Shown: positions 1 through 64,000 of the stretch, piece by piece
How the letters are laid out: each line of letters opens with the position of its first letter
How positions within the stretch are numbered: position 1 is the first letter of the stretch
From: Armatimonadota bacterium
GTDB taxonomy: Bacteria; Armatimonadota; Hebobacteria; CAIYQO01
Direction of reading: 5' to 3'
NCBI GenBank assembly: GCA_029553475.1
Contig: JAKPKV010000186.1
Coordinates: forward strand, 7,808 to 71,807
DNA: 64,000 nucleotides
Notes under the pieces: model-generated
Told to the model about the DNA's origin: nothing
The model's database searches: none
The model's input: the letters and a program-made list of their open reading frames with translations, nothing else
Translations under genes and position numbers: made by a program

Positions 1-295
1 CCAGGAGCAAGTGACCGGGTGCGCGGACATCGACCTGGGATTCACGCCGGCAACGAACATGCTCCCGGTGCGCCGTCTCGCCTTACGCCCTGGCGATGCC
101 GCCGATGCCCCGGCGGCCTGGCTCAGCTTCCCGGAGCTGGCCCTCGCGCGATTGGCGCAGCATTACCGCCGGGTGGGCGCAGATCAGTATGCCTATCAAG
201 CACCCGACGTCGGCTACACCGGCACCCTGGTGGTGTCCGACGCCGGATTTGTCACCACGTATCCCGGCCTGTGGGCAGTCGAAGCGCTCCAGTAA
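1..295 (+). CDS. C-terminal fragment of a putative glycolipid-binding (DUF1089-like) family protein; start lies upstream of the window
   Basis: ORF runs in from the window edge and stops at 293-295. Motifs DIDLGFTP-N-LP-RRL and YPGLW match my recollection of PF06475-type proteins. Confidence 0.4.
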   Translation, partial: QEQVTGCADIDLGFTPATNMLPVRRLALRPGDAADAPAAWLSFPELALARLAQHYRRVGADQYAYQAPDVGYTGTLVVSDAGFVTTYPGLWAVEALQ

Positions 296-312
296 CCTGC
301 TTGCGCTTCATC

Positions 313-834
313 CTATCCCATGCCCTCTGCAAGATCGCGCACCAGGTGGAGGATCGCGTCCACCACCTGATCGAGCGGCATACTGGTATTGATTTCGTAA
401 TCAGCGCGTTGGCGCAGCAGCGGCTCGATGGTGTGCATCTGCCCCAGGATGCGTCTCACTTCGTCGGGATGCTTGCCATAGGCATTATCGGTTCTGGTGG
501 CCAAGCGTTCGACGATAACATCGGCAGGGGCACTCAACAGCACGATGTGGTCGAACTGCGGATAGAACTGCCCCATGTTCTCGGCACAGCCGCTCACAAA
601 CAGCAGGTCAGCGTCATCAGTGGCCAGCAGGTGCTGCATACGGTCTGCGCGCCACACCCAGTCTCGACCAGGTGCGACCGGTGACCCGAGTGCAGCGGGT
701 GTGCGGACGTCGTCCGTCCAGGCGGACCAGGCATCCGTGTCCGCATCAATCGCGTGATATCCTCGGGCCAGGAGTTCGCGGATCACCGTCGACTTCCCGA
801 CGCCCGAGATGCCGGTCAACAACACACGCTGCAT
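313..834 (-). CDS. P-loop NTPase / AAA-family ATPase (shikimate-kinase-like nucleotide kinase fold)
   Basis: Walker A LLTGISGVGKST is at the chosen Met (MQRVLL), 18 codons inside the ORF-track start. About 174 aa, typical small kinase size. Confidence 0.55.
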   Translation of the reverse strand: MQRVLLTGISGVGKSTVIRELLARGYHAIDADTDAWSAWTDDVRTPAALGSPVAPGRDWVWRADRMQHLLATDDADLLFVSGCAENMGQFYPQFDHIVLLSAPADVIVERLATRTDNAYGKHPDEVRRILGQMHTIEPLLRQRADYEINTSMPLDQVVDAILHLVRDLAEGMG

Positions 835-881
835 GCACACACCATGCCTTTCGCTCCGCCCGAGATGCCCTGAATCGTGAT

Positions 882-1559
882 TTACCACAGATACGGCACC
901 AAACGATAGCGTACCTTTTGCTCATAATCTACGTACCCCGGCAACTCGCGCTCCAGCAGTTTCTCCTCGTCGAGGATTCTCCACATGAGCACCGGCGTGA
1001 TGAGCACCACCACCCCGAGTCCCCACCAGAAGGCGAGCGCGAGGGGGATGCCGAGGGTCATCACCAGCACGCCCGCGTACATCGGGTGCCTGATGACCGC
1101 ATACGGGCCGGTCGTGATGACGGTTTGGCCGGCCACGACCTCGACCGTCGAGCCCCCGTAGCGATTGACTTTGAGCACGACAAAGTCGAGGAGGAATCCC
1201 AGCACGACCAGCGCATTGCCCAGCACGACCAGCGCGACCGGCACCGGCGACCACCCGAAGCGATGATTGAGACCGGAGCACACCAGCAACGCGATCCATG
1301 CCAGCAGGGCGAACGAGATGATGATTTTTTGCGCTGGACTCTGCTCCGCCGCCGGCCCCGCCTTCTTGCGCCGTTCCAGCAGTTCCGGGTCATGCAGGGC
1401 CAGGTAGACGCCGATGGCGTTCGCCGCGCCCAGGAAGACGGCGATGAAGACCCACGCCTGCCAGTAGGTGAGCGTCCCCGCCGGGAGAAACAGCAACGCG
1501 CCCAAGATGAGCACGCCGAGCAGGAACGTGCGGAGCGTGGGAATAATCAGGCGCTTCAT
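882..1559 (-). CDS. isoprenylcysteine carboxyl methyltransferase (ICMT) / phospholipid methyltransferase family membrane protein
   Basis: Multi-TM hydrophobic protein with conserved C-terminal RHPMY-G-E-L-YV-Y motif region (VIRHPMYAGVL ... EEKLLERELPGYVDYEQKVRYRLVP). Strong RBS AAAAGGAGG lies 6 nt upstream of the ATG. Confidence 0.7.
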   Translation of the reverse strand: MKRLIIPTLRTFLLGVLILGALLFLPAGTLTYWQAWVFIAVFLGAANAIGVYLALHDPELLERRKKAGPAAEQSPAQKIIISFALLAWIALLVCSGLNHRFGWSPVPVALVVLGNALVVLGFLLDFVVLKVNRYGGSTVEVVAGQTVITTGPYAVIRHPMYAGVLVMTLGIPLALAFWWGLGVVVLITPVLMWRILDEEKLLERELPGYVDYEQKVRYRLVPYLW

Positions 1560-1861
1560 GCCGACCTCCTTTTATTTGGCCTTGATCCAATGCGCGAAGT
1601 GCGGTAGTACTAGATATAGGGATTATGTGCGTCAACGGCCTCCGCGACGCCTTGGTCCGAAGGCACTCGTCGCCGCATAGAGACATCGTGCGCTGCGCGC
1701 TAAAAAATTGGCGGCGCCCCGTAAGTGGTGGAAATTGTGTCAACCACTGCGAGCGCCTGGTTGTACATTCGCCGTAATTCGGCGCGTCCCCCTGATGTCC
1801 GACTTTTTTGGCATCCAAGCCGGACAGCCGAAGGACTCTGCTCTCCAGCCTGGTGGGGTGC

Positions 1862-1926
1862 GTGAACCGTAACGCTACGCTTCACGCGCGTGTTTTCTCT
1901 GTCTGAAGCGTAACGTTACGGTTCAG
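1862..1926. promoter_or_regulatory. two tandem copies of a 24-bp near-palindromic motif (GTGAACCGTAACGCTACGCTTCAC ... CTGAAGCGTAACGTTACGGTTCAG), candidate tandem operator
   Basis: Read directly: 21 of 24 positions are complementary between the arms. The second arm contains the perfect 12-bp palindrome CGTAACGTTACG. Centre-to-centre spacing is 41 bp. It overlaps the 3' end of the small minus-strand ORF. Confidence 0.3.
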
Positions 1927-2197
1927 GCAGGTCATGTAACAGACTGATGGCCTCTTCGATCAGCCCGATCCGTCCCATGAAGGTCTCGCCACGTTCCGAT
2001 TCGTGCCACGCCTCGGACCGTGCCGCAGCGACGGCGGTCACCTCGCCCACGATCAGCACCCCGGACAGCACATACCACGCGGGGACACCCATCCGCTCCG
2101 CGCCCGGCCCGGCGAGGAGCAGCCCCACCGGCAAGGTCAGGATGACGGCGGACCCGGACTCGATAGTCAGCCACCAGATGAGCGCGAATTGGACCAC
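1916..2197 (-). CDS. hypothetical small membrane protein (two predicted TM helices); GTG start, possibly the remnant of a longer gene interrupted by an in-frame TGA at ~2221
   Basis: Hydrophobic stretches VQFALIWWLTIESGSAVILTLPVGLLLAG and VPAWYVLSGVLIVGEVTAVAAA. The same frame continues upstream past a TGA into MPHDVSAVPAAPRWERTFYPI. Confidence 0.25.
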   Translation of the reverse strand: MVQFALIWWLTIESGSAVILTLPVGLLLAGPGAERMGVPAWYVLSGVLIVGEVTAVAAARSEAWHESERGETFMGRIGLIEEAISLLHDLPEP

Positions 2198-2481
2198 CGC
2201 GCTCCCCAGCAGCGAGAACAGTTGTCCAACTCAGATGGGATAAAAGGTACGTTCCCAGCGCGGCGCAGCGGGAACGGCGGACACGTCGTGAGGCATGAAG
2301 GACTCCGGTGATACGCAGGCGATACCAGCCAGCACCCCGTACGCGGGACGGTGGTGACACGCGTGAAACGGCAGCAAGCTGGCCGTTCGCGCAAGCGCAT
2401 GGGCGTATCCACATGAGCATCATGGTCGCCATGTCGGACGCGCGTGGCGATGCGGGCGTGCCACGACGGTATAACGAGGAT

Positions 2482-3489
2482 ATGCAGCGATCCATGTTTT
2501 TGCACTACCTTGTCCTCGTCCTGCTGTGGACGTTCGGCGCAGCGGCCGTGGCGCAACAGCCGCCACATGCCATTCTACTGCACGGGAACGCGCTGGTGCC
2601 GGTGCGCCCGCTGGCGGCGGGCGTGGGGGCGACGGTCAGCCTGGATGACGCCACGCGCGCGGTGACGCTCACGCGGGGCGAGCTCACGTTGACGCTGATC
2701 CCGTATGATCCCGTGGCGCGTGCTGGCGATACAACGGTCAATCTCCCCGTGCCGCCGCTGCTGCGCGCGGGGCACTTGTTCGTGCCCGCGCGTGCGGTGG
2801 CAACGGCTTTCGGGGCGACGGTGGAGCTGCGCGGCGGCACGGCGGACGACGCGGCCAAACGCCTAGCGGTGACCTACGGCGAGGCGACCACCCTCTTCCG
2901 CGCGGTGGAGGGCGGGCAGGTGCTCACCGCGGATCTCACCGGCGATGGGCGGGCGGAGACCGCCTTCGCGGTGGCCAATGTCCCCGGCATCGATGCCTAC
3001 AACAGCCCGTATCTCTCCGACCTCGTGCCGCTGGAGGTCTGGGTCGTGCAGGGCACGCGGACCCTCTGGCGGACCTCGCTCGCCACCGGGGTGTCCGTCA
3101 GCCGATTCACGGCGCCGGAGCTGACCGGCGACCGCACGACGGAATTGCTCCTCTCCTACTTCACGCGGCATAGCTCTATGGGGCCATACCCGGGCAGCAC
3201 GTACACCGTGCGGGCTTTCGGATGGCAGGGGCGCACCTTCGAGCGCCTGCTCGCGCTGGAATATTCGCGCGAGCACGGACGGCTCTACACCGAGCCGGCG
3301 ACGCTGGGCAAGGCGGCGGCGTTCATCCTGGTGGATACGGACTGGCGACGGCGGCAGGACAGCAGCCGGTATATTGCCGAACTATACGCGTGGAATGGGC
3401 GCCGCTTCCCGCTGGCGGCACGGAGGGTCACCACCAGCCCGATCCCCAACGAGGCCGCCGCGCGCCGGCTCCTTGGCCTGGTTGAGTGA
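2482..3489 (+). CDS. secreted protein with copper-amine-oxidase N-terminal (stalk-like) domain
   Basis: Signal peptide MQRSMFLHYLVLVLLWTFGAAAVAQQ. LLHGNALVPVRPLAAGVGATVSLDD...LFVPARAVATAFGATVEL resembles PF07833-type repeats. RBS GAGGA immediately precedes the ATG at 2482. Confidence 0.5.
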   Translation: MQRSMFLHYLVLVLLWTFGAAAVAQQPPHAILLHGNALVPVRPLAAGVGATVSLDDATRAVTLTRGELTLTLIPYDPVARAGDTTVNLPVPPLLRAGHLFVPARAVATAFGATVELRGGTADDAAKRLAVTYGEATTLFRAVEGGQVLTADLTGDGRAETAFAVANVPGIDAYNSPYLSDLVPLEVWVVQGTRTLWRTSLATGVSVSRFTAPELTGDRTTELLLSYFTRHSSMGPYPGSTYTVRAFGWQGRTFERLLALEYSREHGRLYTEPATLGKAAAFILVDTDWRRRQDSSRYIAELYAWNGRRFPLAARRVTTSPIPNEAAARRLLGLVE

Positions 3490-3523
3490 TAGGAGAAAGA
3501 TTCGCCGTGGCAGCAGCGCGCGC

Positions 3524-6109
3524 CTACGCGGGGGGCAACACCTCCACCGTGCCGCGCCCGCCATCCACCCGCACCCGGTCGCCGGTGCGCAGGCGCAGCG
3601 TGGCGTCGCCGCAGCCGACCACGGCGGGGATGCCGAGTTCGCGGGCGACGATGGCGGCGTGCGAGAGCGGGGCGCCGATGTCGGTGACGATGGCAGCCGC
3701 GCGGGGGAAGAGCGGCGTCCATCCGACGTTGGTGACGCTGGTCACCAGGATGTCACCCGGCCGCAACTGCTCTCCCTCCTCGGCCGTGCGGAGCACGCGG
3801 GCGCGCCCCTCCACCACGCCCGCCGCACCGGGAAAGCCGGTGATCGCTCCGCCGTTAGCGGTGGGCGCATGCACGTGCGTCGCATCATAGATATCGCTGC
3901 GCCGCCGCGGGTCCGCCGCCCAGCGGAAGGGATCGAAATGCCCGCGAATGAGCGCCGGATACGGCGGCAGTGCCGTATAGCGCGCGTGGGCGGCGCGGCG
4001 GGCCGCGATCGAGTCTAACGATGTGTTATCCCCCGTGAGGACATCGAGAACCTCGTCGATAGACAGGAAGAACAGGCCGTCACCCTGTCCGGTTAGTTCC
4101 CCGGCCCGCAGGACGAAGGCGCGCAGCACCCCGAAGACGCGGATCACCTCCGAGCGTGCCGCTTCGCGGTGGCGTAAGACGTTCGCCATCCGCGCCATGT
4201 GCCGACGCATGGCGGCGGCCCGGCGCGGGGAGCGTGCGACGAATCTCTCCCACGCGGCCGCCTGCGCCTCCCGCTGGCGCGCGAGCAGCGCCGCGACCTC
4301 CACCGGCGTCGCGCGCAGGCCCGCCAGTTGCTGGTCGATCCACGCCGGGTCTTCCGCCGGGCGGGGGAGGGAGACTTCGAACTCGTGCGGGCTGCGATGG
4401 CCGTAGCGCCGCGCGAAGGTGGCGCGGTCGATCTCGCCGCGCGCCAACTGCGTCAACCCCAGCAGCGGCCCGAGGCTGGCGAGTTCCGCCGTGTCGCCGT
4501 GCAATCCGGTGAGCAAGGCGTTGGCGTCCGCTTCGCCCACCAGCGCGCGCAGCCGGTGACGGATGGTGACGAACGCGCTCCCCTCCTGCTTGGCCGCCGC
4601 CTCCAGCATGCGGTTGGCCTCATGGAAGAAGGGGGCCAGCGCCGTCTGCCACAGCTCCACCAACTCAGCGGCGCCGGCGGCCTGTATCCGGGCGTGCAAC
4701 GCCTCGCAGCGCGCCGGTGCGGCGGCGAGGAAGGCGGGCAGTCGCCTCCGGTTGCGCCGGACACGGCGCACCACGCCGGCGGCCACCGGCAGCAGCCGGC
4801 GCAACACGTGCCAGCGCGCCAGCGGGACCAGCGGGATTTCCAGCCCCTCCGGCAGGCGGCCGAACACATCCTCGATAAGCACTCGAAAGTCTGTGGACGT
4901 GAAGCCGAATGCCGCGGTCAGCGCAGCGGAGATGCTCAAGTTCATGTAGAATCGCCCGCCGATGTTGCCATACCCATAGTAGGGCGCCACGGAGATGCTG
5001 GCCATCGCGTCGGCCATGAAGATCTGCACCAGCGACCAGGTGCAGGGAGTCATGACATCGGGGATCGCTTCCCCCAGGTTGCCGTTCGACCACAAATAGT
5101 CGCCGAACAGGCTGTCGTTCCACTCGCCGGCTGTCGGGTTATGGCCGTGCAGCGCGGTGATGGGGCGGGCTTGCATGATGAAAAGGTGGTGATGGGAGCG
5201 TGCCCACTCGATGTCCATGGGCCGATCATACAGGCGCTCGATCCGCAATCCCACGTGTATCAGTTGCTTCACCTGCGCCGCATCAAGCACCGGAAGCGTG
5301 CGCCGGTCCGCCGGCACCGGCTCCTCATGTGTGCCCTCCGTGGTACGTACCGTCATGACCGTCTTCTCGCGAATCTGCTGTTCGATGATCTTCCCACTGG
5401 CCTTCTCTACCACGATGGTGTCAGGCGTCACCTGTCCGCCGACAATGGCCTCGCCCAGCCCCCAGGCGGCGTTGATCACCAGTTGATCGCGCGCCCCGGT
5501 CAGCGGGTGGGCGGTGAAAAGGATGCCGGCAGCCTCGGCGTCTACCATCCGCTGCACCACCACCGCCAAGCTCACCTCATCGTGGGCAATGCCATGTCGC
5601 GCCCGGTAATCGATGGCCCGCGCTGTCCAGAGCGATGCCCAGCAGCGTTTAACCGCCTCCAGCACCCTCGCGTCCCCGTGCACGTTAAGATACGTCTCCT
5701 GCTGCCCGGCGAACGACAGCTCCGGCAGGTCCTCCGCGGTGGCGGACGAGCGCACCGCGACCGCGAGATCACTCCCGCCGAGTGTGGCATACGCCCGGCG
5801 AATCGCGATGGCGATCTCCTCCGGCATGGGATGCGCGGCAAACAGCCGGGAAATCTGTTGCGACGCGGCGTCGAGCGTCGCCGGCTCATCCGGCGTGACC
5901 GCCGAGACCGTCGCCAGCAGTGGGCCCTGCAGTCCGTGTGCGGCGATAAAACGGCGATAGGCCGCGGTGGTGACATGGAATCCGGCAGGGACGGGCAGGT
6001 TGGCGCGCGCCAGGCGTGCCAGCGACGCGCCTTTGCCGCCCACCGTATCCAGCACCGCCGCGGCATCATCCAGGGCTAGCACGAACGGGCTACTGTGTCC
6101 GTGGCGCAT
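3524..6109 (-). CDS. PEP-utilising enzyme of the PEP-synthase / rifampicin-phosphotransferase (Rph)-like family: N-terminal ATP-grasp/PPDK_N domain, C-terminal swivel phosphohistidine domain, no PEP-binding TIM barrel
   Basis: 861 aa. N-terminus PFVLALDDAAAVLDTVGGKGASLARLARANLPVPAGFHVT has the PPDK_N signature. C-terminus GAPLSHAAIVARELGIPAVVGCGDAT is the PEP-utilisers mobile domain. RBS GAGGA lies 7 nt before the ATG at 6109. Confidence 0.75.
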   Translation of the reverse strand: MRHGHSSPFVLALDDAAAVLDTVGGKGASLARLARANLPVPAGFHVTTAAYRRFIAAHGLQGPLLATVSAVTPDEPATLDAASQQISRLFAAHPMPEEIAIAIRRAYATLGGSDLAVAVRSSATAEDLPELSFAGQQETYLNVHGDARVLEAVKRCWASLWTARAIDYRARHGIAHDEVSLAVVVQRMVDAEAAGILFTAHPLTGARDQLVINAAWGLGEAIVGGQVTPDTIVVEKASGKIIEQQIREKTVMTVRTTEGTHEEPVPADRRTLPVLDAAQVKQLIHVGLRIERLYDRPMDIEWARSHHHLFIMQARPITALHGHNPTAGEWNDSLFGDYLWSNGNLGEAIPDVMTPCTWSLVQIFMADAMASISVAPYYGYGNIGGRFYMNLSISAALTAAFGFTSTDFRVLIEDVFGRLPEGLEIPLVPLARWHVLRRLLPVAAGVVRRVRRNRRRLPAFLAAAPARCEALHARIQAAGAAELVELWQTALAPFFHEANRMLEAAAKQEGSAFVTIRHRLRALVGEADANALLTGLHGDTAELASLGPLLGLTQLARGEIDRATFARRYGHRSPHEFEVSLPRPAEDPAWIDQQLAGLRATPVEVAALLARQREAQAAAWERFVARSPRRAAAMRRHMARMANVLRHREAARSEVIRVFGVLRAFVLRAGELTGQGDGLFFLSIDEVLDVLTGDNTSLDSIAARRAAHARYTALPPYPALIRGHFDPFRWAADPRRRSDIYDATHVHAPTANGGAITGFPGAAGVVEGRARVLRTAEEGEQLRPGDILVTSVTNVGWTPLFPRAAAIVTDIGAPLSHAAIVARELGIPAVVGCGDATLRLRTGDRVRVDGGRGTVEVLPPA

Positions 6110-6404
6110 GGCTTCATCCTCACGTGTATCATTCTATAATACTACGACAATGCCACGTCCCGCCGGCGCCGAGAATCAGGCGTTGTCGGTTTTGATACAC
6201 GGCGTGTATGTCGGGCACACGAATGGAGAGCAGGCACATGAACGCGGCGGATGAGGAAAAGGCCCCTGTCGAAGCCACACGACAGGATCGGCAGTGTCCA
6301 CTCGGATGTCCCCTCATTGCACGCCGCTGCCGGCTGTTTCTCCCGTATTATGCGGGTCACACAGTAGATAGGGATCGCGCGAGAAGAGCGCGAAGGAGGT
6401 GTGT

Positions 6405-6773
6405 ATGCCCCGTGTGGTACACTTTGAGATCGCCGTGGATGATCCCGAGCGGGCGGTCGCCTTTTATCGCGACGCGTTCGGGTGGAAGATCGAGAAATGG
6501 AGCGGCCCGATGGACTACTGGCTCGTCACCACCGGTGAGGCGAACGAGCCGGGCATCGACGGTGCCCTGACCCCGCGCGCCGACGCCGCGGCGCCGATCG
6601 TCAATACGATCGGCGTGCCGTCGGTGGAGGCATTCCAGGAGAAGATTACCGCCGCCGGCGGAGCGGTGCTCGCGCCGAAAGCGGCCATCCCCGGCGTCGG
6701 CTATTTTGCCTTATGCCGGGACACCGAAGGCAATCCCTTCGGCATCATCGAGGCTGATATGAGCGCGCAGTAA
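6405..6773 (+). CDS. VOC family protein (glyoxalase/bleomycin-resistance/dioxygenase fold)
   Basis: VHFEIAVDDPERAVAFYRDAFGW ... GNPFGIIE is a typical VOC pattern. AGGAGG lies 5 nt upstream of the ATG at 6405. Confidence 0.7.
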   Translation: MPRVVHFEIAVDDPERAVAFYRDAFGWKIEKWSGPMDYWLVTTGEANEPGIDGALTPRADAAAPIVNTIGVPSVEAFQEKITAAGGAVLAPKAAIPGVGYFALCRDTEGNPFGIIEADMSAQ

Positions 6774-6929
6774 CCCGCAGCCAGGCGTCCGCCGGCCGTG
6801 AGATGCCCGGCTGGCGGACCGGCGCAGAACGCTCACCCGCGCGTTGTCGCTTTGCGGGTGGTGGGGTTCTCGGGCCGCCTGGAAAGCGGATGAGCCGCAT
6901 CAGCGGGGGTGAGGGCACACGGCACGTTT

Positions 6930-7330
6930 ACGGGGTAGGTATCCGATACTCCCAGCCTTCTCGCCAGGCAAAGTCCGCGCGAATCAGCTCCGCTAACGGG
7001 ATGCCGCTGAGTAGATGGTCACATGCCCACCGGGTCACCGCTTGCCGCCAGCTCTCCCCATAGGGGTATGGTATGTCCAGAAAACGTCCACGGTCGCGAT
7101 GCAGGTCATCCGCTCTGTGGCCGTTGCACGTGCCGTAGTTGCACTCGCGCAGCCGCCAGTCAACAAAGACGGGGATGCCGGTGTGGCCAAACGCAATGTG
7201 GGCTGTTTCGACCGCACGCCCACACCTGCCCGGTGCGGGCGCTGCAGCGCTGGCTGACCGACGCCGGTATCACCGGGCGATGGCTGTTAGATCATCATGG
7301 AAAGCCTGGAGCCGGTTGAATTTATACCAG
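6930..7330 (-). pseudogene. degraded histidine-phosphatase (phosphoglycerate-mutase-like, GpmB-type) pseudogene with frameshifts and stops
   Basis: One minus-strand frame gives GRAVETAHIAFGHTGIPVFVDWRLRECNYGTCNGHRADDL...PYGESWRQAVTRWACDHLL, matching GpmB-like -RA-ETA...D-RLRE-N-G--E...GES. The upstream piece (KFNRLQAFHDDLTAIAR, like WN-E-RLQG--D-PLT) sits in another frame and ends in a stop. The SHG motif is lost. Confidence 0.35.
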
Positions 7331-7579
7331 GTATCGTATGCCCCTCCATTCACCTAACCTCGAACCCTCCGAGCGCTTCCCGCCACTTTGAACGTGAAAA
7401 AACTGTGGACAACTACGGGGGGTCGTCTTCAGTTACCAGAGAGACAGAGAGAGAAATCGGGCTGTGAGGGGCGATTTCGGGGATTTTGCGGGTTGGGGTC
7501 GTCCACGGTTTCCCTGCAGGGAGATTTCGCGTTGCATGTATAAGGAATGGGGTGGTGAGGCGAAATAACGGCCACCAAC

Positions 7580-7611
7580 GAAAAAACCGCCGGAGAGTAA
7601 CCTCCGGCGGC
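7580..7611 (-). terminator. rho-independent terminator downstream of tRNA-Glu
   Basis: Minus-strand transcript reads GGCGGAGGUUACUCUCCGGCGG followed by UUUUUU (plus strand: AAAAAACCGCCGGAGAGTAACCTCCGGCGG). Confidence 0.55.
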
Positions 7612-7616
7612 AATGT

Positions 7617-7692
7617 TGGTAGGGCGTACGGGAATCGAACCCGTCATCTTCGGCTTGAAAGGCCGACGTCCTAACCGATAGACCAACGCCCC
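7617..7692 (-). tRNA. tRNA-Glu (anticodon TTC), encoded CCA
   Basis: Reverse complement GGGGCGTTGGTCTATCGGTTAGGACGTCGGCCTTTCAAGCCGAAGATGACGGGTTCGATTCCCGTACGCCCTACCA folds as a cloverleaf with anticodon loop CTTTCAA. Confidence 0.85.
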
Positions 7693-7733
7693 ATGACAGG
7701 GGGATTATAACGGATGCGCCGCAATTTGTAAAC

Positions 7734-8870
7734 TCAGGTCGCACACGCGGCGCGCAGGTGCGGATTGGCGGGCTCGCGGACGCGCAGGGCGGGGAGGGCG
7801 GCCTGGACTTCCGCGAAGGTGCGCGCGCCCTGCGACAGGTCCACGTGCAGCGCGCTGGCGCAGTGGGCGAGGCGCGTGATCTCCGCCAGCGACGGGAGAC
7901 CCATGCACATGCCGGTGAAGAGGCCGGCGGTGAAGGTGTCGCCGGCGCCGGTGGTGTTCAGCGGGCCGTCCACCCGGAAGGCGGGCACGAAGAGCCGCTG
8001 GTTCGCCCAGCCGGACAGGTCGGCGGGCGCCAGCGGCACCCCGCGCAGCCTCGCCGCGTCGCCGGTGCAGACGAAGGCGCCGTTGGGGCCGAGGGTGAGC
8101 ACCACGATGGGCACGCCCGCCGCCAGCAGCCGCTCGCCGATCTCGGTGAGTTCCTCCAGCGTGATGATTTCCTCGATCTCCAGCGCCTGCCCCGCGGCCT
8201 GGGAAGCCGCGCGGGCGCGCTCAACCAGTCGCGAAAAGAGCCCGACGGTCTGCGCCGCTTCCATCACGTTCGGGGTGAAGAGGTGCGCCAGCGGCAGCGC
8301 GGGGCCCAGCATGCGCGCCAGCGTCACGTCGTCCGCCACCGGCGTGGTGTCCAGCGATACCAGCACCCCCGTCTCGCGCACCGCGGCCAGCGTCGCCGCC
8401 AGCTCCTCGCCCTGCAGGCGCGCCATCAGCGGCGGATAGCCGATATGGAAGACCTGCCGCTCGCGCAGCACCTCCAGGTAGCGCCGATCGGGACCGAACA
8501 GATTCTCCAACCCCATCATCTCGTTCGTGCCGGGGCAGAAATACACGCCGCGCTTGCCGTCCGCGTAGACGGGGATGGTGCTCAGCGCGGTGCCCCTGTC
8601 GCGCGCGCGCACCACCATGCGCGTGTCAATGCCGTCGTCCTCCCACAGCTTCATCAGGATGTCGCCATTGGCGTCCGCGCCGATGACGGTGATATACTCC
8701 ACCGGCATGCCCAGCTTCACCAGCGCGCGCCCGGTGTTGGAGGTGGCGCCGCCGGGGCGATACTGCGTCTCGCGCACCATGGACAGACTCTCGCGGGTCG
8801 GCAGCGGCGCCGTGCCGTATAAAAACAGGTCCAGACAGGACACGCCGGAACAAACAATCCCTCGACGCAT
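7734..8870 (-). CDS. PfkB-family carbohydrate kinase (ribokinase-like sugar kinase)
   Basis: N-terminus IVCSGVSCLDLFLYG. GAGDTFTAGLFTG is the PfkB signature 2 region. Start chosen at the Met with GAGGAG-like RBS, 14 codons inside the ORF-track start. Confidence 0.7.
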   Translation of the reverse strand: MRRGIVCSGVSCLDLFLYGTAPLPTRESLSMVRETQYRPGGATSNTGRALVKLGMPVEYITVIGADANGDILMKLWEDDGIDTRMVVRARDRGTALSTIPVYADGKRGVYFCPGTNEMMGLENLFGPDRRYLEVLRERQVFHIGYPPLMARLQGEELAATLAAVRETGVLVSLDTTPVADDVTLARMLGPALPLAHLFTPNVMEAAQTVGLFSRLVERARAASQAAGQALEIEEIITLEELTEIGERLLAAGVPIVVLTLGPNGAFVCTGDAARLRGVPLAPADLSGWANQRLFVPAFRVDGPLNTTGAGDTFTAGLFTGMCMGLPSLAEITRLAHCASALHVDLSQGARTFAEVQAALPALRVREPANPHLRAACAT

Positions 8871-9069
8871 GCACACACTCCTCACGCGGAATACCACCCC
8901 ATTCGCGCGCACCCCCCCATGTTCCTGCCGAAACGACGACGCGGATGCGCAGACACGCCATTGCGCACAACCTGTATGCCACGTCTGTCTCCTTTACGCG
9001 GGCATGTTCGCGTCTTTGCGGTGATTTTTCTGGTTTTGGTAGCTCCGGTTATCGCTCCTGTATAACCCA

Positions 9070-9426
9070 TATGTGTAGCGGGCCGTCACGTGGTCTTTTG
9101 CCATACGCACCGTAGTGCGCGCCCGCCTGCCTGCCCCGATGGAATCGTGGGTGGCGCGCGGGGGGTGGAAGTGTCCGCGCCGTGCCCGATGTTCACGCCG
9201 CCGGGCGCGAGATCAACTGATAGTGGTTCCTTTGGCGCATGCCCAGCCCGCTCTCGCGTCGACGCTCAAGGACCGGGCGTGTCTGGCCAAATACCTGACG
9301 GGTTACATCAACGAACTCTTCGTCTTCGTGCAGCCCCCCGAGGTGCCGCACGAGAACAACCCGGCCGAGCGGGCCATCCGTCCGCTGGTCATCACCCGCA
9401 AAGTCTGCGGGGAGACATCCCCATCG
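9070..9426 (+). mobile_element. remnant of an IS66-family element: MITE/IS-like terminal motif (9070-9110) followed by a C-terminal transposase fragment (~9289-9426), internally deleted
   Basis: Translated fragment LAKYLTGYINELFVFVQPPEVPHENNPAERAIRPLVITRKV matches the IS66 TnpC C-terminal L-RYL...NN-AERAIRP-AIGRKN region, with no upstream part. The 5' motif GTGTAGCGGGCCGTCACGTGG is shared with other repeat copies in this window. Confidence 0.4.
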
Positions 9427-9735
9427 TCACGGCGTCCGGTCCAGCCGCTCCCACGTAAACGGCACGCGCGCCGTGCGGCCGGGCACCAGCAGGTAGGAAG
9501 CCCCGGTGTTGCTGTCCAGCAGGATGGTCAGCGTCTGCGCGCGGTCGGGAGACGGGAGGGTGAAGAGCTGCCAGCGCCCCTGCATGTAGGTATACACCGG
9601 CAGCGTATACGGCACGGCCGGCGCCACCTGCGGCGTGAGGGGCGTCTGTCCCTGCGCGGGGGTGAGCAGGCTGCCGCCCCATACCCCCAGCGCGAATGTC
9701 GCCAGCAAGGCGCCAACCAGATACCATCGTCGCAT
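9427..9735 (-). CDS. hypothetical small secreted protein (signal peptide)
   Basis: MRRWYLVGALLATFALGVWGGSLLTPAQG gives a signal-peptide-like N-terminus; no recognisable domain. Confidence 0.3.
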   Translation of the reverse strand: MRRWYLVGALLATFALGVWGGSLLTPAQGQTPLTPQVAPAVPYTLPVYTYMQGRWQLFTLPSPDRAQTLTILLDSNTGASYLLVPGRTARVPFTWERLDRTP

Positions 9736-9848
9736 CGCACACCTCGTGAGAGTAGAGTCGTCGCCGATATACCCGTCCGCCGCCCCCGCCGCGCGGCGCG
9801 CATGGCCAGGCTCTTGACATGCGCCGCGCGATTGGTGAGACTGTGCAC

Positions 9849-10604
9849 ATGAAGGCGCTGAACGACGATGCCCTGCGCGCGCGGCTGACCGGCCCCGTGC
9901 ACTACCATGCCGAGGTCACCTCGACGAATGATGTCGCGATGCAGTTGGCCCGGGAGGGCGCGCCGGCGGGCACGCTAGTCTGCGCCGACTTTCAACGCGC
10001 CGGCCGCGGGCGCCGCGGCGCGGCATGGACGGCTCCGGCGGGCACGTCCGTCCTCGCGTCGCTGCTGCTGCGCCCGGGGAAAACGCTGCCGGCGTCGCAC
10101 CTGGCCATTCTCACCGGCGTCGGCCTCGCCAACGGGCTGCGCGCGGAGGACATCGCGGCGCAAATCAAGTGGCCGAACGACCTGATGGTGCGCAACCGCA
10201 AGGTGGCCGGCATCCTGGTGGAGACGGCGGCCGACGCCGTGGTGGTGGGGTTTGGCATCAACTGCGCCATCCCGGAGGAGGCCTTCCCGCCGGCGCTGCG
10301 CGACCGCGCCGGCTCGCTGCACGCGCTGCTGGAGCGCGACATCAGCCGCGAGGCGATCCTCGCCGCCGCCGTCGCGGGGCTGCTGGACGCCGTCGCGCGC
10401 GTGGAAGCCGGCGGCATCATCAAGGTGCTGCTGGAGTGGAACGCTATGAACTGGCTGCGGCGCCGCGAGGTGCGCGTCACCGGCCCGCTGGGCGCGGTGG
10501 AAGGCGATGGGCTCTTCCTGGACGGCCACAAGCTGGTCTTCCACGTCTTCAAAGACGGCGGCGTGGTGCACATGCCGCTGGCCAGCACGGTGGAGGCGCG
10601 CTGA
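9849..10604 (+). CDS. birA: biotin--[acetyl-CoA-carboxylase] ligase
   Basis: ADFQRAGRGRRGAAWTAPAGTSVLASLLLRP and KWPNDLMVRNRKVAGILVE are BPL catalytic-domain signatures. The stop overlaps the rsmD start (ATGA). Confidence 0.8.
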   Translation: MKALNDDALRARLTGPVHYHAEVTSTNDVAMQLAREGAPAGTLVCADFQRAGRGRRGAAWTAPAGTSVLASLLLRPGKTLPASHLAILTGVGLANGLRAEDIAAQIKWPNDLMVRNRKVAGILVETAADAVVVGFGINCAIPEEAFPPALRDRAGSLHALLERDISREAILAAAVAGLLDAVARVEAGGIIKVLLEWNAMNWLRRREVRVTGPLGAVEGDGLFLDGHKLVFHVFKDGGVVHMPLASTVEAR

Positions 10605-11170
10605 TGCGCATCAGTGGCGGACGTTTTCGCGGGCGCATGCTGAAAACGCCGAAGGGTGACGCCACCCGCCCCACCTCGGGCGTGGTGCGCGAGACGCTCT
10701 TCAACATTCTCGCGGCGGAGCTGCCCGGCGCCCGCGTGCTCGACCTCTTCGCCGGCAGCGGCGGCGTCGCCCTGGAGGCGCTGGGCCGCGGCGCCGCCCA
10801 CGCCACGCTGGTGGAGCACGCCCGCCCCGCCCTCGCCTGCCTGAAGGCGAATATCGCCGCCCTCGCCGTCGGTGAGGCGGTGACCGTGATGCCCATCCCC
10901 GTCACCCGCGCCCTCGACGTCCTCGCCCGCCAGGACGCGCAGTTTGACCTCGTCTTCCTCGACCCCCCTTTCGCCGCCGCCGCCGCCTACCAGCAGGCGC
11001 TCGCGACCCTCGCCGGCGCCGAGTTGCTCGCGGAGGATGGCGTCATCGTCGCCCAGCACGACCGCCGCCTGCCCCTCCCCGACGCGGTGGGCGCCGTGAA
11101 GCGGGTGCGCCGGAAAGAGATCGGCGATAACGCGTTGTCTTTCTACCGGCGGGCATCTCTTGCGCGATGA
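10604..11170 (+). CDS. rsmD: 16S rRNA (guanine966-N2)-methyltransferase
   Basis: N-terminus MRISGGRFRGRMLKTPKGDATRPTSGVVRETLFNIL. The DPPF motif (LVFLDPPFAAAA) is present. Translationally coupled to birA. Confidence 0.8.
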   Translation: MRISGGRFRGRMLKTPKGDATRPTSGVVRETLFNILAAELPGARVLDLFAGSGGVALEALGRGAAHATLVEHARPALACLKANIAALAVGEAVTVMPIPVTRALDVLARQDAQFDLVFLDPPFAAAAAYQQALATLAGAELLAEDGVIVAQHDRRLPLPDAVGAVKRVRRKEIGDNALSFYRRASLAR

Positions 11171-11249
11171 GACGTGATAATGGGGATCGTGCGTGATTGT
11201 CATCACGTACCGTTGGTGATACCATTAGTGGTACGTTTGGAGGTATCAC

Positions 11250-11531
11250 ATGGTAAAAACACCCCATATCATTCCCGTCAGCGATCTTCGGCAAGATGCC
11301 GCCGGAGTCATCAAGCGCATGCGTGGTTCGAAAGAGCCTGTCATTGTCACGCAGCGTGGCCGTGCCGCGGCCGTGATGATGAGTGTCGAAGCATACGAAC
11401 GCACGGAACACGAGCGGGAACTCCTGCGCCTGCTCGCGAAAGGTGAACAGGACATCGAAGCGGGCGCGGGCTACACGCTTGCGGAAGTGATGGCGGAAGC
11501 GGACCGCTTGCTTGCGGATGACCAGCGATGA
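11250..11531 (+). CDS. type II antitoxin, Phd/YefM family
   Basis: 93 aa. N-terminus VSDLRQDAAGVIKRMRGSKEPVIVTQRGRAAAVMMSVEAYE is typical YefM. RBS GGAGG. It overlaps the downstream toxin gene by 4 nt. Confidence 0.8.
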   Translation: MVKTPHIIPVSDLRQDAAGVIKRMRGSKEPVIVTQRGRAAAVMMSVEAYERTEHERELLRLLAKGEQDIEAGAGYTLAEVMAEADRLLADDQR

Positions 11532-11821
11532 CACTCAGATTCACCCCGTCGGCAAGGGCACATTTCATCACGGCATTGGCCTACACCCACCAGGATAATC
11601 CCCGTGCGGCACAGAAATTTCGCCAGCATGCCGAAGAGGTGCTCAGCCGCCTCCAACAGTTTCCCGATTCCGGCAGGCTGATACCGGAGTTCCCTGACGT
11701 ACCCTATCGCGAAGTAGTCGTGCCGCCATATCGCTTCTTCTACCGGCGAAAGGACGACACCATTTGGGTTGTCGCCGTGTGGCATGGCGCCCAATTGCCG
11801 ACAATTCCGGACGCGCACTGA
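11528..11821 (+). CDS. type II toxin, RelE/ParE family
   Basis: 97 aa. C-terminus YRFFYRRKDDTIWVVAVWHGAQ (RelE/ParE fold). ATGA overlap with the antitoxin gene. Confidence 0.75.
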   Translation: MTLRFTPSARAHFITALAYTHQDNPRAAQKFRQHAEEVLSRLQQFPDSGRLIPEFPDVPYREVVVPPYRFFYRRKDDTIWVVAVWHGAQLPTIPDAH

Positions 11822-11870
11822 TCCATGCGCTCCGGTTTACCTCTCGCCATCGTACCAGCCCACTGCCGCT

Positions 11871-12230
11871 TTACTCCCCCACCGTGCGCCGGTCCGCGCT
11901 GTCAAACGCGATGGCGAGCATGGCGGTGTCGTCGCCGATATTGCGGGCGTTGTGGTTCAGGTTGGGCGGCACGGTGATGACATCGCCGGCGGACATCACC
12001 ACCTCCTCGTCGCCGTAGGAGTGGACAATCGTGCCCCGCAGCACGTGCAGCACTTCGCTGCAGTTCGGATGGTGGTGCCGGGGATTCGCCTGACCGGGTT
12101 TGATCTCGCAGATGCCCACGGTCATGCTGGCGGAGTTCCCCAGCGCCGCCGACGCCTTCCACACCAGGCGTCCCCATGCCATCTCCTGGACCTGCGCCTC
12201 CGCGGCGGGCAACAGCGTGATCGCCTTCAT
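11871..12230 (-). CDS. cupin domain protein
   Basis: 119 aa with the cupin_2 pattern PGQANPRHHHPNCSEVLHVLRGT...GDVITVPPNLNHNARN. Last gene of a minus-strand operon with a 4-nt overlap upstream. Confidence 0.6.
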   Translation of the reverse strand: MKAITLLPAAEAQVQEMAWGRLVWKASAALGNSASMTVGICEIKPGQANPRHHHPNCSEVLHVLRGTIVHSYGDEEVVMSAGDVITVPPNLNHNARNIGDDTAMLAIAFDSADRRTVGE

Positions 12231-13231
12231 GCTGGCTCCTTTCGCGCGCCGGCGCGCAACGGCTCATACGCCACGTCCACGGCCTCGCCGCGCGCGGCGG
12301 AGGCGAGGATGGCCTCGTAGAGCACCATCGTCTTATAACTCTCGTAGATATTCGATCGCGTGGTGCGCCCCTCGCGCAGCGCGGCGAGAAAATCCACGAT
12401 CTCCGCCAGGTGCCCGGTATCGTTGCCGCTGTCACCCGCGCTGGTGAAGGTCGGCGGTTCGCGCCACTCGGTGCATACGCCGCCTTCCGTCACCCGCCAA
12501 GACGAGGAGTTATGCACCGTCATAAAATTGCCGCCGCGCGCGGTGATCTCCACCTCTTCCGTGGGAATGCTGAATGAGCGGCCATCAGCGAAGGTGAACG
12601 ACCCGACGGCCCCGTTGCGGAACCGCAGGCTGACGGCATACGCGTCAGGCCCTTTATCAAAGGCGAAGACCCGCGCCGCGTCGCCGAACAGATACCCCGC
12701 CAGGTCAATGACATGCAGGCAGAAGTCGAAGAGAAACGAACCGCGCAGCGTATCATTGGGGTATTGCGCCGCGCAATAATCGAAGGAAATGGCGTACAGG
12801 TCATCGGCCGGGAACCGGTCAATCCACGCCTTCGCGCGCGCATAGGCGGCGGCGTAGCGTTTCTTGAAGGCGGTCGTGCAGAGCACCCCGGTTTCTTCCG
12901 ACACCCGGGCGACGGCCAGCGCGGCGGCGGCGGACGGCGCCGGCGGCTTTTCCGTATAGACGGGAATGCCGCGGCGCATGGCCGCCTGCGCGAGCGTCGC
13001 GTGGCGATCCATGTCAATGCAGATGATGACGCCATCAGGCTTCTCGGCATCGAGCATCGTCTCCATCTCCTGGTAGACGGCGCCGCCGAAACGCCGGGCA
13101 TTGCGCTCGGCCTTCTCCCGGTCCAGGTCGCACACGCCGACCAACTCGGCGCCGGCCAGGCCGATGTAGGGATAAATGCGGCGGGAAGACAGGTTTCCCG
13201 CGCCGACGATGCAAAGCCGTGGATCAGACAT
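12227..13231 (-). CDS. Gfo/Idh/MocA family oxidoreductase
   Basis: N-terminal Rossmann CIVGAGNLSSRRIYPYIG; central EKP motif (VYTEKPPA). Confidence 0.75.
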   Translation of the reverse strand: MSDPRLCIVGAGNLSSRRIYPYIGLAGAELVGVCDLDREKAERNARRFGGAVYQEMETMLDAEKPDGVIICIDMDRHATLAQAAMRRGIPVYTEKPPAPSAAAALAVARVSEETGVLCTTAFKKRYAAAYARAKAWIDRFPADDLYAISFDYCAAQYPNDTLRGSFLFDFCLHVIDLAGYLFGDAARVFAFDKGPDAYAVSLRFRNGAVGSFTFADGRSFSIPTEEVEITARGGNFMTVHNSSSWRVTEGGVCTEWREPPTFTSAGDSGNDTGHLAEIVDFLAALREGRTTRSNIYESYKTMVLYEAILASAARGEAVDVAYEPLRAGARKEPA

Positions 13232-13997
13232 ACCCGGCCTCCTCCAGCAACCGCTCCGAAAACACACGTGCCGCACCGAGCCAGTGCAGCGTCTGCTCGA
13301 TGCCGGCGCCCTCCACTTCCATCTCGACGACGAATTCCCCGTCATAGCCGATGGCCTTCAGGCGGGCAAACAGGCCCCGCAGATCGAGCTCCCCTTCGCC
13401 GAACGGCACTTCCTTGCCGGCTTTCATGTCGCGAAAATGCACGAGTCCGATGGTGCTGCGGGCGCTGAGCAAGTCAAAACCATCCTCCCAGCGCTCCCCG
13501 GCGCGCACGAACTGCCCCACCTCCAGCAGCGTCTGCATGCGCGGGTCGTTGATGCCCGCCAGCACTTCACGAAAATCATCGCTGGTGGAAATCGGCGTGC
13601 CGTGGTGATTCTGCAGGACGGGTATCACCCCCCACCCATCAATGGCCTCCAGATACTGCGGCGCGGCCGCGATATACGTCGGCCGGCTCGTGGCTTTGAA
13701 CAGCACCCGTGTGACGCCCAGCGCCCGCGCGAAACGGGTCGCCGCGATCGCCCGGTGGAGCGTGGCGTCCAGCTCGCGCGCATCCACCGGCGGCAGGTGC
13801 ATGGAGCAGAAGGCGAAGCCGTACCGGTCGCCCAGCGCCCGGTAGGCCGCCGGGTCGTGATCGAGCGAGACGGCAGAGGCGGCCCAACTGGTGAACACCT
13901 CGAACTTGCGATACCCCAGCGCGGCATACCGCCGCAGCGCCTCCTCCAGGGGAAGCGTCGGGGTGCTGCAGGGACTGACCACCAGGCGATCGGTCAT
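13224..13997 (-). CDS. sugar phosphate isomerase/epimerase (xylose-isomerase-like TIM barrel)
   Basis: Pattern LGYRKFEVFTSW ... GVIPVLQNHHGT ... DGEFVVEME is characteristic of AP-endonuclease-2 / xylose-isomerase-like TIM proteins. Confidence 0.65.
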   Translation of the reverse strand: MTDRLVVSPCSTPTLPLEEALRRYAALGYRKFEVFTSWAASAVSLDHDPAAYRALGDRYGFAFCSMHLPPVDARELDATLHRAIAATRFARALGVTRVLFKATSRPTYIAAAPQYLEAIDGWGVIPVLQNHHGTPISTSDDFREVLAGINDPRMQTLLEVGQFVRAGERWEDGFDLLSARSTIGLVHFRDMKAGKEVPFGEGELDLRGLFARLKAIGYDGEFVVEMEVEGAGIEQTLHWLGAARVFSERLLEEAGYV

Positions 13998-14016
13998 GTA
14001 CGGCTCCATCCCCACC

Positions 14017-14568
14017 CTACTGCGGCGGCGAAAAGATCGCGAGATACGTCACGCGCTCGGTGAGCGGGGTGAGATCATGCGTGTCGAGCGCGTTGAAATA
14101 CAGGCTGTCGCCGGGGCGCAGATGGTACGTTTGGTCGCCCACGCGATACGCCATCTCGCCCTCCAGCACATAGACGAACTCATCGCCGGCATGCGTGAGA
14201 CCGTGCGGCGTCACCTGTCCCCGCCTGGCGGTGATGAGAAATGGCTGCATCGTCTTGTCCGTGCGCCCGGCCGCGAAGGCATAATACGCATAGCCCTTAT
14301 CCGTCCGCGGCCAATCCGCCGCGTGGAGCGCCTCGGCGGGGGTATACACGGTGGCGGCCGTCTCCTCCTCATCCAGCAACGCCGACGCCGTCACCCCGAG
14401 GGCGCGGGCGATCTTCGTCAACATGGCCAGCGTTGGCTGGCATTTGCCCGCTTCGATTTTGGACACCAACCCCTTGGTACAGCCGCACGCCTCGGCAATC
14501 TGCTGCTGCGTGCGCTGTTGCTGGCGGCGTATCGTGCGTATGCGCAAACCGAGGATACTCATCGGCAT
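14017..14568 (-). CDS. XRE-family transcriptional regulator with C-terminal cupin domain
   Basis: HTH LRIRTIRRQQQRTQQQIAEACGCTKGLVSKIEAGKCQPTLAMLTKIARALGV plus cupin HAGDEFVYVLEGEMAYRVGDQTYHLRPGDSLYF. First gene of the 14568-11871 minus-strand cluster. Confidence 0.75.
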   Translation of the reverse strand: MPMSILGLRIRTIRRQQQRTQQQIAEACGCTKGLVSKIEAGKCQPTLAMLTKIARALGVTASALLDEEETAATVYTPAEALHAADWPRTDKGYAYYAFAAGRTDKTMQPFLITARRGQVTPHGLTHAGDEFVYVLEGEMAYRVGDQTYHLRPGDSLYFNALDTHDLTPLTERVTYLAIFSPPQ

Positions 14569-14667
14569 TTCAACCTCGTTGAATTATATGCTACACCGTT
14601 GAAGCCGTCAAATCATCGCCGGCGTGCTGCATCAGCGAAAGCCTTCGGAACCGCTTGAACGTTTATC

Positions 14668-14900
14668 GCGGCACATAGTATCATGGCATGTAGTTGTACT
14701 GGGCCGTCACGTTGCACCTTGCTCTGTAGTCCGCGCCCTCCGCGGCGCGTGGTGACGCATTTTTACCCCGTGCCCGATGACGGTGGTGTCGGACACAGGT
14801 GCGCATGTCGGTCACACGCGCCGCGGAGGGCGCGGACTACCCCGGGCTGGTTTGCTACACAGAGTACACCGTGACAACCCGCGGCACGTAGTATCATGGT
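14668..14900. repeat. MITE-like palindromic repeat element (copy A)
   Basis: Flanked by near-identical direct repeats CGCGGCAC(A/G)TAGTATCATGG at 14668-14690 and 14879-14900. Internal 25-bp inverted repeat TAGTCCGCGCCCTCCGCGGCGCG / CGCGCCGCGGAGGGCGCGGACTA. Terminal motifs GTACTGGGCCGTCACGTTGCACCTTGC and GTGACAACCCGCGGCAC are shared with copies at ~9075, 18140 and 45313. Confidence 0.5.
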
Positions 14901-14933
14901 CCGGCAGCACGATGGGGAATGGAGGAGTACGCC

Positions 14934-16004
14934 ATGACGTTTGTCGCTGAACCGGCCGCGGACGGCCCGCAGGCACGCCCCACCCTTGGCGCTATCCGCT
15001 GGGATGCCTGGAGCGGCGGCGGGGTTACCCGGCAAGTCGAGCGCACCCTCGCGCCCGCGAAATACCATGCGCGATTGCCCTGGTTTGCCGAGGTGTCAGG
15101 TGACGGCAGCGTGCGTATTGATAGCAACCGGCAGGAGATCATGGACCGGGAGATCGCGTATGCCGCCGATGCCGGCCTGGACTACTGGGCCTTCCTGCTC
15201 TACCCGGATGGGACCGACATGAGCGAGGCGCTGCGCCGGTATCGTGCCAGCCGCCTGCGCCGCCGGCTGAATTACTGCGTGATCCTGCACAACGCCTTCG
15301 GGGTGCAGGACGAGGCATGGCCGCGGGAGCGCGACCGCGCGGTGGCGCTGCTGCGCGAGCCGGGATATCAGCGCGTGTGCGGGGGCCGTCCGCTGGTGTA
15401 TGCCTTCGCGGTGCGCCATCACGGCGCCTTTCCGGCGGCGCGTTTCACCGAGTTCCGCCAGGCCGCGCGCGCAACGGGCGTTGATCCCTATTGCGTCTCC
15501 ATGGGCTGGAGCCCGGCGGACGAGTATGCACGGGCCGCCCCGTTGGGTTTCGACGCAGTCTCGCACTACGCCTGCGGCAGCGACGATGCCACGTTTACGG
15601 CGTTGTGCCGGCGTGTCGAAACCGGCTTCTGGGGGCAGGCGGCGGATGCGCGCGTTCCCTATGTTCCGCTGGTTACCACCGGTTGGGAGAAGAATCCGCG
15701 CAAGGATCACCCGGTCTCCTGGGAGTTGGACCACGATTATCACCAGCAGGCCGTCTTTCCCTCGATTGCCGCGCCGGCGGAGATTGTCGCCCACCTCGGC
15801 CGCGCTTGCGCCTTCGTGAACCACCATGCCGACCTGTGCCCCGCCGACACGGTCATCGCCTACGCGTGGAACGAGCATGACGAAGGCGGCTGGCTGTGCC
15901 CGACCTGGACGCCGGAGGGGACGCCGAACACCGAGCGCCTGGACGCCATTCGCGCGCTGCTGGGAAACGGCGACGGCCGGCGGCGGACGGCGCGCGTGCC
16001 GTGA
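14934..16004 (+). CDS. hypothetical protein, possibly a TIM-barrel glycoside-hydrolase-like enzyme
   Basis: AIRWDAWSGG ... LVTTGWEKNPRKDHP ... AYAWNEHDEGGWLCP is reminiscent of GH-like families, but I cannot assign a family. GGAGGA lies 7 nt before the ATG at 14934. Confidence 0.4.
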   Translation: MTFVAEPAADGPQARPTLGAIRWDAWSGGGVTRQVERTLAPAKYHARLPWFAEVSGDGSVRIDSNRQEIMDREIAYAADAGLDYWAFLLYPDGTDMSEALRRYRASRLRRRLNYCVILHNAFGVQDEAWPRERDRAVALLREPGYQRVCGGRPLVYAFAVRHHGAFPAARFTEFRQAARATGVDPYCVSMGWSPADEYARAAPLGFDAVSHYACGSDDATFTALCRRVETGFWGQAADARVPYVPLVTTGWEKNPRKDHPVSWELDHDYHQQAVFPSIAAPAEIVAHLGRACAFVNHHADLCPADTVIAYAWNEHDEGGWLCPTWTPEGTPNTERLDAIRALLGNGDGRRRTARVP

Positions 16005-16005
16005 A

Positions 16006-18120
16006 TCACCGCGCCACCCACCCCGTTGGCAGGGTGATCGTATCCCGCGGTATCACCAGTTGCGAGAGATCCCAGTTGTCGGTATGGAAGGGATAGATGG
16101 GCAGGTTTTCGCGGTTATACAGGTTGCACACCGGGTTCGTGGCCCAGGCGTAGCGCACCGCGACCGGCGCCGGCACCTTGTCGGACCAGACGACCACCTC
16201 CTCCCCTTCGATGGTCGCCCGCGCGAAGTAAAACGCCCGGTCGGCGCCGGCGATCGCGAACCCGACGGGCGGATCGCCTTTGGCATGCAGGCCGTCGGCG
16301 TAATCGAAACGCAGGCGGATGCGCTGCCCCTCACGCTTCATGGACCGGTAGACCGGACCGAAGAACAGCCCTTTGTGCCCGTACGCCGTCGCCAGCGCGC
16401 CCAGCGCCAGCCGCCGTCCCACCTCCTGCTTGTTCTTGGGATGGATGTTGTCTCCCTCGCCGATATCCATCGCCGTCGCCAAAAAAGTGCCCGGCACGCG
16501 GAGCGCCATCGCCTGCGCTTCGCGGAGATTGATGTACCCCCCGCGGTCCACCGGCGCCGTCTGCTGCGCGTGATAGCTGGCCAACTGCACGATGCCGAAG
16601 GGGAACTCGCCCTGCCCCCATTCCTTCCGCCAGGAGGTAATCAGCCCCGGCAGTAGCTCGCGGTAGTCGGTATAAAAGGGCGCGTTCGCCTCGCCCTGAT
16701 ACCAGATCGCGCCGCGAATGGCGTAGGGGATGAGCGGGTGGATGAGCCCATGATACATCACCGCCGGATGCCCGTACGCGCTGCCGGGCGCTGCCGTGCC
16801 GATCGGCGGCAGTTGCGGCTGCGCGCCGGCGTCCAGGTCCTGCGCCTTCCGCATGCGCCATGCGCCCGCCAGCCACACCGCCTCTCCCTCCGGCGCGCCC
16901 TTCCGCACCAGCTTCATCTCCGCCGCCGGCCCGAAAAGGCCCATGTGGTAGATCAGCTTGAGCAGGCGCACGGACAGCGTCACCGTGGTGGAGGTCACCG
17001 CCGACGCCGGCACCGGATAGACGCGCGAGATGGACCAATATTCCCGTGTGTCGAACCAGGTGCGCCCAACGCGGATGCCGTTCACATAGCTGTCATCTAC
17101 CGCGTCCACCACGCCCAGGTGCAGCTCCAGCTCCTGGCCCACCCACGCCGGCGGGATGGTGACCTCCCGGCGGAACCAGATGGAGGCCACCGGCGCGCCA
17201 ATGGGATTGTCCGCCACGGACACCGGCAGCGCAACCGCTTCCCACTGCTCCGTCGCCAGCCCCGGCGCCATCCACCGCCCCGTGATGCCGGGGTCCTCGG
17301 CGTCAAGCTGCGCGAACCACGCCTGCTCGCGCGCCGCGACCCGCGCCGTCATCGCCTCCAGCGCTTGCGGATACCCGTTCGGGTCCGTCAGATAGGCCTG
17401 CACCGCTTCTTCGTATGCCGCTGCCCGCGCGCGGTAGCGCGGCACCGCTTTCAAACCGGGCAGGCTGGTCCACGCCTCTATCGCCGACGCGCCGTAGGCG
17501 GCAACGAGAATCCCCACCGGCACGCCCAGCCGGGCGTGCAGGTCGCGCGCGAAAAAGTAGCCCACCCCCGACCAGTTCTTCGCCGTGTCCGGCGTGCAGA
17601 CGTCCCACGACCCCAGGCAGCGCGTCTGCGGCGCCAGCGCGAAGCGGTGCTCTTTCGGCGCAATGCGGTAGTCGCCATCCTGTCCCGCGGCGTAGCGGGC
17701 GGTGAAGGCGCGGATGGCCGGATATCGCGCTGTCGCGGCCTCCGCCGCGCCATCGTTCGACAGCCGCACCGGCCAGTCCATATTTGACTGCCCGCCGCAT
17801 AACCACACCTCGCCGACGAGCACGTCCGTGAAGGTGAGGGTGTTCGCCGCGCCGGCGATCGTCAGCTCGCGCGGCTCGGCGCTGGGTTTCATCGCCTGCA
17901 ACCGCACCCGCCATGCGCCGTCGGGGCCCGCCGTCGTCCGCGCCGTCTGCCCGGCGAAGGCCACCGTCACCGCCTCGCCCGGCGCCGCCGTGCCCCACAC
18001 CGGCACCGCGCACTCGCGCTGCAGCACCATGTGGTCCCCGAAGACGCACGCCGCCTGTACCGCCGCCCGCGCCCCACCGAAGAGGAGCATGGCCATCATG
18101 CCTGTGAAAAGAAGACGCAT
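16006..18120 (-). CDS. sialate O-acetylesterase family protein (SASA / DUF303, SGNH-like) with signal peptide
   Basis: 704 aa. Signal peptide, then GEVWLCGGQSNMDWP motif and tandem esterase and beta-sandwich regions typical of 9-O-acetylesterases. Confidence 0.75.
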   Translation of the reverse strand: MRLLFTGMMAMLLFGGARAAVQAACVFGDHMVLQRECAVPVWGTAAPGEAVTVAFAGQTARTTAGPDGAWRVRLQAMKPSAEPRELTIAGAANTLTFTDVLVGEVWLCGGQSNMDWPVRLSNDGAAEAATARYPAIRAFTARYAAGQDGDYRIAPKEHRFALAPQTRCLGSWDVCTPDTAKNWSGVGYFFARDLHARLGVPVGILVAAYGASAIEAWTSLPGLKAVPRYRARAAAYEEAVQAYLTDPNGYPQALEAMTARVAAREQAWFAQLDAEDPGITGRWMAPGLATEQWEAVALPVSVADNPIGAPVASIWFRREVTIPPAWVGQELELHLGVVDAVDDSYVNGIRVGRTWFDTREYWSISRVYPVPASAVTSTTVTLSVRLLKLIYHMGLFGPAAEMKLVRKGAPEGEAVWLAGAWRMRKAQDLDAGAQPQLPPIGTAAPGSAYGHPAVMYHGLIHPLIPYAIRGAIWYQGEANAPFYTDYRELLPGLITSWRKEWGQGEFPFGIVQLASYHAQQTAPVDRGGYINLREAQAMALRVPGTFLATAMDIGEGDNIHPKNKQEVGRRLALGALATAYGHKGLFFGPVYRSMKREGQRIRLRFDYADGLHAKGDPPVGFAIAGADRAFYFARATIEGEEVVVWSDKVPAPVAVRYAWATNPVCNLYNRENLPIYPFHTDNWDLSQLVIPRDTITLPTGWVAR

Positions 18121-18139
18121 CGCCAGTTCTCCTACTACT

Positions 18140-18470
18140 CTGCGTGTACTGGATCGTCACGTTGCACCTTGCCGCGTCCATCGTCGGGAACGCCGTCCCT
18201 GGCGTTCCGGTGCGCATTCTGTCGAGCCGCTCTCGGTCACCAGCAGACTCGCGCCCGCATCGGCCCACCCCTGCGGCGACCCGGAACGCCACGGAGGGCA
18301 TTCCCGACAATTAGGGGTTGGGGATGAGGGATTGGGCGCGCGCTACAGGCGGTTATCCTGATACGCACACGACAACGTAACGACCCCCTAACCCCTAATC
18401 CCCAACCCCTCACCCCGACCAGCGGTCGGTGCGCAGAGCACGAGACAGCGTGACAACCCGCTGCACTCTG
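18140..18470. repeat. MITE-like palindromic repeat element (copy B, larger) with internal G-rich/C-rich inverted repeats
   Basis: 5' end GTGTACTGGATCGTCACGTTGCACCTTGC and 3' end CAGCGTGACAACCCGCTGCAC match copy A termini. Internal TTAGGGGTTGGGGATGAGGGATTGGG is inverted as CCCCTAACCCCTAATCCCCAACCCCTCACCCC. Confidence 0.45.
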
Positions 18471-18547
18471 CGCACTATACCACAAATTCATGCGCATGCG
18501 CGAGGGGTGAAAAAGGAAACCGCCTCCCTTTCCGCGAAATGCAGTCA

Positions 18548-18748
18548 GCACGTTGATGGGTAACCGTTCAGTCTTGTCAGCATGATGTGGCGTCTGCCCG
18601 CCCACCTCTCCCCCCGCCCCTCCCCTGAGCGGGGAGGGGAGCACCGGATCTGCACACCCATCACTCCCCCTTCCCTCGCAGGGAAGGGGGATGGGGGGTG
18701 AGGTTTGGCATCAATCGGCGACATGCTGATAAGACTGAACGGTTACGT
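18548..18748. repeat. second-family MITE-like element with ~25-bp terminal inverted repeats, enclosing GC-rich hairpins, directly upstream of the next gene
   Basis: Left end CGTTGATGGGTAACCGTTCAGTCTTGTCAGCATG and right end CATGCTGATAAGACTGAACGGTTACGTTGATGG are reverse complements. The interior contains CCTCTCCCCCCGCCCCTCCCCTGAGCGGGGAGGGGAG, a solo copy of the 36945 hairpin repeat, and CCCCCTTCCCTCGCAGGGAAGGGGG. Confidence 0.4.
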
Positions 18749-18762
18749 TGATGGAGTTCACC

Positions 18763-20526
18763 ATGCCCAACCTCTATACCGCCCTGCTCACCGCCTGGTG
18801 CGACGCCCTGCTCGCGCTGCAGCACACCGATGACCGCTGGCCCAGCCTCTCCGGCGGCCTCCTCTGCCCCGCGTGCTCGCTCATTCACGGCCGCTGCGCC
18901 GATGCCGTCTATCCGCTGCTGCGAATGGCTTCCGACACGGGGGACTCGCGCTACCTGGACGGCGCCATCCGCCTGCAGGCGTGGTCGGATCATGTGTCGC
19001 TGCCCGACGGCAGTTGGCTGAACGATCCGATGGGGCATGACTGGACAGGCATCACCGTCTTCGGCGCCCTGGCGCTCGGCGAAGCGCTGCGGCACTACGG
19101 CCATCTCCTCGAGGCCCCGGCGCATGCCCGCTGGCTGACGCGCTTCCGCGCCGCCATGGGCTTCCTCGATGGCTTCATGACCATGCGCACCGGCAACATC
19201 AATTACCCCATCACCTGCGCCGCCACGATGGCCGTTGCCGCCAACCTGCTGGACGACCGCCACTACGCTGCACGCGCCCGCTTCTTCGCCCACGAAAGCC
19301 TGCGCTACTTCACCGATAACGGCCTGATTTTCGGCGAAGGCCACCCCCAGGACGGCTATTCGCCGCGCGGCTGCCGCCCCGTAGACCTGGGGTACAACGT
19401 GGAGGAATCGCTCCCCGCTCTCGCGCTCTATGGCCGCCTCACCGACGACGCGGAGGTGCTGGACGCGGTGACCGCCTCGCTGCGCCGCCATCTGGAATTC
19501 ATGCTGCCGGATGGCGGCTGGGACAACAGTTGGGGCAGCCGCAACTACAAGTGGACCTACTGGGGCAGCCGCACCTCCGATGGCTGCCAGCCCGCCTGCG
19601 CCCTGCTGGCCGACCGTGACCCGCGCTTCGCCGAAGCCGCCGATCGCCATACCCAGCTCCTCGCCGCCTGCACCCACGACGGCCTGCTCCATGGCGGGCC
19701 GCATTACCGCATCCACGGCGAGCTGCCCTGCATCCACCACACCTTCTGCCACGCCAAGGCGCTGACCACGGTGCTGGACTACGGCGTCCCCGCGCCGACC
19801 GGCGCCCCTCTCCCGCGCGAGACGGCCGCCGGCGTGCAGGCCTTTCCGGAAGTCCTCACCTGGCTCCTCGCCCGCGGACCCTGGCGCGCCACCGTCACCG
19901 CCTACGACTGGGAGTATGCGCCCGAAGCCCATGCCACCGGCGGCGCGCTCACCCTCCTCTGGCACCCCGCCACCGGCCCGCTCATCACCGCCGGCCTCAC
20001 TGCATATCGCTCGACCATCGAGGTCTCGAATATGCAGCCCCTGCGCGAACCCGTCAATCTTTCCCTCACTCCGCAGCTCATCGCACACGTGGAGGGCCGC
20101 ATCTATCGCAGCATCAACGATGACGCCGCGAACGTGGAGGCGATCGAGACGGGAGGCGCCATCGTCATCACCGCGCACGGCACGCTGCCGGGCAGCCCGG
20201 GCGCCATCCCCTTCACCCTGCGTTATCACGTCACCGATGATCGCGTCACCATCATCGCCGCCGTCCCCACCGCCCCCGCCGGCGCCGACTTTTGCTACAT
20301 CCTCCCCATCGTCTCCGCGCATACCGAACCCGTCGCGATTGGCGATACCGCCGTCACCATCAGCAAACCTGGCGGTACCGTCCGCCTCAGCAGCACTCAC
20401 CCGCCGCGCATCTTCGACTGCGGGCGCCCCCGTCTTTTCAGCCCCGTCCCGGGCCATGAAGCGATACCGCTGGTCTATACCCTGCACTGCGGAGAGTCGC
20501 TGGAGGTCACGATAACCGTGCGCTAA
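18763..20526 (+). CDS. hypothetical protein; N-terminal alpha-helical repeat region plus C-terminal beta-rich region, possibly an (alpha/alpha)6-barrel glycosidase/lyase-like enzyme
   Basis: 588 aa with Cys/His-rich motifs (CPACSLIHGRC, CIHHTFCHAK). GGAG lies 7 nt upstream of the ATG at 18763. Its context, next to an esterase and GH-like genes, suggests carbohydrate metabolism; this is inference only. Confidence 0.45.
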   Translation: MPNLYTALLTAWCDALLALQHTDDRWPSLSGGLLCPACSLIHGRCADAVYPLLRMASDTGDSRYLDGAIRLQAWSDHVSLPDGSWLNDPMGHDWTGITVFGALALGEALRHYGHLLEAPAHARWLTRFRAAMGFLDGFMTMRTGNINYPITCAATMAVAANLLDDRHYAARARFFAHESLRYFTDNGLIFGEGHPQDGYSPRGCRPVDLGYNVEESLPALALYGRLTDDAEVLDAVTASLRRHLEFMLPDGGWDNSWGSRNYKWTYWGSRTSDGCQPACALLADRDPRFAEAADRHTQLLAACTHDGLLHGGPHYRIHGELPCIHHTFCHAKALTTVLDYGVPAPTGAPLPRETAAGVQAFPEVLTWLLARGPWRATVTAYDWEYAPEAHATGGALTLLWHPATGPLITAGLTAYRSTIEVSNMQPLREPVNLSLTPQLIAHVEGRIYRSINDDAANVEAIETGGAIVITAHGTLPGSPGAIPFTLRYHVTDDRVTIIAAVPTAPAGADFCYILPIVSAHTEPVAIGDTAVTISKPGGTVRLSSTHPPRIFDCGRPRLFSPVPGHEAIPLVYTLHCGESLEVTITVR

Positions 20527-20614
20527 CGACGGACGGGGCACCATACGATGCCCCGTCCGTCGTCAGCGCGCACTCGCGCGATTATCCGCATCAACGCCGG
20601 TCAGCCGCGCCGCA

Positions 20615-21241
20615 TCACGCCCCGACCCCCGCGCCGACCAGCCGGGCGGCAATCTCCGCCACGTGCCGTCCCTGAAAGCGGGCGATGGCCAGCTCGTTTT
20701 CGCTGGGCAAGCGCTGCCCCTGGCCGCCGGTGATGGTGCCGGCGCCGTAGGGGGAGCCGCCGGTGATTTCGTCGAGCGTCAACAGGCGCGCTTCCGCATA
20801 CGGCACCCCGACGATGAGCATGCCGTGATGCAGCAGCGTGGTGTGGAAGCCCAGGATCGTGCTCTCCTGCCCGCCGTGCTGGGTGGCGGTGCTGGTGAAC
20901 ACGCTGCCCACCTTGCCGATGAGCGCGCCCTGCGCCCACAATCCGCCGGTCTGGTCGAGGAAGTTGCGCATCTGCGCCGCCATAGTGCCGAAACGGGTCG
21001 GCGCGCCGAAGATGATGGCATCGGCCTCCGGCAGCCGCTCGACGTCCGCGAGCGGGATCTGCGCGAACGCCGCTTGCGCCGCCGCCGCGCCCGTGCGCTC
21101 CAACGCCTCCGCCGGCACCAGTTCGGGCACCCGCAGCAGCGTCACGTCGGCGCCCGCCGCACCCGCCCCCTCCGCCACCGCCTCCGCCATACGGTAGACA
21201 TGCCCATACATGCTGTAGAACACGACCTGTATCTTCGCCAT
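20615..21241 (-). CDS. wrbA: NAD(P)H:quinone oxidoreductase, WrbA-type flavodoxin-like protein
   Basis: [26 protein letters not shown] ... [50 protein letters not shown] is a near-canonical WrbA sequence. GGAGG RBS lies 9 nt upstream of the start. Confidence 0.8.
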
Positions 21242-21329
21242 AACATCACCCTCCTTCGAACATCGCCCCCGCGTGTCGGCCGTGCGCCCTGGAGGGCGAG
21301 ACTCCGTCGAGCCGCCGCACTGGGGCCGC

Positions 21330-21465
21330 GTCCCGATGAAATCGGGACGCATTTACCGGGGCCGCGGAGTTGTACTCCGCACGAGTGCCCTCACCCTGTC
21401 GTTGAACACAGAGCGTGCCAACGCGTGCGGAGTACAACTCCGCGGCCCCAGTGTCCCCCGGATTG
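21330..21465. repeat. cluster of three palindromes in the wrbA-hisI intergenic region (MITE-like)
   Basis: CGTCCCGATGAAATCGGGACG (21331-21351). A 26-bp perfect inverted repeat GGGGCCGCGGAGTTGTACTCCGCACG-N30-CGTGCGGAGTACAACTCCGCGGCCCC (21356-21440). A 16-bp perfect palindrome CCGGATTGCAATCCGG (~21447-21462). Shares AGTTGTACT and ACACAGAG with copy A termini. Confidence 0.4.
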
Positions 21466-21546
21466 CAATCCGGAGACGCACACCTGCCGATGCACAGCCC
21501 ACCAGAGCGAAAACACGTTGGCAAAGCGCATCAATCCGCGGGACGG

Positions 21547-21969
21547 CTAATCAGCTTTCTGATCATCTTCCGTCGTATAGACCTGCTCCGCGTCAAACAC
21601 CGTCGCCTCGACGATGCTGATGCGGCCGTCCTTGATGACGCGGTAGAAGCAGGAATAGTAACCGGTATGGCAGGCGCCGCCCGTCTGCTCCACCTTCAGC
21701 ACCAGGCAGTCCAGGTCGCAGTCTACGCGCACCTCCAGCACGCGCTGGCGGTGGCCGCTGCTCTCGCCTTTGCGCCACATCGCCCGCCGGCTGCGGCTGT
21801 AATAGGTGGAGAATCCCGTCTCCAGCGTCTCCGCCAGCGCCGCGCGATTCATGTAGGCCACCATCAATACTTCGCCTTTCACGTCCTGTACCACCGCCGG
21901 GATCAACCCGGCATCGTCCCATTTCATCTGCGCCAGGTCCAGCGTCATCTCGCCTTCGTATGGTTTCAT
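21547..21969 (-). CDS. hisI: phosphoribosyl-AMP cyclohydrolase
   Basis: [27 protein letters not shown] ... [11 protein letters not shown] are the HisI metal-binding motifs. Confidence 0.8.
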
Positions 21970-22084
21970 CGGTTCTGTCCTCGTGATGGAAGATCGGGCA
22001 GAGTATACCATCCCTCCCCCCTCGGCGTAAATCGGGGATACCCCGCACAGATACGCGCCCGCCGCCCGTCGGATGCATCCGCTG

Positions 22085-22118
22085 CTGCCGTAGACGCCGG
22101 CCCCCTAGCGTGATAGAA
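22085..22118 (+). promoter_or_regulatory. candidate sigma70-type promoter for thyX (extended -10 TGATAGAAT)
   Basis: TAGACG-N17-TAGAAT with a TG extension, about 40 nt upstream of the thyX ATG. Confidence 0.3.
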
Positions 22119-22156
22119 TACTTCATCGCCACAGATTTAGCGTCAGGAGCCACTCG

Positions 22157-22894
22157 ATGACCGCCGAGACTGCCCGTGAAACCACCCTCGCCGTCCGCCT
22201 GGTTCATTGGACCGGCACGCTCTTTCCCGCCTACGCGGCGGCGCGGTTATGCTACAGCAAAGGCGGATTTGCCGGCATCCAGCCGCTGGAGAGCGAGCAG
22301 GCGATGGGCGTGTGGCTGCGCGACCGGGTGCTCTCGCGCGGACACTGGGGTATCCTGGAGCACCTTACCTTCCAGTTCGCCATCGGCGGCATCTCCCGCG
22401 CCTGCTCGCATCAACTGGTGCGCCATCGCCTTGCCTCGTATGCGCAGCAGAGCCAGCGTTATGTGGACAAAGCGGGATTCCGGTACCTCGTGCCGCCGCA
22501 TATCGCCGCCTGCCCGGAAGCGCTGGCGCTCTTCCGCCGGACGATGGACGAGCTCGGCACGCGATACGAGGAGCTGCAGCACCTGCTGCGCGCGGCGAAT
22601 CCCGCCGCAACCGGAGAATCGGTGAACGAAGACGCGCGCTTCGTGCTGCCCAATGCCTGCGAAACTGAGTTGGTGATGACGGTGAACGGCCGGCAACTGA
22701 TGACGATGACGCGCGAACGGCTGTGCATCCGCGCCCAGTGGGAGATCCGCGCGCTCTTTGAACGCATCCGCGCGCTGGCGCAGGCGGAAGTGCCGGTGGT
22801 CTTCGACAATCTCGGTCCCGATTGCGCCTGGGGCAAGTGTCATGAGGGCGGCTGTGAGCTGGCGGCAACCTATCGGAGGCGTCCAGGCTGGTGA
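22157..22894 (+). CDS. thyX: FAD-dependent thymidylate synthase
   Basis: ThyX signature RHRLASYAQQSQRY (RHR-X7-S). AGGAG RBS. Confidence 0.85.
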   Translation: MTAETARETTLAVRLVHWTGTLFPAYAAARLCYSKGGFAGIQPLESEQAMGVWLRDRVLSRGHWGILEHLTFQFAIGGISRACSHQLVRHRLASYAQQSQRYVDKAGFRYLVPPHIAACPEALALFRRTMDELGTRYEELQHLLRAANPAATGESVNEDARFVLPNACETELVMTVNGRQLMTMTRERLCIRAQWEIRALFERIRALAQAEVPVVFDNLGPDCAWGKCHEGGCELAATYRRRPGW

Positions 22895-23367
22895 GGATGT
22901 CGGATCACCACAACATCATGGCCGCCCCACCGTCTGCTGTCAGTGGATCACCGTCTACCGCCGTGGAATAGACGGCGCCGGATTTCCCACGCCATGTCGG
23001 ATCATGTGCACAATACGCGCGCAATCGCCCTTGCGTCCCGCCAATGTTGCGGTATCATAGGGGCGCGGGTGGGAGTGAAGTCGGAACAGATGCACGGGAC
23101 CGACGAATGTCGGACTAAGCATCCGGTGCACAGGGGCCGCCAATACAACCCGGTGAGCTCATCCCCGTGGGTGGATGGCAAACCGCCCGGAGGGTGCAGA
23201 AGGAACACTTCACCCCCCCGCGCGCAACGAGAACGGACAGTGAACGGGAGATCCTACCCGGAGAGGGGGGACAGGGACGGGACGCCAAAGCCCGTCCCTG
23301 TTCATTTACCTGTCCGCGGAGCCGCGGCAGTGCTCGCCGATGCGGCATCCTGCGCCGGGCACCTGCC

Positions 23368-24330
23368 TCACCACCACGTCCGCATGATCCACTGCCGCGC
23401 ACGCGACAGCGCATCCAGCTCCGCCTCTTCCTCCGCGGTGAGTCGCCAGCCGAGGGCGCCGGCGTTCTCGGCCACCTGTGCCGCCGTCCTCACCCCGGCG
23501 ATCGGCACGACGCCTTTGCCGATCGTCCAGTTCAGCGCCACTTGCGCGGGGGTGCGTCCGCCATGCGCGTCCCCGACGCGGCGCAGGGCCTCCAGCAATG
23601 GCGCCACCGCTTCCAGCTCGCGCTGGCGATACCGGCGCCCACGCGGACCGTTCGGCGGATGCTCAGGCGTATACTTCCCGGTGAGCAGGCCCTGCGCCAG
23701 CGGCATGGAGGCGATGAGCGTGATGCCCAGGTCGCGACAGACGTCGAGCAGGCCGCGCGTCTCCGGCGCGCGGTGCAGCAGGCTGTAGTGCACCTGATTG
23801 GACGCCAGTGCGACGCCCCGTTTCTCCAGCAACGCGTGCGCCCGCACCATCTGCATGGCGGAGAAATTGCTCACCCCGGCGGCGCGCGCCACGCCGGCCT
23901 CCACCGCCTCCGCCAGCGCCGCCAGCCAGGTATCCATCGGCGTCAAGGCATATGGCACGTGAAGCTGGTACAGGTCCACCGCCGGTAGGCGCAGCCGTTC
24001 CAGGCTGTCGCGCAGCGCACCGAGCAGCGCGCCTTTGCGAAGGCGGAACGGCAGCAGCGGGTGGAACTTCGTCGCGATCACCGGCCTGTCCGGCAGGTCC
24101 ACGATGCAGCGCCCGAGCAGTCGCTCGGCATGGCCCAGGCCGTACACTTCCGCGGTATCGAAGAAGGTCAGCCCGGCTTCCAGCGCCGCCCGGTAGGCGC
24201 CGCGCAGTTCCGCCTCCCTATCCTCCGTGCCGTAGCCCCGGAGGAATCGTTGCCCCCACCGCCGGGTGCCGATTCCCAGCGCCGGAATCGTAATCGGCGT
24301 ACGGCCCAGCGTTGTGCGCACGGTATCCAT
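23368..24330 (-). CDS. aldo/keto reductase
   Basis: GIGTRRWG...FFDTAEVYG...IATKF...LHVPY pattern gives the AKR Tyr/Lys catalytic tetrad region. Confidence 0.8.
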   Translation of the reverse strand: MDTVRTTLGRTPITIPALGIGTRRWGQRFLRGYGTEDREAELRGAYRAALEAGLTFFDTAEVYGLGHAERLLGRCIVDLPDRPVIATKFHPLLPFRLRKGALLGALRDSLERLRLPAVDLYQLHVPYALTPMDTWLAALAEAVEAGVARAAGVSNFSAMQMVRAHALLEKRGVALASNQVHYSLLHRAPETRGLLDVCRDLGITLIASMPLAQGLLTGKYTPEHPPNGPRGRRYRQRELEAVAPLLEALRRVGDAHGGRTPAQVALNWTIGKGVVPIAGVRTAAQVAENAGALGWRLTAEEEAELDALSRARQWIMRTWW

Positions 24331-24446
24331 GAGATTGCATTATACCAGCATCCACGTCAGCCGCTGTTCGCACCGCCTGCGCCGCGGCGCGTAGAGACGA
24401 GAACACCCGCCGCAGGAGCAACCTGTACGGCGGGTGCGATGCAGCA

Positions 24447-24522
24447 TGGTACGCCCGGCAGGAATCGAACCTGCGACCTCTAGGTCCGCAACCTAGCGCT
24501 CTATCCCCTGAGCTACGGGCGC
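24447..24522 (-). tRNA. tRNA-Arg (anticodon GCG)
   Basis: Reverse complement GCGCCCGTAGCTCAGGGGATAGAGCGCTAGGTTGCGGACCTAGAGGTCGCAGGTTCGATTCCTGCCGGGCGTACCA; anticodon loop TTGCGGA. Confidence 0.75.
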
Positions 24523-24535
24523 ATGGCGTGATGTC

Positions 24536-24632
24536 TGGCGGAGAGGCCGGGATTCGAACCCGGGAAGAGAGTTTAATGCTCCCTTACCCGCTTAGCAGGC
24601 GGGCGCCTTCAGCCTGACTCGGCCACCTCTCC
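24536..24632 (-). tRNA. tRNA-Ser (anticodon GCT), long variable arm
   Basis: Reverse complement GGAGAGGTGGCCGAGTCAGGCTGAAGGCGCCCGCCTGCTAAGCGGGTAAGGGAGCATTAAACTCTCTTCCCGGGTTCGAATCCCGGCCTCTCCGCCA. Confidence 0.85.
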
Positions 24633-24826
24633 GCGTGACCGGGATATTGTAGCAGAAGTCGAAAGGGATGGCAATACCCGTGACGGGGCTTCCTGCGAGA
24701 CGCGGACGATCTTGTGGTGGGCCAGCGCGATGTCCGGTGTGCAGCCCCCGCCGCCGGAGTACGCGTTGCCGCGACCATGAAAAGGTCCGGGGGCATGGCG
24801 CGGCGAAAGAGGGATGCCGGAGGTGG

Positions 24827-25555
24827 ATGCCGGTGACTGATGACGTGATGATTGCCGCGGAACCGAAGGTGGTGCCGCTGACCCCGATACGCAAGGCGAT
24901 TGCCGACCGCATGGTGGTGAGCAAGACGACGGCCCCCCATGCCTACGTGGTGATGGACGTGCCGATGGCGGCCGCGCTGCGCTTCCGCGAAGCCTTCAAC
25001 GCCGGCGGGCAGGGGAATACCGCCGGCGCGCGCATCTCGGTGAACGACCTGGTGGTGAAGGCGGCGGCGCTGGCGCTGCGCCAGGTGCCGGCGGTGAACG
25101 CCACTTTCGAAGACGGCGCGGTGGTGATGCATCCGGCGGTCAACGTCGGCGTGGTGGTGGCCATCGAGGGTGACGAGGGCATCCTCGTGCCGGTCATCCC
25201 CCATACCGATACGAAAGCGCTGCCGGAGATGAGCGCGGAAATCCGCGCCAAAGCGGAGCTCGCCCGCAAAAAACGCCTGCGCGCCAGCGACAGCCGCGGC
25301 GGCACCTTCACTATCTCCAACGTCGGCATGTTCGGCGTCACCTACCTGGTGGCGGTAGTGCAGCCCCCGCAGGTGGGCATCCTCGGCGTGGGCGCGGTGA
25401 CGCAGGTCGCCGCGGTGGAAGACGGCCAGGTGGTGGCGCGCCCGGTGATGGGCGTCGCCCTCTCCTTCGATCACCGCGCGGTGGACGGCGCGGTGGCGGC
25501 GAAATTCCTGGCGGCGTTCGCGGCGGTGCTGCAGGCGCCGGAGCACCTGCGGTAA
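24827..25555 (+). CDS. 2-oxoacid dehydrogenase acyltransferase (E2) catalytic domain only, without lipoyl or E3-binding domains
   Basis: LTPIRKAIADRMVVSKTTAPHAYVVMDV ... SFDHRAVDGAVAAKFLAAFAAVLQAPEHL carries the E2 catalytic DHRxxDG motif. Only about 243 aa. GGAGG lies 4 nt before the ATG. Confidence 0.6.
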   Translation: MPVTDDVMIAAEPKVVPLTPIRKAIADRMVVSKTTAPHAYVVMDVPMAAALRFREAFNAGGQGNTAGARISVNDLVVKAAALALRQVPAVNATFEDGAVVMHPAVNVGVVVAIEGDEGILVPVIPHTDTKALPEMSAEIRAKAELARKKRLRASDSRGGTFTISNVGMFGVTYLVAVVQPPQVGILGVGAVTQVAAVEDGQVVARPVMGVALSFDHRAVDGAVAAKFLAAFAAVLQAPEHLR

Positions 25556-25624
25556 GTCCGGCAGGCCAATCATGGCGTTTGCCCCCTGTTGCGGATGGAC
25601 AAGCCGGCATCAGGGGGTTTTCGC

Positions 25625-26149
25625 ATGAATGAGATACGCAAACCCACGCGACGGCGCTGGGCGCGGTGGGCGCTGGCGACGCTGGCGGCCCTGGGGGTCC
25701 TCGCGCTGGGGCTGACCCTGGTGTCCGCACACCTCTACCAGGGGCCGCGCACCCTGGATGCCGTCATCGCCGCCATGCCGGAGGCGCCGATTTTTCCCTT
25801 TTCCGAGTTGACGGCGAATAACCGCGCGGGACAGCGCGCGATGGCGATCCCCCTCTGGCTGCTGCGGCGGCAGGGCGCGGCGCGCGCGGAGACGGCGTTC
25901 CTCTGCGTGCCGGCTGATCCGGTATTTCTCCGCGCGTGGTATACGGGAGAGCTGACGAAAGCGGACTGGACACTGGCCACCAACGGGCAGCAGCGTCTCG
26001 TGTTCGTCAAAAATCATGCGGCCATCCAGGTACTCATTGGCCCGCGGCGCGACCTGCTGACCGCGTATCAACTGGTGTATCTGGACGGGTTGACGGACCG
26101 GCAGGTGGCGCAGTTGCTGGCCCCGGCGCGGGTAGACGCTCCCCGGTGA
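25625..26149 (+). CDS. hypothetical membrane-anchored protein
   Basis: N-terminal TM WALATLAALGVLALGLTLV; no recognisable domain. Confidence 0.35.
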   Translation: MNEIRKPTRRRWARWALATLAALGVLALGLTLVSAHLYQGPRTLDAVIAAMPEAPIFPFSELTANNRAGQRAMAIPLWLLRRQGAARAETAFLCVPADPVFLRAWYTGELTKADWTLATNGQQRLVFVKNHAAIQVLIGPRRDLLTAYQLVYLDGLTDRQVAQLLAPARVDAPR

Positions 26150-26168
26150 ATCCGGTAGACTGTGCAGC

Positions 26169-27359
26169 ATGGCGGACGATTTTACGGCGAAACACGGCGA
26201 AGCGACGCGGGCGATACACGGCGGGCAGGAGCCGGACCCGTATATCGGCGCGGTGAGCACGCCGATTTATCAGACCGCCTCTTTCGCCTTCGACTCGGTC
26301 GAGCAGGCGGTGGCGCGGGCGGCGCACCTGGAGGAAGGCTACAGTTACTCACGGGTTGGAAATCCCACCACGGACGCCCTCGAGCACAAGCTGGCGCTGC
26401 TGGAGGAGGCGGAGGCGTGCGTCGTCTTCGGCTCCGGCATGGGGGCCATCAGCGCGCTCTTCCTCGGTCTCTGCCGCACGGGCGAACACGTCGTCTGCGC
26501 CGACAGCATCTACGGCGCCACCCACGGCCTGCTCACCGGGCCGCTGGCGAAATGGGGCCTGAGCGCCACCTTCGTGGATGCCCGCGAACCCGGTAACGTG
26601 GCGCGCGCCATCCGCCCGGATACCCGCCTCGTCTACCTGGAAAGCCCCTCCAACCCCACCCTGCGCCTGGTGGATTTCGAGGCGGTGGCGCAGGTGGCGC
26701 ACGACCGCGGCGTGCTGGTGGCGGCGGACAATACCTTCGCCACCTCGGTGAACCAACTACCGCTGCGTGTGGGCGTGGACCTGGTGCTGTACAGCGCGAC
26801 GAAATACATCAGCGGCCACGGCGACACGCTGGGCGGCGCGGTGCTCGGCGGCGCGGAACTGATACGGCGCGTGCGGCAGGCAGAAATCCTGCACGGCGCC
26901 ACCCTCAGCCCGATGAACGCCTTCCTGCTGCTGCGCGGCGCGCAGACGCTGCCCCTGCGCGTGCGCGCGCACAATGCCCATGCGCTGGCGGTGGCGCGCT
27001 GGCTGGAGGGCCATCCCGCCGTCGGCCAGGTCATCTACCCCGGCCTGGAGCGCCACCCGCAGCACGCGCTGGCCCGCCATCAGATGCGCGGCTTCGGCGG
27101 CGTCGTCAGCTTCGACATGGGCAGCGAAGCGCGCGCCGAGCAGTATATTGACGCCCTGCGCCTCTGCACCATCGCCGCCAGCCTGGGCGATGTGAAGACG
27201 CTCGTCCTGCAGCCCGCGCGCATGTCGCACCGCTTCATGCCGCCCCAGGCCCGCGCCGACGCCGGCATCACCCCCGGCCTGGTGCGCCTCGCCGTCGGCC
27301 TGGAAGACGTGGAAGACATCATCGCCGATCTGGAGCAGGCGCTGGCGCGGGTGGAATAA
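26169..27359 (+). CDS. Cys/Met-metabolism PLP-dependent enzyme (cystathionine gamma-synthase / methionine gamma-lyase / O-acetylhomoserine sulfhydrylase family)
   Basis: PLP-lysine motif YSATKYISGHGD. PIYQTASF and GNPT motifs at the N-terminus. Confidence 0.8.
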   Translation: MADDFTAKHGEATRAIHGGQEPDPYIGAVSTPIYQTASFAFDSVEQAVARAAHLEEGYSYSRVGNPTTDALEHKLALLEEAEACVVFGSGMGAISALFLGLCRTGEHVVCADSIYGATHGLLTGPLAKWGLSATFVDAREPGNVARAIRPDTRLVYLESPSNPTLRLVDFEAVAQVAHDRGVLVAADNTFATSVNQLPLRVGVDLVLYSATKYISGHGDTLGGAVLGGAELIRRVRQAEILHGATLSPMNAFLLLRGAQTLPLRVRAHNAHALAVARWLEGHPAVGQVIYPGLERHPQHALARHQMRGFGGVVSFDMGSEARAEQYIDALRLCTIAASLGDVKTLVLQPARMSHRFMPPQARADAGITPGLVRLAVGLEDVEDIIADLEQALARVE

Positions 27360-27398
27360 GCAGCTGTAGTCTGCGGTAATATAATAAGGAAGGCCGAG

Positions 27399-28715
27399 AT
27401 GAGCATGACAGGATGGCGACAGCGATCTCCTCAACGGCAGCGTCGGCTTCGGGTTTTCCTTGTTGCGATTTTTCTGCTGATAACCGGCATCGGTTGGATG
27501 CGGTTATCAGCGCCGGCGCGGCTGACAAAGACCAATCACTGGCGGTATAATCAGCACGTTGATATTCGTCAGCTGCTTGACGATGGCATGATCGTCGTGC
27601 ATCACCCGCGGGTGACCGGCAAAGCCGCTACGTATTCCCGGCTGGATTGGGCAGGACGGGAGGCGGCAATCATCACGACGCTGCCTTCACCCGTCAGTTT
27701 TCGCATAGAGGCGAGGTCGCCTGATGAGCGGATCATCGCCTCCTTCTCGACTGACGCACGCACCGCCACGCTCATCACCCTGAATAGCCACCACGTCATC
27801 AGCCGCGTCACTTTTCCCATCGGGTTACTGCATCCTCCCGCCCACTTCGATATCGCGGAACGTTACGACGTGGCGGTAGATGAGGCCGGTCGGGTCATGA
27901 TCGCCTGTCCCAACGCCCCTGTTGTCTCGTTGGTTGCGGTACAGCATGGCACAGTTGTTGCGATGGGACGCTGCAATGGCAGCTTGCCAAAGCCGAAACA
28001 GTACGAAGGCTTTTACGCCCAGTTAACCAGCGATGGTTCGGCACTGGTCAACACCGTCACCGATGCCGCGGCCACGCGGTACGAGTATCACCGCATTGAG
28101 CATACCGGCCAACGGCTCACCACCACGCTGCTGTGGACCGGCGCGCGAGATTCCTTTGATCCTGCTGGCGCCGGCGATTGTATGATCGGGAGTGATTACC
28201 AGCAGGACGATGGGTGGATCGTGCGCACAGTGCTCACAGCTACGCACCGCGACACGCCTGCTTACGCGGGAATGCGCTTGCTGAATTCGCAGCGAGTCGC
28301 CGGGGGATGGATCGCCATACGCGGCAGCACTACAGCGTTCGTACGCATACAGCATGTCGTATCGGGTGACCACTGGCAGTTTCGGTGCACCACGCCAGCG
28401 CCTCGGGTATACCTCACACCCGATGGACGCTACGCGCTGTGCGTTGAACCCGTTGCCGAGACACCGGTCGTGACGCTGACGAAACGGTGCTGGTCTCTCG
28501 CGCCCTGGCACAAGAAGCCCATTCTGCTGCCCGAAGTGCGGATATCCATCTTTGAACGCCCCGGTCGCTTGCGGGCCAGCGCCTACAGCCGATATGGCGC
28601 ATATCCCGCGCCCACAGCATCATGGGCATTCGGAACCGACTACCACCTCTCGCCCGACGGCCGGACCGTCGTGGTGAACTGTGAAAAGCATGGCGCGACG
28701 GTTTTCTCCTGGTAG
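27399..28715 (+). CDS. hypothetical membrane-anchored protein, lower GC than its neighbours
   Basis: N-terminal TM VFLVAIFLLITGIGW; no known domain. By eye about 58% GC. Confidence 0.35.
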   Translation: MSMTGWRQRSPQRQRRLRVFLVAIFLLITGIGWMRLSAPARLTKTNHWRYNQHVDIRQLLDDGMIVVHHPRVTGKAATYSRLDWAGREAAIITTLPSPVSFRIEARSPDERIIASFSTDARTATLITLNSHHVISRVTFPIGLLHPPAHFDIAERYDVAVDEAGRVMIACPNAPVVSLVAVQHGTVVAMGRCNGSLPKPKQYEGFYAQLTSDGSALVNTVTDAAATRYEYHRIEHTGQRLTTTLLWTGARDSFDPAGAGDCMIGSDYQQDDGWIVRTVLTATHRDTPAYAGMRLLNSQRVAGGWIAIRGSTTAFVRIQHVVSGDHWQFRCTTPAPRVYLTPDGRYALCVEPVAETPVVTLTKRCWSLAPWHKKPILLPEVRISIFERPGRLRASAYSRYGAYPAPTASWAFGTDYHLSPDGRTVVVNCEKHGATVFSW

Positions 28716-28813
28716 CTCCCCCGCCGATGTCCGCCGGCGACGCCGGTGCCCCTCTCCGCCATCTTTCTGAAATGACGGGAGGAAATCGTGCCCGCCACAC
28801 GAAGTCTACGCAT

Positions 28814-29815
28814 ATGACCAGCCGCGACATCGTCATCCGCACGTTAGAGTTCACCGGTCCCGCGCGCACCGCCTACGCCTTCGCGTATGACCACTTTTCC
28901 GACCTGTGCGGGGCCAGCGCCTCGGCCACGACGCTGACCCGCCCGCCGCGCGATCTGCACGCGGAGTTCCCCGACTTCGCCGGCGACCTGTGGGAGGACG
29001 AGTGGGGCAACGTCTGGGGCCGGCTGGATCAGTTCTCCAAAGGGGAGAGCCTCGCCGGCGCGATCCGCGCGTGGAGCGATCTGGACACCTATCGTTGGCC
29101 GGACCTGGACAACCCTGCGCGCTACGCCGACTGCGCGGCGCGCTGGGCGGCGCACCCCGACAAGTACCACCTGGCGTGGATGGCGGGCTGGGCCTTCAAT
29201 ATCTGCCGCTACCTGCGCAAATTCGAGACCTTCCTGATGGACATCGCCGCCGAGCCGGAACAGGTGGCGCGCCTGCTGGCGATGGCGGACGACCTCATCT
29301 GCCGGCAGATAGACTGCCTGGCCGATGCCGGCGCCGACGGCGTGATGGTGGGCGAAGACTGGGGCACGCAGGACCGGCTGCTCATCAGCCCGCTGGCGTG
29401 GCGCGATCTCTTCAAACCGGGCATCGCCCGCTGCTGCGCCCGCGCCCACGCGCGCGGCCTGCACGTCTGGATGCACTCCTGCGGCTGCATGACCGCCGTC
29501 ATCCCCGATCTCATCGAGTGCGGGGTGGACCTGCTGCAGTTCGACCAGCCGGCGCTGCACGGCATCGAGCGGCTGGGCCGCGAATTCGGCGGCATGGTCG
29601 CCTTCTGGTGCCCGGTGGATATTCAGACCACCATGCAGACCGGCGACCGCGCGACCATCGAGGCGGAAGCGCGCGCGCTGATTGACCGGCTCGGCCGCTT
29701 CGGCGGCGGCTTCGTCGCCGGCGAATATGGCTCCTGGGAGGCCATCGGCGTGGAGCGCGCCTGGGGCGACTGGGCCTGCGACGCCTTCATGGCCTATGGC
29801 GGGCGGCCGGCATAA
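28814..29815 (+). CDS. uroporphyrinogen decarboxylase (URO-D) family protein (MtaA/CmuA-like)
   Basis: MTSRDIVIRTLEF...DR-P N-terminus and a TIM-barrel-like body with a URO-D family C-terminus. Confidence 0.6.
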   Translation: MTSRDIVIRTLEFTGPARTAYAFAYDHFSDLCGASASATTLTRPPRDLHAEFPDFAGDLWEDEWGNVWGRLDQFSKGESLAGAIRAWSDLDTYRWPDLDNPARYADCAARWAAHPDKYHLAWMAGWAFNICRYLRKFETFLMDIAAEPEQVARLLAMADDLICRQIDCLADAGADGVMVGEDWGTQDRLLISPLAWRDLFKPGIARCCARAHARGLHVWMHSCGCMTAVIPDLIECGVDLLQFDQPALHGIERLGREFGGMVAFWCPVDIQTTMQTGDRATIEAEARALIDRLGRFGGGFVAGEYGSWEAIGVERAWGDWACDAFMAYGGRPA

Positions 29816-29859
29816 CCTCCGTCATGCCGGCCGCCGCGCCGCGCCATCACTCCGCGCGC

Positions 29860-30501
29860 CTATGTATTGGTCCCCGGCAGGTAGGACGTGGTGATGTCCC
29901 GCCCGATGCCTTCGCTGATATACGTGTGGCGCAGCGCCACCGCGTCCTTCAGGTATTCCGGATAGGTGACGTAGATGGCGATCACCTGCCGTTCCGCGCT
30001 GCCCGGCCCCAGCGGGGCCACATCGAACGAGATGCCCTGGTTGATATAGTAGAATTCGCGCAGCGTGAACCCCTGCATCGGCACGGCGAAGACGAAATCG
30101 GGTTTCCCGTAGGCGTCCAGCATCTCCCGCTCCGTCATGAAGCAGGTGATGCCCTTCTCCGTTTTCAGCCCGTCAAAGCCGATGGCCATCACCAGGTCCA
30201 CCCGGTCGCTGCCCCGCGCCGTCTCCACGGCAAGGTCGGGCACCGTGTAGCCGGGATTATCAATCATGAACCAGCCGTAGGCTTCGCTGTCCGCCGGGCC
30301 GCCGTACAGCTCCAGCATGCCGCCGGTCTGCACCATGTCGGGCTTGCCCATCTTCGCCGTCAGGTCATCCAGCGTCAGCGTGCCGGGACGCAGGCCGTTC
30401 AGGCTCTCCGGCGGCGCCGTGCGTTTCGTCTGCGCCTGGAGCTGCCCCACGCCCAGGCAAAGCGCCAGGCCCAGAATCAGTAATCGTTGCGACAATGTCA
30501 T
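29860..30501 (-). CDS. hypothetical secreted protein, paralog of the next gene
   Basis: Signal peptide MTLSQRLLILGLALCLGVGQLQAQ. Shares LAGL-PG, VETARGSDRVDLVMAIGFDGL and TYPEYLKDAV with 30530-31177. GGAGG RBS. Confidence 0.5.
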   Translation of the reverse strand: MTLSQRLLILGLALCLGVGQLQAQTKRTAPPESLNGLRPGTLTLDDLTAKMGKPDMVQTGGMLELYGGPADSEAYGWFMIDNPGYTVPDLAVETARGSDRVDLVMAIGFDGLKTEKGITCFMTEREMLDAYGKPDFVFAVPMQGFTLREFYYINQGISFDVAPLGPGSAERQVIAIYVTYPEYLKDAVALRHTYISEGIGRDITTSYLPGTNT

Positions 30502-30529
30502 CTGCTCCTCCTTTGTGGGGCCGGGGCCG

Positions 30530-31177
30530 TTATTCCGGCGGAATGGCGAGCCGCGCCCAGACCCGATAACCAGCGGTAATGTCTTCCACGCGCGCGCCGC
30601 GGCGCACCATCTCCACGCGCCAGGACACGCCATTCCGCAGATAGGCCGGATAGGTGAGGATCAGCCGGGTGATCGTCCAGTTCGGCCGCCCGGTGATCTG
30701 CGACAACACCAGGTGCACCCCGGCATCCAGGTAGAACAGCTCGCGGTAGCGCGCGTAGCCGATCTGCCATTCAAAGGCGAAATCCGGCAGGCCGTACAAT
30801 CGCACCGCCACGTCATCGCCCACCAGCGTGGTCAGCCCGCGCCCGGTGCCCAGGCCGGGATAGGAATCCACCATGATGAGATTCACGCGCGCGTCGCGAT
30901 AGCCCGTCTCCACCGTCACCCCGCGGTACGGCCCGATATCGCCCGGCGCCCAGCGATAGGCGCGGGACAGCGCCTCGCCGCCGGAGAAATAGGACATGCT
31001 GCCCGGCACCGCGGCGTCATACCCGCCCAGCACGCGCACCGCGTCCGCCAGCAGCACCCGCCCCGGCGTCAATCCCGCCAGTGTCTCCGGCGGCGCGGCG
31101 GGCGCCTGCGCCCCGGCCGGCAGGCAGACCATCATGCAGAACACGATCGGCATCAGCCGTGCGAATATGGCGTTCAT
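30530..31177 (-). CDS. hypothetical secreted protein, tandem paralog
   Basis: Signal peptide MNAIFARLMPIVFCMMVCLPAGAQA. Motifs VETGYRDARVNLIMVDSYPGL and TYPAYLRNGV parallel the upstream paralog. GGAGG RBS. Confidence 0.5.
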   Translation of the reverse strand: MNAIFARLMPIVFCMMVCLPAGAQAPAAPPETLAGLTPGRVLLADAVRVLGGYDAAVPGSMSYFSGGEALSRAYRWAPGDIGPYRGVTVETGYRDARVNLIMVDSYPGLGTGRGLTTLVGDDVAVRLYGLPDFAFEWQIGYARYRELFYLDAGVHLVLSQITGRPNWTITRLILTYPAYLRNGVSWRVEMVRRGARVEDITAGYRVWARLAIPPE

Positions 31178-31324
31178 CAGGATGCCTCCGCTGACACCGT
31201 CCCCACCGCGCCGACATCCGACACCGACGCCGTGCTCCGCCCGCGCGCTGTTGCGCGCCGTTGGCGACAATGGCGCTTCGCGCGCTCAGCGCCAGCGGCG
31301 GGCGGAACACTCCCGCCACGCATG

Positions 31325-31345
31325 CGCCGTTTCTGGTATAATGCG
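31325..31345 (+). promoter_or_regulatory. extended -10 promoter TGGTATAATGCG upstream of the SIS gene
   Basis: TGgTATAAT at about 31334-31342, 43 nt upstream of the ATG. The same 12-mer TGGTATAATGCG recurs in the pyr promoter. Confidence 0.35.
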
Positions 31346-31384
31346 GTCGGACCGCCGTCAACCGGACGCTGGAAGGAGACCGCC

Positions 31385-32446
31385 ATGCCCGACGCCGCCC
31401 CCGGCCACCTCATGATTAACGAAATCCGCGAGCAGCCGCTGGCCATCAGCCGGCTCATCGCCGCCGAGCTCGAGCGCGTCTGGGCGATGGCCGAGCGCTG
31501 GCACGCCGCGCCGCCGCGCATGATCTTCATCGCCGCGCGCGGCACCTCCGACCACGCGGCGCTCTACGCGAAGTACCTCTTCGAGACGGCGACGGAAATC
31601 CCGGTGGGGCTGGCGGCGCCCTCCGTCGCCAGCGTCTATCAGGCGGATGTGCGCTATGACGGCGCGCTGGTCATCGGCATCTCGCAATCCGGCGAGGCGG
31701 CGGATGTCATCAGCGTGCTGGAGCGCGCGGCGCGCAACGGCGCCGACACGCTGGCGATCACCAATGTGGCGGACTCGCCGCTCATCGCCGCCGCCCAGCA
31801 ATCGCTCATCCTGCACGCCAACCCGGAGCTCTCGGTGGCGGCGACGAAGACTTTCACCAGCACGCTGGCCGGCCTGCTGCTGCTCGCCGCGGCCATCGGC
31901 CGCGACCAGGCGCTGCGCGACCACCTGCTCGCCATCCCGCGCATCATGCTGGAGGTGCTGGGCCGCGAAGGCGAGATCCGCGCGAAGGTGGAGCGCTTCC
32001 GCTATCTGGAAGAGTGCGTGGTGCTCGGCCGCGGCTACAACCTGGGCACCGCGTATGAATTGGCGCTGAAACTGCGCGAGACGAGCTACATCCGCGCGCA
32101 GCCCTTCGCCTCGCCGGACTTCGTGCACGGCCCCATCGCCATCATCGAAGCGGGCTACCCGGTCATCGCCTTCGCCAATGACGGCCCGACGCTGCCGACG
32201 GTGATGCAGGTGATCGAGCAGACGCAGGCGCTGGGCGCGGAGGCGGTGGTCATCGGCAACGCCGCGAGCGCGCTGCGCGCGGCGGACGTGGCCTTCTCCG
32301 TGGCGGTGGGCCAGCCGGTGCCGGAAGTCATCAGCCCGTTCCCCGCCATCCTCGCCGGCCAGCTCATCGCCCAGGCGCTCTCCGTGCTCAAGGGAAACGA
32401 TCCCGACGCGCCGCGAGGCTTGCGCAAGGTGACCATTACGCGTTAA
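31385..32446 (+). CDS. SIS-domain sugar isomerase (GlmS C-terminal-like / AgaS / glucosamine-6-phosphate deaminase type, two SIS domains)
   Basis: IFIAARGTSDHAALYAKYLFE ... GISQSGEAADVISVLERAARNGADTLAITN is the SIS motif. GGAAGGAG RBS. Confidence 0.7.
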   Translation: MPDAAPGHLMINEIREQPLAISRLIAAELERVWAMAERWHAAPPRMIFIAARGTSDHAALYAKYLFETATEIPVGLAAPSVASVYQADVRYDGALVIGISQSGEAADVISVLERAARNGADTLAITNVADSPLIAAAQQSLILHANPELSVAATKTFTSTLAGLLLLAAAIGRDQALRDHLLAIPRIMLEVLGREGEIRAKVERFRYLEECVVLGRGYNLGTAYELALKLRETSYIRAQPFASPDFVHGPIAIIEAGYPVIAFANDGPTLPTVMQVIEQTQALGAEAVVIGNAASALRAADVAFSVAVGQPVPEVISPFPAILAGQLIAQALSVLKGNDPDAPRGLRKVTITR

Positions 32447-32556
32447 TATAAGTGCGCGGACCGCGGATAGACTTGTATGCCGATACGACCGCGCGGCATA
32501 TTGCGTATACCATCAACGGTCTCGTTCGCCCGCGGCAGCATTCCCGGCGATCACCC

Positions 32557-32578
32557 CCCGTGTGCATGCACACGGGGT
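32557..32578. promoter_or_regulatory. perfect 22-bp palindrome CCCCGTGTGCATGCACACGGGG, candidate operator upstream of the DegT-like gene
   Basis: Read directly; self-complementary, about 40 nt upstream of the ATG at 32619. Confidence 0.3.
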
Positions 32579-32618
32579 CACCCCGTCAACACAGACGAAT
32601 CTGAGGAGGTTTTCTCGC

Positions 32619-33737
32619 ATGCAGGTCAGTTTCTATGGCCACGTCCGCCAGTATCACACCCTGAAGGCCGAGATTGACGCGGCCATTCTGCAGGTGCTCG
32701 AGTCCGGCCAGTACGTCATGGGTCCCGCCCTGTCGCGTTTCGAAGGCGAATTGGCGGCCTACGCCGGCACCAAGCACGCCATCGGCGTGGGCAACGGCAC
32801 CGACGCCATCTGGCTCGTGCTGATGGCGCTGGGCATCGGCCCCGGCGATGAAGTCATCACCATGCCCAACACCTTCTTCGCCACCGCCGAGGCGATCTGG
32901 GTCGCCGGCGCCAAGGCCGTCTTCGTGGACTGCGACCCCAAGACGAAGAACATTGACCCGGCGCTGATCGAGGCCGCCATCACCCCGCGCACGAAGGCCA
33001 TCATCCCCGTGCACCTGTACGGGCAGTGCGCGCAGATGGACAAGATCGCCGCCATCGCGAAGCAGCACAACCTCTTCGTGATCGAGGACAACGCCCAGGC
33101 CATTGATGCCGCCGGCGACACCTTCCGCGTCGGCGAGCTCTCCGACGCCGTCTGCACCAGCTTCATCATCCAGAAGAACCTGGGCACCTTCGGCGATGGC
33201 GGCGCGGTGATGACCGATCGCGACGATATCCTCGCCGGCGTGAAGCGCCTGCGCAACCACGGCTCCACCAAGCGCTCCGTGCATTCCTTCGGCTTCAACA
33301 GCCGCCTGGATGACCTGCACGCCGCCATCCTGGGCGTCAAGCTGCAGCGCATCACCGCCTGGTCGGACCGCCGCCGCGCAATCGCCGCCATGTATACGCA
33401 AGCGCTCGCCGGCACCGGCCTGGAGCTGCCCTACGAGCTGCCCGGCTATCGCCACGTCTATCACCTCTACGTCATCGAGACCGCGGCCGAACAGCGCGAC
33501 GCAATGCTCGACTTCCTGGTCGCGCGCGGCGTGGACGCCAAGCAGCACTACCCCATCGCCATCCATCAGCAGGAAGGCTATCCGTGGGGCAAAGAGGCGG
33601 AGATCGTCGGCAGCGTCGCCAACGCCGAAGCCAACGCCGCCCGCTGCATCTCGCTGCCGATGTTCCCGGAACTCACCCAGGACGAGATTGACTACACCAT
33701 CGAGCAGGTGCTCGCCTGGTGCAAGCAGAACGGTTAA
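32619..33737 (+). CDS. DegT/DnrJ/EryC1/StrS family sugar aminotransferase (PLP-dependent)
   Basis: YVMGPALSRFEGELAAYAGTKHAIGVGNGTDAIWL ... typical DegT family. GAGGAGG RBS at 8 nt spacing. Confidence 0.8.
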   Translation: MQVSFYGHVRQYHTLKAEIDAAILQVLESGQYVMGPALSRFEGELAAYAGTKHAIGVGNGTDAIWLVLMALGIGPGDEVITMPNTFFATAEAIWVAGAKAVFVDCDPKTKNIDPALIEAAITPRTKAIIPVHLYGQCAQMDKIAAIAKQHNLFVIEDNAQAIDAAGDTFRVGELSDAVCTSFIIQKNLGTFGDGGAVMTDRDDILAGVKRLRNHGSTKRSVHSFGFNSRLDDLHAAILGVKLQRITAWSDRRRAIAAMYTQALAGTGLELPYELPGYRHVYHLYVIETAAEQRDAMLDFLVARGVDAKQHYPIAIHQQEGYPWGKEAEIVGSVANAEANAARCISLPMFPELTQDEIDYTIEQVLAWCKQNG

Positions 33738-33786
33738 TCACCGGGGCCGCGGACTTGCAGTCCGCCTCGAACAGTAACAACGCGGG

Positions 33787-33818
33787 GGCGAGGGTATCCC
33801 TCGCCCCCGCGTAATCCA
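33787..33818 (+). terminator. GC-rich hairpin GCGGGGGCGAGGG-TATC-CCTCGCCCCCGC after the DegT-like gene (no U-tract)
   Basis: Perfect 13-bp stem read directly. Terminator function is inferred. Confidence 0.35.
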
Positions 33819-33840
33819 TCAGCACCGAGAGGAACCCAGC

Positions 33841-34932
33841 ATGAGTGATCGCGTGTATACCGTGGTCGTCGTCGGCATGGGCAAGCGCGGCAAGCACCAC
33901 GCCGCCGCCTTCCACGCCAACCCGCGCTTCAAAGTCGCCGGCATCTGCGACATTGACGCCGCCCGCCTGGAGGCGGCGGCCGCCGACCTCGGCAACCCGA
34001 AGATCGGCACCGACGCCGCGGCGCTGGCGGCGGAGTTGCGCCCCGACGTCTTCTGCTTCGCCACCATGCCGAATCTCCGCTACGAGATGATGCAGATCGG
34101 CGTGGAGAACGGCGCGAAGCTCATCGCGTTTGAAAAACCCATCGCCCTCACCACCACCGAGGCGCGGCGCATCATGGCGCTGGCGCGCGGCGCGGGCGTG
34201 AAGGCGGTGGTGAGCCACCAGCACCGCTACGGCGAGCACTATCAGCAGGTGAAACAGATCATCGCCAGCGGCGCCATCGGCCGCGTGCAGACCGTCTACG
34301 GCCATGCCACCGGCTGGATGATGCACATGATGACGCACATGCTTGACTACATGAGTTGGTTCAACGGCTCGTATGAGGCCGAGTGGGTGATGGGCCAGGC
34401 CAGCGGCACCGGCAAATTCAGCGACATCCACGCCTCGCCGGATTACCTCGCCGGCGTCATTCAGTACCGCAACGGCGTGCGCGGCTACGTGGAGACCGGC
34501 GCCGGCGCCCCGGACGTGCCGGAGGTGGAGTACTGGTGGCGGAAATGCCGCATCGGCGCGCAGGGCACCGAGGGCTTCGCCGAGACGCTCACCGGCGGCG
34601 GCTGGCGCGCGGTGACAAAGGACGGCGTCTTCAGCGGCCCCGGCTGCATGAACTACGACCTGGACATGCCGCCCTATATCGCCGACATGGCGGCGTGGCT
34701 GGACGACGACGGCGCCGTGCATCCGTGCAATATCGAGGCCGCCTACCGGGGGTTCGAGATGATGATGGGCCTCTGCCGCTCCGTCGTCTCCCGCGGCCAG
34801 GTCGCCCTCCCGCTCGGCGACGGCCCGGCGGAGATTGACGCCCTGCGAGACGTCCTCGGCGGCACCCCGGCCCTGCTGTCCCTGGCAGGCAACCTGAAGG
34901 AATATCCGAACGGCGTCATCGTCTCCGCCTGA
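33841..34932 (+). CDS. Gfo/Idh/MocA family oxidoreductase
   Basis: VVVVGMGKRGKHHAAAF Rossmann motif; EKP motif (AFEKPIALT). Confidence 0.75.
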   Translation: MSDRVYTVVVVGMGKRGKHHAAAFHANPRFKVAGICDIDAARLEAAAADLGNPKIGTDAAALAAELRPDVFCFATMPNLRYEMMQIGVENGAKLIAFEKPIALTTTEARRIMALARGAGVKAVVSHQHRYGEHYQQVKQIIASGAIGRVQTVYGHATGWMMHMMTHMLDYMSWFNGSYEAEWVMGQASGTGKFSDIHASPDYLAGVIQYRNGVRGYVETGAGAPDVPEVEYWWRKCRIGAQGTEGFAETLTGGGWRAVTKDGVFSGPGCMNYDLDMPPYIADMAAWLDDDGAVHPCNIEAAYRGFEMMMGLCRSVVSRGQVALPLGDGPAEIDALRDVLGGTPALLSLAGNLKEYPNGVIVSA

Positions 34933-35023
34933 CCCCGCGGCCAACGCGCCTCCCCGCGCGGTGATCCGCGTGGGGAGGGCGCGATTGAGCGGGGGGATAT
35001 ACGCCGCGGCGGGCCGCCGCCCG

Positions 35024-36094
35024 TTAGAACCGCAGCGCGCGCACCTGATCCAGATACCACGTATACTCCGCCAGCGACACGCCGGGGGTGATCAGGTGGT
35101 CGGGGAGCAGGAGAAAACCCCCGTCCTTCATCAACGGCATGAGACGCGCGAACTCCGCCTCCACGTCGGCGCGCCCGCGCTCCAGCGCCAGCTTGTCAAA
35201 ATTCCCGATGACGCGCAATTCCTTGCCGTAGCGCTTCCGGTACGCGTTGGCATCGCCCTTCCACGTGCCCACCTCGATGGGGAACTGCACGTTGACGCCG
35301 GCATCGAGCCAGTGGCCGACCAGATCGCGCACGTCGCCGTCGGAATCAATGCCGAGCAGCTTCACGCCGTATTCTTCCAGCTTGTTGCGGATCTTGCGGT
35401 AGCCGGGCGCCACGCACTCGTCGAAAATCTCCGGGCTCACCAGCGGCCCGCTCTTGCCGCAGATATCCTCCCAGCCATGCGCGTAATCCACGCCGCTCTT
35501 CACCTTCGGCAGCACCTGGTCAATGGCCCAGCAGGTCAGGTCGGCGAGCGTCATTACCATGTCGGCGTAGACATCGCGGTCGTCATACATCAGGTAGGAC
35601 ATATTCTCGACGCCCATCCAGTTGCGAATCCACCCCATCATTGAGGCGATCTCGAACTCCACGGGCAGGCCGGATGCCTCGATAGCGGCGATGCGCGCGT
35701 CAATATCCGCCGGGATGCGGTCGGGATGCGGCTGCAAGCGTTTTTTGTATGCCTCCCAGCCGCCGGCGTCTTTCAGCGTGAAGTCAATGTAATGGGGGAT
35801 GCAGCTTTTGTGCTTCCAATCCTGGCAGACGACGCCGTCACGGTCGCGGACGATGCGGTATTCCTCCGTTTCCTCCAGCACCTCTTCGTCAAACCAGGGG
35901 TAGAGACTCAATCGCGTCCAGATGCCCGCCCACAGCGGACTGGCATGAAAATACTCGTGCACGTTGGCGTCGCGCGGCAAGCCTTCGGCATACCAGCGCT
36001 CCATCGTTTCTTCCCAGCCCGTCCAGTGCAGCACGGGCATGCGATCGTAATCGCCGTAAAACATGATCTCGCGGAACAGGTCACGGTAGGTCAT
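35024..36094 (-). CDS. uroporphyrinogen decarboxylase (URO-D) family protein, second paralog
   Basis: MTYRDLFREIMFYGDYDRMPV N-terminus with a URO-D-like body. AAGGA RBS lies 9 nt before the second ATG. Confidence 0.6.
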   Translation of the reverse strand: MTYRDLFREIMFYGDYDRMPVLHWTGWEETMERWYAEGLPRDANVHEYFHASPLWAGIWTRLSLYPWFDEEVLEETEEYRIVRDRDGVVCQDWKHKSCIPHYIDFTLKDAGGWEAYKKRLQPHPDRIPADIDARIAAIEASGLPVEFEIASMMGWIRNWMGVENMSYLMYDDRDVYADMVMTLADLTCWAIDQVLPKVKSGVDYAHGWEDICGKSGPLVSPEIFDECVAPGYRKIRNKLEEYGVKLLGIDSDGDVRDLVGHWLDAGVNVQFPIEVGTWKGDANAYRKRYGKELRVIGNFDKLALERGRADVEAEFARLMPLMKDGGFLLLPDHLITPGVSLAEYTWYLDQVRALRF

Positions 36095-36290
36095 GGGCAA
36101 ATCCTTCATTCAAGCAGTCTTGCAAAGCTTCGCCCTTCGGAGCCGAGTCCCTGCCGTTCCACGACATTGGGTTGTGGACCGTGCAGCCATCACATCATGC
36201 TGACGGGCGCGCCTATTGTCACCATTTCCCCTGCCTGGCCAGCGCGTTCTCCGCTACCATACCGGTATCACCATCCGAAAGGAGCGATCC

Positions 36291-36935
36291 ATGACGTTCA
36301 TAGCGAAAGAGTTCCCCTCGGTGCAGGGGGTGGACGGGCTGTCCCGGCGGCAGCAGGAGGAGCATTACGCGCTCTACACGGGCTACATCACGAAATGCAA
36401 CGAGCTGACGCGCAAGCTCCGCGAGGTGGACGTGAGCAAGGGCAATGCCACCTACGCTGACGCGCGGGAGATCAAGATCGAGCTGGCGTACGCGCTGGAC
36501 GCGGTGAAGAGCCACGAGCTCTACTTCGGCGCGCTGACGCAGGGCGCGGGCGGCACGCCGGTGGGCAAGACCGCCGAGTTCATCGAACGCGACTTCGGCG
36601 GTTTTGGCGCCTTCCGCGCGGAGATGACCGGCACGGTGATGAGCGCCCGCGGCTGGGCGTGGCTGGCGTATGACCGCTACGACGAGATGCTGCACATCTA
36701 CATCGGCGACACCCACCATACCTACCCCATCTGGGACGCCGCCCCCATCTTCGCCTTCGATGCCTATGAACACGCCTACTTCATGGACTACGGCACCGCG
36801 CGCGCCCAATTCATTGACGCCGTCTTCCGCAATCTCGACTGGAGCGTCATCGAAGACACGCTCCAGTGCGCCCTCCGCGGCGACGCGGTGACGAAAGCCC
36901 GCTGGGAACCGGGGGCGAGCGCGCAAGCGGCGTAA
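36291..36935 (+). CDS. Fe/Mn superoxide-dismutase-like protein (divergent N-terminal domain)
   Basis: C-terminal domain GWAWLAYDRYDEMLHIYIGDTHHTYP...FAFDAYEHAYFMDYGTARAQFIDAVFRNLDWSVIE matches the SOD D-x-WEHAYY pattern. The N-terminal His pairs are partly degenerate. AAGGAG RBS. Confidence 0.55.
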   Translation: MTFIAKEFPSVQGVDGLSRRQQEEHYALYTGYITKCNELTRKLREVDVSKGNATYADAREIKIELAYALDAVKSHELYFGALTQGAGGTPVGKTAEFIERDFGGFGAFRAEMTGTVMSARGWAWLAYDRYDEMLHIYIGDTHHTYPIWDAAPIFAFDAYEHAYFMDYGTARAQFIDAVFRNLDWSVIEDTLQCALRGDAVTKARWEPGASAQAA

Positions 36936-36944
36936 CGCGTTCGG

Positions 36945-37096
36945 TCACCGGGGGTCACCTCTCCCCCCGCCCCCCTCCCCTAAGCGGGGAGGGGGAGTGA
37001 GTTGAGATGCGAAAACGTGTTGTCTTCTCTCTCCGTTTCTCCCCCTCCCCGCTTAGGGGAGGGGGCCGGGGGAGAGGTGACCCCCGATGACGGGCT
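36945..37096. repeat. MITE-like hairpin element with ~47-bp GC-rich terminal inverted repeats
   Basis: GGGGGTCACCTCTCCCCCCGCCCCCCTCCCCTAAGCGGGGAGGGGGAG and its reverse complement flank a 41-bp spacer. A solo copy lies at 18604-18650. The element ends exactly at the pyr promoter -35. Confidence 0.45.
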
Positions 37097-37124
37097 TGAC
37101 GTCCCGCGCCCGCGTTGGTATAAT
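37096..37124 (+). promoter_or_regulatory. sigma70-type promoter of the pyr operon: TTGACG-N17-TATAAT
   Basis: Read directly: -35 at 37096-37101, -10 at 37119-37124. Confidence 0.55.
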
Positions 37125-37150
37125 GCGCTGACACTCGACCTTTTAACGGG

Positions 37151-38889
<1,739 letters not shown>

Positions 38890-38893
<4 letters not shown>

Positions 38894-40167
38894 CGTTAGC
38901 GCTCAAAGATGTGGTACATCAGGGGGAACTGGTCTCGCTGCTCGTTGAAGGCACTGAAGTCTCCACCGTGCGCGATATCCCCGGCGGTGTTGACGTGCTT
39001 GATGGCCGCGGCATGGAAGCGGTTCCCGCGTTGTGGGACGCGCACGTCCACTTCCGCGAACCCGGCAATACCGACGCCGAAGACCTGCTTTCCGGCGCCC
39101 GCGCGGCTGCCGCCGGCGGGTATGGCGCCGTCTGCTGCGAGCCGAATACCCGACCGGTGATGGATACCCTCGACGCGATTCAGGCATTTGACCGCCGCGT
39201 CGAAGCATTGGGCATCCCCATCGGCGTCTACCCGAAGGCGGCTTTGACAAGAGGGCAAGACGGCGCGGAGCTCGTTGACATCGAAGCCATCGCGCCGGAA
39301 GTCACTGCCTTCAGCACGGATGGCGAACCCGTCGTGGACCGTGAGCTGTTGATTGAAGCATTCCGCCGCACGTTCGCATTTGACGAAGAGCAGCCGCGCG
39401 AGATCCACGCCCATTGCGAGGAAACGCCTCGTTCGCACGACCGCGTCGTCGCCGCATTGGGCGATGGGCCCTACCTCGCCCGCGAGACCGAGATCGTGCG
39501 CCTGCACCTTGAAGCGCTCGAAGCCGCCGGCATGGGTTACCTGCGCATTCAGCACGTCAGTCTCCCCGAAACGGTGGAACTGGTCAAGGCGTTCATGTCG
39601 CGCATGCTCGATAGCCCCGGATTATCTCCCATCCTGGTCACGATGGAAGTGACGCCGCACCACCTGCGGCTCTGTCAGGATGATATTCCTGTTGTCGAAG
39701 GCCAACCCGATCCACATTGGAAAATGAATCCGCCGCTGCGCAGCGCGAAGGCACAGCGGGGACTGCTGGCGCACCTGTGGGATTTTGCATATATCGCCAC
39801 TGACCATGCGCCGCATACGCCCGCGTCGAAAGCGCGTCCGTGGGATGATGCGCCGTTCGGCGTCATTGGGCTTGAGACAGCTTTTGGCGCGCTGGCGTCA
39901 TTTGAAGACAATCCGCATTTGCCGATGCAGCGGCAACTGCTGCTCGATCGTTTATCGCCGTCGAATAAAGTGATGTCCCCGGACTCCTCACGGTTCGCGC
40001 AGGGGATTACCCTCATTGACTGGGATCACGTCTGGACGGTAGACCCCGACCGATTCTACTCCAAGTCGCGCAACTGCCCCTTCGCCGGGATGACGTTCCG
40101 CGGGAAGCCGATGTATACCATTGCTGGCGGCCGGGTGGTGATGGCCGAGGGCGAGGTGTTGTTTTGA
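38890..40167 (+). CDS. pyrC: dihydroorotase (ATCase-associated type)
   Basis: DAHVHFREPG ... TDHAPH amidohydrolase metal-ligand motifs. ATGA overlap with pyrB. Confidence 0.75.
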
Positions 40168-40192
40168 ACTTGCAACCCGGAATCTGGAACCG

Positions 40193-41338
40193 ATGATGAA
40201 TGCAAAGCTTGTACTGAGTGATGGCACCGTCTTCACCGGCCTTTCCATCGGGGCGCCGGTGACCCACGTCGGCGAGGTGGTCTTCAATACCTCAATGACC
40301 GGGTATCAAGAGATGTTGACGGACCCGAGTTACCGGGGGCAGATTCTCACCCTCACCTATCCGCTCATCGGCAACTACGGGGTGATGGCGGAGGATTGGG
40401 AATCGGGCGAGATTCAGGTGCGCGGCTTCGTGGTGAAGCAGCTCTGCGACGCCCCCAGCAACTGGCGCGCCACCGGCGCGCTGGACGCCTTCCTGAAGGA
40501 GCGCGGGGTGCCGGGCATCGCCGGGGTGGATACGCGGGCGCTCACCCGCCTCATCCGCGCGGGCGGCGTGATGATGGGCGCGCTGAGCGGCGAGGATCTG
40601 TCGACCGAGGAGGTGCTGGCGCGCATCGCCGCGGAGCCGAACTACGGCGCCAATGATTTCGTGAGGGAGGTGAGCGGCGGGCGGACATACCCGTGGACGG
40701 AGCCGGCCCAGGCGCCCTACGATACGCTGAAACGGTTCGTTGCCCCGGAGCCGCTGCGCGTGACAGTGGTGGACTACGGCGTGAAGCGCAACATCCTGCG
40801 CCTGCTCGCCACCCGCGGCTGCGCGGTGCGCGTGGTGCCGTGCGAGGCGTCGCCGGCGATGATGCTGGAGGGCCGGCCGGACGGCATCGTCTTCTCGCCC
40901 GGCCCCGGCGATCCGGCGCTGCTGGATTACGCCCGCGAGAGCATGAAGGCGGTGGTGGGCGTGGGCATCCCAATTCTGGGCATCTGCCTGGGGCACCAGC
41001 TCATGGCGCACGCGTTCGGCGGGCGCACCTTTAAATTGAAGTTCGGCCACCGCGGCAGCAACCACCCGGTGAAAGATTTGGTGCGCGCCGGCACGGTGCA
41101 CATCACCGCGCAGAATCACGGCTACGCGGTGGACGCCGACAGCATCGCCGGCAGCGGCCTGGAGGTGTCGCATATCAACCTGAACGACGGCACGGTGGAA
41201 GGCATGGTCCATCGGACCCTGCCCATCATGACGATGCAGTTTCACCCGGAGGCCAGCGGCGGCCCGCGTGACACGGAGTATATGTTCGACGAATACGTCC
41301 GCCTGGTCGCCGAAAAGCGCGCGGCGGTGAAGGTGTAG
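40193..41338 (+). CDS. carA: carbamoyl-phosphate synthase small (glutaminase) subunit
   Basis: GICLGHQLMAHAFGG is the class-I glutamine amidotransferase Cys motif, on a CPSase small N-terminal domain. Confidence 0.85.
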   Translation: MMNAKLVLSDGTVFTGLSIGAPVTHVGEVVFNTSMTGYQEMLTDPSYRGQILTLTYPLIGNYGVMAEDWESGEIQVRGFVVKQLCDAPSNWRATGALDAFLKERGVPGIAGVDTRALTRLIRAGGVMMGALSGEDLSTEEVLARIAAEPNYGANDFVREVSGGRTYPWTEPAQAPYDTLKRFVAPEPLRVTVVDYGVKRNILRLLATRGCAVRVVPCEASPAMMLEGRPDGIVFSPGPGDPALLDYARESMKAVVGVGIPILGICLGHQLMAHAFGGRTFKLKFGHRGSNHPVKDLVRAGTVHITAQNHGYAVDADSIAGSGLEVSHINLNDGTVEGMVHRTLPIMTMQFHPEASGGPRDTEYMFDEYVRLVAEKRAAVKV

Positions 41339-41631
41339 AGAATGAAAGGCTATATGCACGGTACCACTGGGACTGACTGCGCATGGCCGTATTGGCAAGC
41401 CGTGGCATCAGTGCGCCCCCGTGGCGGGGTGAGCGCAGTCGTGCCATGCGTAGTCTGTCCCTTCAACGCTGGGACCAAACTATCAAGATTTCACGCAGGG
41501 ATGGCACCGCCGTCCGGACGGCAAGGGGGCATCGGATGATTGTCACCGCATGACCCACCGACGACCGGATGCAGAAGAAAGCCAGAGAGAGGAGGTAGAC
41601 CGCGTTCCCCCCTTGATACACGGGAGCAGCA

Positions 41632-42595
41632 GATGACACAGGAACACATCGAAGACACGACACCGTCCATCGAGACGCCGGCGACAACCATGATCGGCAG
41701 CCTGCTGCCGCGGCTGCGGGCGCTGCTGATGACCTGGCCCGACGTGCGGCTGGCCTATTTCCAGCCCGCGCCGGCGGACGATCAGCTGTGCCTGCTGGGG
41801 CCGGACCGCGCGCGGGTGATCCTCTGCTTCGCGCGCAGTGTCTCCGGCGAGCACATCAGCAAGCGGCTGGCGAAGATTCGCCGGCACTGCAAACCGCTGA
41901 CGCGGGGCGAGGTGGAGTTCCTGGATATCGAGGACCTAGACTACCGCGAGGCCTGCGAGGTGGCGTTCAACGCGCAGGTGGCCTACGGCGCGCTGGAGAG
42001 CGCCGAGCGCGACCGGCTCTATCGGTATAACGTCTTCCTGGAGTGGAACGCCAGCAAGCGGATACAGGGCACGCGGCAGGACACCCCGCCGGTGCTGGCC
42101 CCCTCGCTGGAGCGCCCGCCGACGGTGGTGCCGGTGCAAAAGTTTCTCAGGCCGCTCTACCGGCAGATGAAACTGCTGGACGGCTACCTGCGCGAGCTGC
42201 GGCGCATTGCCGAAATGGCGCCGAACGAGTTCACCGCCGACGCGGCAAACAAAGGACAGGCGGAGTCCTGCCTGTTGAAAGGCATTCAGAGCGTCATCCT
42301 GGTGACGTTGAGCATCGTGCATCGGAACATGCGGCTGGCCGCGCGCGATTATCGCGACCTGTTCCTGCTGCTGCCGCTGTATGGCCTGATGCCGCGCGAG
42401 CGCGCGAACAAGCTGGCGAAATGCGCCGAGCTGCGCGACCGCCTCATGTTCCAATACGACGACGTCACCGCGCTGGAGGTGCACGGGCACGTGGAAGCCG
42501 TGCTGGATACGCTGGCCGACTTCAAGAGCTATATGCTCGAGTGGCTATTCGATAGATATTATGATCCGACCGGCGAGTTGGTCCAAACAGAATAA
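41632..42595 (+). CDS. hypothetical protein with C-terminal DUF86 / HepT-like (HEPN) domain and a possible degenerate nucleotidyltransferase N-terminal domain
   Basis: C-terminus LKGIQSVILVTLSIVHRNMRLAARDY ... AELRDRLMFQYDDV resembles HepT R-x4-H-x-Y, with the His replaced. GGGAG RBS. Confidence 0.35.
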
Positions 42596-42608
42596 GCGAG
42601 GCCAGACG

Positions 42609-43103
42609 GTGCGCGCCATCGCGACGGCACTGGTTGAACACCACGGCCACCTGCTGCTCTGTCAGCTTGCGCGCGGTGAATACGCCGGTTTCTGGCTGCT
42701 GCCGTCGGCGTCGGTAGATGACGGGACGGTGTTGCAGACCGCGCAGCGGATGCTGCCGGAGCGCACCGGCTACACCGCGACGGCGCTGGAGCTGGTGAGC
42801 GTGGTTGAGGAACCGAAGACGAACGCGTTGAGCCTGCGTTTCGTCTTTGCCGCCGCCGTGGCGGACCCGCAGGCCGAGCACAGCGATACGGATATCCTGC
42901 AGGCGCGTTGGTTCAGCCGCGCCGCGGCGCGGGAGCTGCTGGCGGAGCGGGACGTGGTGCCGAATCTCGGCGTGATGTCGCTGGTGCGCGCCTGGGCGGA
43001 CGGCATCACCCCGCGGCCGCTGGAGTTGCTGGACGAGAGCGCGCCGTGCCCATGCGGGTCAGGCTACGGCTTCCGCGGGTGTTGCGGATGGGATAGCAAA
43101 TAG
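42609..43103 (+). CDS. NUDIX hydrolase with C-terminal SEC-C metal-binding motif
   Basis: NUDIX-fold body; terminal CPCGSGYGFRGCCG. GTG start with GAGG RBS. Confidence 0.5.
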   Translation: MRAIATALVEHHGHLLLCQLARGEYAGFWLLPSASVDDGTVLQTAQRMLPERTGYTATALELVSVVEEPKTNALSLRFVFAAAVADPQAEHSDTDILQARWFSRAAARELLAERDVVPNLGVMSLVRAWADGITPRPLELLDESAPCPCGSGYGFRGCCGWDSK

Positions 43104-43134
43104 CCCCAGCGGGGCGTGTGCGTGAGGAACACGA

Positions 43135-44820
43135 ATGCCAAAGCGAACCGATCTGAAAACAGTCATGGTCATCGGCTCCGGCCCGATCGTCATCGGGCAG
43201 GCGGCGGAGTTTGACTACGCCGGCACCCAGGCCTGCCGCTCGCTGCGCGAGGAGGGCCTGTCCGTGGTGCTGGTGAACAGCAACCCGGCCACCATTATGA
43301 CGGACATGAACATGGCCGACCGGGTGTATGTGGAGCCGCTGACGGTGGAGTTCCTCACCCGCATCATCGCCAAGGAGCGCCCGGACGGCCTGCTGCCCAC
43401 GCTGGGCGGGCAGACGGGCCTGAACCTCGCCACCAAGCTGGCGAAGAAAGGCGTGCTAGACGAGTACCGCGTGGAGCTGCTCGGCACGCCGCTGGAGTCC
43501 ATCGAAAAGGCGGAGGACCGCGAGCATTTCAAGGCGCTGATGCAGGAGATCGGCGAGCCGGTGCCGGAATCGGCCATCGTCGAGCGCATGGACGAGGTGG
43601 AAGAGTTCCTCGACGAGCTGGTGCGCGTCGAGGCGAAGACCGGCCAGCCCGTCTACCCCATCATCGTGCGGCCTGCCTACACGCTGGGCGGCACCGGCGG
43701 CGGCATCGCCGACACCTGGGACGAGCTGCGCGACATCTGCGTGCGCGGCTTCCGCATGTCCATGACCTCGCAGTTGCTGCTGGAGCGCTGCCTGCTCGGC
43801 TGGAAAGAGATCGAGTACGAGGTGATGCGCGACGGCGCCGACAACTGCATCACCATCTGCAATATGGAGAATTTCGACCCGATGGGCATCCACACGGGCG
43901 ACTCCATCGTCATCGCCCCCAGCCAGACGCTCACCGATAAAGAGTACCAGATGTTGCGCACGGCGTCGCTGAAGATCATCCGCGCGCTGGGCATCGAGGG
44001 CGGCTGCAACGTGCAGCTCGCGCTGGATACCAACTCCTTCCGCTACTACGTCATCGAGGTGAATCCGCGCGTGAGCCGCTCCTCGGCGCTGGCCTCCAAG
44101 GCCACCGGGTACCCCATCGCCCGCGTGGCGGCGAAGATCGCCGTGGGCCTGCATCTGGATGAAATCCAGAACGCGGTGACGAAGCGCACGCTGGCCTGTT
44201 TTGAGCCCGCGCTGGATTACTGCGTGCTGAAGATCCCGCGCTGGCCTTTTGACAAGTTCAACTTCGCCAACCGCCGCATCGGCACGCAGATGAAGGCCAC
44301 CGGCGAGGTGATGGCCATTGACCGCACCTTCGCGGGCGCGCTGATGAAGGCGGTGCGCTCGCTGGAGATCGGGCAGCTCGGCCTGGCGATGAAAGGCATC
44401 GGCGAGTGGTCGGAGATGAAGCTGGAAGAGGTGCTGCGCCACGCCACCGACGAGCGCCTCGCCGCCATCTGCGAAGCCTTCCGCCGCGGCATGGACGTGC
44501 CCGAGGTGCGGCAGCTCACCAACGTGGACCCGTGGTTCCTGCGGCAGGTGAAAGACCTGGTGGAGTTGGAATTGGAGTTCCGCGCCCACTTCGGCCTGCC
44601 GGATGAAGCGATGCTGCGCCGCGCCAAAGAGTGGGGCTTCAACGACCACTACCTGGCCGAGCTGTGGGGCGTGAAAGAGGCGGAAATCCGCGACCTGCGC
44701 CGCCACTGGGGCATCCAGCCCGTCTACAAAATGGTGGATACCTGCGCCGCCGAGTTCGAATCGGAGACGCCGTATTTCTACTCGACGTACGACCGGGAGA
44801 ATGAATTGGCCGTGGTATAA
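43135..44820 (+). CDS. carB: carbamoyl-phosphate synthase large subunit, N-terminal half (carboxyphosphate domain plus oligomerisation domain)
   Basis: [34 protein letters not shown]... It ends [14 protein letters not shown] exactly at the boundary between the two homologous halves of full-length CarB. Confidence 0.85.
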
Positions 44821-44839
44821 TGGGCGCGAGGTCAGTTCC

Positions 44840-45193
44840 ATGCAAAAAACCACCAGGAATATCGCACGACGATTCACACCACGCCAATGGGAGGTGATCT
44901 CCGCCGTGAAGGCAGCCGCCCGACATGTACTGCCGGACGCGGACATCATCCTCTATGGCTCCCGCGCGCGCGGCACCGCCGGGCCGGAGTCCGACTGGGA
45001 TTTCCTGATCCTCACTGACGAGACAGTGACCGTGGCACTGGAAGAGACGATGCGCAAAGCGATGGATGCCCTATCGCTGGAGATCGCGGAGGTGATCAGC
45101 GCATTTCTCGAAAATCGCCAGACCTGGAAAACACCATTGTTGAAAGCAACACCCTACCATCAGGCGATCGAACAGGAGGGAATCGCGGTATGA
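44840..45193 (+). CDS. nucleotidyltransferase-domain protein (MNT-type antitoxin-like)
   Basis: Minimal NTase motif GSRARGTAGPESDWDFLIL (GS-x9-D-x-D). GAGG RBS. Confidence 0.65.
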   Translation: MQKTTRNIARRFTPRQWEVISAVKAAARHVLPDADIILYGSRARGTAGPESDWDFLILTDETVTVALEETMRKAMDALSLEIAEVISAFLENRQTWKTPLLKATPYHQAIEQEGIAV

Positions 45194-45312
45194 GCGACGA
45201 GCGAGCCACGCTGATACGCTACCGATTGGAACGAGCGCACGAAGCACTGGAAGAGGCGGACGTATGCTGGAAGATGGCACATTACAATTCATACGTCAAC
45301 CGGCTCTATTAC
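45190..45312 (+). pseudogene. HEPN-domain gene N-terminal fragment, truncated by insertion of MITE copy C
   Basis: MSDERATLIRYRLERAHEALEEADVCWKMAHYNSYVNRLYYAC resembles a HEPN helix-1/2 pattern ending in RLYYA. The reading frame then runs into the repeat terminus TGTAGCGGGTCGTCACG. Confidence 0.4.
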
Positions 45313-45545
45313 GCATGCTGTAGCGGGTCGTCACGATGTACCTTGTTCTTCGTATCAACTCAAGCGTCTTGTAGGGAATGTCCCGCCGTGGCATTCCAGA
45401 AGCGGTGCGCGGTGGAGTCCGCGACCAAACGCTATCGTCCCGTGCAGCGTGCCGATTCGCGACGGTCGGGAATGCCACGGCGGGACATTCCCTACCAGCG
45501 CTGATACCGATGTCGCAGCCGTGGTTGCCCGCGGCGACACGGTTT
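45313..45545. repeat. MITE-like repeat (copy C) with a 27-bp perfect internal inverted repeat
   Basis: Terminus TGTAGCGGGTCGTCACGATGTACCTTG. Internal GTAGGGAATGTCCCGCCGTGGCATTCC is inverted as GGGAATGCCACGGCGGGACATTCCCTAC. 3' end CCGTGGTTGCCCGCGGCGAC. Confidence 0.4.
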
Positions 45546-45626
45546 ATCGCGTTTGTTGAGGACGTCATCACACCATACACCACCGAGTGGTGCATGAGAG
45601 ATCACCTGGCGTTGACGAGGAAAACC

Positions 45627-45923
45627 ATGTTCATCCATTCCGTCTATTTCTGGCTGCGCGACGACCTGACCGACGCGCAGCGCGCGGCCTTCACCGAAGG
45701 CGTGCGGTCGCTGGCGACGATTCCGGCCGTGCGGAGCGGCTATGTCGGCGCCCCGGCGGCCACCGACCGCCCGGTGATTGACCGCAGCTATTCCGTCGGC
45801 CTGGTGGTGGACCTGGGCGACCTGGCCGGGCACGAGGCCTACCAGGCGCACCCAACGCACCTGGCCTTCCTGGAGCAGTTCAAGCCATTCTGGACGAAGG
45901 TGCAGATTTACGATTTCGCGTAA
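45627..45923 (+). CDS. Dabb-family stress-responsive alpha/beta-barrel protein
   Basis: 98 aa. MFIHSVYFWLRDDLTDAQRAAFTEGVRSL ... HEAYQAHPTHLAFLEQ. GAGGA RBS 8 nt upstream. Confidence 0.6.
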   Translation: MFIHSVYFWLRDDLTDAQRAAFTEGVRSLATIPAVRSGYVGAPAATDRPVIDRSYSVGLVVDLGDLAGHEAYQAHPTHLAFLEQFKPFWTKVQIYDFA

Positions 45924-45976
45924 ACCTGCGCCTCCGTGCTCTCCGTGTCTCTGTGTTTGAGTATTGAGGATCAGTC

Positions 45977-47548
45977 ATGTCCGAGAAGCAACGCGTCATC
46001 GTCATCGGCTCCGGGCCCATCCGCATCGGGCAGGGAATCGAGTTCGACTACTGCTCCGTGCACTCCGTGTGGGCGCTGCGCGAGGAGGGGTACGAGGCGA
46101 TCATCATCAACAACAACCCGGAGACGGTCTCCACCGACTTCGACACCTCGGACGCCCTGTTCTTCGAGCCGCTCACCGTGGAGGACGTGCTGAATCTGAT
46201 TGACCAGGTGCAGCCGGAGGGCGTGGTGGTGCAGTTCGGCGGGCAGACTGCCATCAACCTGGCGGGGCCGCTGCACGCGGCGGGGGTGAAGATCCTCGGC
46301 ACCGACTTCCGCGGCATCGAGCTGGCGGAAGACCGCAAGCTCTTCGACGCGCTGCTCACCGACCTCGACATCGAGCGCCCGAAGGGCCGCGCCATCACGT
46401 CCGTGCCGGAAGCGGTGGAGGCCAGCCGCGCAATCGGCTTCCCGCTGCTCATCCGCCCCAGCTTCGTGCTCGGCGGCCGCGCGATGGAGATCGTCTACGA
46501 TGAAGAGCACCTGCGCCGCTACATGACCTACGCCGTGGACGTCGCGCCTGACCGCCCCATCCTGGTGGACCGCTACATCGTCGGCAAAGAGGTGGAGGTG
46601 GACTGCATTTCCGACGGCACGGACGTGCTCATCCCCGGCATTATGGAGCACATCGAGGCCGCCGGCGTGCACAGTGGCGACTCCATGTCCGTCTACCCGC
46701 CCGTCACCCTCTCCCGGCAGGTGAAGGATACCGTGGTGGAGTACGCCATGCGCCTCTGCCGCGGCATCGGCGTGGTGGGGCTGATGAACATCCAGTACGT
46801 GGTGGACGAGCACGACACCGTCTACATCATCGAGGTGAACCCGCGCGCCTCGCGCACCGTGCCCTACATGAGCAAGGTCACCGGCGTGCCGATGGTGAGC
46901 CTGGCCACCAAATGCGCCCTCGGCCGCACGCTCAACGAGCTGGGCTACGCGCACGGTCTCTATCCCGAGCGCCCCTACTTCGCGGTGAAGGCGCCGGTCT
47001 TCAGCTTCTCAAAACTCACCGAGCTGGACGTCTCCCTCGGGCCGGAGATGAAGTCCACCGGCGAAATCATGGGCGTGGACCCGTCCTACCCGCACGCGCT
47101 GTACAAGGCGATGGTCGGCTCGCACATTGACGTGCCGCTGCGCGGCTCGATGATCGCCACCATCGCCGAGCGCGACAAACCGCGCGCGCTGCCCATCATC
47201 CGGCGCTTCCGCGAGCTGGGGTTCAAGGTCTACGCCACCCGCGGCACCGCGCTTTTCCTCATCCAGCACGGCGTGGACGCGCAGAGCGTGGCGAAAATCT
47301 CCCAGGGCAGCCCGCACCTGCTCGACCTCATCCGCGAGGAGAAGATTGACCTGCTGCTGAACACGCTCTCGCCGGAGAAGACGGTGGAGCAGGAGGGCGC
47401 CCGCATCCGCCGCGCCTCGGTGGAGCACAACATCCCCTGCCTCACCTCCCTCGACACCGCCGAAGCCCTCCTCCTCGCCCTGGAAGCCCGCCGCGCCGGC
47501 GAAGATTTTGCCGTCTACGCGCTGGACGAGCTGCTGCAGATGGCGTAA
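45977..47548 (+). CDS. carB: carbamoyl-phosphate synthase large subunit, C-terminal half (carbamate-phosphorylation domain plus MGS-like domain)
   Basis: MSEKQRVIVIGSGPIRIGQGIEFDYCSVH ... with a C-terminal MGS-like region. It has its own GAGGA RBS 7 nt upstream. Confidence 0.85.
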   Translation: MSEKQRVIVIGSGPIRIGQGIEFDYCSVHSVWALREEGYEAIIINNNPETVSTDFDTSDALFFEPLTVEDVLNLIDQVQPEGVVVQFGGQTAINLAGPLHAAGVKILGTDFRGIELAEDRKLFDALLTDLDIERPKGRAITSVPEAVEASRAIGFPLLIRPSFVLGGRAMEIVYDEEHLRRYMTYAVDVAPDRPILVDRYIVGKEVEVDCISDGTDVLIPGIMEHIEAAGVHSGDSMSVYPPVTLSRQVKDTVVEYAMRLCRGIGVVGLMNIQYVVDEHDTVYIIEVNPRASRTVPYMSKVTGVPMVSLATKCALGRTLNELGYAHGLYPERPYFAVKAPVFSFSKLTELDVSLGPEMKSTGEIMGVDPSYPHALYKAMVGSHIDVPLRGSMIATIAERDKPRALPIIRRFRELGFKVYATRGTALFLIQHGVDAQSVAKISQGSPHLLDLIREEKIDLLLNTLSPEKTVEQEGARIRRASVEHNIPCLTSLDTAEALLLALEARRAGEDFAVYALDELLQMA

Positions 47549-47755
47549 AACAGCGGCGGGCGAGACGCCGTCGAGCCGCATACACCGTGCCGGCCGCGTC
47601 TGCGCCCTCTGTCTCCACAGGGGAATCCCTCGCCTTCCCGAATTTGTGCGCAGATCCCCGCCGGCTACCTGTTTGACGGCAGGATTAGCGCCCGCTATAG
47701 TGGGGAGAGAGCCACAGGTCGTGAATTCCCGGAGATCGGGAGCGGAGAAGATCGT

Positions 47756-50700
47756 ATGACACGACGGCCAGGGTGGCGCGGAGGGCTCCTGAGCGTGCTG
47801 CTGGTGGGAATGCTGTGTGCATACGCTCAAGAGGCAGCGCTGCCGCGCCCCCCGGACCCGCCCCCCCATCGCGATCACCCCCAGTGACGGCTTCAGCCTC
47901 GAAGTGGTGGACCAGACCACCCCGCACTACGTCATCGTCAAACTCACCTCCCCCGCGCACAACTGGCTCGCTGGCACCTTCACCCACCTCCCCACGGACA
48001 AAGACGTCACTATCGGCCTATCCATAGCCGGCAACGATACCAAGAGCAATGCCGCCGACGTGAAGAAGTGGCAGGGACTGGTGCCGGTGATGACCTACGC
48101 CGACCCGAAACAGTACGAGACCTACAAGTGGGATGCGCAGGGCCGATGGGTGAGCGGCGACCCCTTCAAGCAGGATGAAGCGAAGTACGCCGGCACTGGC
48201 AAAGTGCCAGCGCAGGCGGTCATTCCGAAGGATATGGCCGAGCAGTTCCTCTCGGCAGACGGGAAATACTGGTCTGCGTGGCGGGAGGTGGACACGGCAG
48301 AAGCGTTGCCGGGGATCAACGTCTTCCGCATCACCCAGCGCTTTGGCCAGGCCACCGCGACGGTGGCGATGCGGGTGCCCTACACCTATACCCGCGGCGC
48401 GCCCTGGGCGTCCGCGACGAAGACGCCGTCGGCCAGTACCGCCTGGAATCTGGCGACTACCACGGTGCCCTCGCCGGTCTACATCGAGGGCACGGGGGCG
48501 AGCAGCGCGGTAGGCGACCTGGAGGTGATCCTGCGCTACGCGAACGGGGGGACGACGACACAGGACGTGGTGAAGGCGACGGTGGTTGACGTTAACCTGG
48601 AGATCGAGGGCGTGGCGGACGCTGACGAGGAGACGGTCGGCGGAGTTGTCGGGAAAGGTGCCGGTCTGCTTCCGATCACCCTCTCGATTCCTGAGAGCTT
48701 GCGGACCGGTGTTGTCTCTTTGGAGGCGACCGCCGGCGGCACGCGGATTGAACTCTACGAAGATGCGGAAGGGACAACAGCGCTCCCGCTGGTGCCTGTG
48801 CCGACATGGAATCTGGCTAACCAAGAGGCCGTCTCGCAAACGCTCTATATCAACGGTGTCCAGGCAAGTGCCGCAATGCGCGATGCCACCCTTAAGCTGC
48901 GGTACGAAAAGGCTGGGCAGGCGGCGGAAGATTTCGTCAAACTCACGGTGGCGAAGATCGATCTCGTCATCCAGAATCTCGCTGAAGAAATCGATGCCGG
49001 AGGAAATCCCCCGCATGAGACGGATCCGGACGCATTTCTGCCGGCCAATACCGATGATGATAACGGTAATGGGATCGCGGATCATGCGGAAGTTGCCGTG
49101 TGGGACGAGGACCTACAGGTTGATCGCACGTATGTCGAGAGTGAAAATGACTTGGTCGCCCTCAAAATTGGAACCCTCCCCGTCGGGTCTACCGGCACGG
49201 TTACGTTGGCAAGCAGTAACGATAAGCTCGTCTTCTGGACATCCCCGAAGAAAGACAGCAAAGTGTCCGATACGCTGACGCGGACCTGGACGATCGGCGA
49301 CGAGAACGATCCGATACCGGATACGGTGTATGTGGAAGGGGTCGCCGTCAGTACAGCGGTGCGCGATACCGAGATTACGCTCACCTACACCGGTGCAGGC
49401 ATTACCGTTGCGGATGTCCTCAAAGTGACCGTGGTGCAGGCCGACGTCTCCATCCAGGAATGCACTGAAGCGAGTGAAGTGTCGCCGGGCGCCATTGTCA
49501 TGCTGAATCGGGAAGGCGATGACCTGGTGCCGATGACGCTGACCCTCTCCCCCTCGGGGGTCGATGTCGGGAAGCTCGGACTCACCATGAGCGGAGGCGT
49601 GAAGCTCTGGACCTCTTTGGCGAAGGAGGTAGAAGCGCCTGCGTCATGGACGCTCGCCCCCGGCGCACCCTTCACTGGCGCCACGTATTACGTCGAAGGT
49701 ACAGCGGTGAGTACGGCATTGCGAGACAAAGCTGTGTCATTCACCTATGCCGTCAATGAGAAAAAAGTGCACGAAGATATCGGCAAGGTGACGGTCGCGA
49801 ACCTCACCATCAGTTTGCCGGAGAAGGCACTGTATACGAATACTGATGATGATAACTTAAATGGTACGGATGACATAAATGACCCGGGAGAAGTGGCGGA
49901 TGAAAATGACTTGAAACAGCTCTTGATTAAACTCGAACCGGCTGGCTTAACGGGAACCCTCACGGTAGCAGTGAAAACGCTTGAGACGGAGAATAACGCC
50001 GGCGAAGACTATGATGCCGCACCGCGCGTCAATCTGACAACGCTGCCGAAAGTGGGCCAGCGGTTGTCGGAAACGCATACGTGGCAGAGACCGAACGACA
50101 CGTTTCCCACCGCGCTCTGGGTTGAAGGGAAGCGTGTCAGCGCAGACGAGGATGACCAGGAGATCACCGTCACCTACGAATACGGCGCATCTTCCCTCTC
50201 GTCAATCGCGCTTGCGACGGTGGAAGCGCGAATCGCAACATCAGAAGTGTGTTTCCGGCTGTACCAAATGAATGACAGTAACCCAACGGTTGCCTCACTG
50301 GCGACCCAGCCGGAGATAAACGCGGGCACGGTGGGAGATACCGTCGCGGTGGTCATGGAAGTGAAGATCGGCCCGGACAACCGGGTCGCGCGGGATGCCG
50401 AAGGCACGCTCCTCGCGAATGAGGTGCAAGTGCTGATCAAGGACCTGTGGGAGGGCTATGAGCCTGATAAGTCACGGGCACAGTGCGATCCGACTGTCGC
50501 GCTCGATTGGGCCTCCCGGTTGTCGGAATGCCAGAACGTGGGCACCCCACAGGCGAGCTGGAATGCCGGTGGCGACACAGCACCATCCGAAAGTAACCTG
50601 AATGCCGCGAAGCCACGCATCTTCCGCGCAATCGTGAAAAAGTGGGACACCCGGACCGGGCCGGGCGTGACGTATTTCAACGAGGCGACACAACAATGGA

Positions 50701-52607
50701 CGGGCTTCACGCCGACGATGGGGCATAACACAAAACACTCCATCAGTGTAATGGCGATTGATGGGGATGCGACCAAAACGAAAATTCCGTTCCAACAATA
50801 CACGGTGGCCACGGACGGGTGGGGCACAGCGACCGAGGTGGACGTGAAGGCCCGCGAAGTGGAGGTGAAGAACCTGGTGGTGTCGAATGTGAATGCCACT
50901 ACAGGTACTGTTGACTACTTGCGCTATGATCCGGACCCCGACAGTCCGTATCATCGCCCGAGGATAACTTTTTCGGTTGATGATACGGTGTTTCCACAAC
51001 CCGACCATACGTACAAGTATTGGGTGATGATTCAACCGACGAAGGATAGCGGAAAGGAATTGTTGGACTTAGATGATATCTATTCGTATGCCTATACGTT
51101 CGCACATGGTCAAATGCCACCTGTCGTGAGTGAGATAGAATGGGTAGGAACGGATAGCATGGATGGTGAACCGGATAGTGCGCAGCGGGGAACATATACG
51201 TATGATGTAGTTGTAGAAGAATGGGTAGGTTCAACGCTTATCGATAGGTTTGCTTATAAGTGGCCATACTGTTTGACAGTGGATAAACACGATACTTGGG
51301 TTGATACTCTTGATAGTGGGCAAGTCATGAAGTTTCATTATACATTGTACGATTACTGTTATTACGATACTACGTTACCAAATTCGAAACTTCACTCTCC
51401 TACAGGAGTAAACGTCATTATCATAGATAACGAGTTGAACGAACGGCAGCTTACAAACCTAATTGCTAATCCAAACGAGATAGGAAACCCTCATGATGGT
51501 GGTGGAGATGGGTTAGTCGCATATGAAGCGAGTGATAGTGAGGTTATTGGCACTTGGAGGATATTAATAACTGGTAGAGATGAGTGTTGGGTAGCATACA
51601 GACGCGACCACAATCCATCATTAATGTTGGCTGTTAACAAAGAGAGCTTGCTTCAAGCGATAGTGCTGCACCCTATACAAATCTTGACTTCTTTTCTCAA
51701 TTTTGATACAGGTGGTCCAGATTGGATAAGAAATCTTGAAGGTAATGCTATGGGGTTAGTAAATTTCACTGCGGGAACACTAGATGTAGCCCTCACGAAT
51801 GGGCCAGTAAGTAACGCAAATATTTTAGTTGTTTATTGTCGTAACCAAGCAATGAAAGATGCAGTAGTATCAGGCTTTGGCACAATTCGTAAACATGGTA
51901 TGAAAATGTACGTGTCGCAAGAGATAAATAAATTTACACAGACACTACAGCAATACAAAGTATGGGAAATTGAAGATCCGTATGTTTTCGGTAAGAGATT
52001 TATGGAGGCTGGTCTCACGATATACTCCCTTGGTCGAGGCGCACAAGGCTTAGCCAAAGCATCTCTTCCGCCAAGGGCTGCTGTGCAAGGAGCGCCGAAG
52101 ATCGTTGAATTGAAATCCGGCTCACCGTCTGCTGCAACTATTTCGGTAGAAGTCACAAATCAGTTTCTTGCAGCAAGGGAGACAGCAGCACTAATGCGCC
52201 TCCCAAGCTATTATATTAGACTCTATCAAGCATGGACGTCGCCTAAAGGATTAGTATATACGAAAGCGTTAATTCGAAGAGGGAATAGCACACTGATTGA
52301 GTGTAGAGTAAAGCATGTATCAGTTGATCACTCACATGAATATGGTCTGCCAGGTAAAACATATTTCAAGTGTCCGCAAAAAGAAATTTTATCTGTCGTT
52401 GACAGGGCGTGGGAAAGAATCGTTATGAAAGATCCAGCAGTTAAGAAAGCGGTCGAAGGAGGACGAATAAAATATGAGATGAAACTCGGGTCAGGAACGG
52501 ATCATATCGGTACGGGAGGAGAGCAATGGATACAGATCATTGTTGAAGGTGAGTATGAAAACCTTCTCGTCTCAGCTTATCCGATACCTGTACCATCAAT
52601 ACCATAA
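47756..52607 (+). CDS. giant secreted tandem-repeat protein. Signal-peptide exon (47756-47887) is out of frame (-1) with the main ORF (47817-52607) at a poly-C tract. C-terminal ~500 codons sit in AT-rich DNA: candidate polymorphic-toxin-like or adhesin-like protein
   Basis: ATG at 47756 encodes MTRRPGWRGGLLSVLLVGMLCAYAQEAALP (signal peptide), then stops at 47885. Deleting one C in C6 (47848-53) or C7 (47861-67) reads through into ...IAITPSDGFSLEVVDQ... Body has ~120-aa repeats (YVEGVAVSTAVRDTEITLTY...DVLKVTVVQADVSIQ) and Asp-rich NTDDDNGNGIADH motifs. GC falls from about 65% to about 40% after ~50.9 kb. Confidence 0.55.
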
Positions 52608-52630
52608 CTTTTATATGGAGGTATTGCAAC

Positions 52631-53848
52631 ATGATATGTCCCTATTGCGAAATTGGACTGATCAAATGCATTCAACCAGAAGCACAGACTTCGATTGAGT
52701 CATCTGCATTTGAGTGCGGCAACTGCGATACTTGCTGGGCGACGATCACAGATCTTCTGAATTTACGTCATTTACGACCGCACGAATCAGCATTGCTCGA
52801 CAAATTATTGCACCAAGAAGCCTCGTTGGGATCACGAGATGTATGGTTTGAAAAAGCCGAAGAACGACGTTTCATTCATCTCGAACTGTTCGCGCAACTA
52901 CGTGAAGAGAATACCGAGCATGTCAAGCGTCTGATTCGTAAAGAAGACGGCGATGTCACAGATGAATACTACCGTACTGCCTTACATATTGCAGCACAAA
53001 AAAACATGTATGTAATTGTTGAGATGATACTGACTCATCAGCATGTCAGTATCAATGCAACGGATGATTATGGGTATACCCCTTTGCATTACGCGATGTG
53101 GCATGACAATACGGCGTTATATGATCTGTTGTTGAAACACGGCGCAGACTTGAATGCTCTGACACATAATGGTGATACTCCACTCATGACAAAGACATAC
53201 CAATGGGGGGATTATCAGCAATCATCTGTAAAATATTTGCTGAAAAAAGGCGCGGAAGTATCGCATGTTAACAAAGATGGACAGACAGCATATTCTTATT
53301 CGGTCATGCGAAACAGATATGACATTGCTAGTTTACTGGAAGGACATGGCGCTGCCATATTTCTACAGAATATATTTGGCATTACTCCCCTCCACTATGC
53401 CACGCGGCATAACTCACTCGACTTGGCTTACTTCCATATACAAAGAGAGCATCCAGCACAAGTTGTCAATAACGCCGGTAATACTCCGCTATATAATACG
53501 CTACTTGTTAAAGAATTAGTTCGCATAGGATTAGATGTCAATCATAGAAACAAGGATGGACAAACGCCACTGCACTATGCGGCACGATGGAATGCAAGTA
53601 ATACTCAATATTTGGAAATTCTGATTGCAAACGGGGCCATTGTGAATGCGACGGATTATTACGGATATACTCCCCTTCACTTAGCTGTACTAAACTCGTA
53701 CTACCCTGATTCTACACGATTGCTACTGCAGCACGGTGCCGATAAATTTGCAAGAGATGTCTGGGGACGAATGCCTTTGGACCTGCTACTTCAGCATTGC
53801 ACGGATACTGGAAGGCGTGAAATGTTTATCAGCCTGCTATCATGGTGA
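52631..53848 (+). CDS. ankyrin-repeat protein with N-terminal CxxC-x16-CxxC zinc-ribbon-like motif; candidate immunity or effector partner of the giant protein
   Basis: N-terminus MICPYCEIGLIKC...CGNCDTC. Multiple ANK repeats (TALHIAAQKN, TPLHYAMWHDNTALYDLLLKHGADLN, TPLHYATRHN, TPLHYAARWN, TPLHLAVLNS). GGAGG RBS. By eye about 40% GC. Confidence 0.75.
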   Translation: MICPYCEIGLIKCIQPEAQTSIESSAFECGNCDTCWATITDLLNLRHLRPHESALLDKLLHQEASLGSRDVWFEKAEERRFIHLELFAQLREENTEHVKRLIRKEDGDVTDEYYRTALHIAAQKNMYVIVEMILTHQHVSINATDDYGYTPLHYAMWHDNTALYDLLLKHGADLNALTHNGDTPLMTKTYQWGDYQQSSVKYLLKKGAEVSHVNKDGQTAYSYSVMRNRYDIASLLEGHGAAIFLQNIFGITPLHYATRHNSLDLAYFHIQREHPAQVVNNAGNTPLYNTLLVKELVRIGLDVNHRNKDGQTPLHYAARWNASNTQYLEILIANGAIVNATDYYGYTPLHLAVLNSYYPDSTRLLLQHGADKFARDVWGRMPLDLLLQHCTDTGRREMFISLLSW

Positions 53849-53952
53849 AACGAATGTAACTACTCCGGGTAAGCATCCGGTTCTGCCGGGAAACTCCAGC
53901 AGTTTGACAGTTGTGGGAACGGTATGAAGTTCACATACGGGAGACATGACGG

Positions 53953-56106
53953 ATGATTACGAAACCATTGTTCATAATTGCGCTATTATTCACACTCGGT
54001 AGTATCGTACATGCGCAGCAAGTCAGGCCGACAGACCGACCATTCGACGGAAAATCGCACGTGGACTACCTGACCGCATGGTCAAAAACGCCGGATGCCG
54101 GCGCGGCTGCGCTGCTCGACTGCGCGCAAATCGCCATTGCCGCTGATAAGACACAGAACTGGGACAGCGCGCTGATGGCGGAGATTCGCAAGGCATTGGC
54201 CGCTAATCCATTGGCGCTGGCACGACTTGACGCCTTTACGCAACTGCTGGGCGGTGACACGGCCGGGGCCGCGGCCCTCTTTGCGACACGGCAAAACGAG
54301 CCGGGCACGCGGGAAGCCACGACCGTGATTCGCTGGTTGCGCGGGTTTGACTACCCGCTGGCGGCGGATGCCGTGGAGGCCTTGACCCGCGACCTCACGA
54401 AAGCGCGCCTGATCGCCTGGCTGCGCATCCCCAAGGAGAAACGCGGTCCGATTGATGAGAACATGCTGCAGCGCTATCTGCCCAGCAGCATGAACCGGCG
54501 CGCCCTGGTGGAAATCGCCCTGAACCTGTATGCGGCCCCCCCGCCCGATTGCGGTCTGTCAGCGATTGATTTCCTGGAGTTCGCCGTCTGGTTCGGCAAA
54601 GACACCGGCCTGCTCACCTTGTCGCCTGCCGATGATCTGGCGTCGCGACGGCAATTTCAACCCGCCATCCTATATGCCCAGCGTCTTGCGGCGGTATATC
54701 CGACTGATTACCGATTGCAGCGCGTGATCTGTAGATTTTTCACAGAATGTGGGGATCGTCCGTCCGCAATCACACGCTATCAACAACTGCTCGCTGCCGA
54801 CCACGAACCTTACGTGCGCGAAGTGCGCCTCGATTATCTGGAGCGTCTTCGCACCGGATTCCTGAAACCGGAAAACGTGACGCTGGCCGGCATGCAGCAG
54901 GACGCCAATCCGCTGTGCGCCGGGGATGCGCTGCTGGTCGAGAAGAAGTATCCCGAAGCGGCGGCACAGTATCGCAAGGTATTTCAGGATGCCCGCGCGC
55001 CCCTGCCGCGGCGCCTTTCTGCCTGGACGGGGTTGCTGGACAATGAGCCGGCGTGGGCATTAGAGCAGGCGGATGCGCTCTTCACCGCGCTTGACGCGGC
55101 ACAAGCCTTGCCCGATCGCGCGGCGCTCGTCGTCTGGACCGGGTGGCAACTGGCGCGCATCACGGAACGCGAAATACCCCTTGCCTATGGCGTGCGGGAG
55201 GCGACCCGCCTGGAATACATCCCCGTCCCGACCGTCGAGGGATGGACAGCGCGGCTATCGGCCTTGATGGATCGGGTGGTCGCGATGGATCCGGTCGCCT
55301 GCTTGAAAACCGGCAACGTGGATCAGCCTTCTTTGCGGTATTCGGCCGCCCTCATCCATGCGTTGACCGGGAACATGAAGCAAGCCGATGCCGTCGCGAA
55401 ACAGGAAGTCACCTACATGGCTCCACCGCCACCGGGCGGCTGGTTCACCTTCCCCGGCACGCCGGATAAAGACGCGGACAAACCGCGTCAGCAGAAGAGC
55501 CCCGTCCCCGGCGAGCGCGAACAGCTCATGGCGAAATTGACGCCCGCCGTCGGCCGCTTCTTTGAAGCCGCGGTGAAGGAGCCCACCGCGAAAATCCCCC
55601 ACAGTCCGCCGAACCTCGAACTCATCTTTTCCCTGGCCTCGCGGGTGAATGTCGTCGAAATCCCTCATCAGCGCACGGCGAATATCCAGGAATTTGCCCG
55701 CCAGTTCATGTTGGCGATTGAATATTTAGACCCCAAACAGCGCAACCTGAGCCTGAAAAACCCGCCGCCACCGCCGCGGGAGGTAGATTTTTTACAGGTT
55801 GCATCGTTACGCACCGCCATCAATGTGGCCTTCAAACCCGATGGGGCAGCTAAAGAGGCGGTTCCCTTCGTGAAAGAAGGCCTGCAGGAAGCCATGCTCA
55901 TCGCCAGCAACCCGCGGTTGCTCAGCGAGCTCTGCGGGATCACCTTATTGGTGATTGACCGGTATGGCGAGGCGCTACAGGATACAAAGCTCGCGGAAGG
56001 GCTGGCGCATAACGTGGCGAAGTGGCTGGCCATCCGTGAAGTCTATGATATGCGCCCGTATGTGACGCGATTGCGAGAGCACTATACACCGCCTGACGCG
56101 GAATGA
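53953..56106 (+). CDS. hypothetical secreted alpha-helical protein
   Basis: Signal peptide MITKPLFIIALLFTLGSIVHAQQ. 717 aa, Ala/Leu-rich; no recognisable catalytic motif. GC returns to background. Confidence 0.45.
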   Translation: MITKPLFIIALLFTLGSIVHAQQVRPTDRPFDGKSHVDYLTAWSKTPDAGAAALLDCAQIAIAADKTQNWDSALMAEIRKALAANPLALARLDAFTQLLGGDTAGAAALFATRQNEPGTREATTVIRWLRGFDYPLAADAVEALTRDLTKARLIAWLRIPKEKRGPIDENMLQRYLPSSMNRRALVEIALNLYAAPPPDCGLSAIDFLEFAVWFGKDTGLLTLSPADDLASRRQFQPAILYAQRLAAVYPTDYRLQRVICRFFTECGDRPSAITRYQQLLAADHEPYVREVRLDYLERLRTGFLKPENVTLAGMQQDANPLCAGDALLVEKKYPEAAAQYRKVFQDARAPLPRRLSAWTGLLDNEPAWALEQADALFTALDAAQALPDRAALVVWTGWQLARITEREIPLAYGVREATRLEYIPVPTVEGWTARLSALMDRVVAMDPVACLKTGNVDQPSLRYSAALIHALTGNMKQADAVAKQEVTYMAPPPPGGWFTFPGTPDKDADKPRQQKSPVPGEREQLMAKLTPAVGRFFEAAVKEPTAKIPHSPPNLELIFSLASRVNVVEIPHQRTANIQEFARQFMLAIEYLDPKQRNLSLKNPPPPPREVDFLQVASLRTAINVAFKPDGAAKEAVPFVKEGLQEAMLIASNPRLLSELCGITLLVIDRYGEALQDTKLAEGLAHNVAKWLAIREVYDMRPYVTRLREHYTPPDAE

Positions 56107-56116
56107 TGCTGTCATA

Positions 56117-56986
56117 CTACTCCCCACGCACCACCAGCTTCGTGCGGCCGATGAGGATTTCGTCACCCGGATTGATCGGGGCGGATGCGGTCACCTCACC
56201 GTTCACCTTCGTCTTGTTGACGCTGTCCAGGTCGCGCACGATCCACGCGTCGCCCTCCTGGATGAACTCCAGGTGATCGCGTGACACGGCGTTATCGGTG
56301 AGCGGGATATCGTTTTTCGGCCCGCGGCCAATGCGCAGGCCGTGGCGCAGGCGGATGGTCAATCCCGCTTCATGGCCCTCCACGACCTCCAGGCTGGGGG
56401 CGAGGGTGAGCAGTTGCGTGGCCATGTCATCGGGGAGGAGCGGCAGCACCACCGTTTTCTCGCCCGTGCCGGCCCCTTCCGTCTTCTCGGTTGGCCCATC
56501 GGTGCGTTCCGCGCCGGCCACGGCGGTTTTGTCCAGATCATCGCCGGCGCGCAGCGGGTCGAGCACCGTTCCCTGCTTCGCGAGCTCCGCATCCAGCACG
56601 GCGTTCATCGGCGGCGGCGTCTTCATGCTCACCGGGGTGATCTTCACCTCGTGTGCCTTCAGCGATTCATCTTCCTGCAGGCGCACGGCAATGGGGCCGA
56701 CGGTTTTATACCCCTGATCGGCCACGTGCTGCTTGAGGAGCGTCTCGAACTCCGTCAGCAGCGGCGGGCACAGCATGCTGAACTTGGCGAAGGTGTCGGC
56801 GCTGACGATGATGACGAAGAGATTCGGCACGAAGGTTGAGCTGGGCGCCACCGTGCGATGGGCATCCATCTCGCGCACCAGCCGTTTGCCGATCTCCACC
56901 GGCTGTACCGGCGTGCGGAATACGCCGTCGGTAAATCGTTCAATCAACCCTTCCAGCGCTTTTTCTAACCGATCCAGCAGTTCCAT
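56117..56986 (-). CDS. FHA-domain protein with FhaA-like N-terminal domain (DUF3662)
   Basis: N-terminus MELLDRLEKALEGLIERFTDGVFR (FhaA N-terminal pattern). C-terminal FHA LTIRLRHGLRIGRGPKNDIPLTDNAVSRDHLEF...NGE. GGAGG lies 6 nt before the chosen ATG. Confidence 0.7.
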   Translation of the reverse strand: MELLDRLEKALEGLIERFTDGVFRTPVQPVEIGKRLVREMDAHRTVAPSSTFVPNLFVIIVSADTFAKFSMLCPPLLTEFETLLKQHVADQGYKTVGPIAVRLQEDESLKAHEVKITPVSMKTPPPMNAVLDAELAKQGTVLDPLRAGDDLDKTAVAGAERTDGPTEKTEGAGTGEKTVVLPLLPDDMATQLLTLAPSLEVVEGHEAGLTIRLRHGLRIGRGPKNDIPLTDNAVSRDHLEFIQEGDAWIVRDLDSVNKTKVNGEVTASAPINPGDEILIGRTKLVVRGE

Positions 56987-57045
56987 AATCATCCTCCCGC
57001 GCAGACACTCCTACCGATATACGCGTCTGAGCTGACGAGCTGCGA

Positions 57046-58221
57046 TCAGCACAGTGACGCGACGAATTGCCCCATCCGCGCCATCGCCTCCTCGATGAGC
57101 GGCAGCGCGGTGGCGTAGCAGCAGCGCACGTAGCCTTCGCCGCACTCACCGAAGGCGTTGCCCGGCACCACCGCCACCCGGTGCTCCATTAGGAAGCGCT
57201 CGGCGAATGCCGTTGACGTCAATCCCGTGCGAGTGATGCAGGGGAAGACGTAGAACGCGCCTTTCGGCTCGAAGCAGGACAGGCCCAGCGCCCGCAGCCG
57301 GTTGAGAATGACGCGGCGGCGCTGGTTGTAATCGTCGCGCATCATCGCCACGTCGCGGTCGCCGTGCTGCAGCGCTTCCACCGCCGCCATCTGTGCCATG
57401 GTCGGCGCGCACATGGCGGTATAGGCGTGCACCTTGTTCATCGCGTTGATGATCTCGGCGGACGCGGCCACGTAGCCCAGCCGCCAGCCGGTCATCGCGA
57501 ACGCCTTGGAAAAGCCGCTCAACACGATGGTGCGGTCGCGCATGCCCGGCAGTGACGCGAAGCACACCGGGTCGCCATCGTAGGTCAGCTCGGCGTAAAT
57601 TTCATCGGAGACCATCACCACGTCGCGCCGCGCCGCCACCTCGGCCAGCGCCGCCATGCGCGCGCGCGGCAGGATGGCGCCGGTGGGATTGTTCGGATAG
57701 CCGATCAGCGCCACCTTCGCGCCGCTCTCCGCCAGCGCGCGATCGAAATCCTCCGCCGCCAGCTCGAAATTGTTCTCGGCATACGTCGGCATGAAGACCG
57801 GTTCGCCGCCGGCCACCGACACCAGCGCGGGATAGGCCACGTAGCAGGGCTGCTGAATGACCGCGCGGTCGCCGGGGTTCAGCAAGACGCGCATCGCCAG
57901 GTCCAGCGCCTCGCTCACCCCCACCGTCACCAGGATTTCCGTCTGCGGATCGTAGGACACACCGAAACGCCGTCGCAAATACGTCGCGATCTCCCGGCGC
58001 AGCTCGATAATGCCGAGATTCGCGGTGTAGCGCGTATACCCTTTCTCCAGCGAGAAGATGCCGGATTCGCGCGTGCCCCACGGAGTGACGAAATCCGGCT
58101 CACCGATGCTCAACGAAATGGCATCGGGCATGGATTCCACCAGGCCGAAGAAGCGGCGGATCGGCGACGGCTGCAGTTGCCGCACGCGCTGCGAAATACG
58201 GGTTGCGGGATCAAACGACAT
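57046..58221 (-). CDS. pyridoxal-phosphate-dependent aminotransferase, class I/II (aspartate aminotransferase family)
   Basis: LSIGEPDF ... GYPNNPTG ... SGFSKAFAMTGWRLGY is the PLP-lysine motif region. Start is 52 codons inside the ORF-track start. Confidence 0.8.
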   Translation of the reverse strand: MSFDPATRISQRVRQLQPSPIRRFFGLVESMPDAISLSIGEPDFVTPWGTRESGIFSLEKGYTRYTANLGIIELRREIATYLRRRFGVSYDPQTEILVTVGVSEALDLAMRVLLNPGDRAVIQQPCYVAYPALVSVAGGEPVFMPTYAENNFELAAEDFDRALAESGAKVALIGYPNNPTGAILPRARMAALAEVAARRDVVMVSDEIYAELTYDGDPVCFASLPGMRDRTIVLSGFSKAFAMTGWRLGYVAASAEIINAMNKVHAYTAMCAPTMAQMAAVEALQHGDRDVAMMRDDYNQRRRVILNRLRALGLSCFEPKGAFYVFPCITRTGLTSTAFAERFLMEHRVAVVPGNAFGECGEGYVRCCYATALPLIEEAMARMGQFVASLC

Positions 58222-58501
58222 GATTATCCTTCGGTCTTCCCGGGATGGCCGGCACGCGGCGCATCTCCGCGCACGAGTATAACAAAGCGCGCCATAAACG
58301 GGCAAGGTCATGCCGGCGGTGGCGGCGTTGGTTGACAAAACGAACGCCGGCGTCGTCTTTCCGGGAAACCCCGTCACCTTTTCCGTCGCGCGGTGTCAAA
58401 AGATGCGGGAGCGGCGCGGCGGGCATGTTACAGGGAACCGCCGGCCGGGTACGTAGGAAGCGGGAACGCTTTCCCGTGCTGGAGGGGAGAGGGGTGATAG
58501 C

Positions 58502-59215
58502 GTGAACAGGATACCATACCTACTGCTGGGGTTGCTGGTCGCGGCGCTGCCCGCGCTCGCCGCCGGGCTTGGCAAGAGCGCGGTGGACCTGGACGGCCGC
58601 CGCGTCTCCAGCGAGGAGACGAACCTGGGGAATTTCGTCGCCGACGCCGTGCGCAACGGCAGCGGCGCCGATATCGCCGTGCTCTACCCGATGGCCTTCG
58701 CCCCCAACGCCCTCATCCCCGCCGGCGTGGTGGACGATCAGGCGATGCGCCGCGTGCTCGCCTTCCCCACCAGCAATATCGTCACGCTGAAGATGACGCC
58801 CGCGCAACTGCGCAATATGATGGAGCGCGCGCTGCGGAAATATCCCGAGCCGGATATGGCCTTTCTACAGTTCTCCGGCATGCAGATCGCTGTGGATCCC
58901 GCGAAGCCGGCGTCCTCGCGTGTGACGGAGATCAAGGTGAAAGAGAAAGCGGTGGATTTCTTCGATAACAAGACGAGCTTCACCGTGGCGATGCCCGCGC
59001 AGCTCGCGAACGGCGCCGCCGGCTATTTCGCGCTCTTCAATGAAATTCAGAATACGCGCAAATCGCTGGAGTTGACGCTGCTCGACGCGGTGACGAAAGA
59101 ATTCACCCGCGCCGGCGAGGTGACCACCAAAAGCGCGGGCGCGGACGACACCGTCATCAAACCGAAAGTGGACGGCCGCCTGAAAGACACGTCAAAGAAA
59201 GACCCGCCGAAATAA
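58502..59215 (+). CDS. secreted 5'-nucleotidase C-terminal (substrate-binding) domain protein
   Basis: Signal peptide MNRIPYLLLGLLVAALPALAAG. ETNLGNFVADAVR ... matches PF02872-type regions. GTG start. Confidence 0.6.
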   Translation: MNRIPYLLLGLLVAALPALAAGLGKSAVDLDGRRVSSEETNLGNFVADAVRNGSGADIAVLYPMAFAPNALIPAGVVDDQAMRRVLAFPTSNIVTLKMTPAQLRNMMERALRKYPEPDMAFLQFSGMQIAVDPAKPASSRVTEIKVKEKAVDFFDNKTSFTVAMPAQLANGAAGYFALFNEIQNTRKSLELTLLDAVTKEFTRAGEVTTKSAGADDTVIKPKVDGRLKDTSKKDPPK

Positions 59216-59460
59216 CGGGGGCATCCCCTCCTCCCGACCGCCGCGTCGTCGAGCCGGATGCCCACCGGGATAGTGATGGTCACCGGCTCGGCTCTCCACC
59301 CAGCCTTTACTTATACTCGGCCGGGCGGTGACTCTAATCTACAGCCGAGTGCCTATTCGCGGCGAGACGCCGCCGCCCCCCTCTTCACCCCCTCACCTCT
59401 TCACCTTTTCACCCCACCCGGCAGGAACCCCCCACCCCGTCGCGAATCTACTCCCTTGCC

Positions 59461-60210
59461 ATGCCCGTCCTGCACATCCTGCATACGAACGACTTGCATA
59501 ACAAGCTGACCCCGGCGAAGCGCGCCTTCATCGGCGAGTTGAAGCGGCACTTCGCGCCGGACGTACTGCTGCTGGATGCCGGCGACGCCGTGGGCGCGGG
59601 CAACCTGGGCACGCGCAGCCGCGAGCCGGTCCTCGCGATGATGGACGAAGCCGGCTATGACGCGATGGCGATGGGCAACCGCGAGAGCCACCCCACCCGC
59701 GCGGCGCTGGAGCAGAAGCTGAAGGACGCGCGCTTCCCGGTGCTAGCGGCGAATCTGCGCGCCCGCCGCAACGCCCGCATCCCGCGCGTCGTGCAGGAAT
59801 ACCTCGAGTTCGCCTTCGGCGAGGAGGACGAGGAGAGCATCGTCACCGTCTTCGGTCTGGCGCCCGCCATCACCCCGCCGGATTCCTTCTGGGCGAAGAT
59901 GACCGACTACGTCTACGACGACCCGCTGAAAACCGGCCCTGGCCTGGCGAAAAAGCTGCGCCCGGAAACCGACCTGCTCATCGCCCTCACCCATATCGGC
60001 TACGAGCGGGACGTGCGGCTCTGCGCGTCGCCCGACATTGATCTCGTCATCGGCGGCCATTCCCACCGCGCCGTCATGCCCCCCGAACGACACGGCCACG
60101 CCTGGCTCGCCGCCACCGAAGCCCACGCGACGCACGTCGGGCATCTGACGGTGACGTATGAGGCGGACGGCATCGAGGAGATTACCGGGGAACTGATTCC
60201 GCTGCCGTAA
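59461..60210 (+). CDS. calcineurin-like metallophosphoesterase (5'-nucleotidase N-terminal-domain-like), GNRE in place of GNHE
   Basis: ILHTNDLHNKL, LLDAGDAV and AMGNRESH are motifs I to III, with Arg at the usual catalytic His. No signal peptide. Confidence 0.6.
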   Translation: MPVLHILHTNDLHNKLTPAKRAFIGELKRHFAPDVLLLDAGDAVGAGNLGTRSREPVLAMMDEAGYDAMAMGNRESHPTRAALEQKLKDARFPVLAANLRARRNARIPRVVQEYLEFAFGEEDEESIVTVFGLAPAITPPDSFWAKMTDYVYDDPLKTGPGLAKKLRPETDLLIALTHIGYERDVRLCASPDIDLVIGGHSHRAVMPPERHGHAWLAATEAHATHVGHLTVTYEADGIEEITGELIPLP

Positions 60211-60310
60211 CGATATCGCCGTATCGAAACCCGCCGCTGCCAGCGGAGGACGGATTTCACGGCTGGCGAAGTATGGGGTGAAGAAGAGTCGTCAGCATAG
60301 CATGGATGGC

Positions 60311-60487
60311 TTACGCCGTCTTTTTTGCGCTGACAGGCTTGGGTGGATACGTGACCAACCGTTCGGAATGCTCCTGCTCATGCTTCCGTAGATCCTCCGC
60401 AAGCGCGGTGATGTCGTAATTCATTCGCTTCAGGTAGGCCTGGCGAGCTTTCCGAACTTCTTCAACGATAGGATCATTATGCATCAT
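60311..60487 (-). CDS. small (58 aa) antitoxin-like protein encoded immediately downstream of, and overlapping, the PIN toxin gene
   Basis: My own translation: MMHNDPIVEEVRKARQAYLKRMNYDITALAEDLRKHEQEHSERLVTYPPKPVSAKKTA. It falls below the ORF-track size cut-off and overlaps the PIN stop by 11 nt. Confidence 0.3.
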   Translation of the reverse strand: MMHNDPIVEEVRKARQAYLKRMNYDITALAEDLRKHEQEHSERLVTYPPKPVSAKKTA

Positions 60488-60959
60488 TCCCCTCCATTAA
60501 CTCCTCTGGTGTGCAGATCACCGGCGAGGCATATCCCTTTCCCTCAACCAGGGCGGTGATGCGATTCCTCAGTGTGGCATTCGCAAGGTGTTTGCAATTC
60601 CACGTCAGCAAGTAATCAATGCCGTTAACCGCCGCAAGCGCGATATGGAGTGCGTCCGCTCCGTATTCTCTCGGTATCGGGCCACTCTTAATCAACGCTT
60701 CCGAAAGCAGTATCGCGTCATTCGATATTGCCAATATGGGAAGCCTTTTCAACAACTCGACTCGGGCTTGTGCGGCGGAAGGATCGCCAGCCGAGGCCTC
60801 TTGATAAACGAGCTCTGATATTGTTAATTCGTACCGGGCGGCATATACGTCCCACCATGATCGAGTTATGTGCTGGTGAGCTGCGATAATTGTATCTCTG
60901 CTCAAACGTCCCAGCAAATAGCTTATGATACTGGTCTCTACGTAAACTCTCTCTATCAT
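60477..60959 (-). CDS. PIN-domain ribonuclease (VapC-like type II toxin)
   Basis: VYVETSIISYLL ... DALHIALAAVNGIDYLLTWNCKHL gives the PIN acidic-residue pattern. Confidence 0.6.
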   Translation of the reverse strand: MIERVYVETSIISYLLGRLSRDTIIAAHQHITRSWWDVYAARYELTISELVYQEASAGDPSAAQARVELLKRLPILAISNDAILLSEALIKSGPIPREYGADALHIALAAVNGIDYLLTWNCKHLANATLRNRITALVEGKGYASPVICTPEELMEGNDA

Positions 60960-61133
60960 GATTTATGGCCATACAGGAAGCCGTCAGTTGTTATATACGG
61001 TTCGTCTCGTGCATGCCGCAAGGATATACGACGGCCTCCGCTTGAGGTTACCGTCCATTATATCACCTTTCGTGGTAACAGTTGCGGTGTTTTCCCAATG
61101 CCCCTGGACGGCAACGCATTGGCAGGTTTCATA

Positions 61134-61330
61134 TCAGCATCCCCGATGATGTGAAGTCAGCGCCTCATCCAGCGCCGTCAAATTCGCCGGCGGCGTATCA
61201 ACCGGCACCTCGCAGCCCGGGGAGACGCAGAGACGGTCGCCGCCGTCGGCCAGGTTCCGGCGGGCGGCGCGGCGGACGTCTTCCGGCGTGCCACGCAGCA
61301 TGACGGCGGCGGGGTCAAACGTTGGCCCTT
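61134..61330 (-). pseudogene. C-terminal remnant of a third URO-D family gene
   Basis: FDPAAVMLRGTPEDVRRAARRNLADGGDRLCVSPGCEVPVDTPPANLTAL matches the URO-D/MtaA C-terminal pattern G-GFILSPGCE-PPDTPPEN. There is no upstream part in frame. Confidence 0.4.
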
Positions 61331-61335
61331 CACGC

Positions 61336-61773
61336 TTATCGCCGCCGCGGGCGCTCAAACTCAAAGAGATACACCGCCGACTCGTTCGGCATCGCGTAGA
61401 CCGGCATGCCATTGGTGCGGAAGTTCGGCCCGCGCGGGCTGTAGTAGCGATAAAAATGCGGGTCGCGCTCCATGATCACGCCCGGTCCGTGCGGGTTCCA
61501 GCGCAGCCGCACCACCGGCGGCGCGGTGGGCCGGATGAGCACCGGCACATAGCCCGGCGCGCTCACCACCAGGTCGTGATAGCCGTAATACGGATACGCG
61601 CCGGCGTCATCGTACAGGACCAGCGGCCCCGCGGACGGCAGCACCGCGCTCACCGGCGGCAACGGCGCGGGCGGCGGCGCCGGCCGCGTGGTCATGCGCA
61701 ATTGATAAATCGTCGAGCTGGCCTGGGCGGCCACCCAGAGCAGCGCCAGCGCGAAAATGAGTAGCTCTCGCAT
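61336..61773 (-). CDS. hypothetical secreted Pro/Tyr-rich protein
   Basis: Signal peptide MRELLIFALALLWVAAQASS; no domain recognised. Confidence 0.4.
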   Translation of the reverse strand: MRELLIFALALLWVAAQASSTIYQLRMTTRPAPPPAPLPPVSAVLPSAGPLVLYDDAGAYPYYGYHDLVVSAPGYVPVLIRPTAPPVVRLRWNPHGPGVIMERDPHFYRYYSPRGPNFRTNGMPVYAMPNESAVYLFEFERPRRR

Positions 61774-61862
61774 ACGCCAGCCTCCTCAGCCATGGATCAT
61801 TCCTGCTGAGTGGAGCGTTTCCGCATGCGGCGGCCGTATGCGCGCGCCATGTGCCGGTTCCG

Positions 61863-62726
61863 TTACAGCGGCGGCACGATGAAGCGCGCGCTCGCGGTCC
61901 AGGGGAAATCATTGGTGAGGTCGCGCGCCGCGTGGGCGGCGTGCGCGGCATCCGGGCAGATGCCGCACAGCGCGGAGCCGCTGCCGCAGAGCACCACGCC
62001 CAGGCAGCCCTCCTCCAGCATGCGCCGGCGCCCGCGCGCCAGCTCCGGCAGCAGCGCGAACGCCGGGGCTTCCAGGTCATTCACCAGCGCCCGCGCGATG
62101 GCTCCGACATCGCCCGCACGCAGCGCCGCGATCATCGCCGCCGTCTCCGGCAGCGGCGCGGGAGATGCGGGCGCCGGCGCGGCATGCAGGTGGGCGTAGA
62201 CGTCCGCGGTGGAGAGTCCGACGGCGGATTTGGCCAGCACCAGGTGACAGGCGGCATCGTGCAGCACCGGGACGACCGCCTCCCCGCGCCCGCGCACGAG
62301 GGAGCAGGGGCCGTCGAGGAAGAACGGCACGTCGGAACCGAGCTGCGCGGCCAGCGTCGCCAGCCGGTCCAGCGTCAGGCGGATGTCCCAGACCTCGTTG
62401 AGCGCCGCCAGCGCCGCCGCCGCGTCGCTGCTGCCGCCGCCCAGTCCGGCCTGCATGGGGATGGCCTTCTCCAGGTGGATCTTCGCCCCCCGCGGCGGCG
62501 TCGGGCACTGCGCCATCAGCAGCCGCGCGGCGCGCACCGCCAGATTGTCCTCGGTCCGCAGCGCGGGGTCGGAACAGGTGAACACCAGCCCGTCGGCATC
62601 CGCGACGGTGAGGGTATCCGCCAGCGTGCACATCTGCATGACGGATTCCACCTCGTGGAATCCGTCCGGGCGCCTGCCGCGCACGCGCAGCGTCAGGTTG
62701 ATTTTCGCCGGAGCCGGCACTTGCAT
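61863..62726 (-). CDS. ispE: 4-(cytidine 5'-diphospho)-2-C-methyl-D-erythritol kinase
   Basis: PAKINLTLRVRGRRPDGFHEVESV and PMQAGLGGGSSDAAAAL are GHMP kinase motifs in the IspE arrangement. Confidence 0.8.
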   Translation of the reverse strand: MQVPAPAKINLTLRVRGRRPDGFHEVESVMQMCTLADTLTVADADGLVFTCSDPALRTEDNLAVRAARLLMAQCPTPPRGAKIHLEKAIPMQAGLGGGSSDAAAALAALNEVWDIRLTLDRLATLAAQLGSDVPFFLDGPCSLVRGRGEAVVPVLHDAACHLVLAKSAVGLSTADVYAHLHAAPAPASPAPLPETAAMIAALRAGDVGAIARALVNDLEAPAFALLPELARGRRRMLEEGCLGVVLCGSGSALCGICPDAAHAAHAARDLTNDFPWTASARFIVPPL

Positions 62727-62814
62727 GGGTATAGCCTACAGGAGACGGCGCGCGCTGGCAACCCCGTGCGCTGTTTGCCTGTACGCATCCGGGCGCATCT
62801 GGTAGACTCAGCGT

Positions 62815-64000
62815 ATGGCTATCGCTCAATCGCGCCAACTGGCGCTGGAGGTGCTGCTGCGCGTCGCCGGCGGCGCGTCGGCCACTGCGGCGCTGGAGGA
62901 GGCGCTGTCCCGCGCCGACCTCGACCCGCGTGACCGCGGCTTCGTCACCGAGCTGGTGGATGGCACGCTGCGTTGGCAGGGACGGCTGGATCATCAGCTC
63001 GCGCAGCTCGTGGAAGGCCCGCTGGAGCAGCTCACTCCCGCCGTATGGCACATCCTGCGGCTGGGGGCGTACCAGCTCACCCGGCTGGAGCGCGTGCCCG
63101 CGCACGCGGCGGTGCACGACGCGGTGGAACAGGCGCGCGCGCGCGTACACGACGGCGCGGCGAAGCTGGTGAACGCGGTGCTGCGCCGCCTGGAGCGGGA
63201 GAAGGCTGCGCTGCCTTTCCCTGATCCGACGGATGACCCCGTCGCCCATCTGGCGGCGACGTATTCGCACCCTGCCTGGCTGGTGGAACGCTGGCTGGCG
63301 CGATTCGGGCCGCGGGAGACGGAGGCGCTGCTCGCCATCAATAACACGCCCCCGCCCCTCACCCTGCGCCTGAATCGCCGCTGGGTGACGCGCGAGGGCT
63401 TGCAGGCGTTTTTGAAGCTGCGCGAGATCGCGACGATCCCGACGGCCATCTCGCCGAACGGCCTCATCGTCACCTCCGGCGGCAACCCGCGCCAGGTGGA
63501 CCTCTACGCCGAAGGTCTCTACAGCATCCAGGGCGAAGGCTCGATGGTGATGGTGGAGCTGCTGAAGCCGGGCCGCCGCCGCGCCGGCTGGGACATGGCG
63601 GCCGGCGTGGGCGGCAAGACGACGTATCTGGCGGAATGGGTGGACGACAGCGGCTCGCTGCTAGCCACCGATACCTCCGCTGATCGCTTGCGCGTGTTGC
63701 GAAACGCCCTGGAGCGGCTGGAGCTGTCCTCCGTCCGCGTGGAGGCCGGCGACGCCCGCGCCGTCCCCGTCGCGCCGGAGAGCATGGACTATATCCTCCT
63801 CGACGCGCCCTGCTCCGGCACGGGCGCGCTGCGCCGGCAGGCGGACGCCCGCTGGCGCAAGGCGCCCGCGCAGCTTGCCGAGATGGCGATACTGCAGCGC
63901 GAGCTGCTGGAGGCCGCCGCCCGCGCCGCGAAACCCGGCGGCCTGCTGCTCTACTGCACCTGCTCGCTGGAGCCGGAGGAGAATGAGGCGGTGGTGGCGC
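62815..64000 (+). CDS. rsmB: 16S rRNA (cytosine967-C5)-methyltransferase RsmB/Sun, 3'-partial (runs off the window)
   Basis: NusB-like N-terminus (AVWHILRLGAYQLTRLERVPAHAAVHDAVEQAR) and MTase motif LLDAPCSGTGALRR. No stop before the window end. Not in the ORF track because it is unterminated. Confidence 0.75.
   Translation, partial: MAIAQSRQLALEVLLRVAGGASATAALEEALSRADLDPRDRGFVTELVDGTLRWQGRLDHQLAQLVEGPLEQLTPAVWHILRLGAYQLTRLERVPAHAAVHDAVEQARARVHDGAAKLVNAVLRRLEREKAALPFPDPTDDPVAHLAATYSHPAWLVERWLARFGPRETEALLAINNTPPPLTLRLNRRWVTREGLQAFLKLREIATIPTAISPNGLIVTSGGNPRQVDLYAEGLYSIQGEGSMVMVELLKPGRRRAGWDMAAGVGGKTTYLAEWVDDSGSLLATDTSADRLRVLRNALERLELSSVRVEAGDARAVPVAPESMDYILLDAPCSGTGALRRQADARWRKAPAQLAEMAILQRELLEAAARAAKPGGLLLYCTCSLEPEENEAVVA

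Follow-up and report, generated by a model that had tools for sequence, protein, structure and literature searches.

SSR contingency loci have been described in Campylobacter, Neisseria and Haemophilus, and for poly-G/C tracts the lowest cut-off in use, applied to Campylobacter, is a length of at least 7; tracts at this cut-off may mutate at rates below 1e-5 and switch inefficiently (PMC6321876). Frames can also be joined during translation, either by programmed +1 frameshifting, as in prfB, or by spontaneous slippage on CCC-C (PMC4519876, PMC7577736), and in E. coli the motif CC[C/U]-[C/U] at the second codon causes frameshifting that reaches about 1% at most (PMC4519876). For polymorphic toxin systems, Imm-ank is among the listed immunity classes (PMC3482391). 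Here, these systems are compared with a locus in a 64,000-nt stretch of an Armatimonadota contig (hereafter, the window), where the signal peptide and the body of a giant, toxin-like protein are encoded in different frames on either side of a poly-C linker.

The ATG at 47756 opens an ORF of 43 codons (47756..47887, forward strand; MTRRPGWRGGLLSVLLVGMLCAYAQEAALPRPPDPPPHRDHPQ), which ends at the TGA at 47885-47887. It represents the ancestral N-terminus and comprises the signal peptide, the start of the Pro-rich linker, six out-of-frame codons and the stop, with in-frame counterparts in P0010 and P0005. The +1 frame is open from 47793, and its first start codon is the GTG at 47817, from which the annotated ORF of 1596 aa (47817..52607, forward strand; P0001 at NCBI, P0004 at JGI) extends to 52607; as annotated, it starts at an internal GTG and lacks a signal peptide. 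Another in-frame start with a signal peptide of its own was ruled out, as the open stretch of the +1 frame does not reach beyond 47793 in the upstream direction. The frames can be joined only within the proline-rich linker, which contains a C6 run (47848-47853) and a C7 run (47861-47867), and removal of one C yields a fusion of 1616 aa (...ALPRPPDPPPIAITPSDGFSLEVV...). Every coordinate given by the initial annotation for a signal peptide ORF and a giant ORF in the +1 frame was re-derived and is correct. The 1596-aa ORF remains unbroken to its stop although the last 1.5 kb have a GC content of only about 41%; by our own base-composition estimate, the probability that some 500 codons at 41% GC stay open by chance is about 1e-14.

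The upstream context of the ATG at 47756 had been judged to be good, and it indeed contains a Shine-Dalgarno core, GGAG (47744..47747, forward strand), at an 8-nt spacer, as well as a sigma-70-like promoter-like site about 55 nt upstream (TTGACG-17-TATAGT; 47673..47701, forward strand; 10/12 matches, 0.1 expected in shuffles). In the alignment, related loci have TTGAC- and TA-type hexamers at the corresponding position, none of the four aligned loci deviates from CGGAG, and promoter, 5' UTR and signal peptide are conserved in four related loci. The predicted Sec-type signal peptide (MTRRPGWRGGLLSVLLVGMLCAYA; 47756-47827) is laid out as MTRRPGWRGG / LLSVLLVGMLC / AYA, followed by QE after the predicted cleavage site. 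It thereby combines the features of Sec (SPase I) signals, a positively charged n-region, a hydrophobic h-region of 10-15 residues and small residues at -3 and -1. The predicted mature N-terminus is QEAALPRPPDPPPIAITPSDG..., and cleavage between A-x-A and Q is common to other predicted signal peptides of the window. A lipoprotein signal was rejected, as GMLC does not fit the lipobox. In a crude test for n-, h- and c-regions across the six frames of the window, 14 of 1115 ATG-started open stretches passed (1.3%), several of which begin long, compositionally gene-like ORFs. The ORF at 47756 passed this test and is conserved in the four related loci, as expected if it encodes the proposed signal peptide, and a chance ORF is unlikely. 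As full-length toxin-scaffold homologues carry Sec signal peptides, their sequences support the view that the signal peptide would be necessary for function.

In the related proteins P0010 (loci L083/L084; MPRRPGWRGGLLGVLLAGMLGASVQEAAPPRAPDPPPVAITPQDGFNLEVV) and P0005 (L086/L087; P0005/L086 reads MTRRSWWRGGLLGVLLVGMLGASAQEATLPRPPDPTPIALTPQDGF), a single frame covers the signal peptide, a PRxPDPxP linker and the N-terminal domain also present in the window gene, and more distant members (P0009, P0011-P0014, P0016) also begin with in-frame signal peptides. Judged by these relatives, the ancestral frame can be read from the ATG at 47756 through the signal peptide and a PRPPDPPP linker into the N-domain, and the “seamless fusion” predicted by the initial annotation is the frame that P0010 and P0005/L086 really use. 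The first poly-C run (C6; 47848..47853, forward strand; CGC CCC CCG, R-P-P) has equal length in the in-frame loci L086/L087 and in L091 and is therefore not the lesion site. The second run (C7; 47861..47867, forward strand) has one extra base compared with four related loci, for which the DNA alignments A2 and A3 open a single-column gap in every other sequence, and with C6 it would be in frame (CCG CCC CCC ATC, P-P-P-I). These alignments indicate that the window gene differs from its ancestral state by exactly one extra base, gained in the second run (C6 to C7). The in-frame relatives thus agree with the earlier proposal that both ORFs belong to one gene, split within the poly-C linker by an indel of 1 nt; loss of one C in either run would fuse the frames, as had been stated, but the relatives assign the extra base to the second run. 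Consequently, the deposited 1596-aa protein begins at a spurious internal GTG, and the locus is better annotated as a gene with a frameshift, the signal peptide at 47756 being its true N-terminus.

The window gene is a chimera in which the signal peptide and N-domain of an M14-peptidase family are fused to a Sec-exported polymorphic-toxin-like scaffold, and it is a compositional mosaic. The N-terminal domain (about 175 aa; 47868..48392, forward strand) occurs in secreted M14-peptidase-like proteins; close Armatimonadota copies are 74-82% identical to it, and P0002 and P0003 45-56%. Homology ends at RVPYTYT, where the relatives go on into the M14 catalytic domain. In the window gene only the pre-catalytic N-domain is present, with no remnant of the catalytic domain (PF00246) or its HxxE zinc motif in any frame, and an M14 domain hidden in another frame was rejected on these grounds. 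Further downstream lie five copies of a module of about 55 aa (48441..50259, forward strand; W.L...VY[VI][EN]G...S...D..I.L.Y......D..K.TV), with two acidic DDDN motifs between the copies, and the scaffold (49005..51644, forward strand), which is common to 299 proteins, 35 of them at E<=1e-30. Among the 40 best matches (of 299), about 35 lose their similarity at residues 1294-1301 of the fused protein and continue with tails of 100-450 aa; tails of the scaffold homologues include Toxin-deaminase (P0021), DUF6973 (P0024), Peptidase_C39_2/C70 (P0029) and a HELGH-containing tail in the L085 ORF. A shared scaffold, a sharp boundary and unrelated C-terminal modules, the combination by which polymorphic toxins are recognized, are therefore found in this family. 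The C-terminal domain of the window gene itself (about 320 aa; 51645..52604, forward strand; GC3 0.30-0.37) is an orphan and presumed to be the toxin module: sequence searches with this domain returned no homologue, no Pfam match and no PDB match, and its AlphaFold model (mean pLDDT 35) is unusable. The giant ORF, searched at full length and as six segments against Pfam, NCBIfam and PADLOC at E<=10, yielded nothing usable. QEAALPRPPDPPPIAITPSDGFSLEVVDQTTPHYVIVK is a predicted peptide of the giant protein.

Located 23 nt downstream of the giant ORF, a gene for an ankyrin-repeat protein (405 aa; 52631..53848, forward strand) shows the same foreign composition (GC3 0.40), and by analogy its product is a candidate immunity protein of the Imm-ank class. 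The giant ORF, the ankyrin gene and a gene for a 717-aa secreted protein form a strain-specific island of 8.6 kb (47549..56115), which is missing from the related genome L093 (GCA_964590255.1), colinear in other respects as far as the carB stop. This island adjoins a block (56116-61307) that is inverted in L093 and can be described as an accessory island at a rearrangement breakpoint; a search for direct or inverted repeats flanking it returned only short, chance-level matches.

The frameshift is the consensus in every available assembly. Besides the NCBI contig (122.6 kb), a JGI contig (Ga0116243_10000461, 95.6 kb) is 100% identical over 16,776 bp and an ENA contig (ERZ795030 NODE_45539, 2.2 kb, coverage 4.7) matches over 2,160 bp without a difference, both with C6 plus C7, so that three of three public assemblies of the locus carry C7. 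As their 100% identity indicates that they probably stem from one clonal population, possibly with shared reads, they amount to fewer than three independent observations. A pattern scan allowing any tract length detected no variant among the three assemblies, a search of 5.8 billion proteins found no in-frame protein of the window gene, and a search of genome contigs with the fused protein found no relative. The same kind of search with the C-terminal half of carB yielded relatives of at most 58% identity.

With a probability of roughly 0.7, these data reflect a real and recent single-base insertion by replication slippage that silences export, and thus an ordinary lesion and not a switch. A fixed pseudogenising frameshift, which the initial annotation had named as the outcome that would refute its proposal, fits best. 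In this model, slippage from C6 to C7 at 47861-47867 would have struck the linker between signal peptide and mature part. Ribosomes starting at the well-equipped ATG would stop after 43 codons, and the 1596-aa body could then arise only through occasional +1 slippage or from the internal GTG with its weak start signals, in either case without an export signal, so that the toxin-like protein would effectively not be exported. The lesion is probably recent because the 4.8-kb downstream ORF is still intact; an intact downstream ORF fits continued use as well as very recent mutation. As the window gene (4.85 kb) contains only three C/G runs of at least 6, two of them in the linker, indels are naturally most likely in this segment, and the location of the lesion needs no functional explanation.

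Further support comes from the closest family copies, five of five of which are broken, the window copy included, with the other four disrupted at different, partly non-repeat sites. In L085, the signal-peptide sequence has gained 2 nt in a (TG)6 run and a second frameshift lies in the M14 domain, and L091 lacks 1 nt in a third C run (C5/C6); the L085 frameshift is likewise found in an independent assembly (P0180), and L091 shows the same state in the ENA assembly (P0181). Comparison of the L086/L087 DNA with the protein of an intact 501-aa allele that exists elsewhere (P0185) suggests an apparent 2-nt deletion in M14, and P0010/P0187 breaks off near residue 150. As the other four close copies are disrupted as well, selection on the family appears to be either relaxed or directed towards silencing, and the extra C would therefore represent an early step of pseudogenisation and not an evolved switch. 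The local Armatimonadota copies of the family would accordingly be in the process of being silenced.

That the C run is instead a slipped-strand switch, as the initial annotation had favored, alternating at useful frequency between an ON state (C6, exported toxin) and an OFF state (C7) in populations that happened to be mostly OFF when sampled, is unlikely. A length change of one base would restore the full gene in a layout identical to that of the in-frame relatives, the tract occupies a classic position at the 5' end of a secreted protein gene, the long downstream ORF is intact, and C7 reaches the minimal poly-G/C cut-off of PhasomeIt (at least 7; PMC6321876). In addition, three copies from one metagenome (window, L085 and L091) each carry an indel in the same signal-peptide/linker segment of about 110 nt, all at short repeats (C7, (TG)6 and C5/6, respectively), leaving L085 and L091 out of frame there as well; weak contingency switches would also look like this. 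However, no length variant is present in any assembly or protein set, and against the criterion for phase-variable tracts (poly-G/C of at least 7, experimentally at least 8) the OFF state of the window gene would be C7 and the ON state C6, below any published cut-off. Tract length in relatives, which had been proposed as a check, also counts against a switch, as the run is interrupted there (CCGCCGCCC or CCCACCCCC) and not conserved as a repeat. C7/G7 runs are depleted in the window (5 observed versus 17.5 +/- 4.9 expected from dinucleotide shuffles) and one of them lies in pyrB; statistically, the tract itself is not unusual. Finally, the paralogues carry additional lesions that slippage would not reverse. 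Minority C6 alleles may nevertheless exist beside the C7 consensus; if such mixtures were real, the logic of contingency loci would extend to toxin export in an environmental phylum.

A homopolymer sequencing or assembly error in an organism that is truly C6 with an intact gene, the alternative given by the initial annotation, is very unlikely, because the assemblies, which differ in length and coverage, agree and other C7 runs are read in frame. Indel errors do gather in homopolymers, the downstream gene is otherwise intact and the NCBI record is a third-party MAG. However, the contig shows no systematic homopolymer error: the C7 runs in pyrB (38812) and in the 717-aa ORF (54536) are in frame, C6 and C7 runs within its housekeeping genes are in frame, and the 16.8 kb in common with the JGI contig contain intact pyrB, DHOase, carA and carB genes. 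The paralogue frameshifts that recur in independent assemblies (P0181, P0180) point in the same direction.

There is similarly little probability that the signal-peptide/Pro-linker segment is a set of weak contingency switches, in which short C and TG runs would uncouple export from several toxin- or peptidase-bearing copies, combined with low-level, leaky, possibly EF-P-dependent +1 slippage at a CCC_CCC_C poly-proline stall. If this were true, each cell lineage would export only some of the toxin/peptidase payloads, and a polymorphic toxin repertoire that is SSR-gated or recoding-gated would be documented for the first time in an environmental phylum of non-pathogens.

Least probable of all is recoding, by which a +1 shift on CCC_CCC_C (with the P-site tRNA-Pro re-pairing with CCC, possibly at a D-P-P-P stall) or transcriptional slippage of the same effect would give a low, regulated yield of exported protein: CCC CCC C does lie in the zero frame and contains the documented slippery motif CC[C/U]-[C/U] (PMC4519876), a slip gives exactly the ancestral protein sequence and the A-site CAU is a minor His codon (28% of His codons), but the sequence contains no prfB-like upstream SD-like stimulator, the A site holds neither a stop nor a rare hungry codon, the downstream RNA structure is not unusual (z = -0.61), the expected efficiency is about 1% or less, and the frameshift is not conserved, the relatives being in frame. 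A common recoding rule for the family was rejected, because the paralogue lesions differ in type and need shifts of opposite sign.

Compared with +1 frameshifting in prfB and slippage on CCC-C (PMC4519876, PMC7577736), the window site thus shares a zero-frame CCC_C at which a +1 shift yields a functional product, whereas it lacks stimulatory elements and conservation of the shift. With the SSR contingency loci of Campylobacter, Neisseria and Haemophilus (PMC6321876), the locus has in common a poly-C tract in the 5' coding region of a gene for a secreted or surface protein and ON and OFF states one repeat unit apart. In contrast to these loci, its tract is at or below minimal length, shows no length polymorphism and is not conserved, and SSRs are not enriched in this GC-rich environmental Armatimonadota host, where the C runs arise from Pro codons. 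The locus also resembles frameshift pseudogenes that originate from slippage in short homopolymers: a gain of one base in C6 truncates translation from the true start, relatives are in frame and sister copies are broken too. Unlike such pseudogenes, the window gene has only one lesion and an intact ORF of 4.8 kb, and inactivation is therefore probably very recent or incomplete. In relation to Sec-dependent polymorphic toxins (Zhang et al., 2012; PMC3482391), the window protein differs by a scaffold without a Pfam match, be it RHS, filamentous haemagglutinin or HINT, an N-terminal module borrowed from an M14-peptidase family, and an orphan C-terminal domain of no recognised toxin fold, the toxin and immunity roles being putative. 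It resembles them in its signal peptide, long repeat scaffold, sharp boundary and unrelated C-terminal module, in homologue tails of Toxin-deaminase, papain-like or C39-like and HExxH type, in the foreign GC content of the C-terminal end and adjacent gene, and in an ankyrin gene at the position of an immunity gene (Imm-ank). The locus would thus represent a Sec-dependent polymorphic-toxin-like family in Armatimonadota whose scaffold is undescribed, whose C-terminal module is an orphan and whose partner is an ankyrin protein.

The ORF beginning at ATG 47756 encodes MTRRPGWRGGLLSVLLVGMLCAYAQEAALPRPPDPPPHRDHPQ and terminates at TGA 47885-47887, and the toxin-like giant ORF lies in the +1 frame, which is closed on its 5' side by TGA 47790-47792 and open thereafter up to 52607. 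GTG 47817, the earliest start codon of this frame, is used by the public annotation (1596 aa; P0001 at NCBI, P0004 at JGI). Between the recognisable end of the signal peptide (~47845) and the homologous domain, whose first residue is at 47868, the sequence is CGC CCC CCG GAC CCG CCC CCC C, a Pro-rich linker with a C6 run (47848-53) and a C7 run (47861-67), and deletion of one C yields a 1616-aa protein. The initial annotation had described this arrangement of a signal-peptide ORF, a +1 giant ORF and a C6/C7 bridge that loss of one C would fuse, and the sequence agrees in every respect. Upstream of ATG 47756, a GGAG is found at 8 nt and a promoter-like TTGACG-17-TATAGT site at 47673-47701 (10/12 matches; 0.1 expected in shuffles). 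Of 1115 ATG-started open stretches across the six frames, a crude n/h/c-region test passes only 14, and several of these begin long, compositionally gene-like ORFs with a common 'A-x-A|Q' ending. Therefore, the signal peptide at 47756 does not represent a chance out-of-frame ORF.

A search with the fused N-terminus as query identified 16 relatives. Signal peptide and domain share a single frame in P0010 from an Armatimonadota MAG (loci L083/L084; MPRRPGWRGGLLGVLLAGMLGASVQEAAPPRAPDPPPVAITPQDGFNLEVV) and at the P0005 loci (L086/L087; MTRRSWWRGGLLGVLLVGMLGASAQEATLPRPPDPTPIALTPQDGFNLAVV), and in-frame signal peptides also begin the more distant P0009, P0011-P0014 and P0016. In DNA alignments A2 and A3, conservation extends from the promoter through the 5'UTR and start codon to the signal peptide and linker, and the window carries exactly one additional base, located in the second C run. 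The in-frame L086 matches the window in the length of the first run (C6), so the lesion is a C6 to C7 change at 47861-47867. The most probable reading (roughly 0.7) is a real, recent slippage insertion that uncoupled the export signal. In this scenario, insertion of one C in the linker would separate the export signal from the body, translation from the strong ATG would stop after 43 codons and the giant-protein body would be left without a signal peptide, so that the gene would be functionally silenced and at the onset of decay, as its sister copies are.

In two of these sister copies, from the window's own metagenome (3300010344), the frame is lost between signal peptide and domain, through different lesions. 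In L085 (contig 63; P0006, NCBI twin P0180), a (TG)6 run within the signal peptide carries +2 nt, two residues are deleted, and a further frameshift occurs ahead of the AREHATEH zinc motif. L091 (contig 708; P0007) lacks one C in a third C run (CAC-CCCCAGG), a state repeated in an ENA assembly (P0181). The L086/L087 copy from another sample is in frame at its 5' end and shows an apparent 2-nt deletion in M14; its intact 501-aa allele, P0185, stems from a different sample. P0010/P0187 is truncated at about residue 150, and P0187 is, by its accession series (HOF...), probably part of the window's own MAG. Thus, each of the five close copies (counting that of the window) shows disruption in one assembly or more. 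Several of the family's lesions lie outside repeats and could not be reversed by slippage. The three 5' lesions fall within about 110 nt, the segment in which the longest homopolymers of these genes are situated (the window's 4.85-kb gene has three runs of at least six bases, and two of them are here), and a mutational hot spot suffices as explanation for this clustering.

A separate cluster of breaks affects four homologues within one ~20-codon stretch, from 'RVEDP...' to the zinc-motif segment 'I(A/I)AREHA(T/N)E'. It comprises two different frameshifts (L085:10690-10730; L086:1060-1100) and, just before the AREHA(T/N) segment of two more distant loci, an in-frame TAG in four contigs (L088:8880-8890) and a different shift (L092:1690-1740). 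These breaks are too clustered for random decay; possible explanations of the stretch are a hypervariable linker, a joint left by recombination and a site of recoding.

The interpretation given in the initial annotation is supported in part: it was right about the split gene and the fused frame, which relatives retain as one, but the analysis did not demonstrate the possible phase-variation switch it suggested. Slipped-strand phase variation, with the frame joined (ON) at C6 and broken (OFF) at C7 in the second run, would suit the frame logic, the tract position and the two sister copies likewise lesioned at short repeats. It is nevertheless improbable, as length polymorphism is absent from the available assemblies, and the tract is at or below the threshold length, not conserved and without SSR enrichment. 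Five C7/G7 runs were observed in the 64 kb, fewer than the 17.5 +/- 4.9 expected from dinucleotide shuffles, and by these counts the poly-C tract shows no statistical peculiarity. Pro codons here are mainly CCG and CCC in a genome of 65% GC, so C runs arise automatically in Pro-rich linkers; in relatives, the run is interrupted (CCGCCGCCC, CCCACCCCC). The minimal PhasomeIt cut-off for the AT-rich Campylobacter is seven or more G/C, and tracts at this cut-off may, according to its authors, mutate at <1e-5 and switch inefficiently (PMC6321876). The ON state of the window's tract would be C6, under this minimum.

A sequencing or assembly error at the poly-C run is slightly less probable again. 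C6 plus C7 recur at 100% identity in JGI contig Ga0116243_10000461 (95.6 kb; window 37817-54592) and in ENA contig ERZ795030 NODE_45539 (coverage 4.7; 45803-47962), clonal assemblies that may share reads and whose consensus sequences conceal minority alleles. A pattern scan permitting any run length found no other tract length, and no in-frame version of the giant gene was found among 5.8 billion proteins searched. Further C7 runs of the same contig, in pyrB at 38812 (ATC CCC CCC GCG) and at 54536 within a 717-aa ORF, are in frame, and its pyr and car genes are intact; together with the agreeing assemblies, this renders an error unlikely. Least probable of the readings weighed is slippage during expression, either in the +1 direction by the ribosome at CCC_CCC_C or at the level of transcription. 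Frameshifting of up to about 1% is documented for the slippery CCC-C motif (PMC4519876), but an SD-like stimulator, a stop or hungry codon in the A site (CAU accounts for 28% of His codons) and downstream RNA structure (z = -0.61) are absent, homologues keep a single frame, and shifts of opposite sign would be required for the sister lesions. A small share of the probability is assigned to none of these four readings.

Analysis of the genomic context revealed a related genome (L093, GCA_964590255.1; 83-87% nt identity) that shares colinearity with the window as far as the stop codon of carB. Relative to L093, the window has an 8.6-kb insertion (47549-56115) adjoining an inverted 5.2-kb block (56116-61307); the whole locus thus constitutes a strain-specific island, placed where a rearrangement has its breakpoint. 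No flanking repeats were found. By the source name of the exact carB protein, the window comes from an Armatimonadota MAG. carB is split into an N half (43135-44820) and a C half (45977-47548), separated by a nucleotidyltransferase (NTP_transf_2) gene, a small ORF and a Dabb-domain gene, and a HepT-like gene (41540-42595) lies upstream. L093 shares the split, which is therefore ancestral, but has Dabb alone between the halves, making the MNT-like insert strain-specific. The 717-aa ORF (53953-56106) exhibits a clear signal peptide (MITKPLFIIALLFTLGSIVHA|QQ) and no match in Pfam, NCBIfam or PADLOC. The JGI contig ends within it at 54592, 50 nt past the C7 run 54536-54542.

In the fused protein, residues 38-212 correspond to the domain found N-terminal to the catalytic one in M14-peptidase-like secreted proteins (P0002, P0003 and P0009, with PF00246). 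The homology stops at RVPYTYT (48392), and an M14 remnant is absent from every frame. The distant homologue P0002 (900 aa) carries three tandem copies of this N-domain ahead of M14, so the domain is a module that can be repeated rather than a fixed pro-domain. Five modules of roughly 55 aa follow, and then a scaffold common to 299 proteins, whose full-length members begin with Sec signal peptides. In about 35 of the 40 best matches of the 299, similarity ends at residues 1294-1301 and gives way to unrelated tails of 100-450 aa, including Toxin-deaminase (P0021), DUF6973 (P0024) and Peptidase_C39_2/C70 (P0029); a HELGH metallopeptidase motif occurs in the tail of the L085 neighbour ORF. For the window's tail (1297-1616), no relatives, Pfam match or PDB match were found, and its structure model was unusable (pLDDT 35). 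This orphan C-terminal domain (51645-52604) ends in ...HVSVDHSHEYG...WIQIIVEGEYENLLVSAYPIP, which is faintly like the C-termini of small RNase-type toxins; none of the tools gave support for an assignment of any kind. That the giant gene product is toxic is something we only infer.

The giant gene is a compositional mosaic. Across 47817-53848, GC3 falls stepwise (0.85, 0.65, 0.35), with values of 0.82-0.87 for residues 21-320, 0.58-0.74 for 321-1120 and 0.30-0.37 for 1121-1616, and the lowest level reaches the ankyrin gene 23 nt downstream (0.40). Such steps within one ORF imply that recombination joined it in at least two places, near residues 320 and 1120. The second of these joints precedes the homology boundary (residue 1296) by about 175 residues. 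At L085:9948-16528 and L091:7846-10000, the promoter/signal peptide/N-domain module at native GC (0.62-0.68) is likewise followed by low-GC DNA (0.38-0.52), which at L085 holds the polymorphic-toxin-family ORF with the HELGH tail and a possible immunity gene, followed by transposases. The module seems to be a point at which foreign cassettes are repeatedly joined.

The window adds a further example to an already known type of event, the frameshifting of an accessory toxin-like gene at a homopolymer. Its context is of modest interest, comprising an undescribed toxin scaffold in Armatimonadota and silencing across the family. The layout is the same as that of Sec-dependent polymorphic toxins (PMC3482391), here with a C-terminal cassette that appears to have been swapped and a candidate partner of the Imm-ank type.
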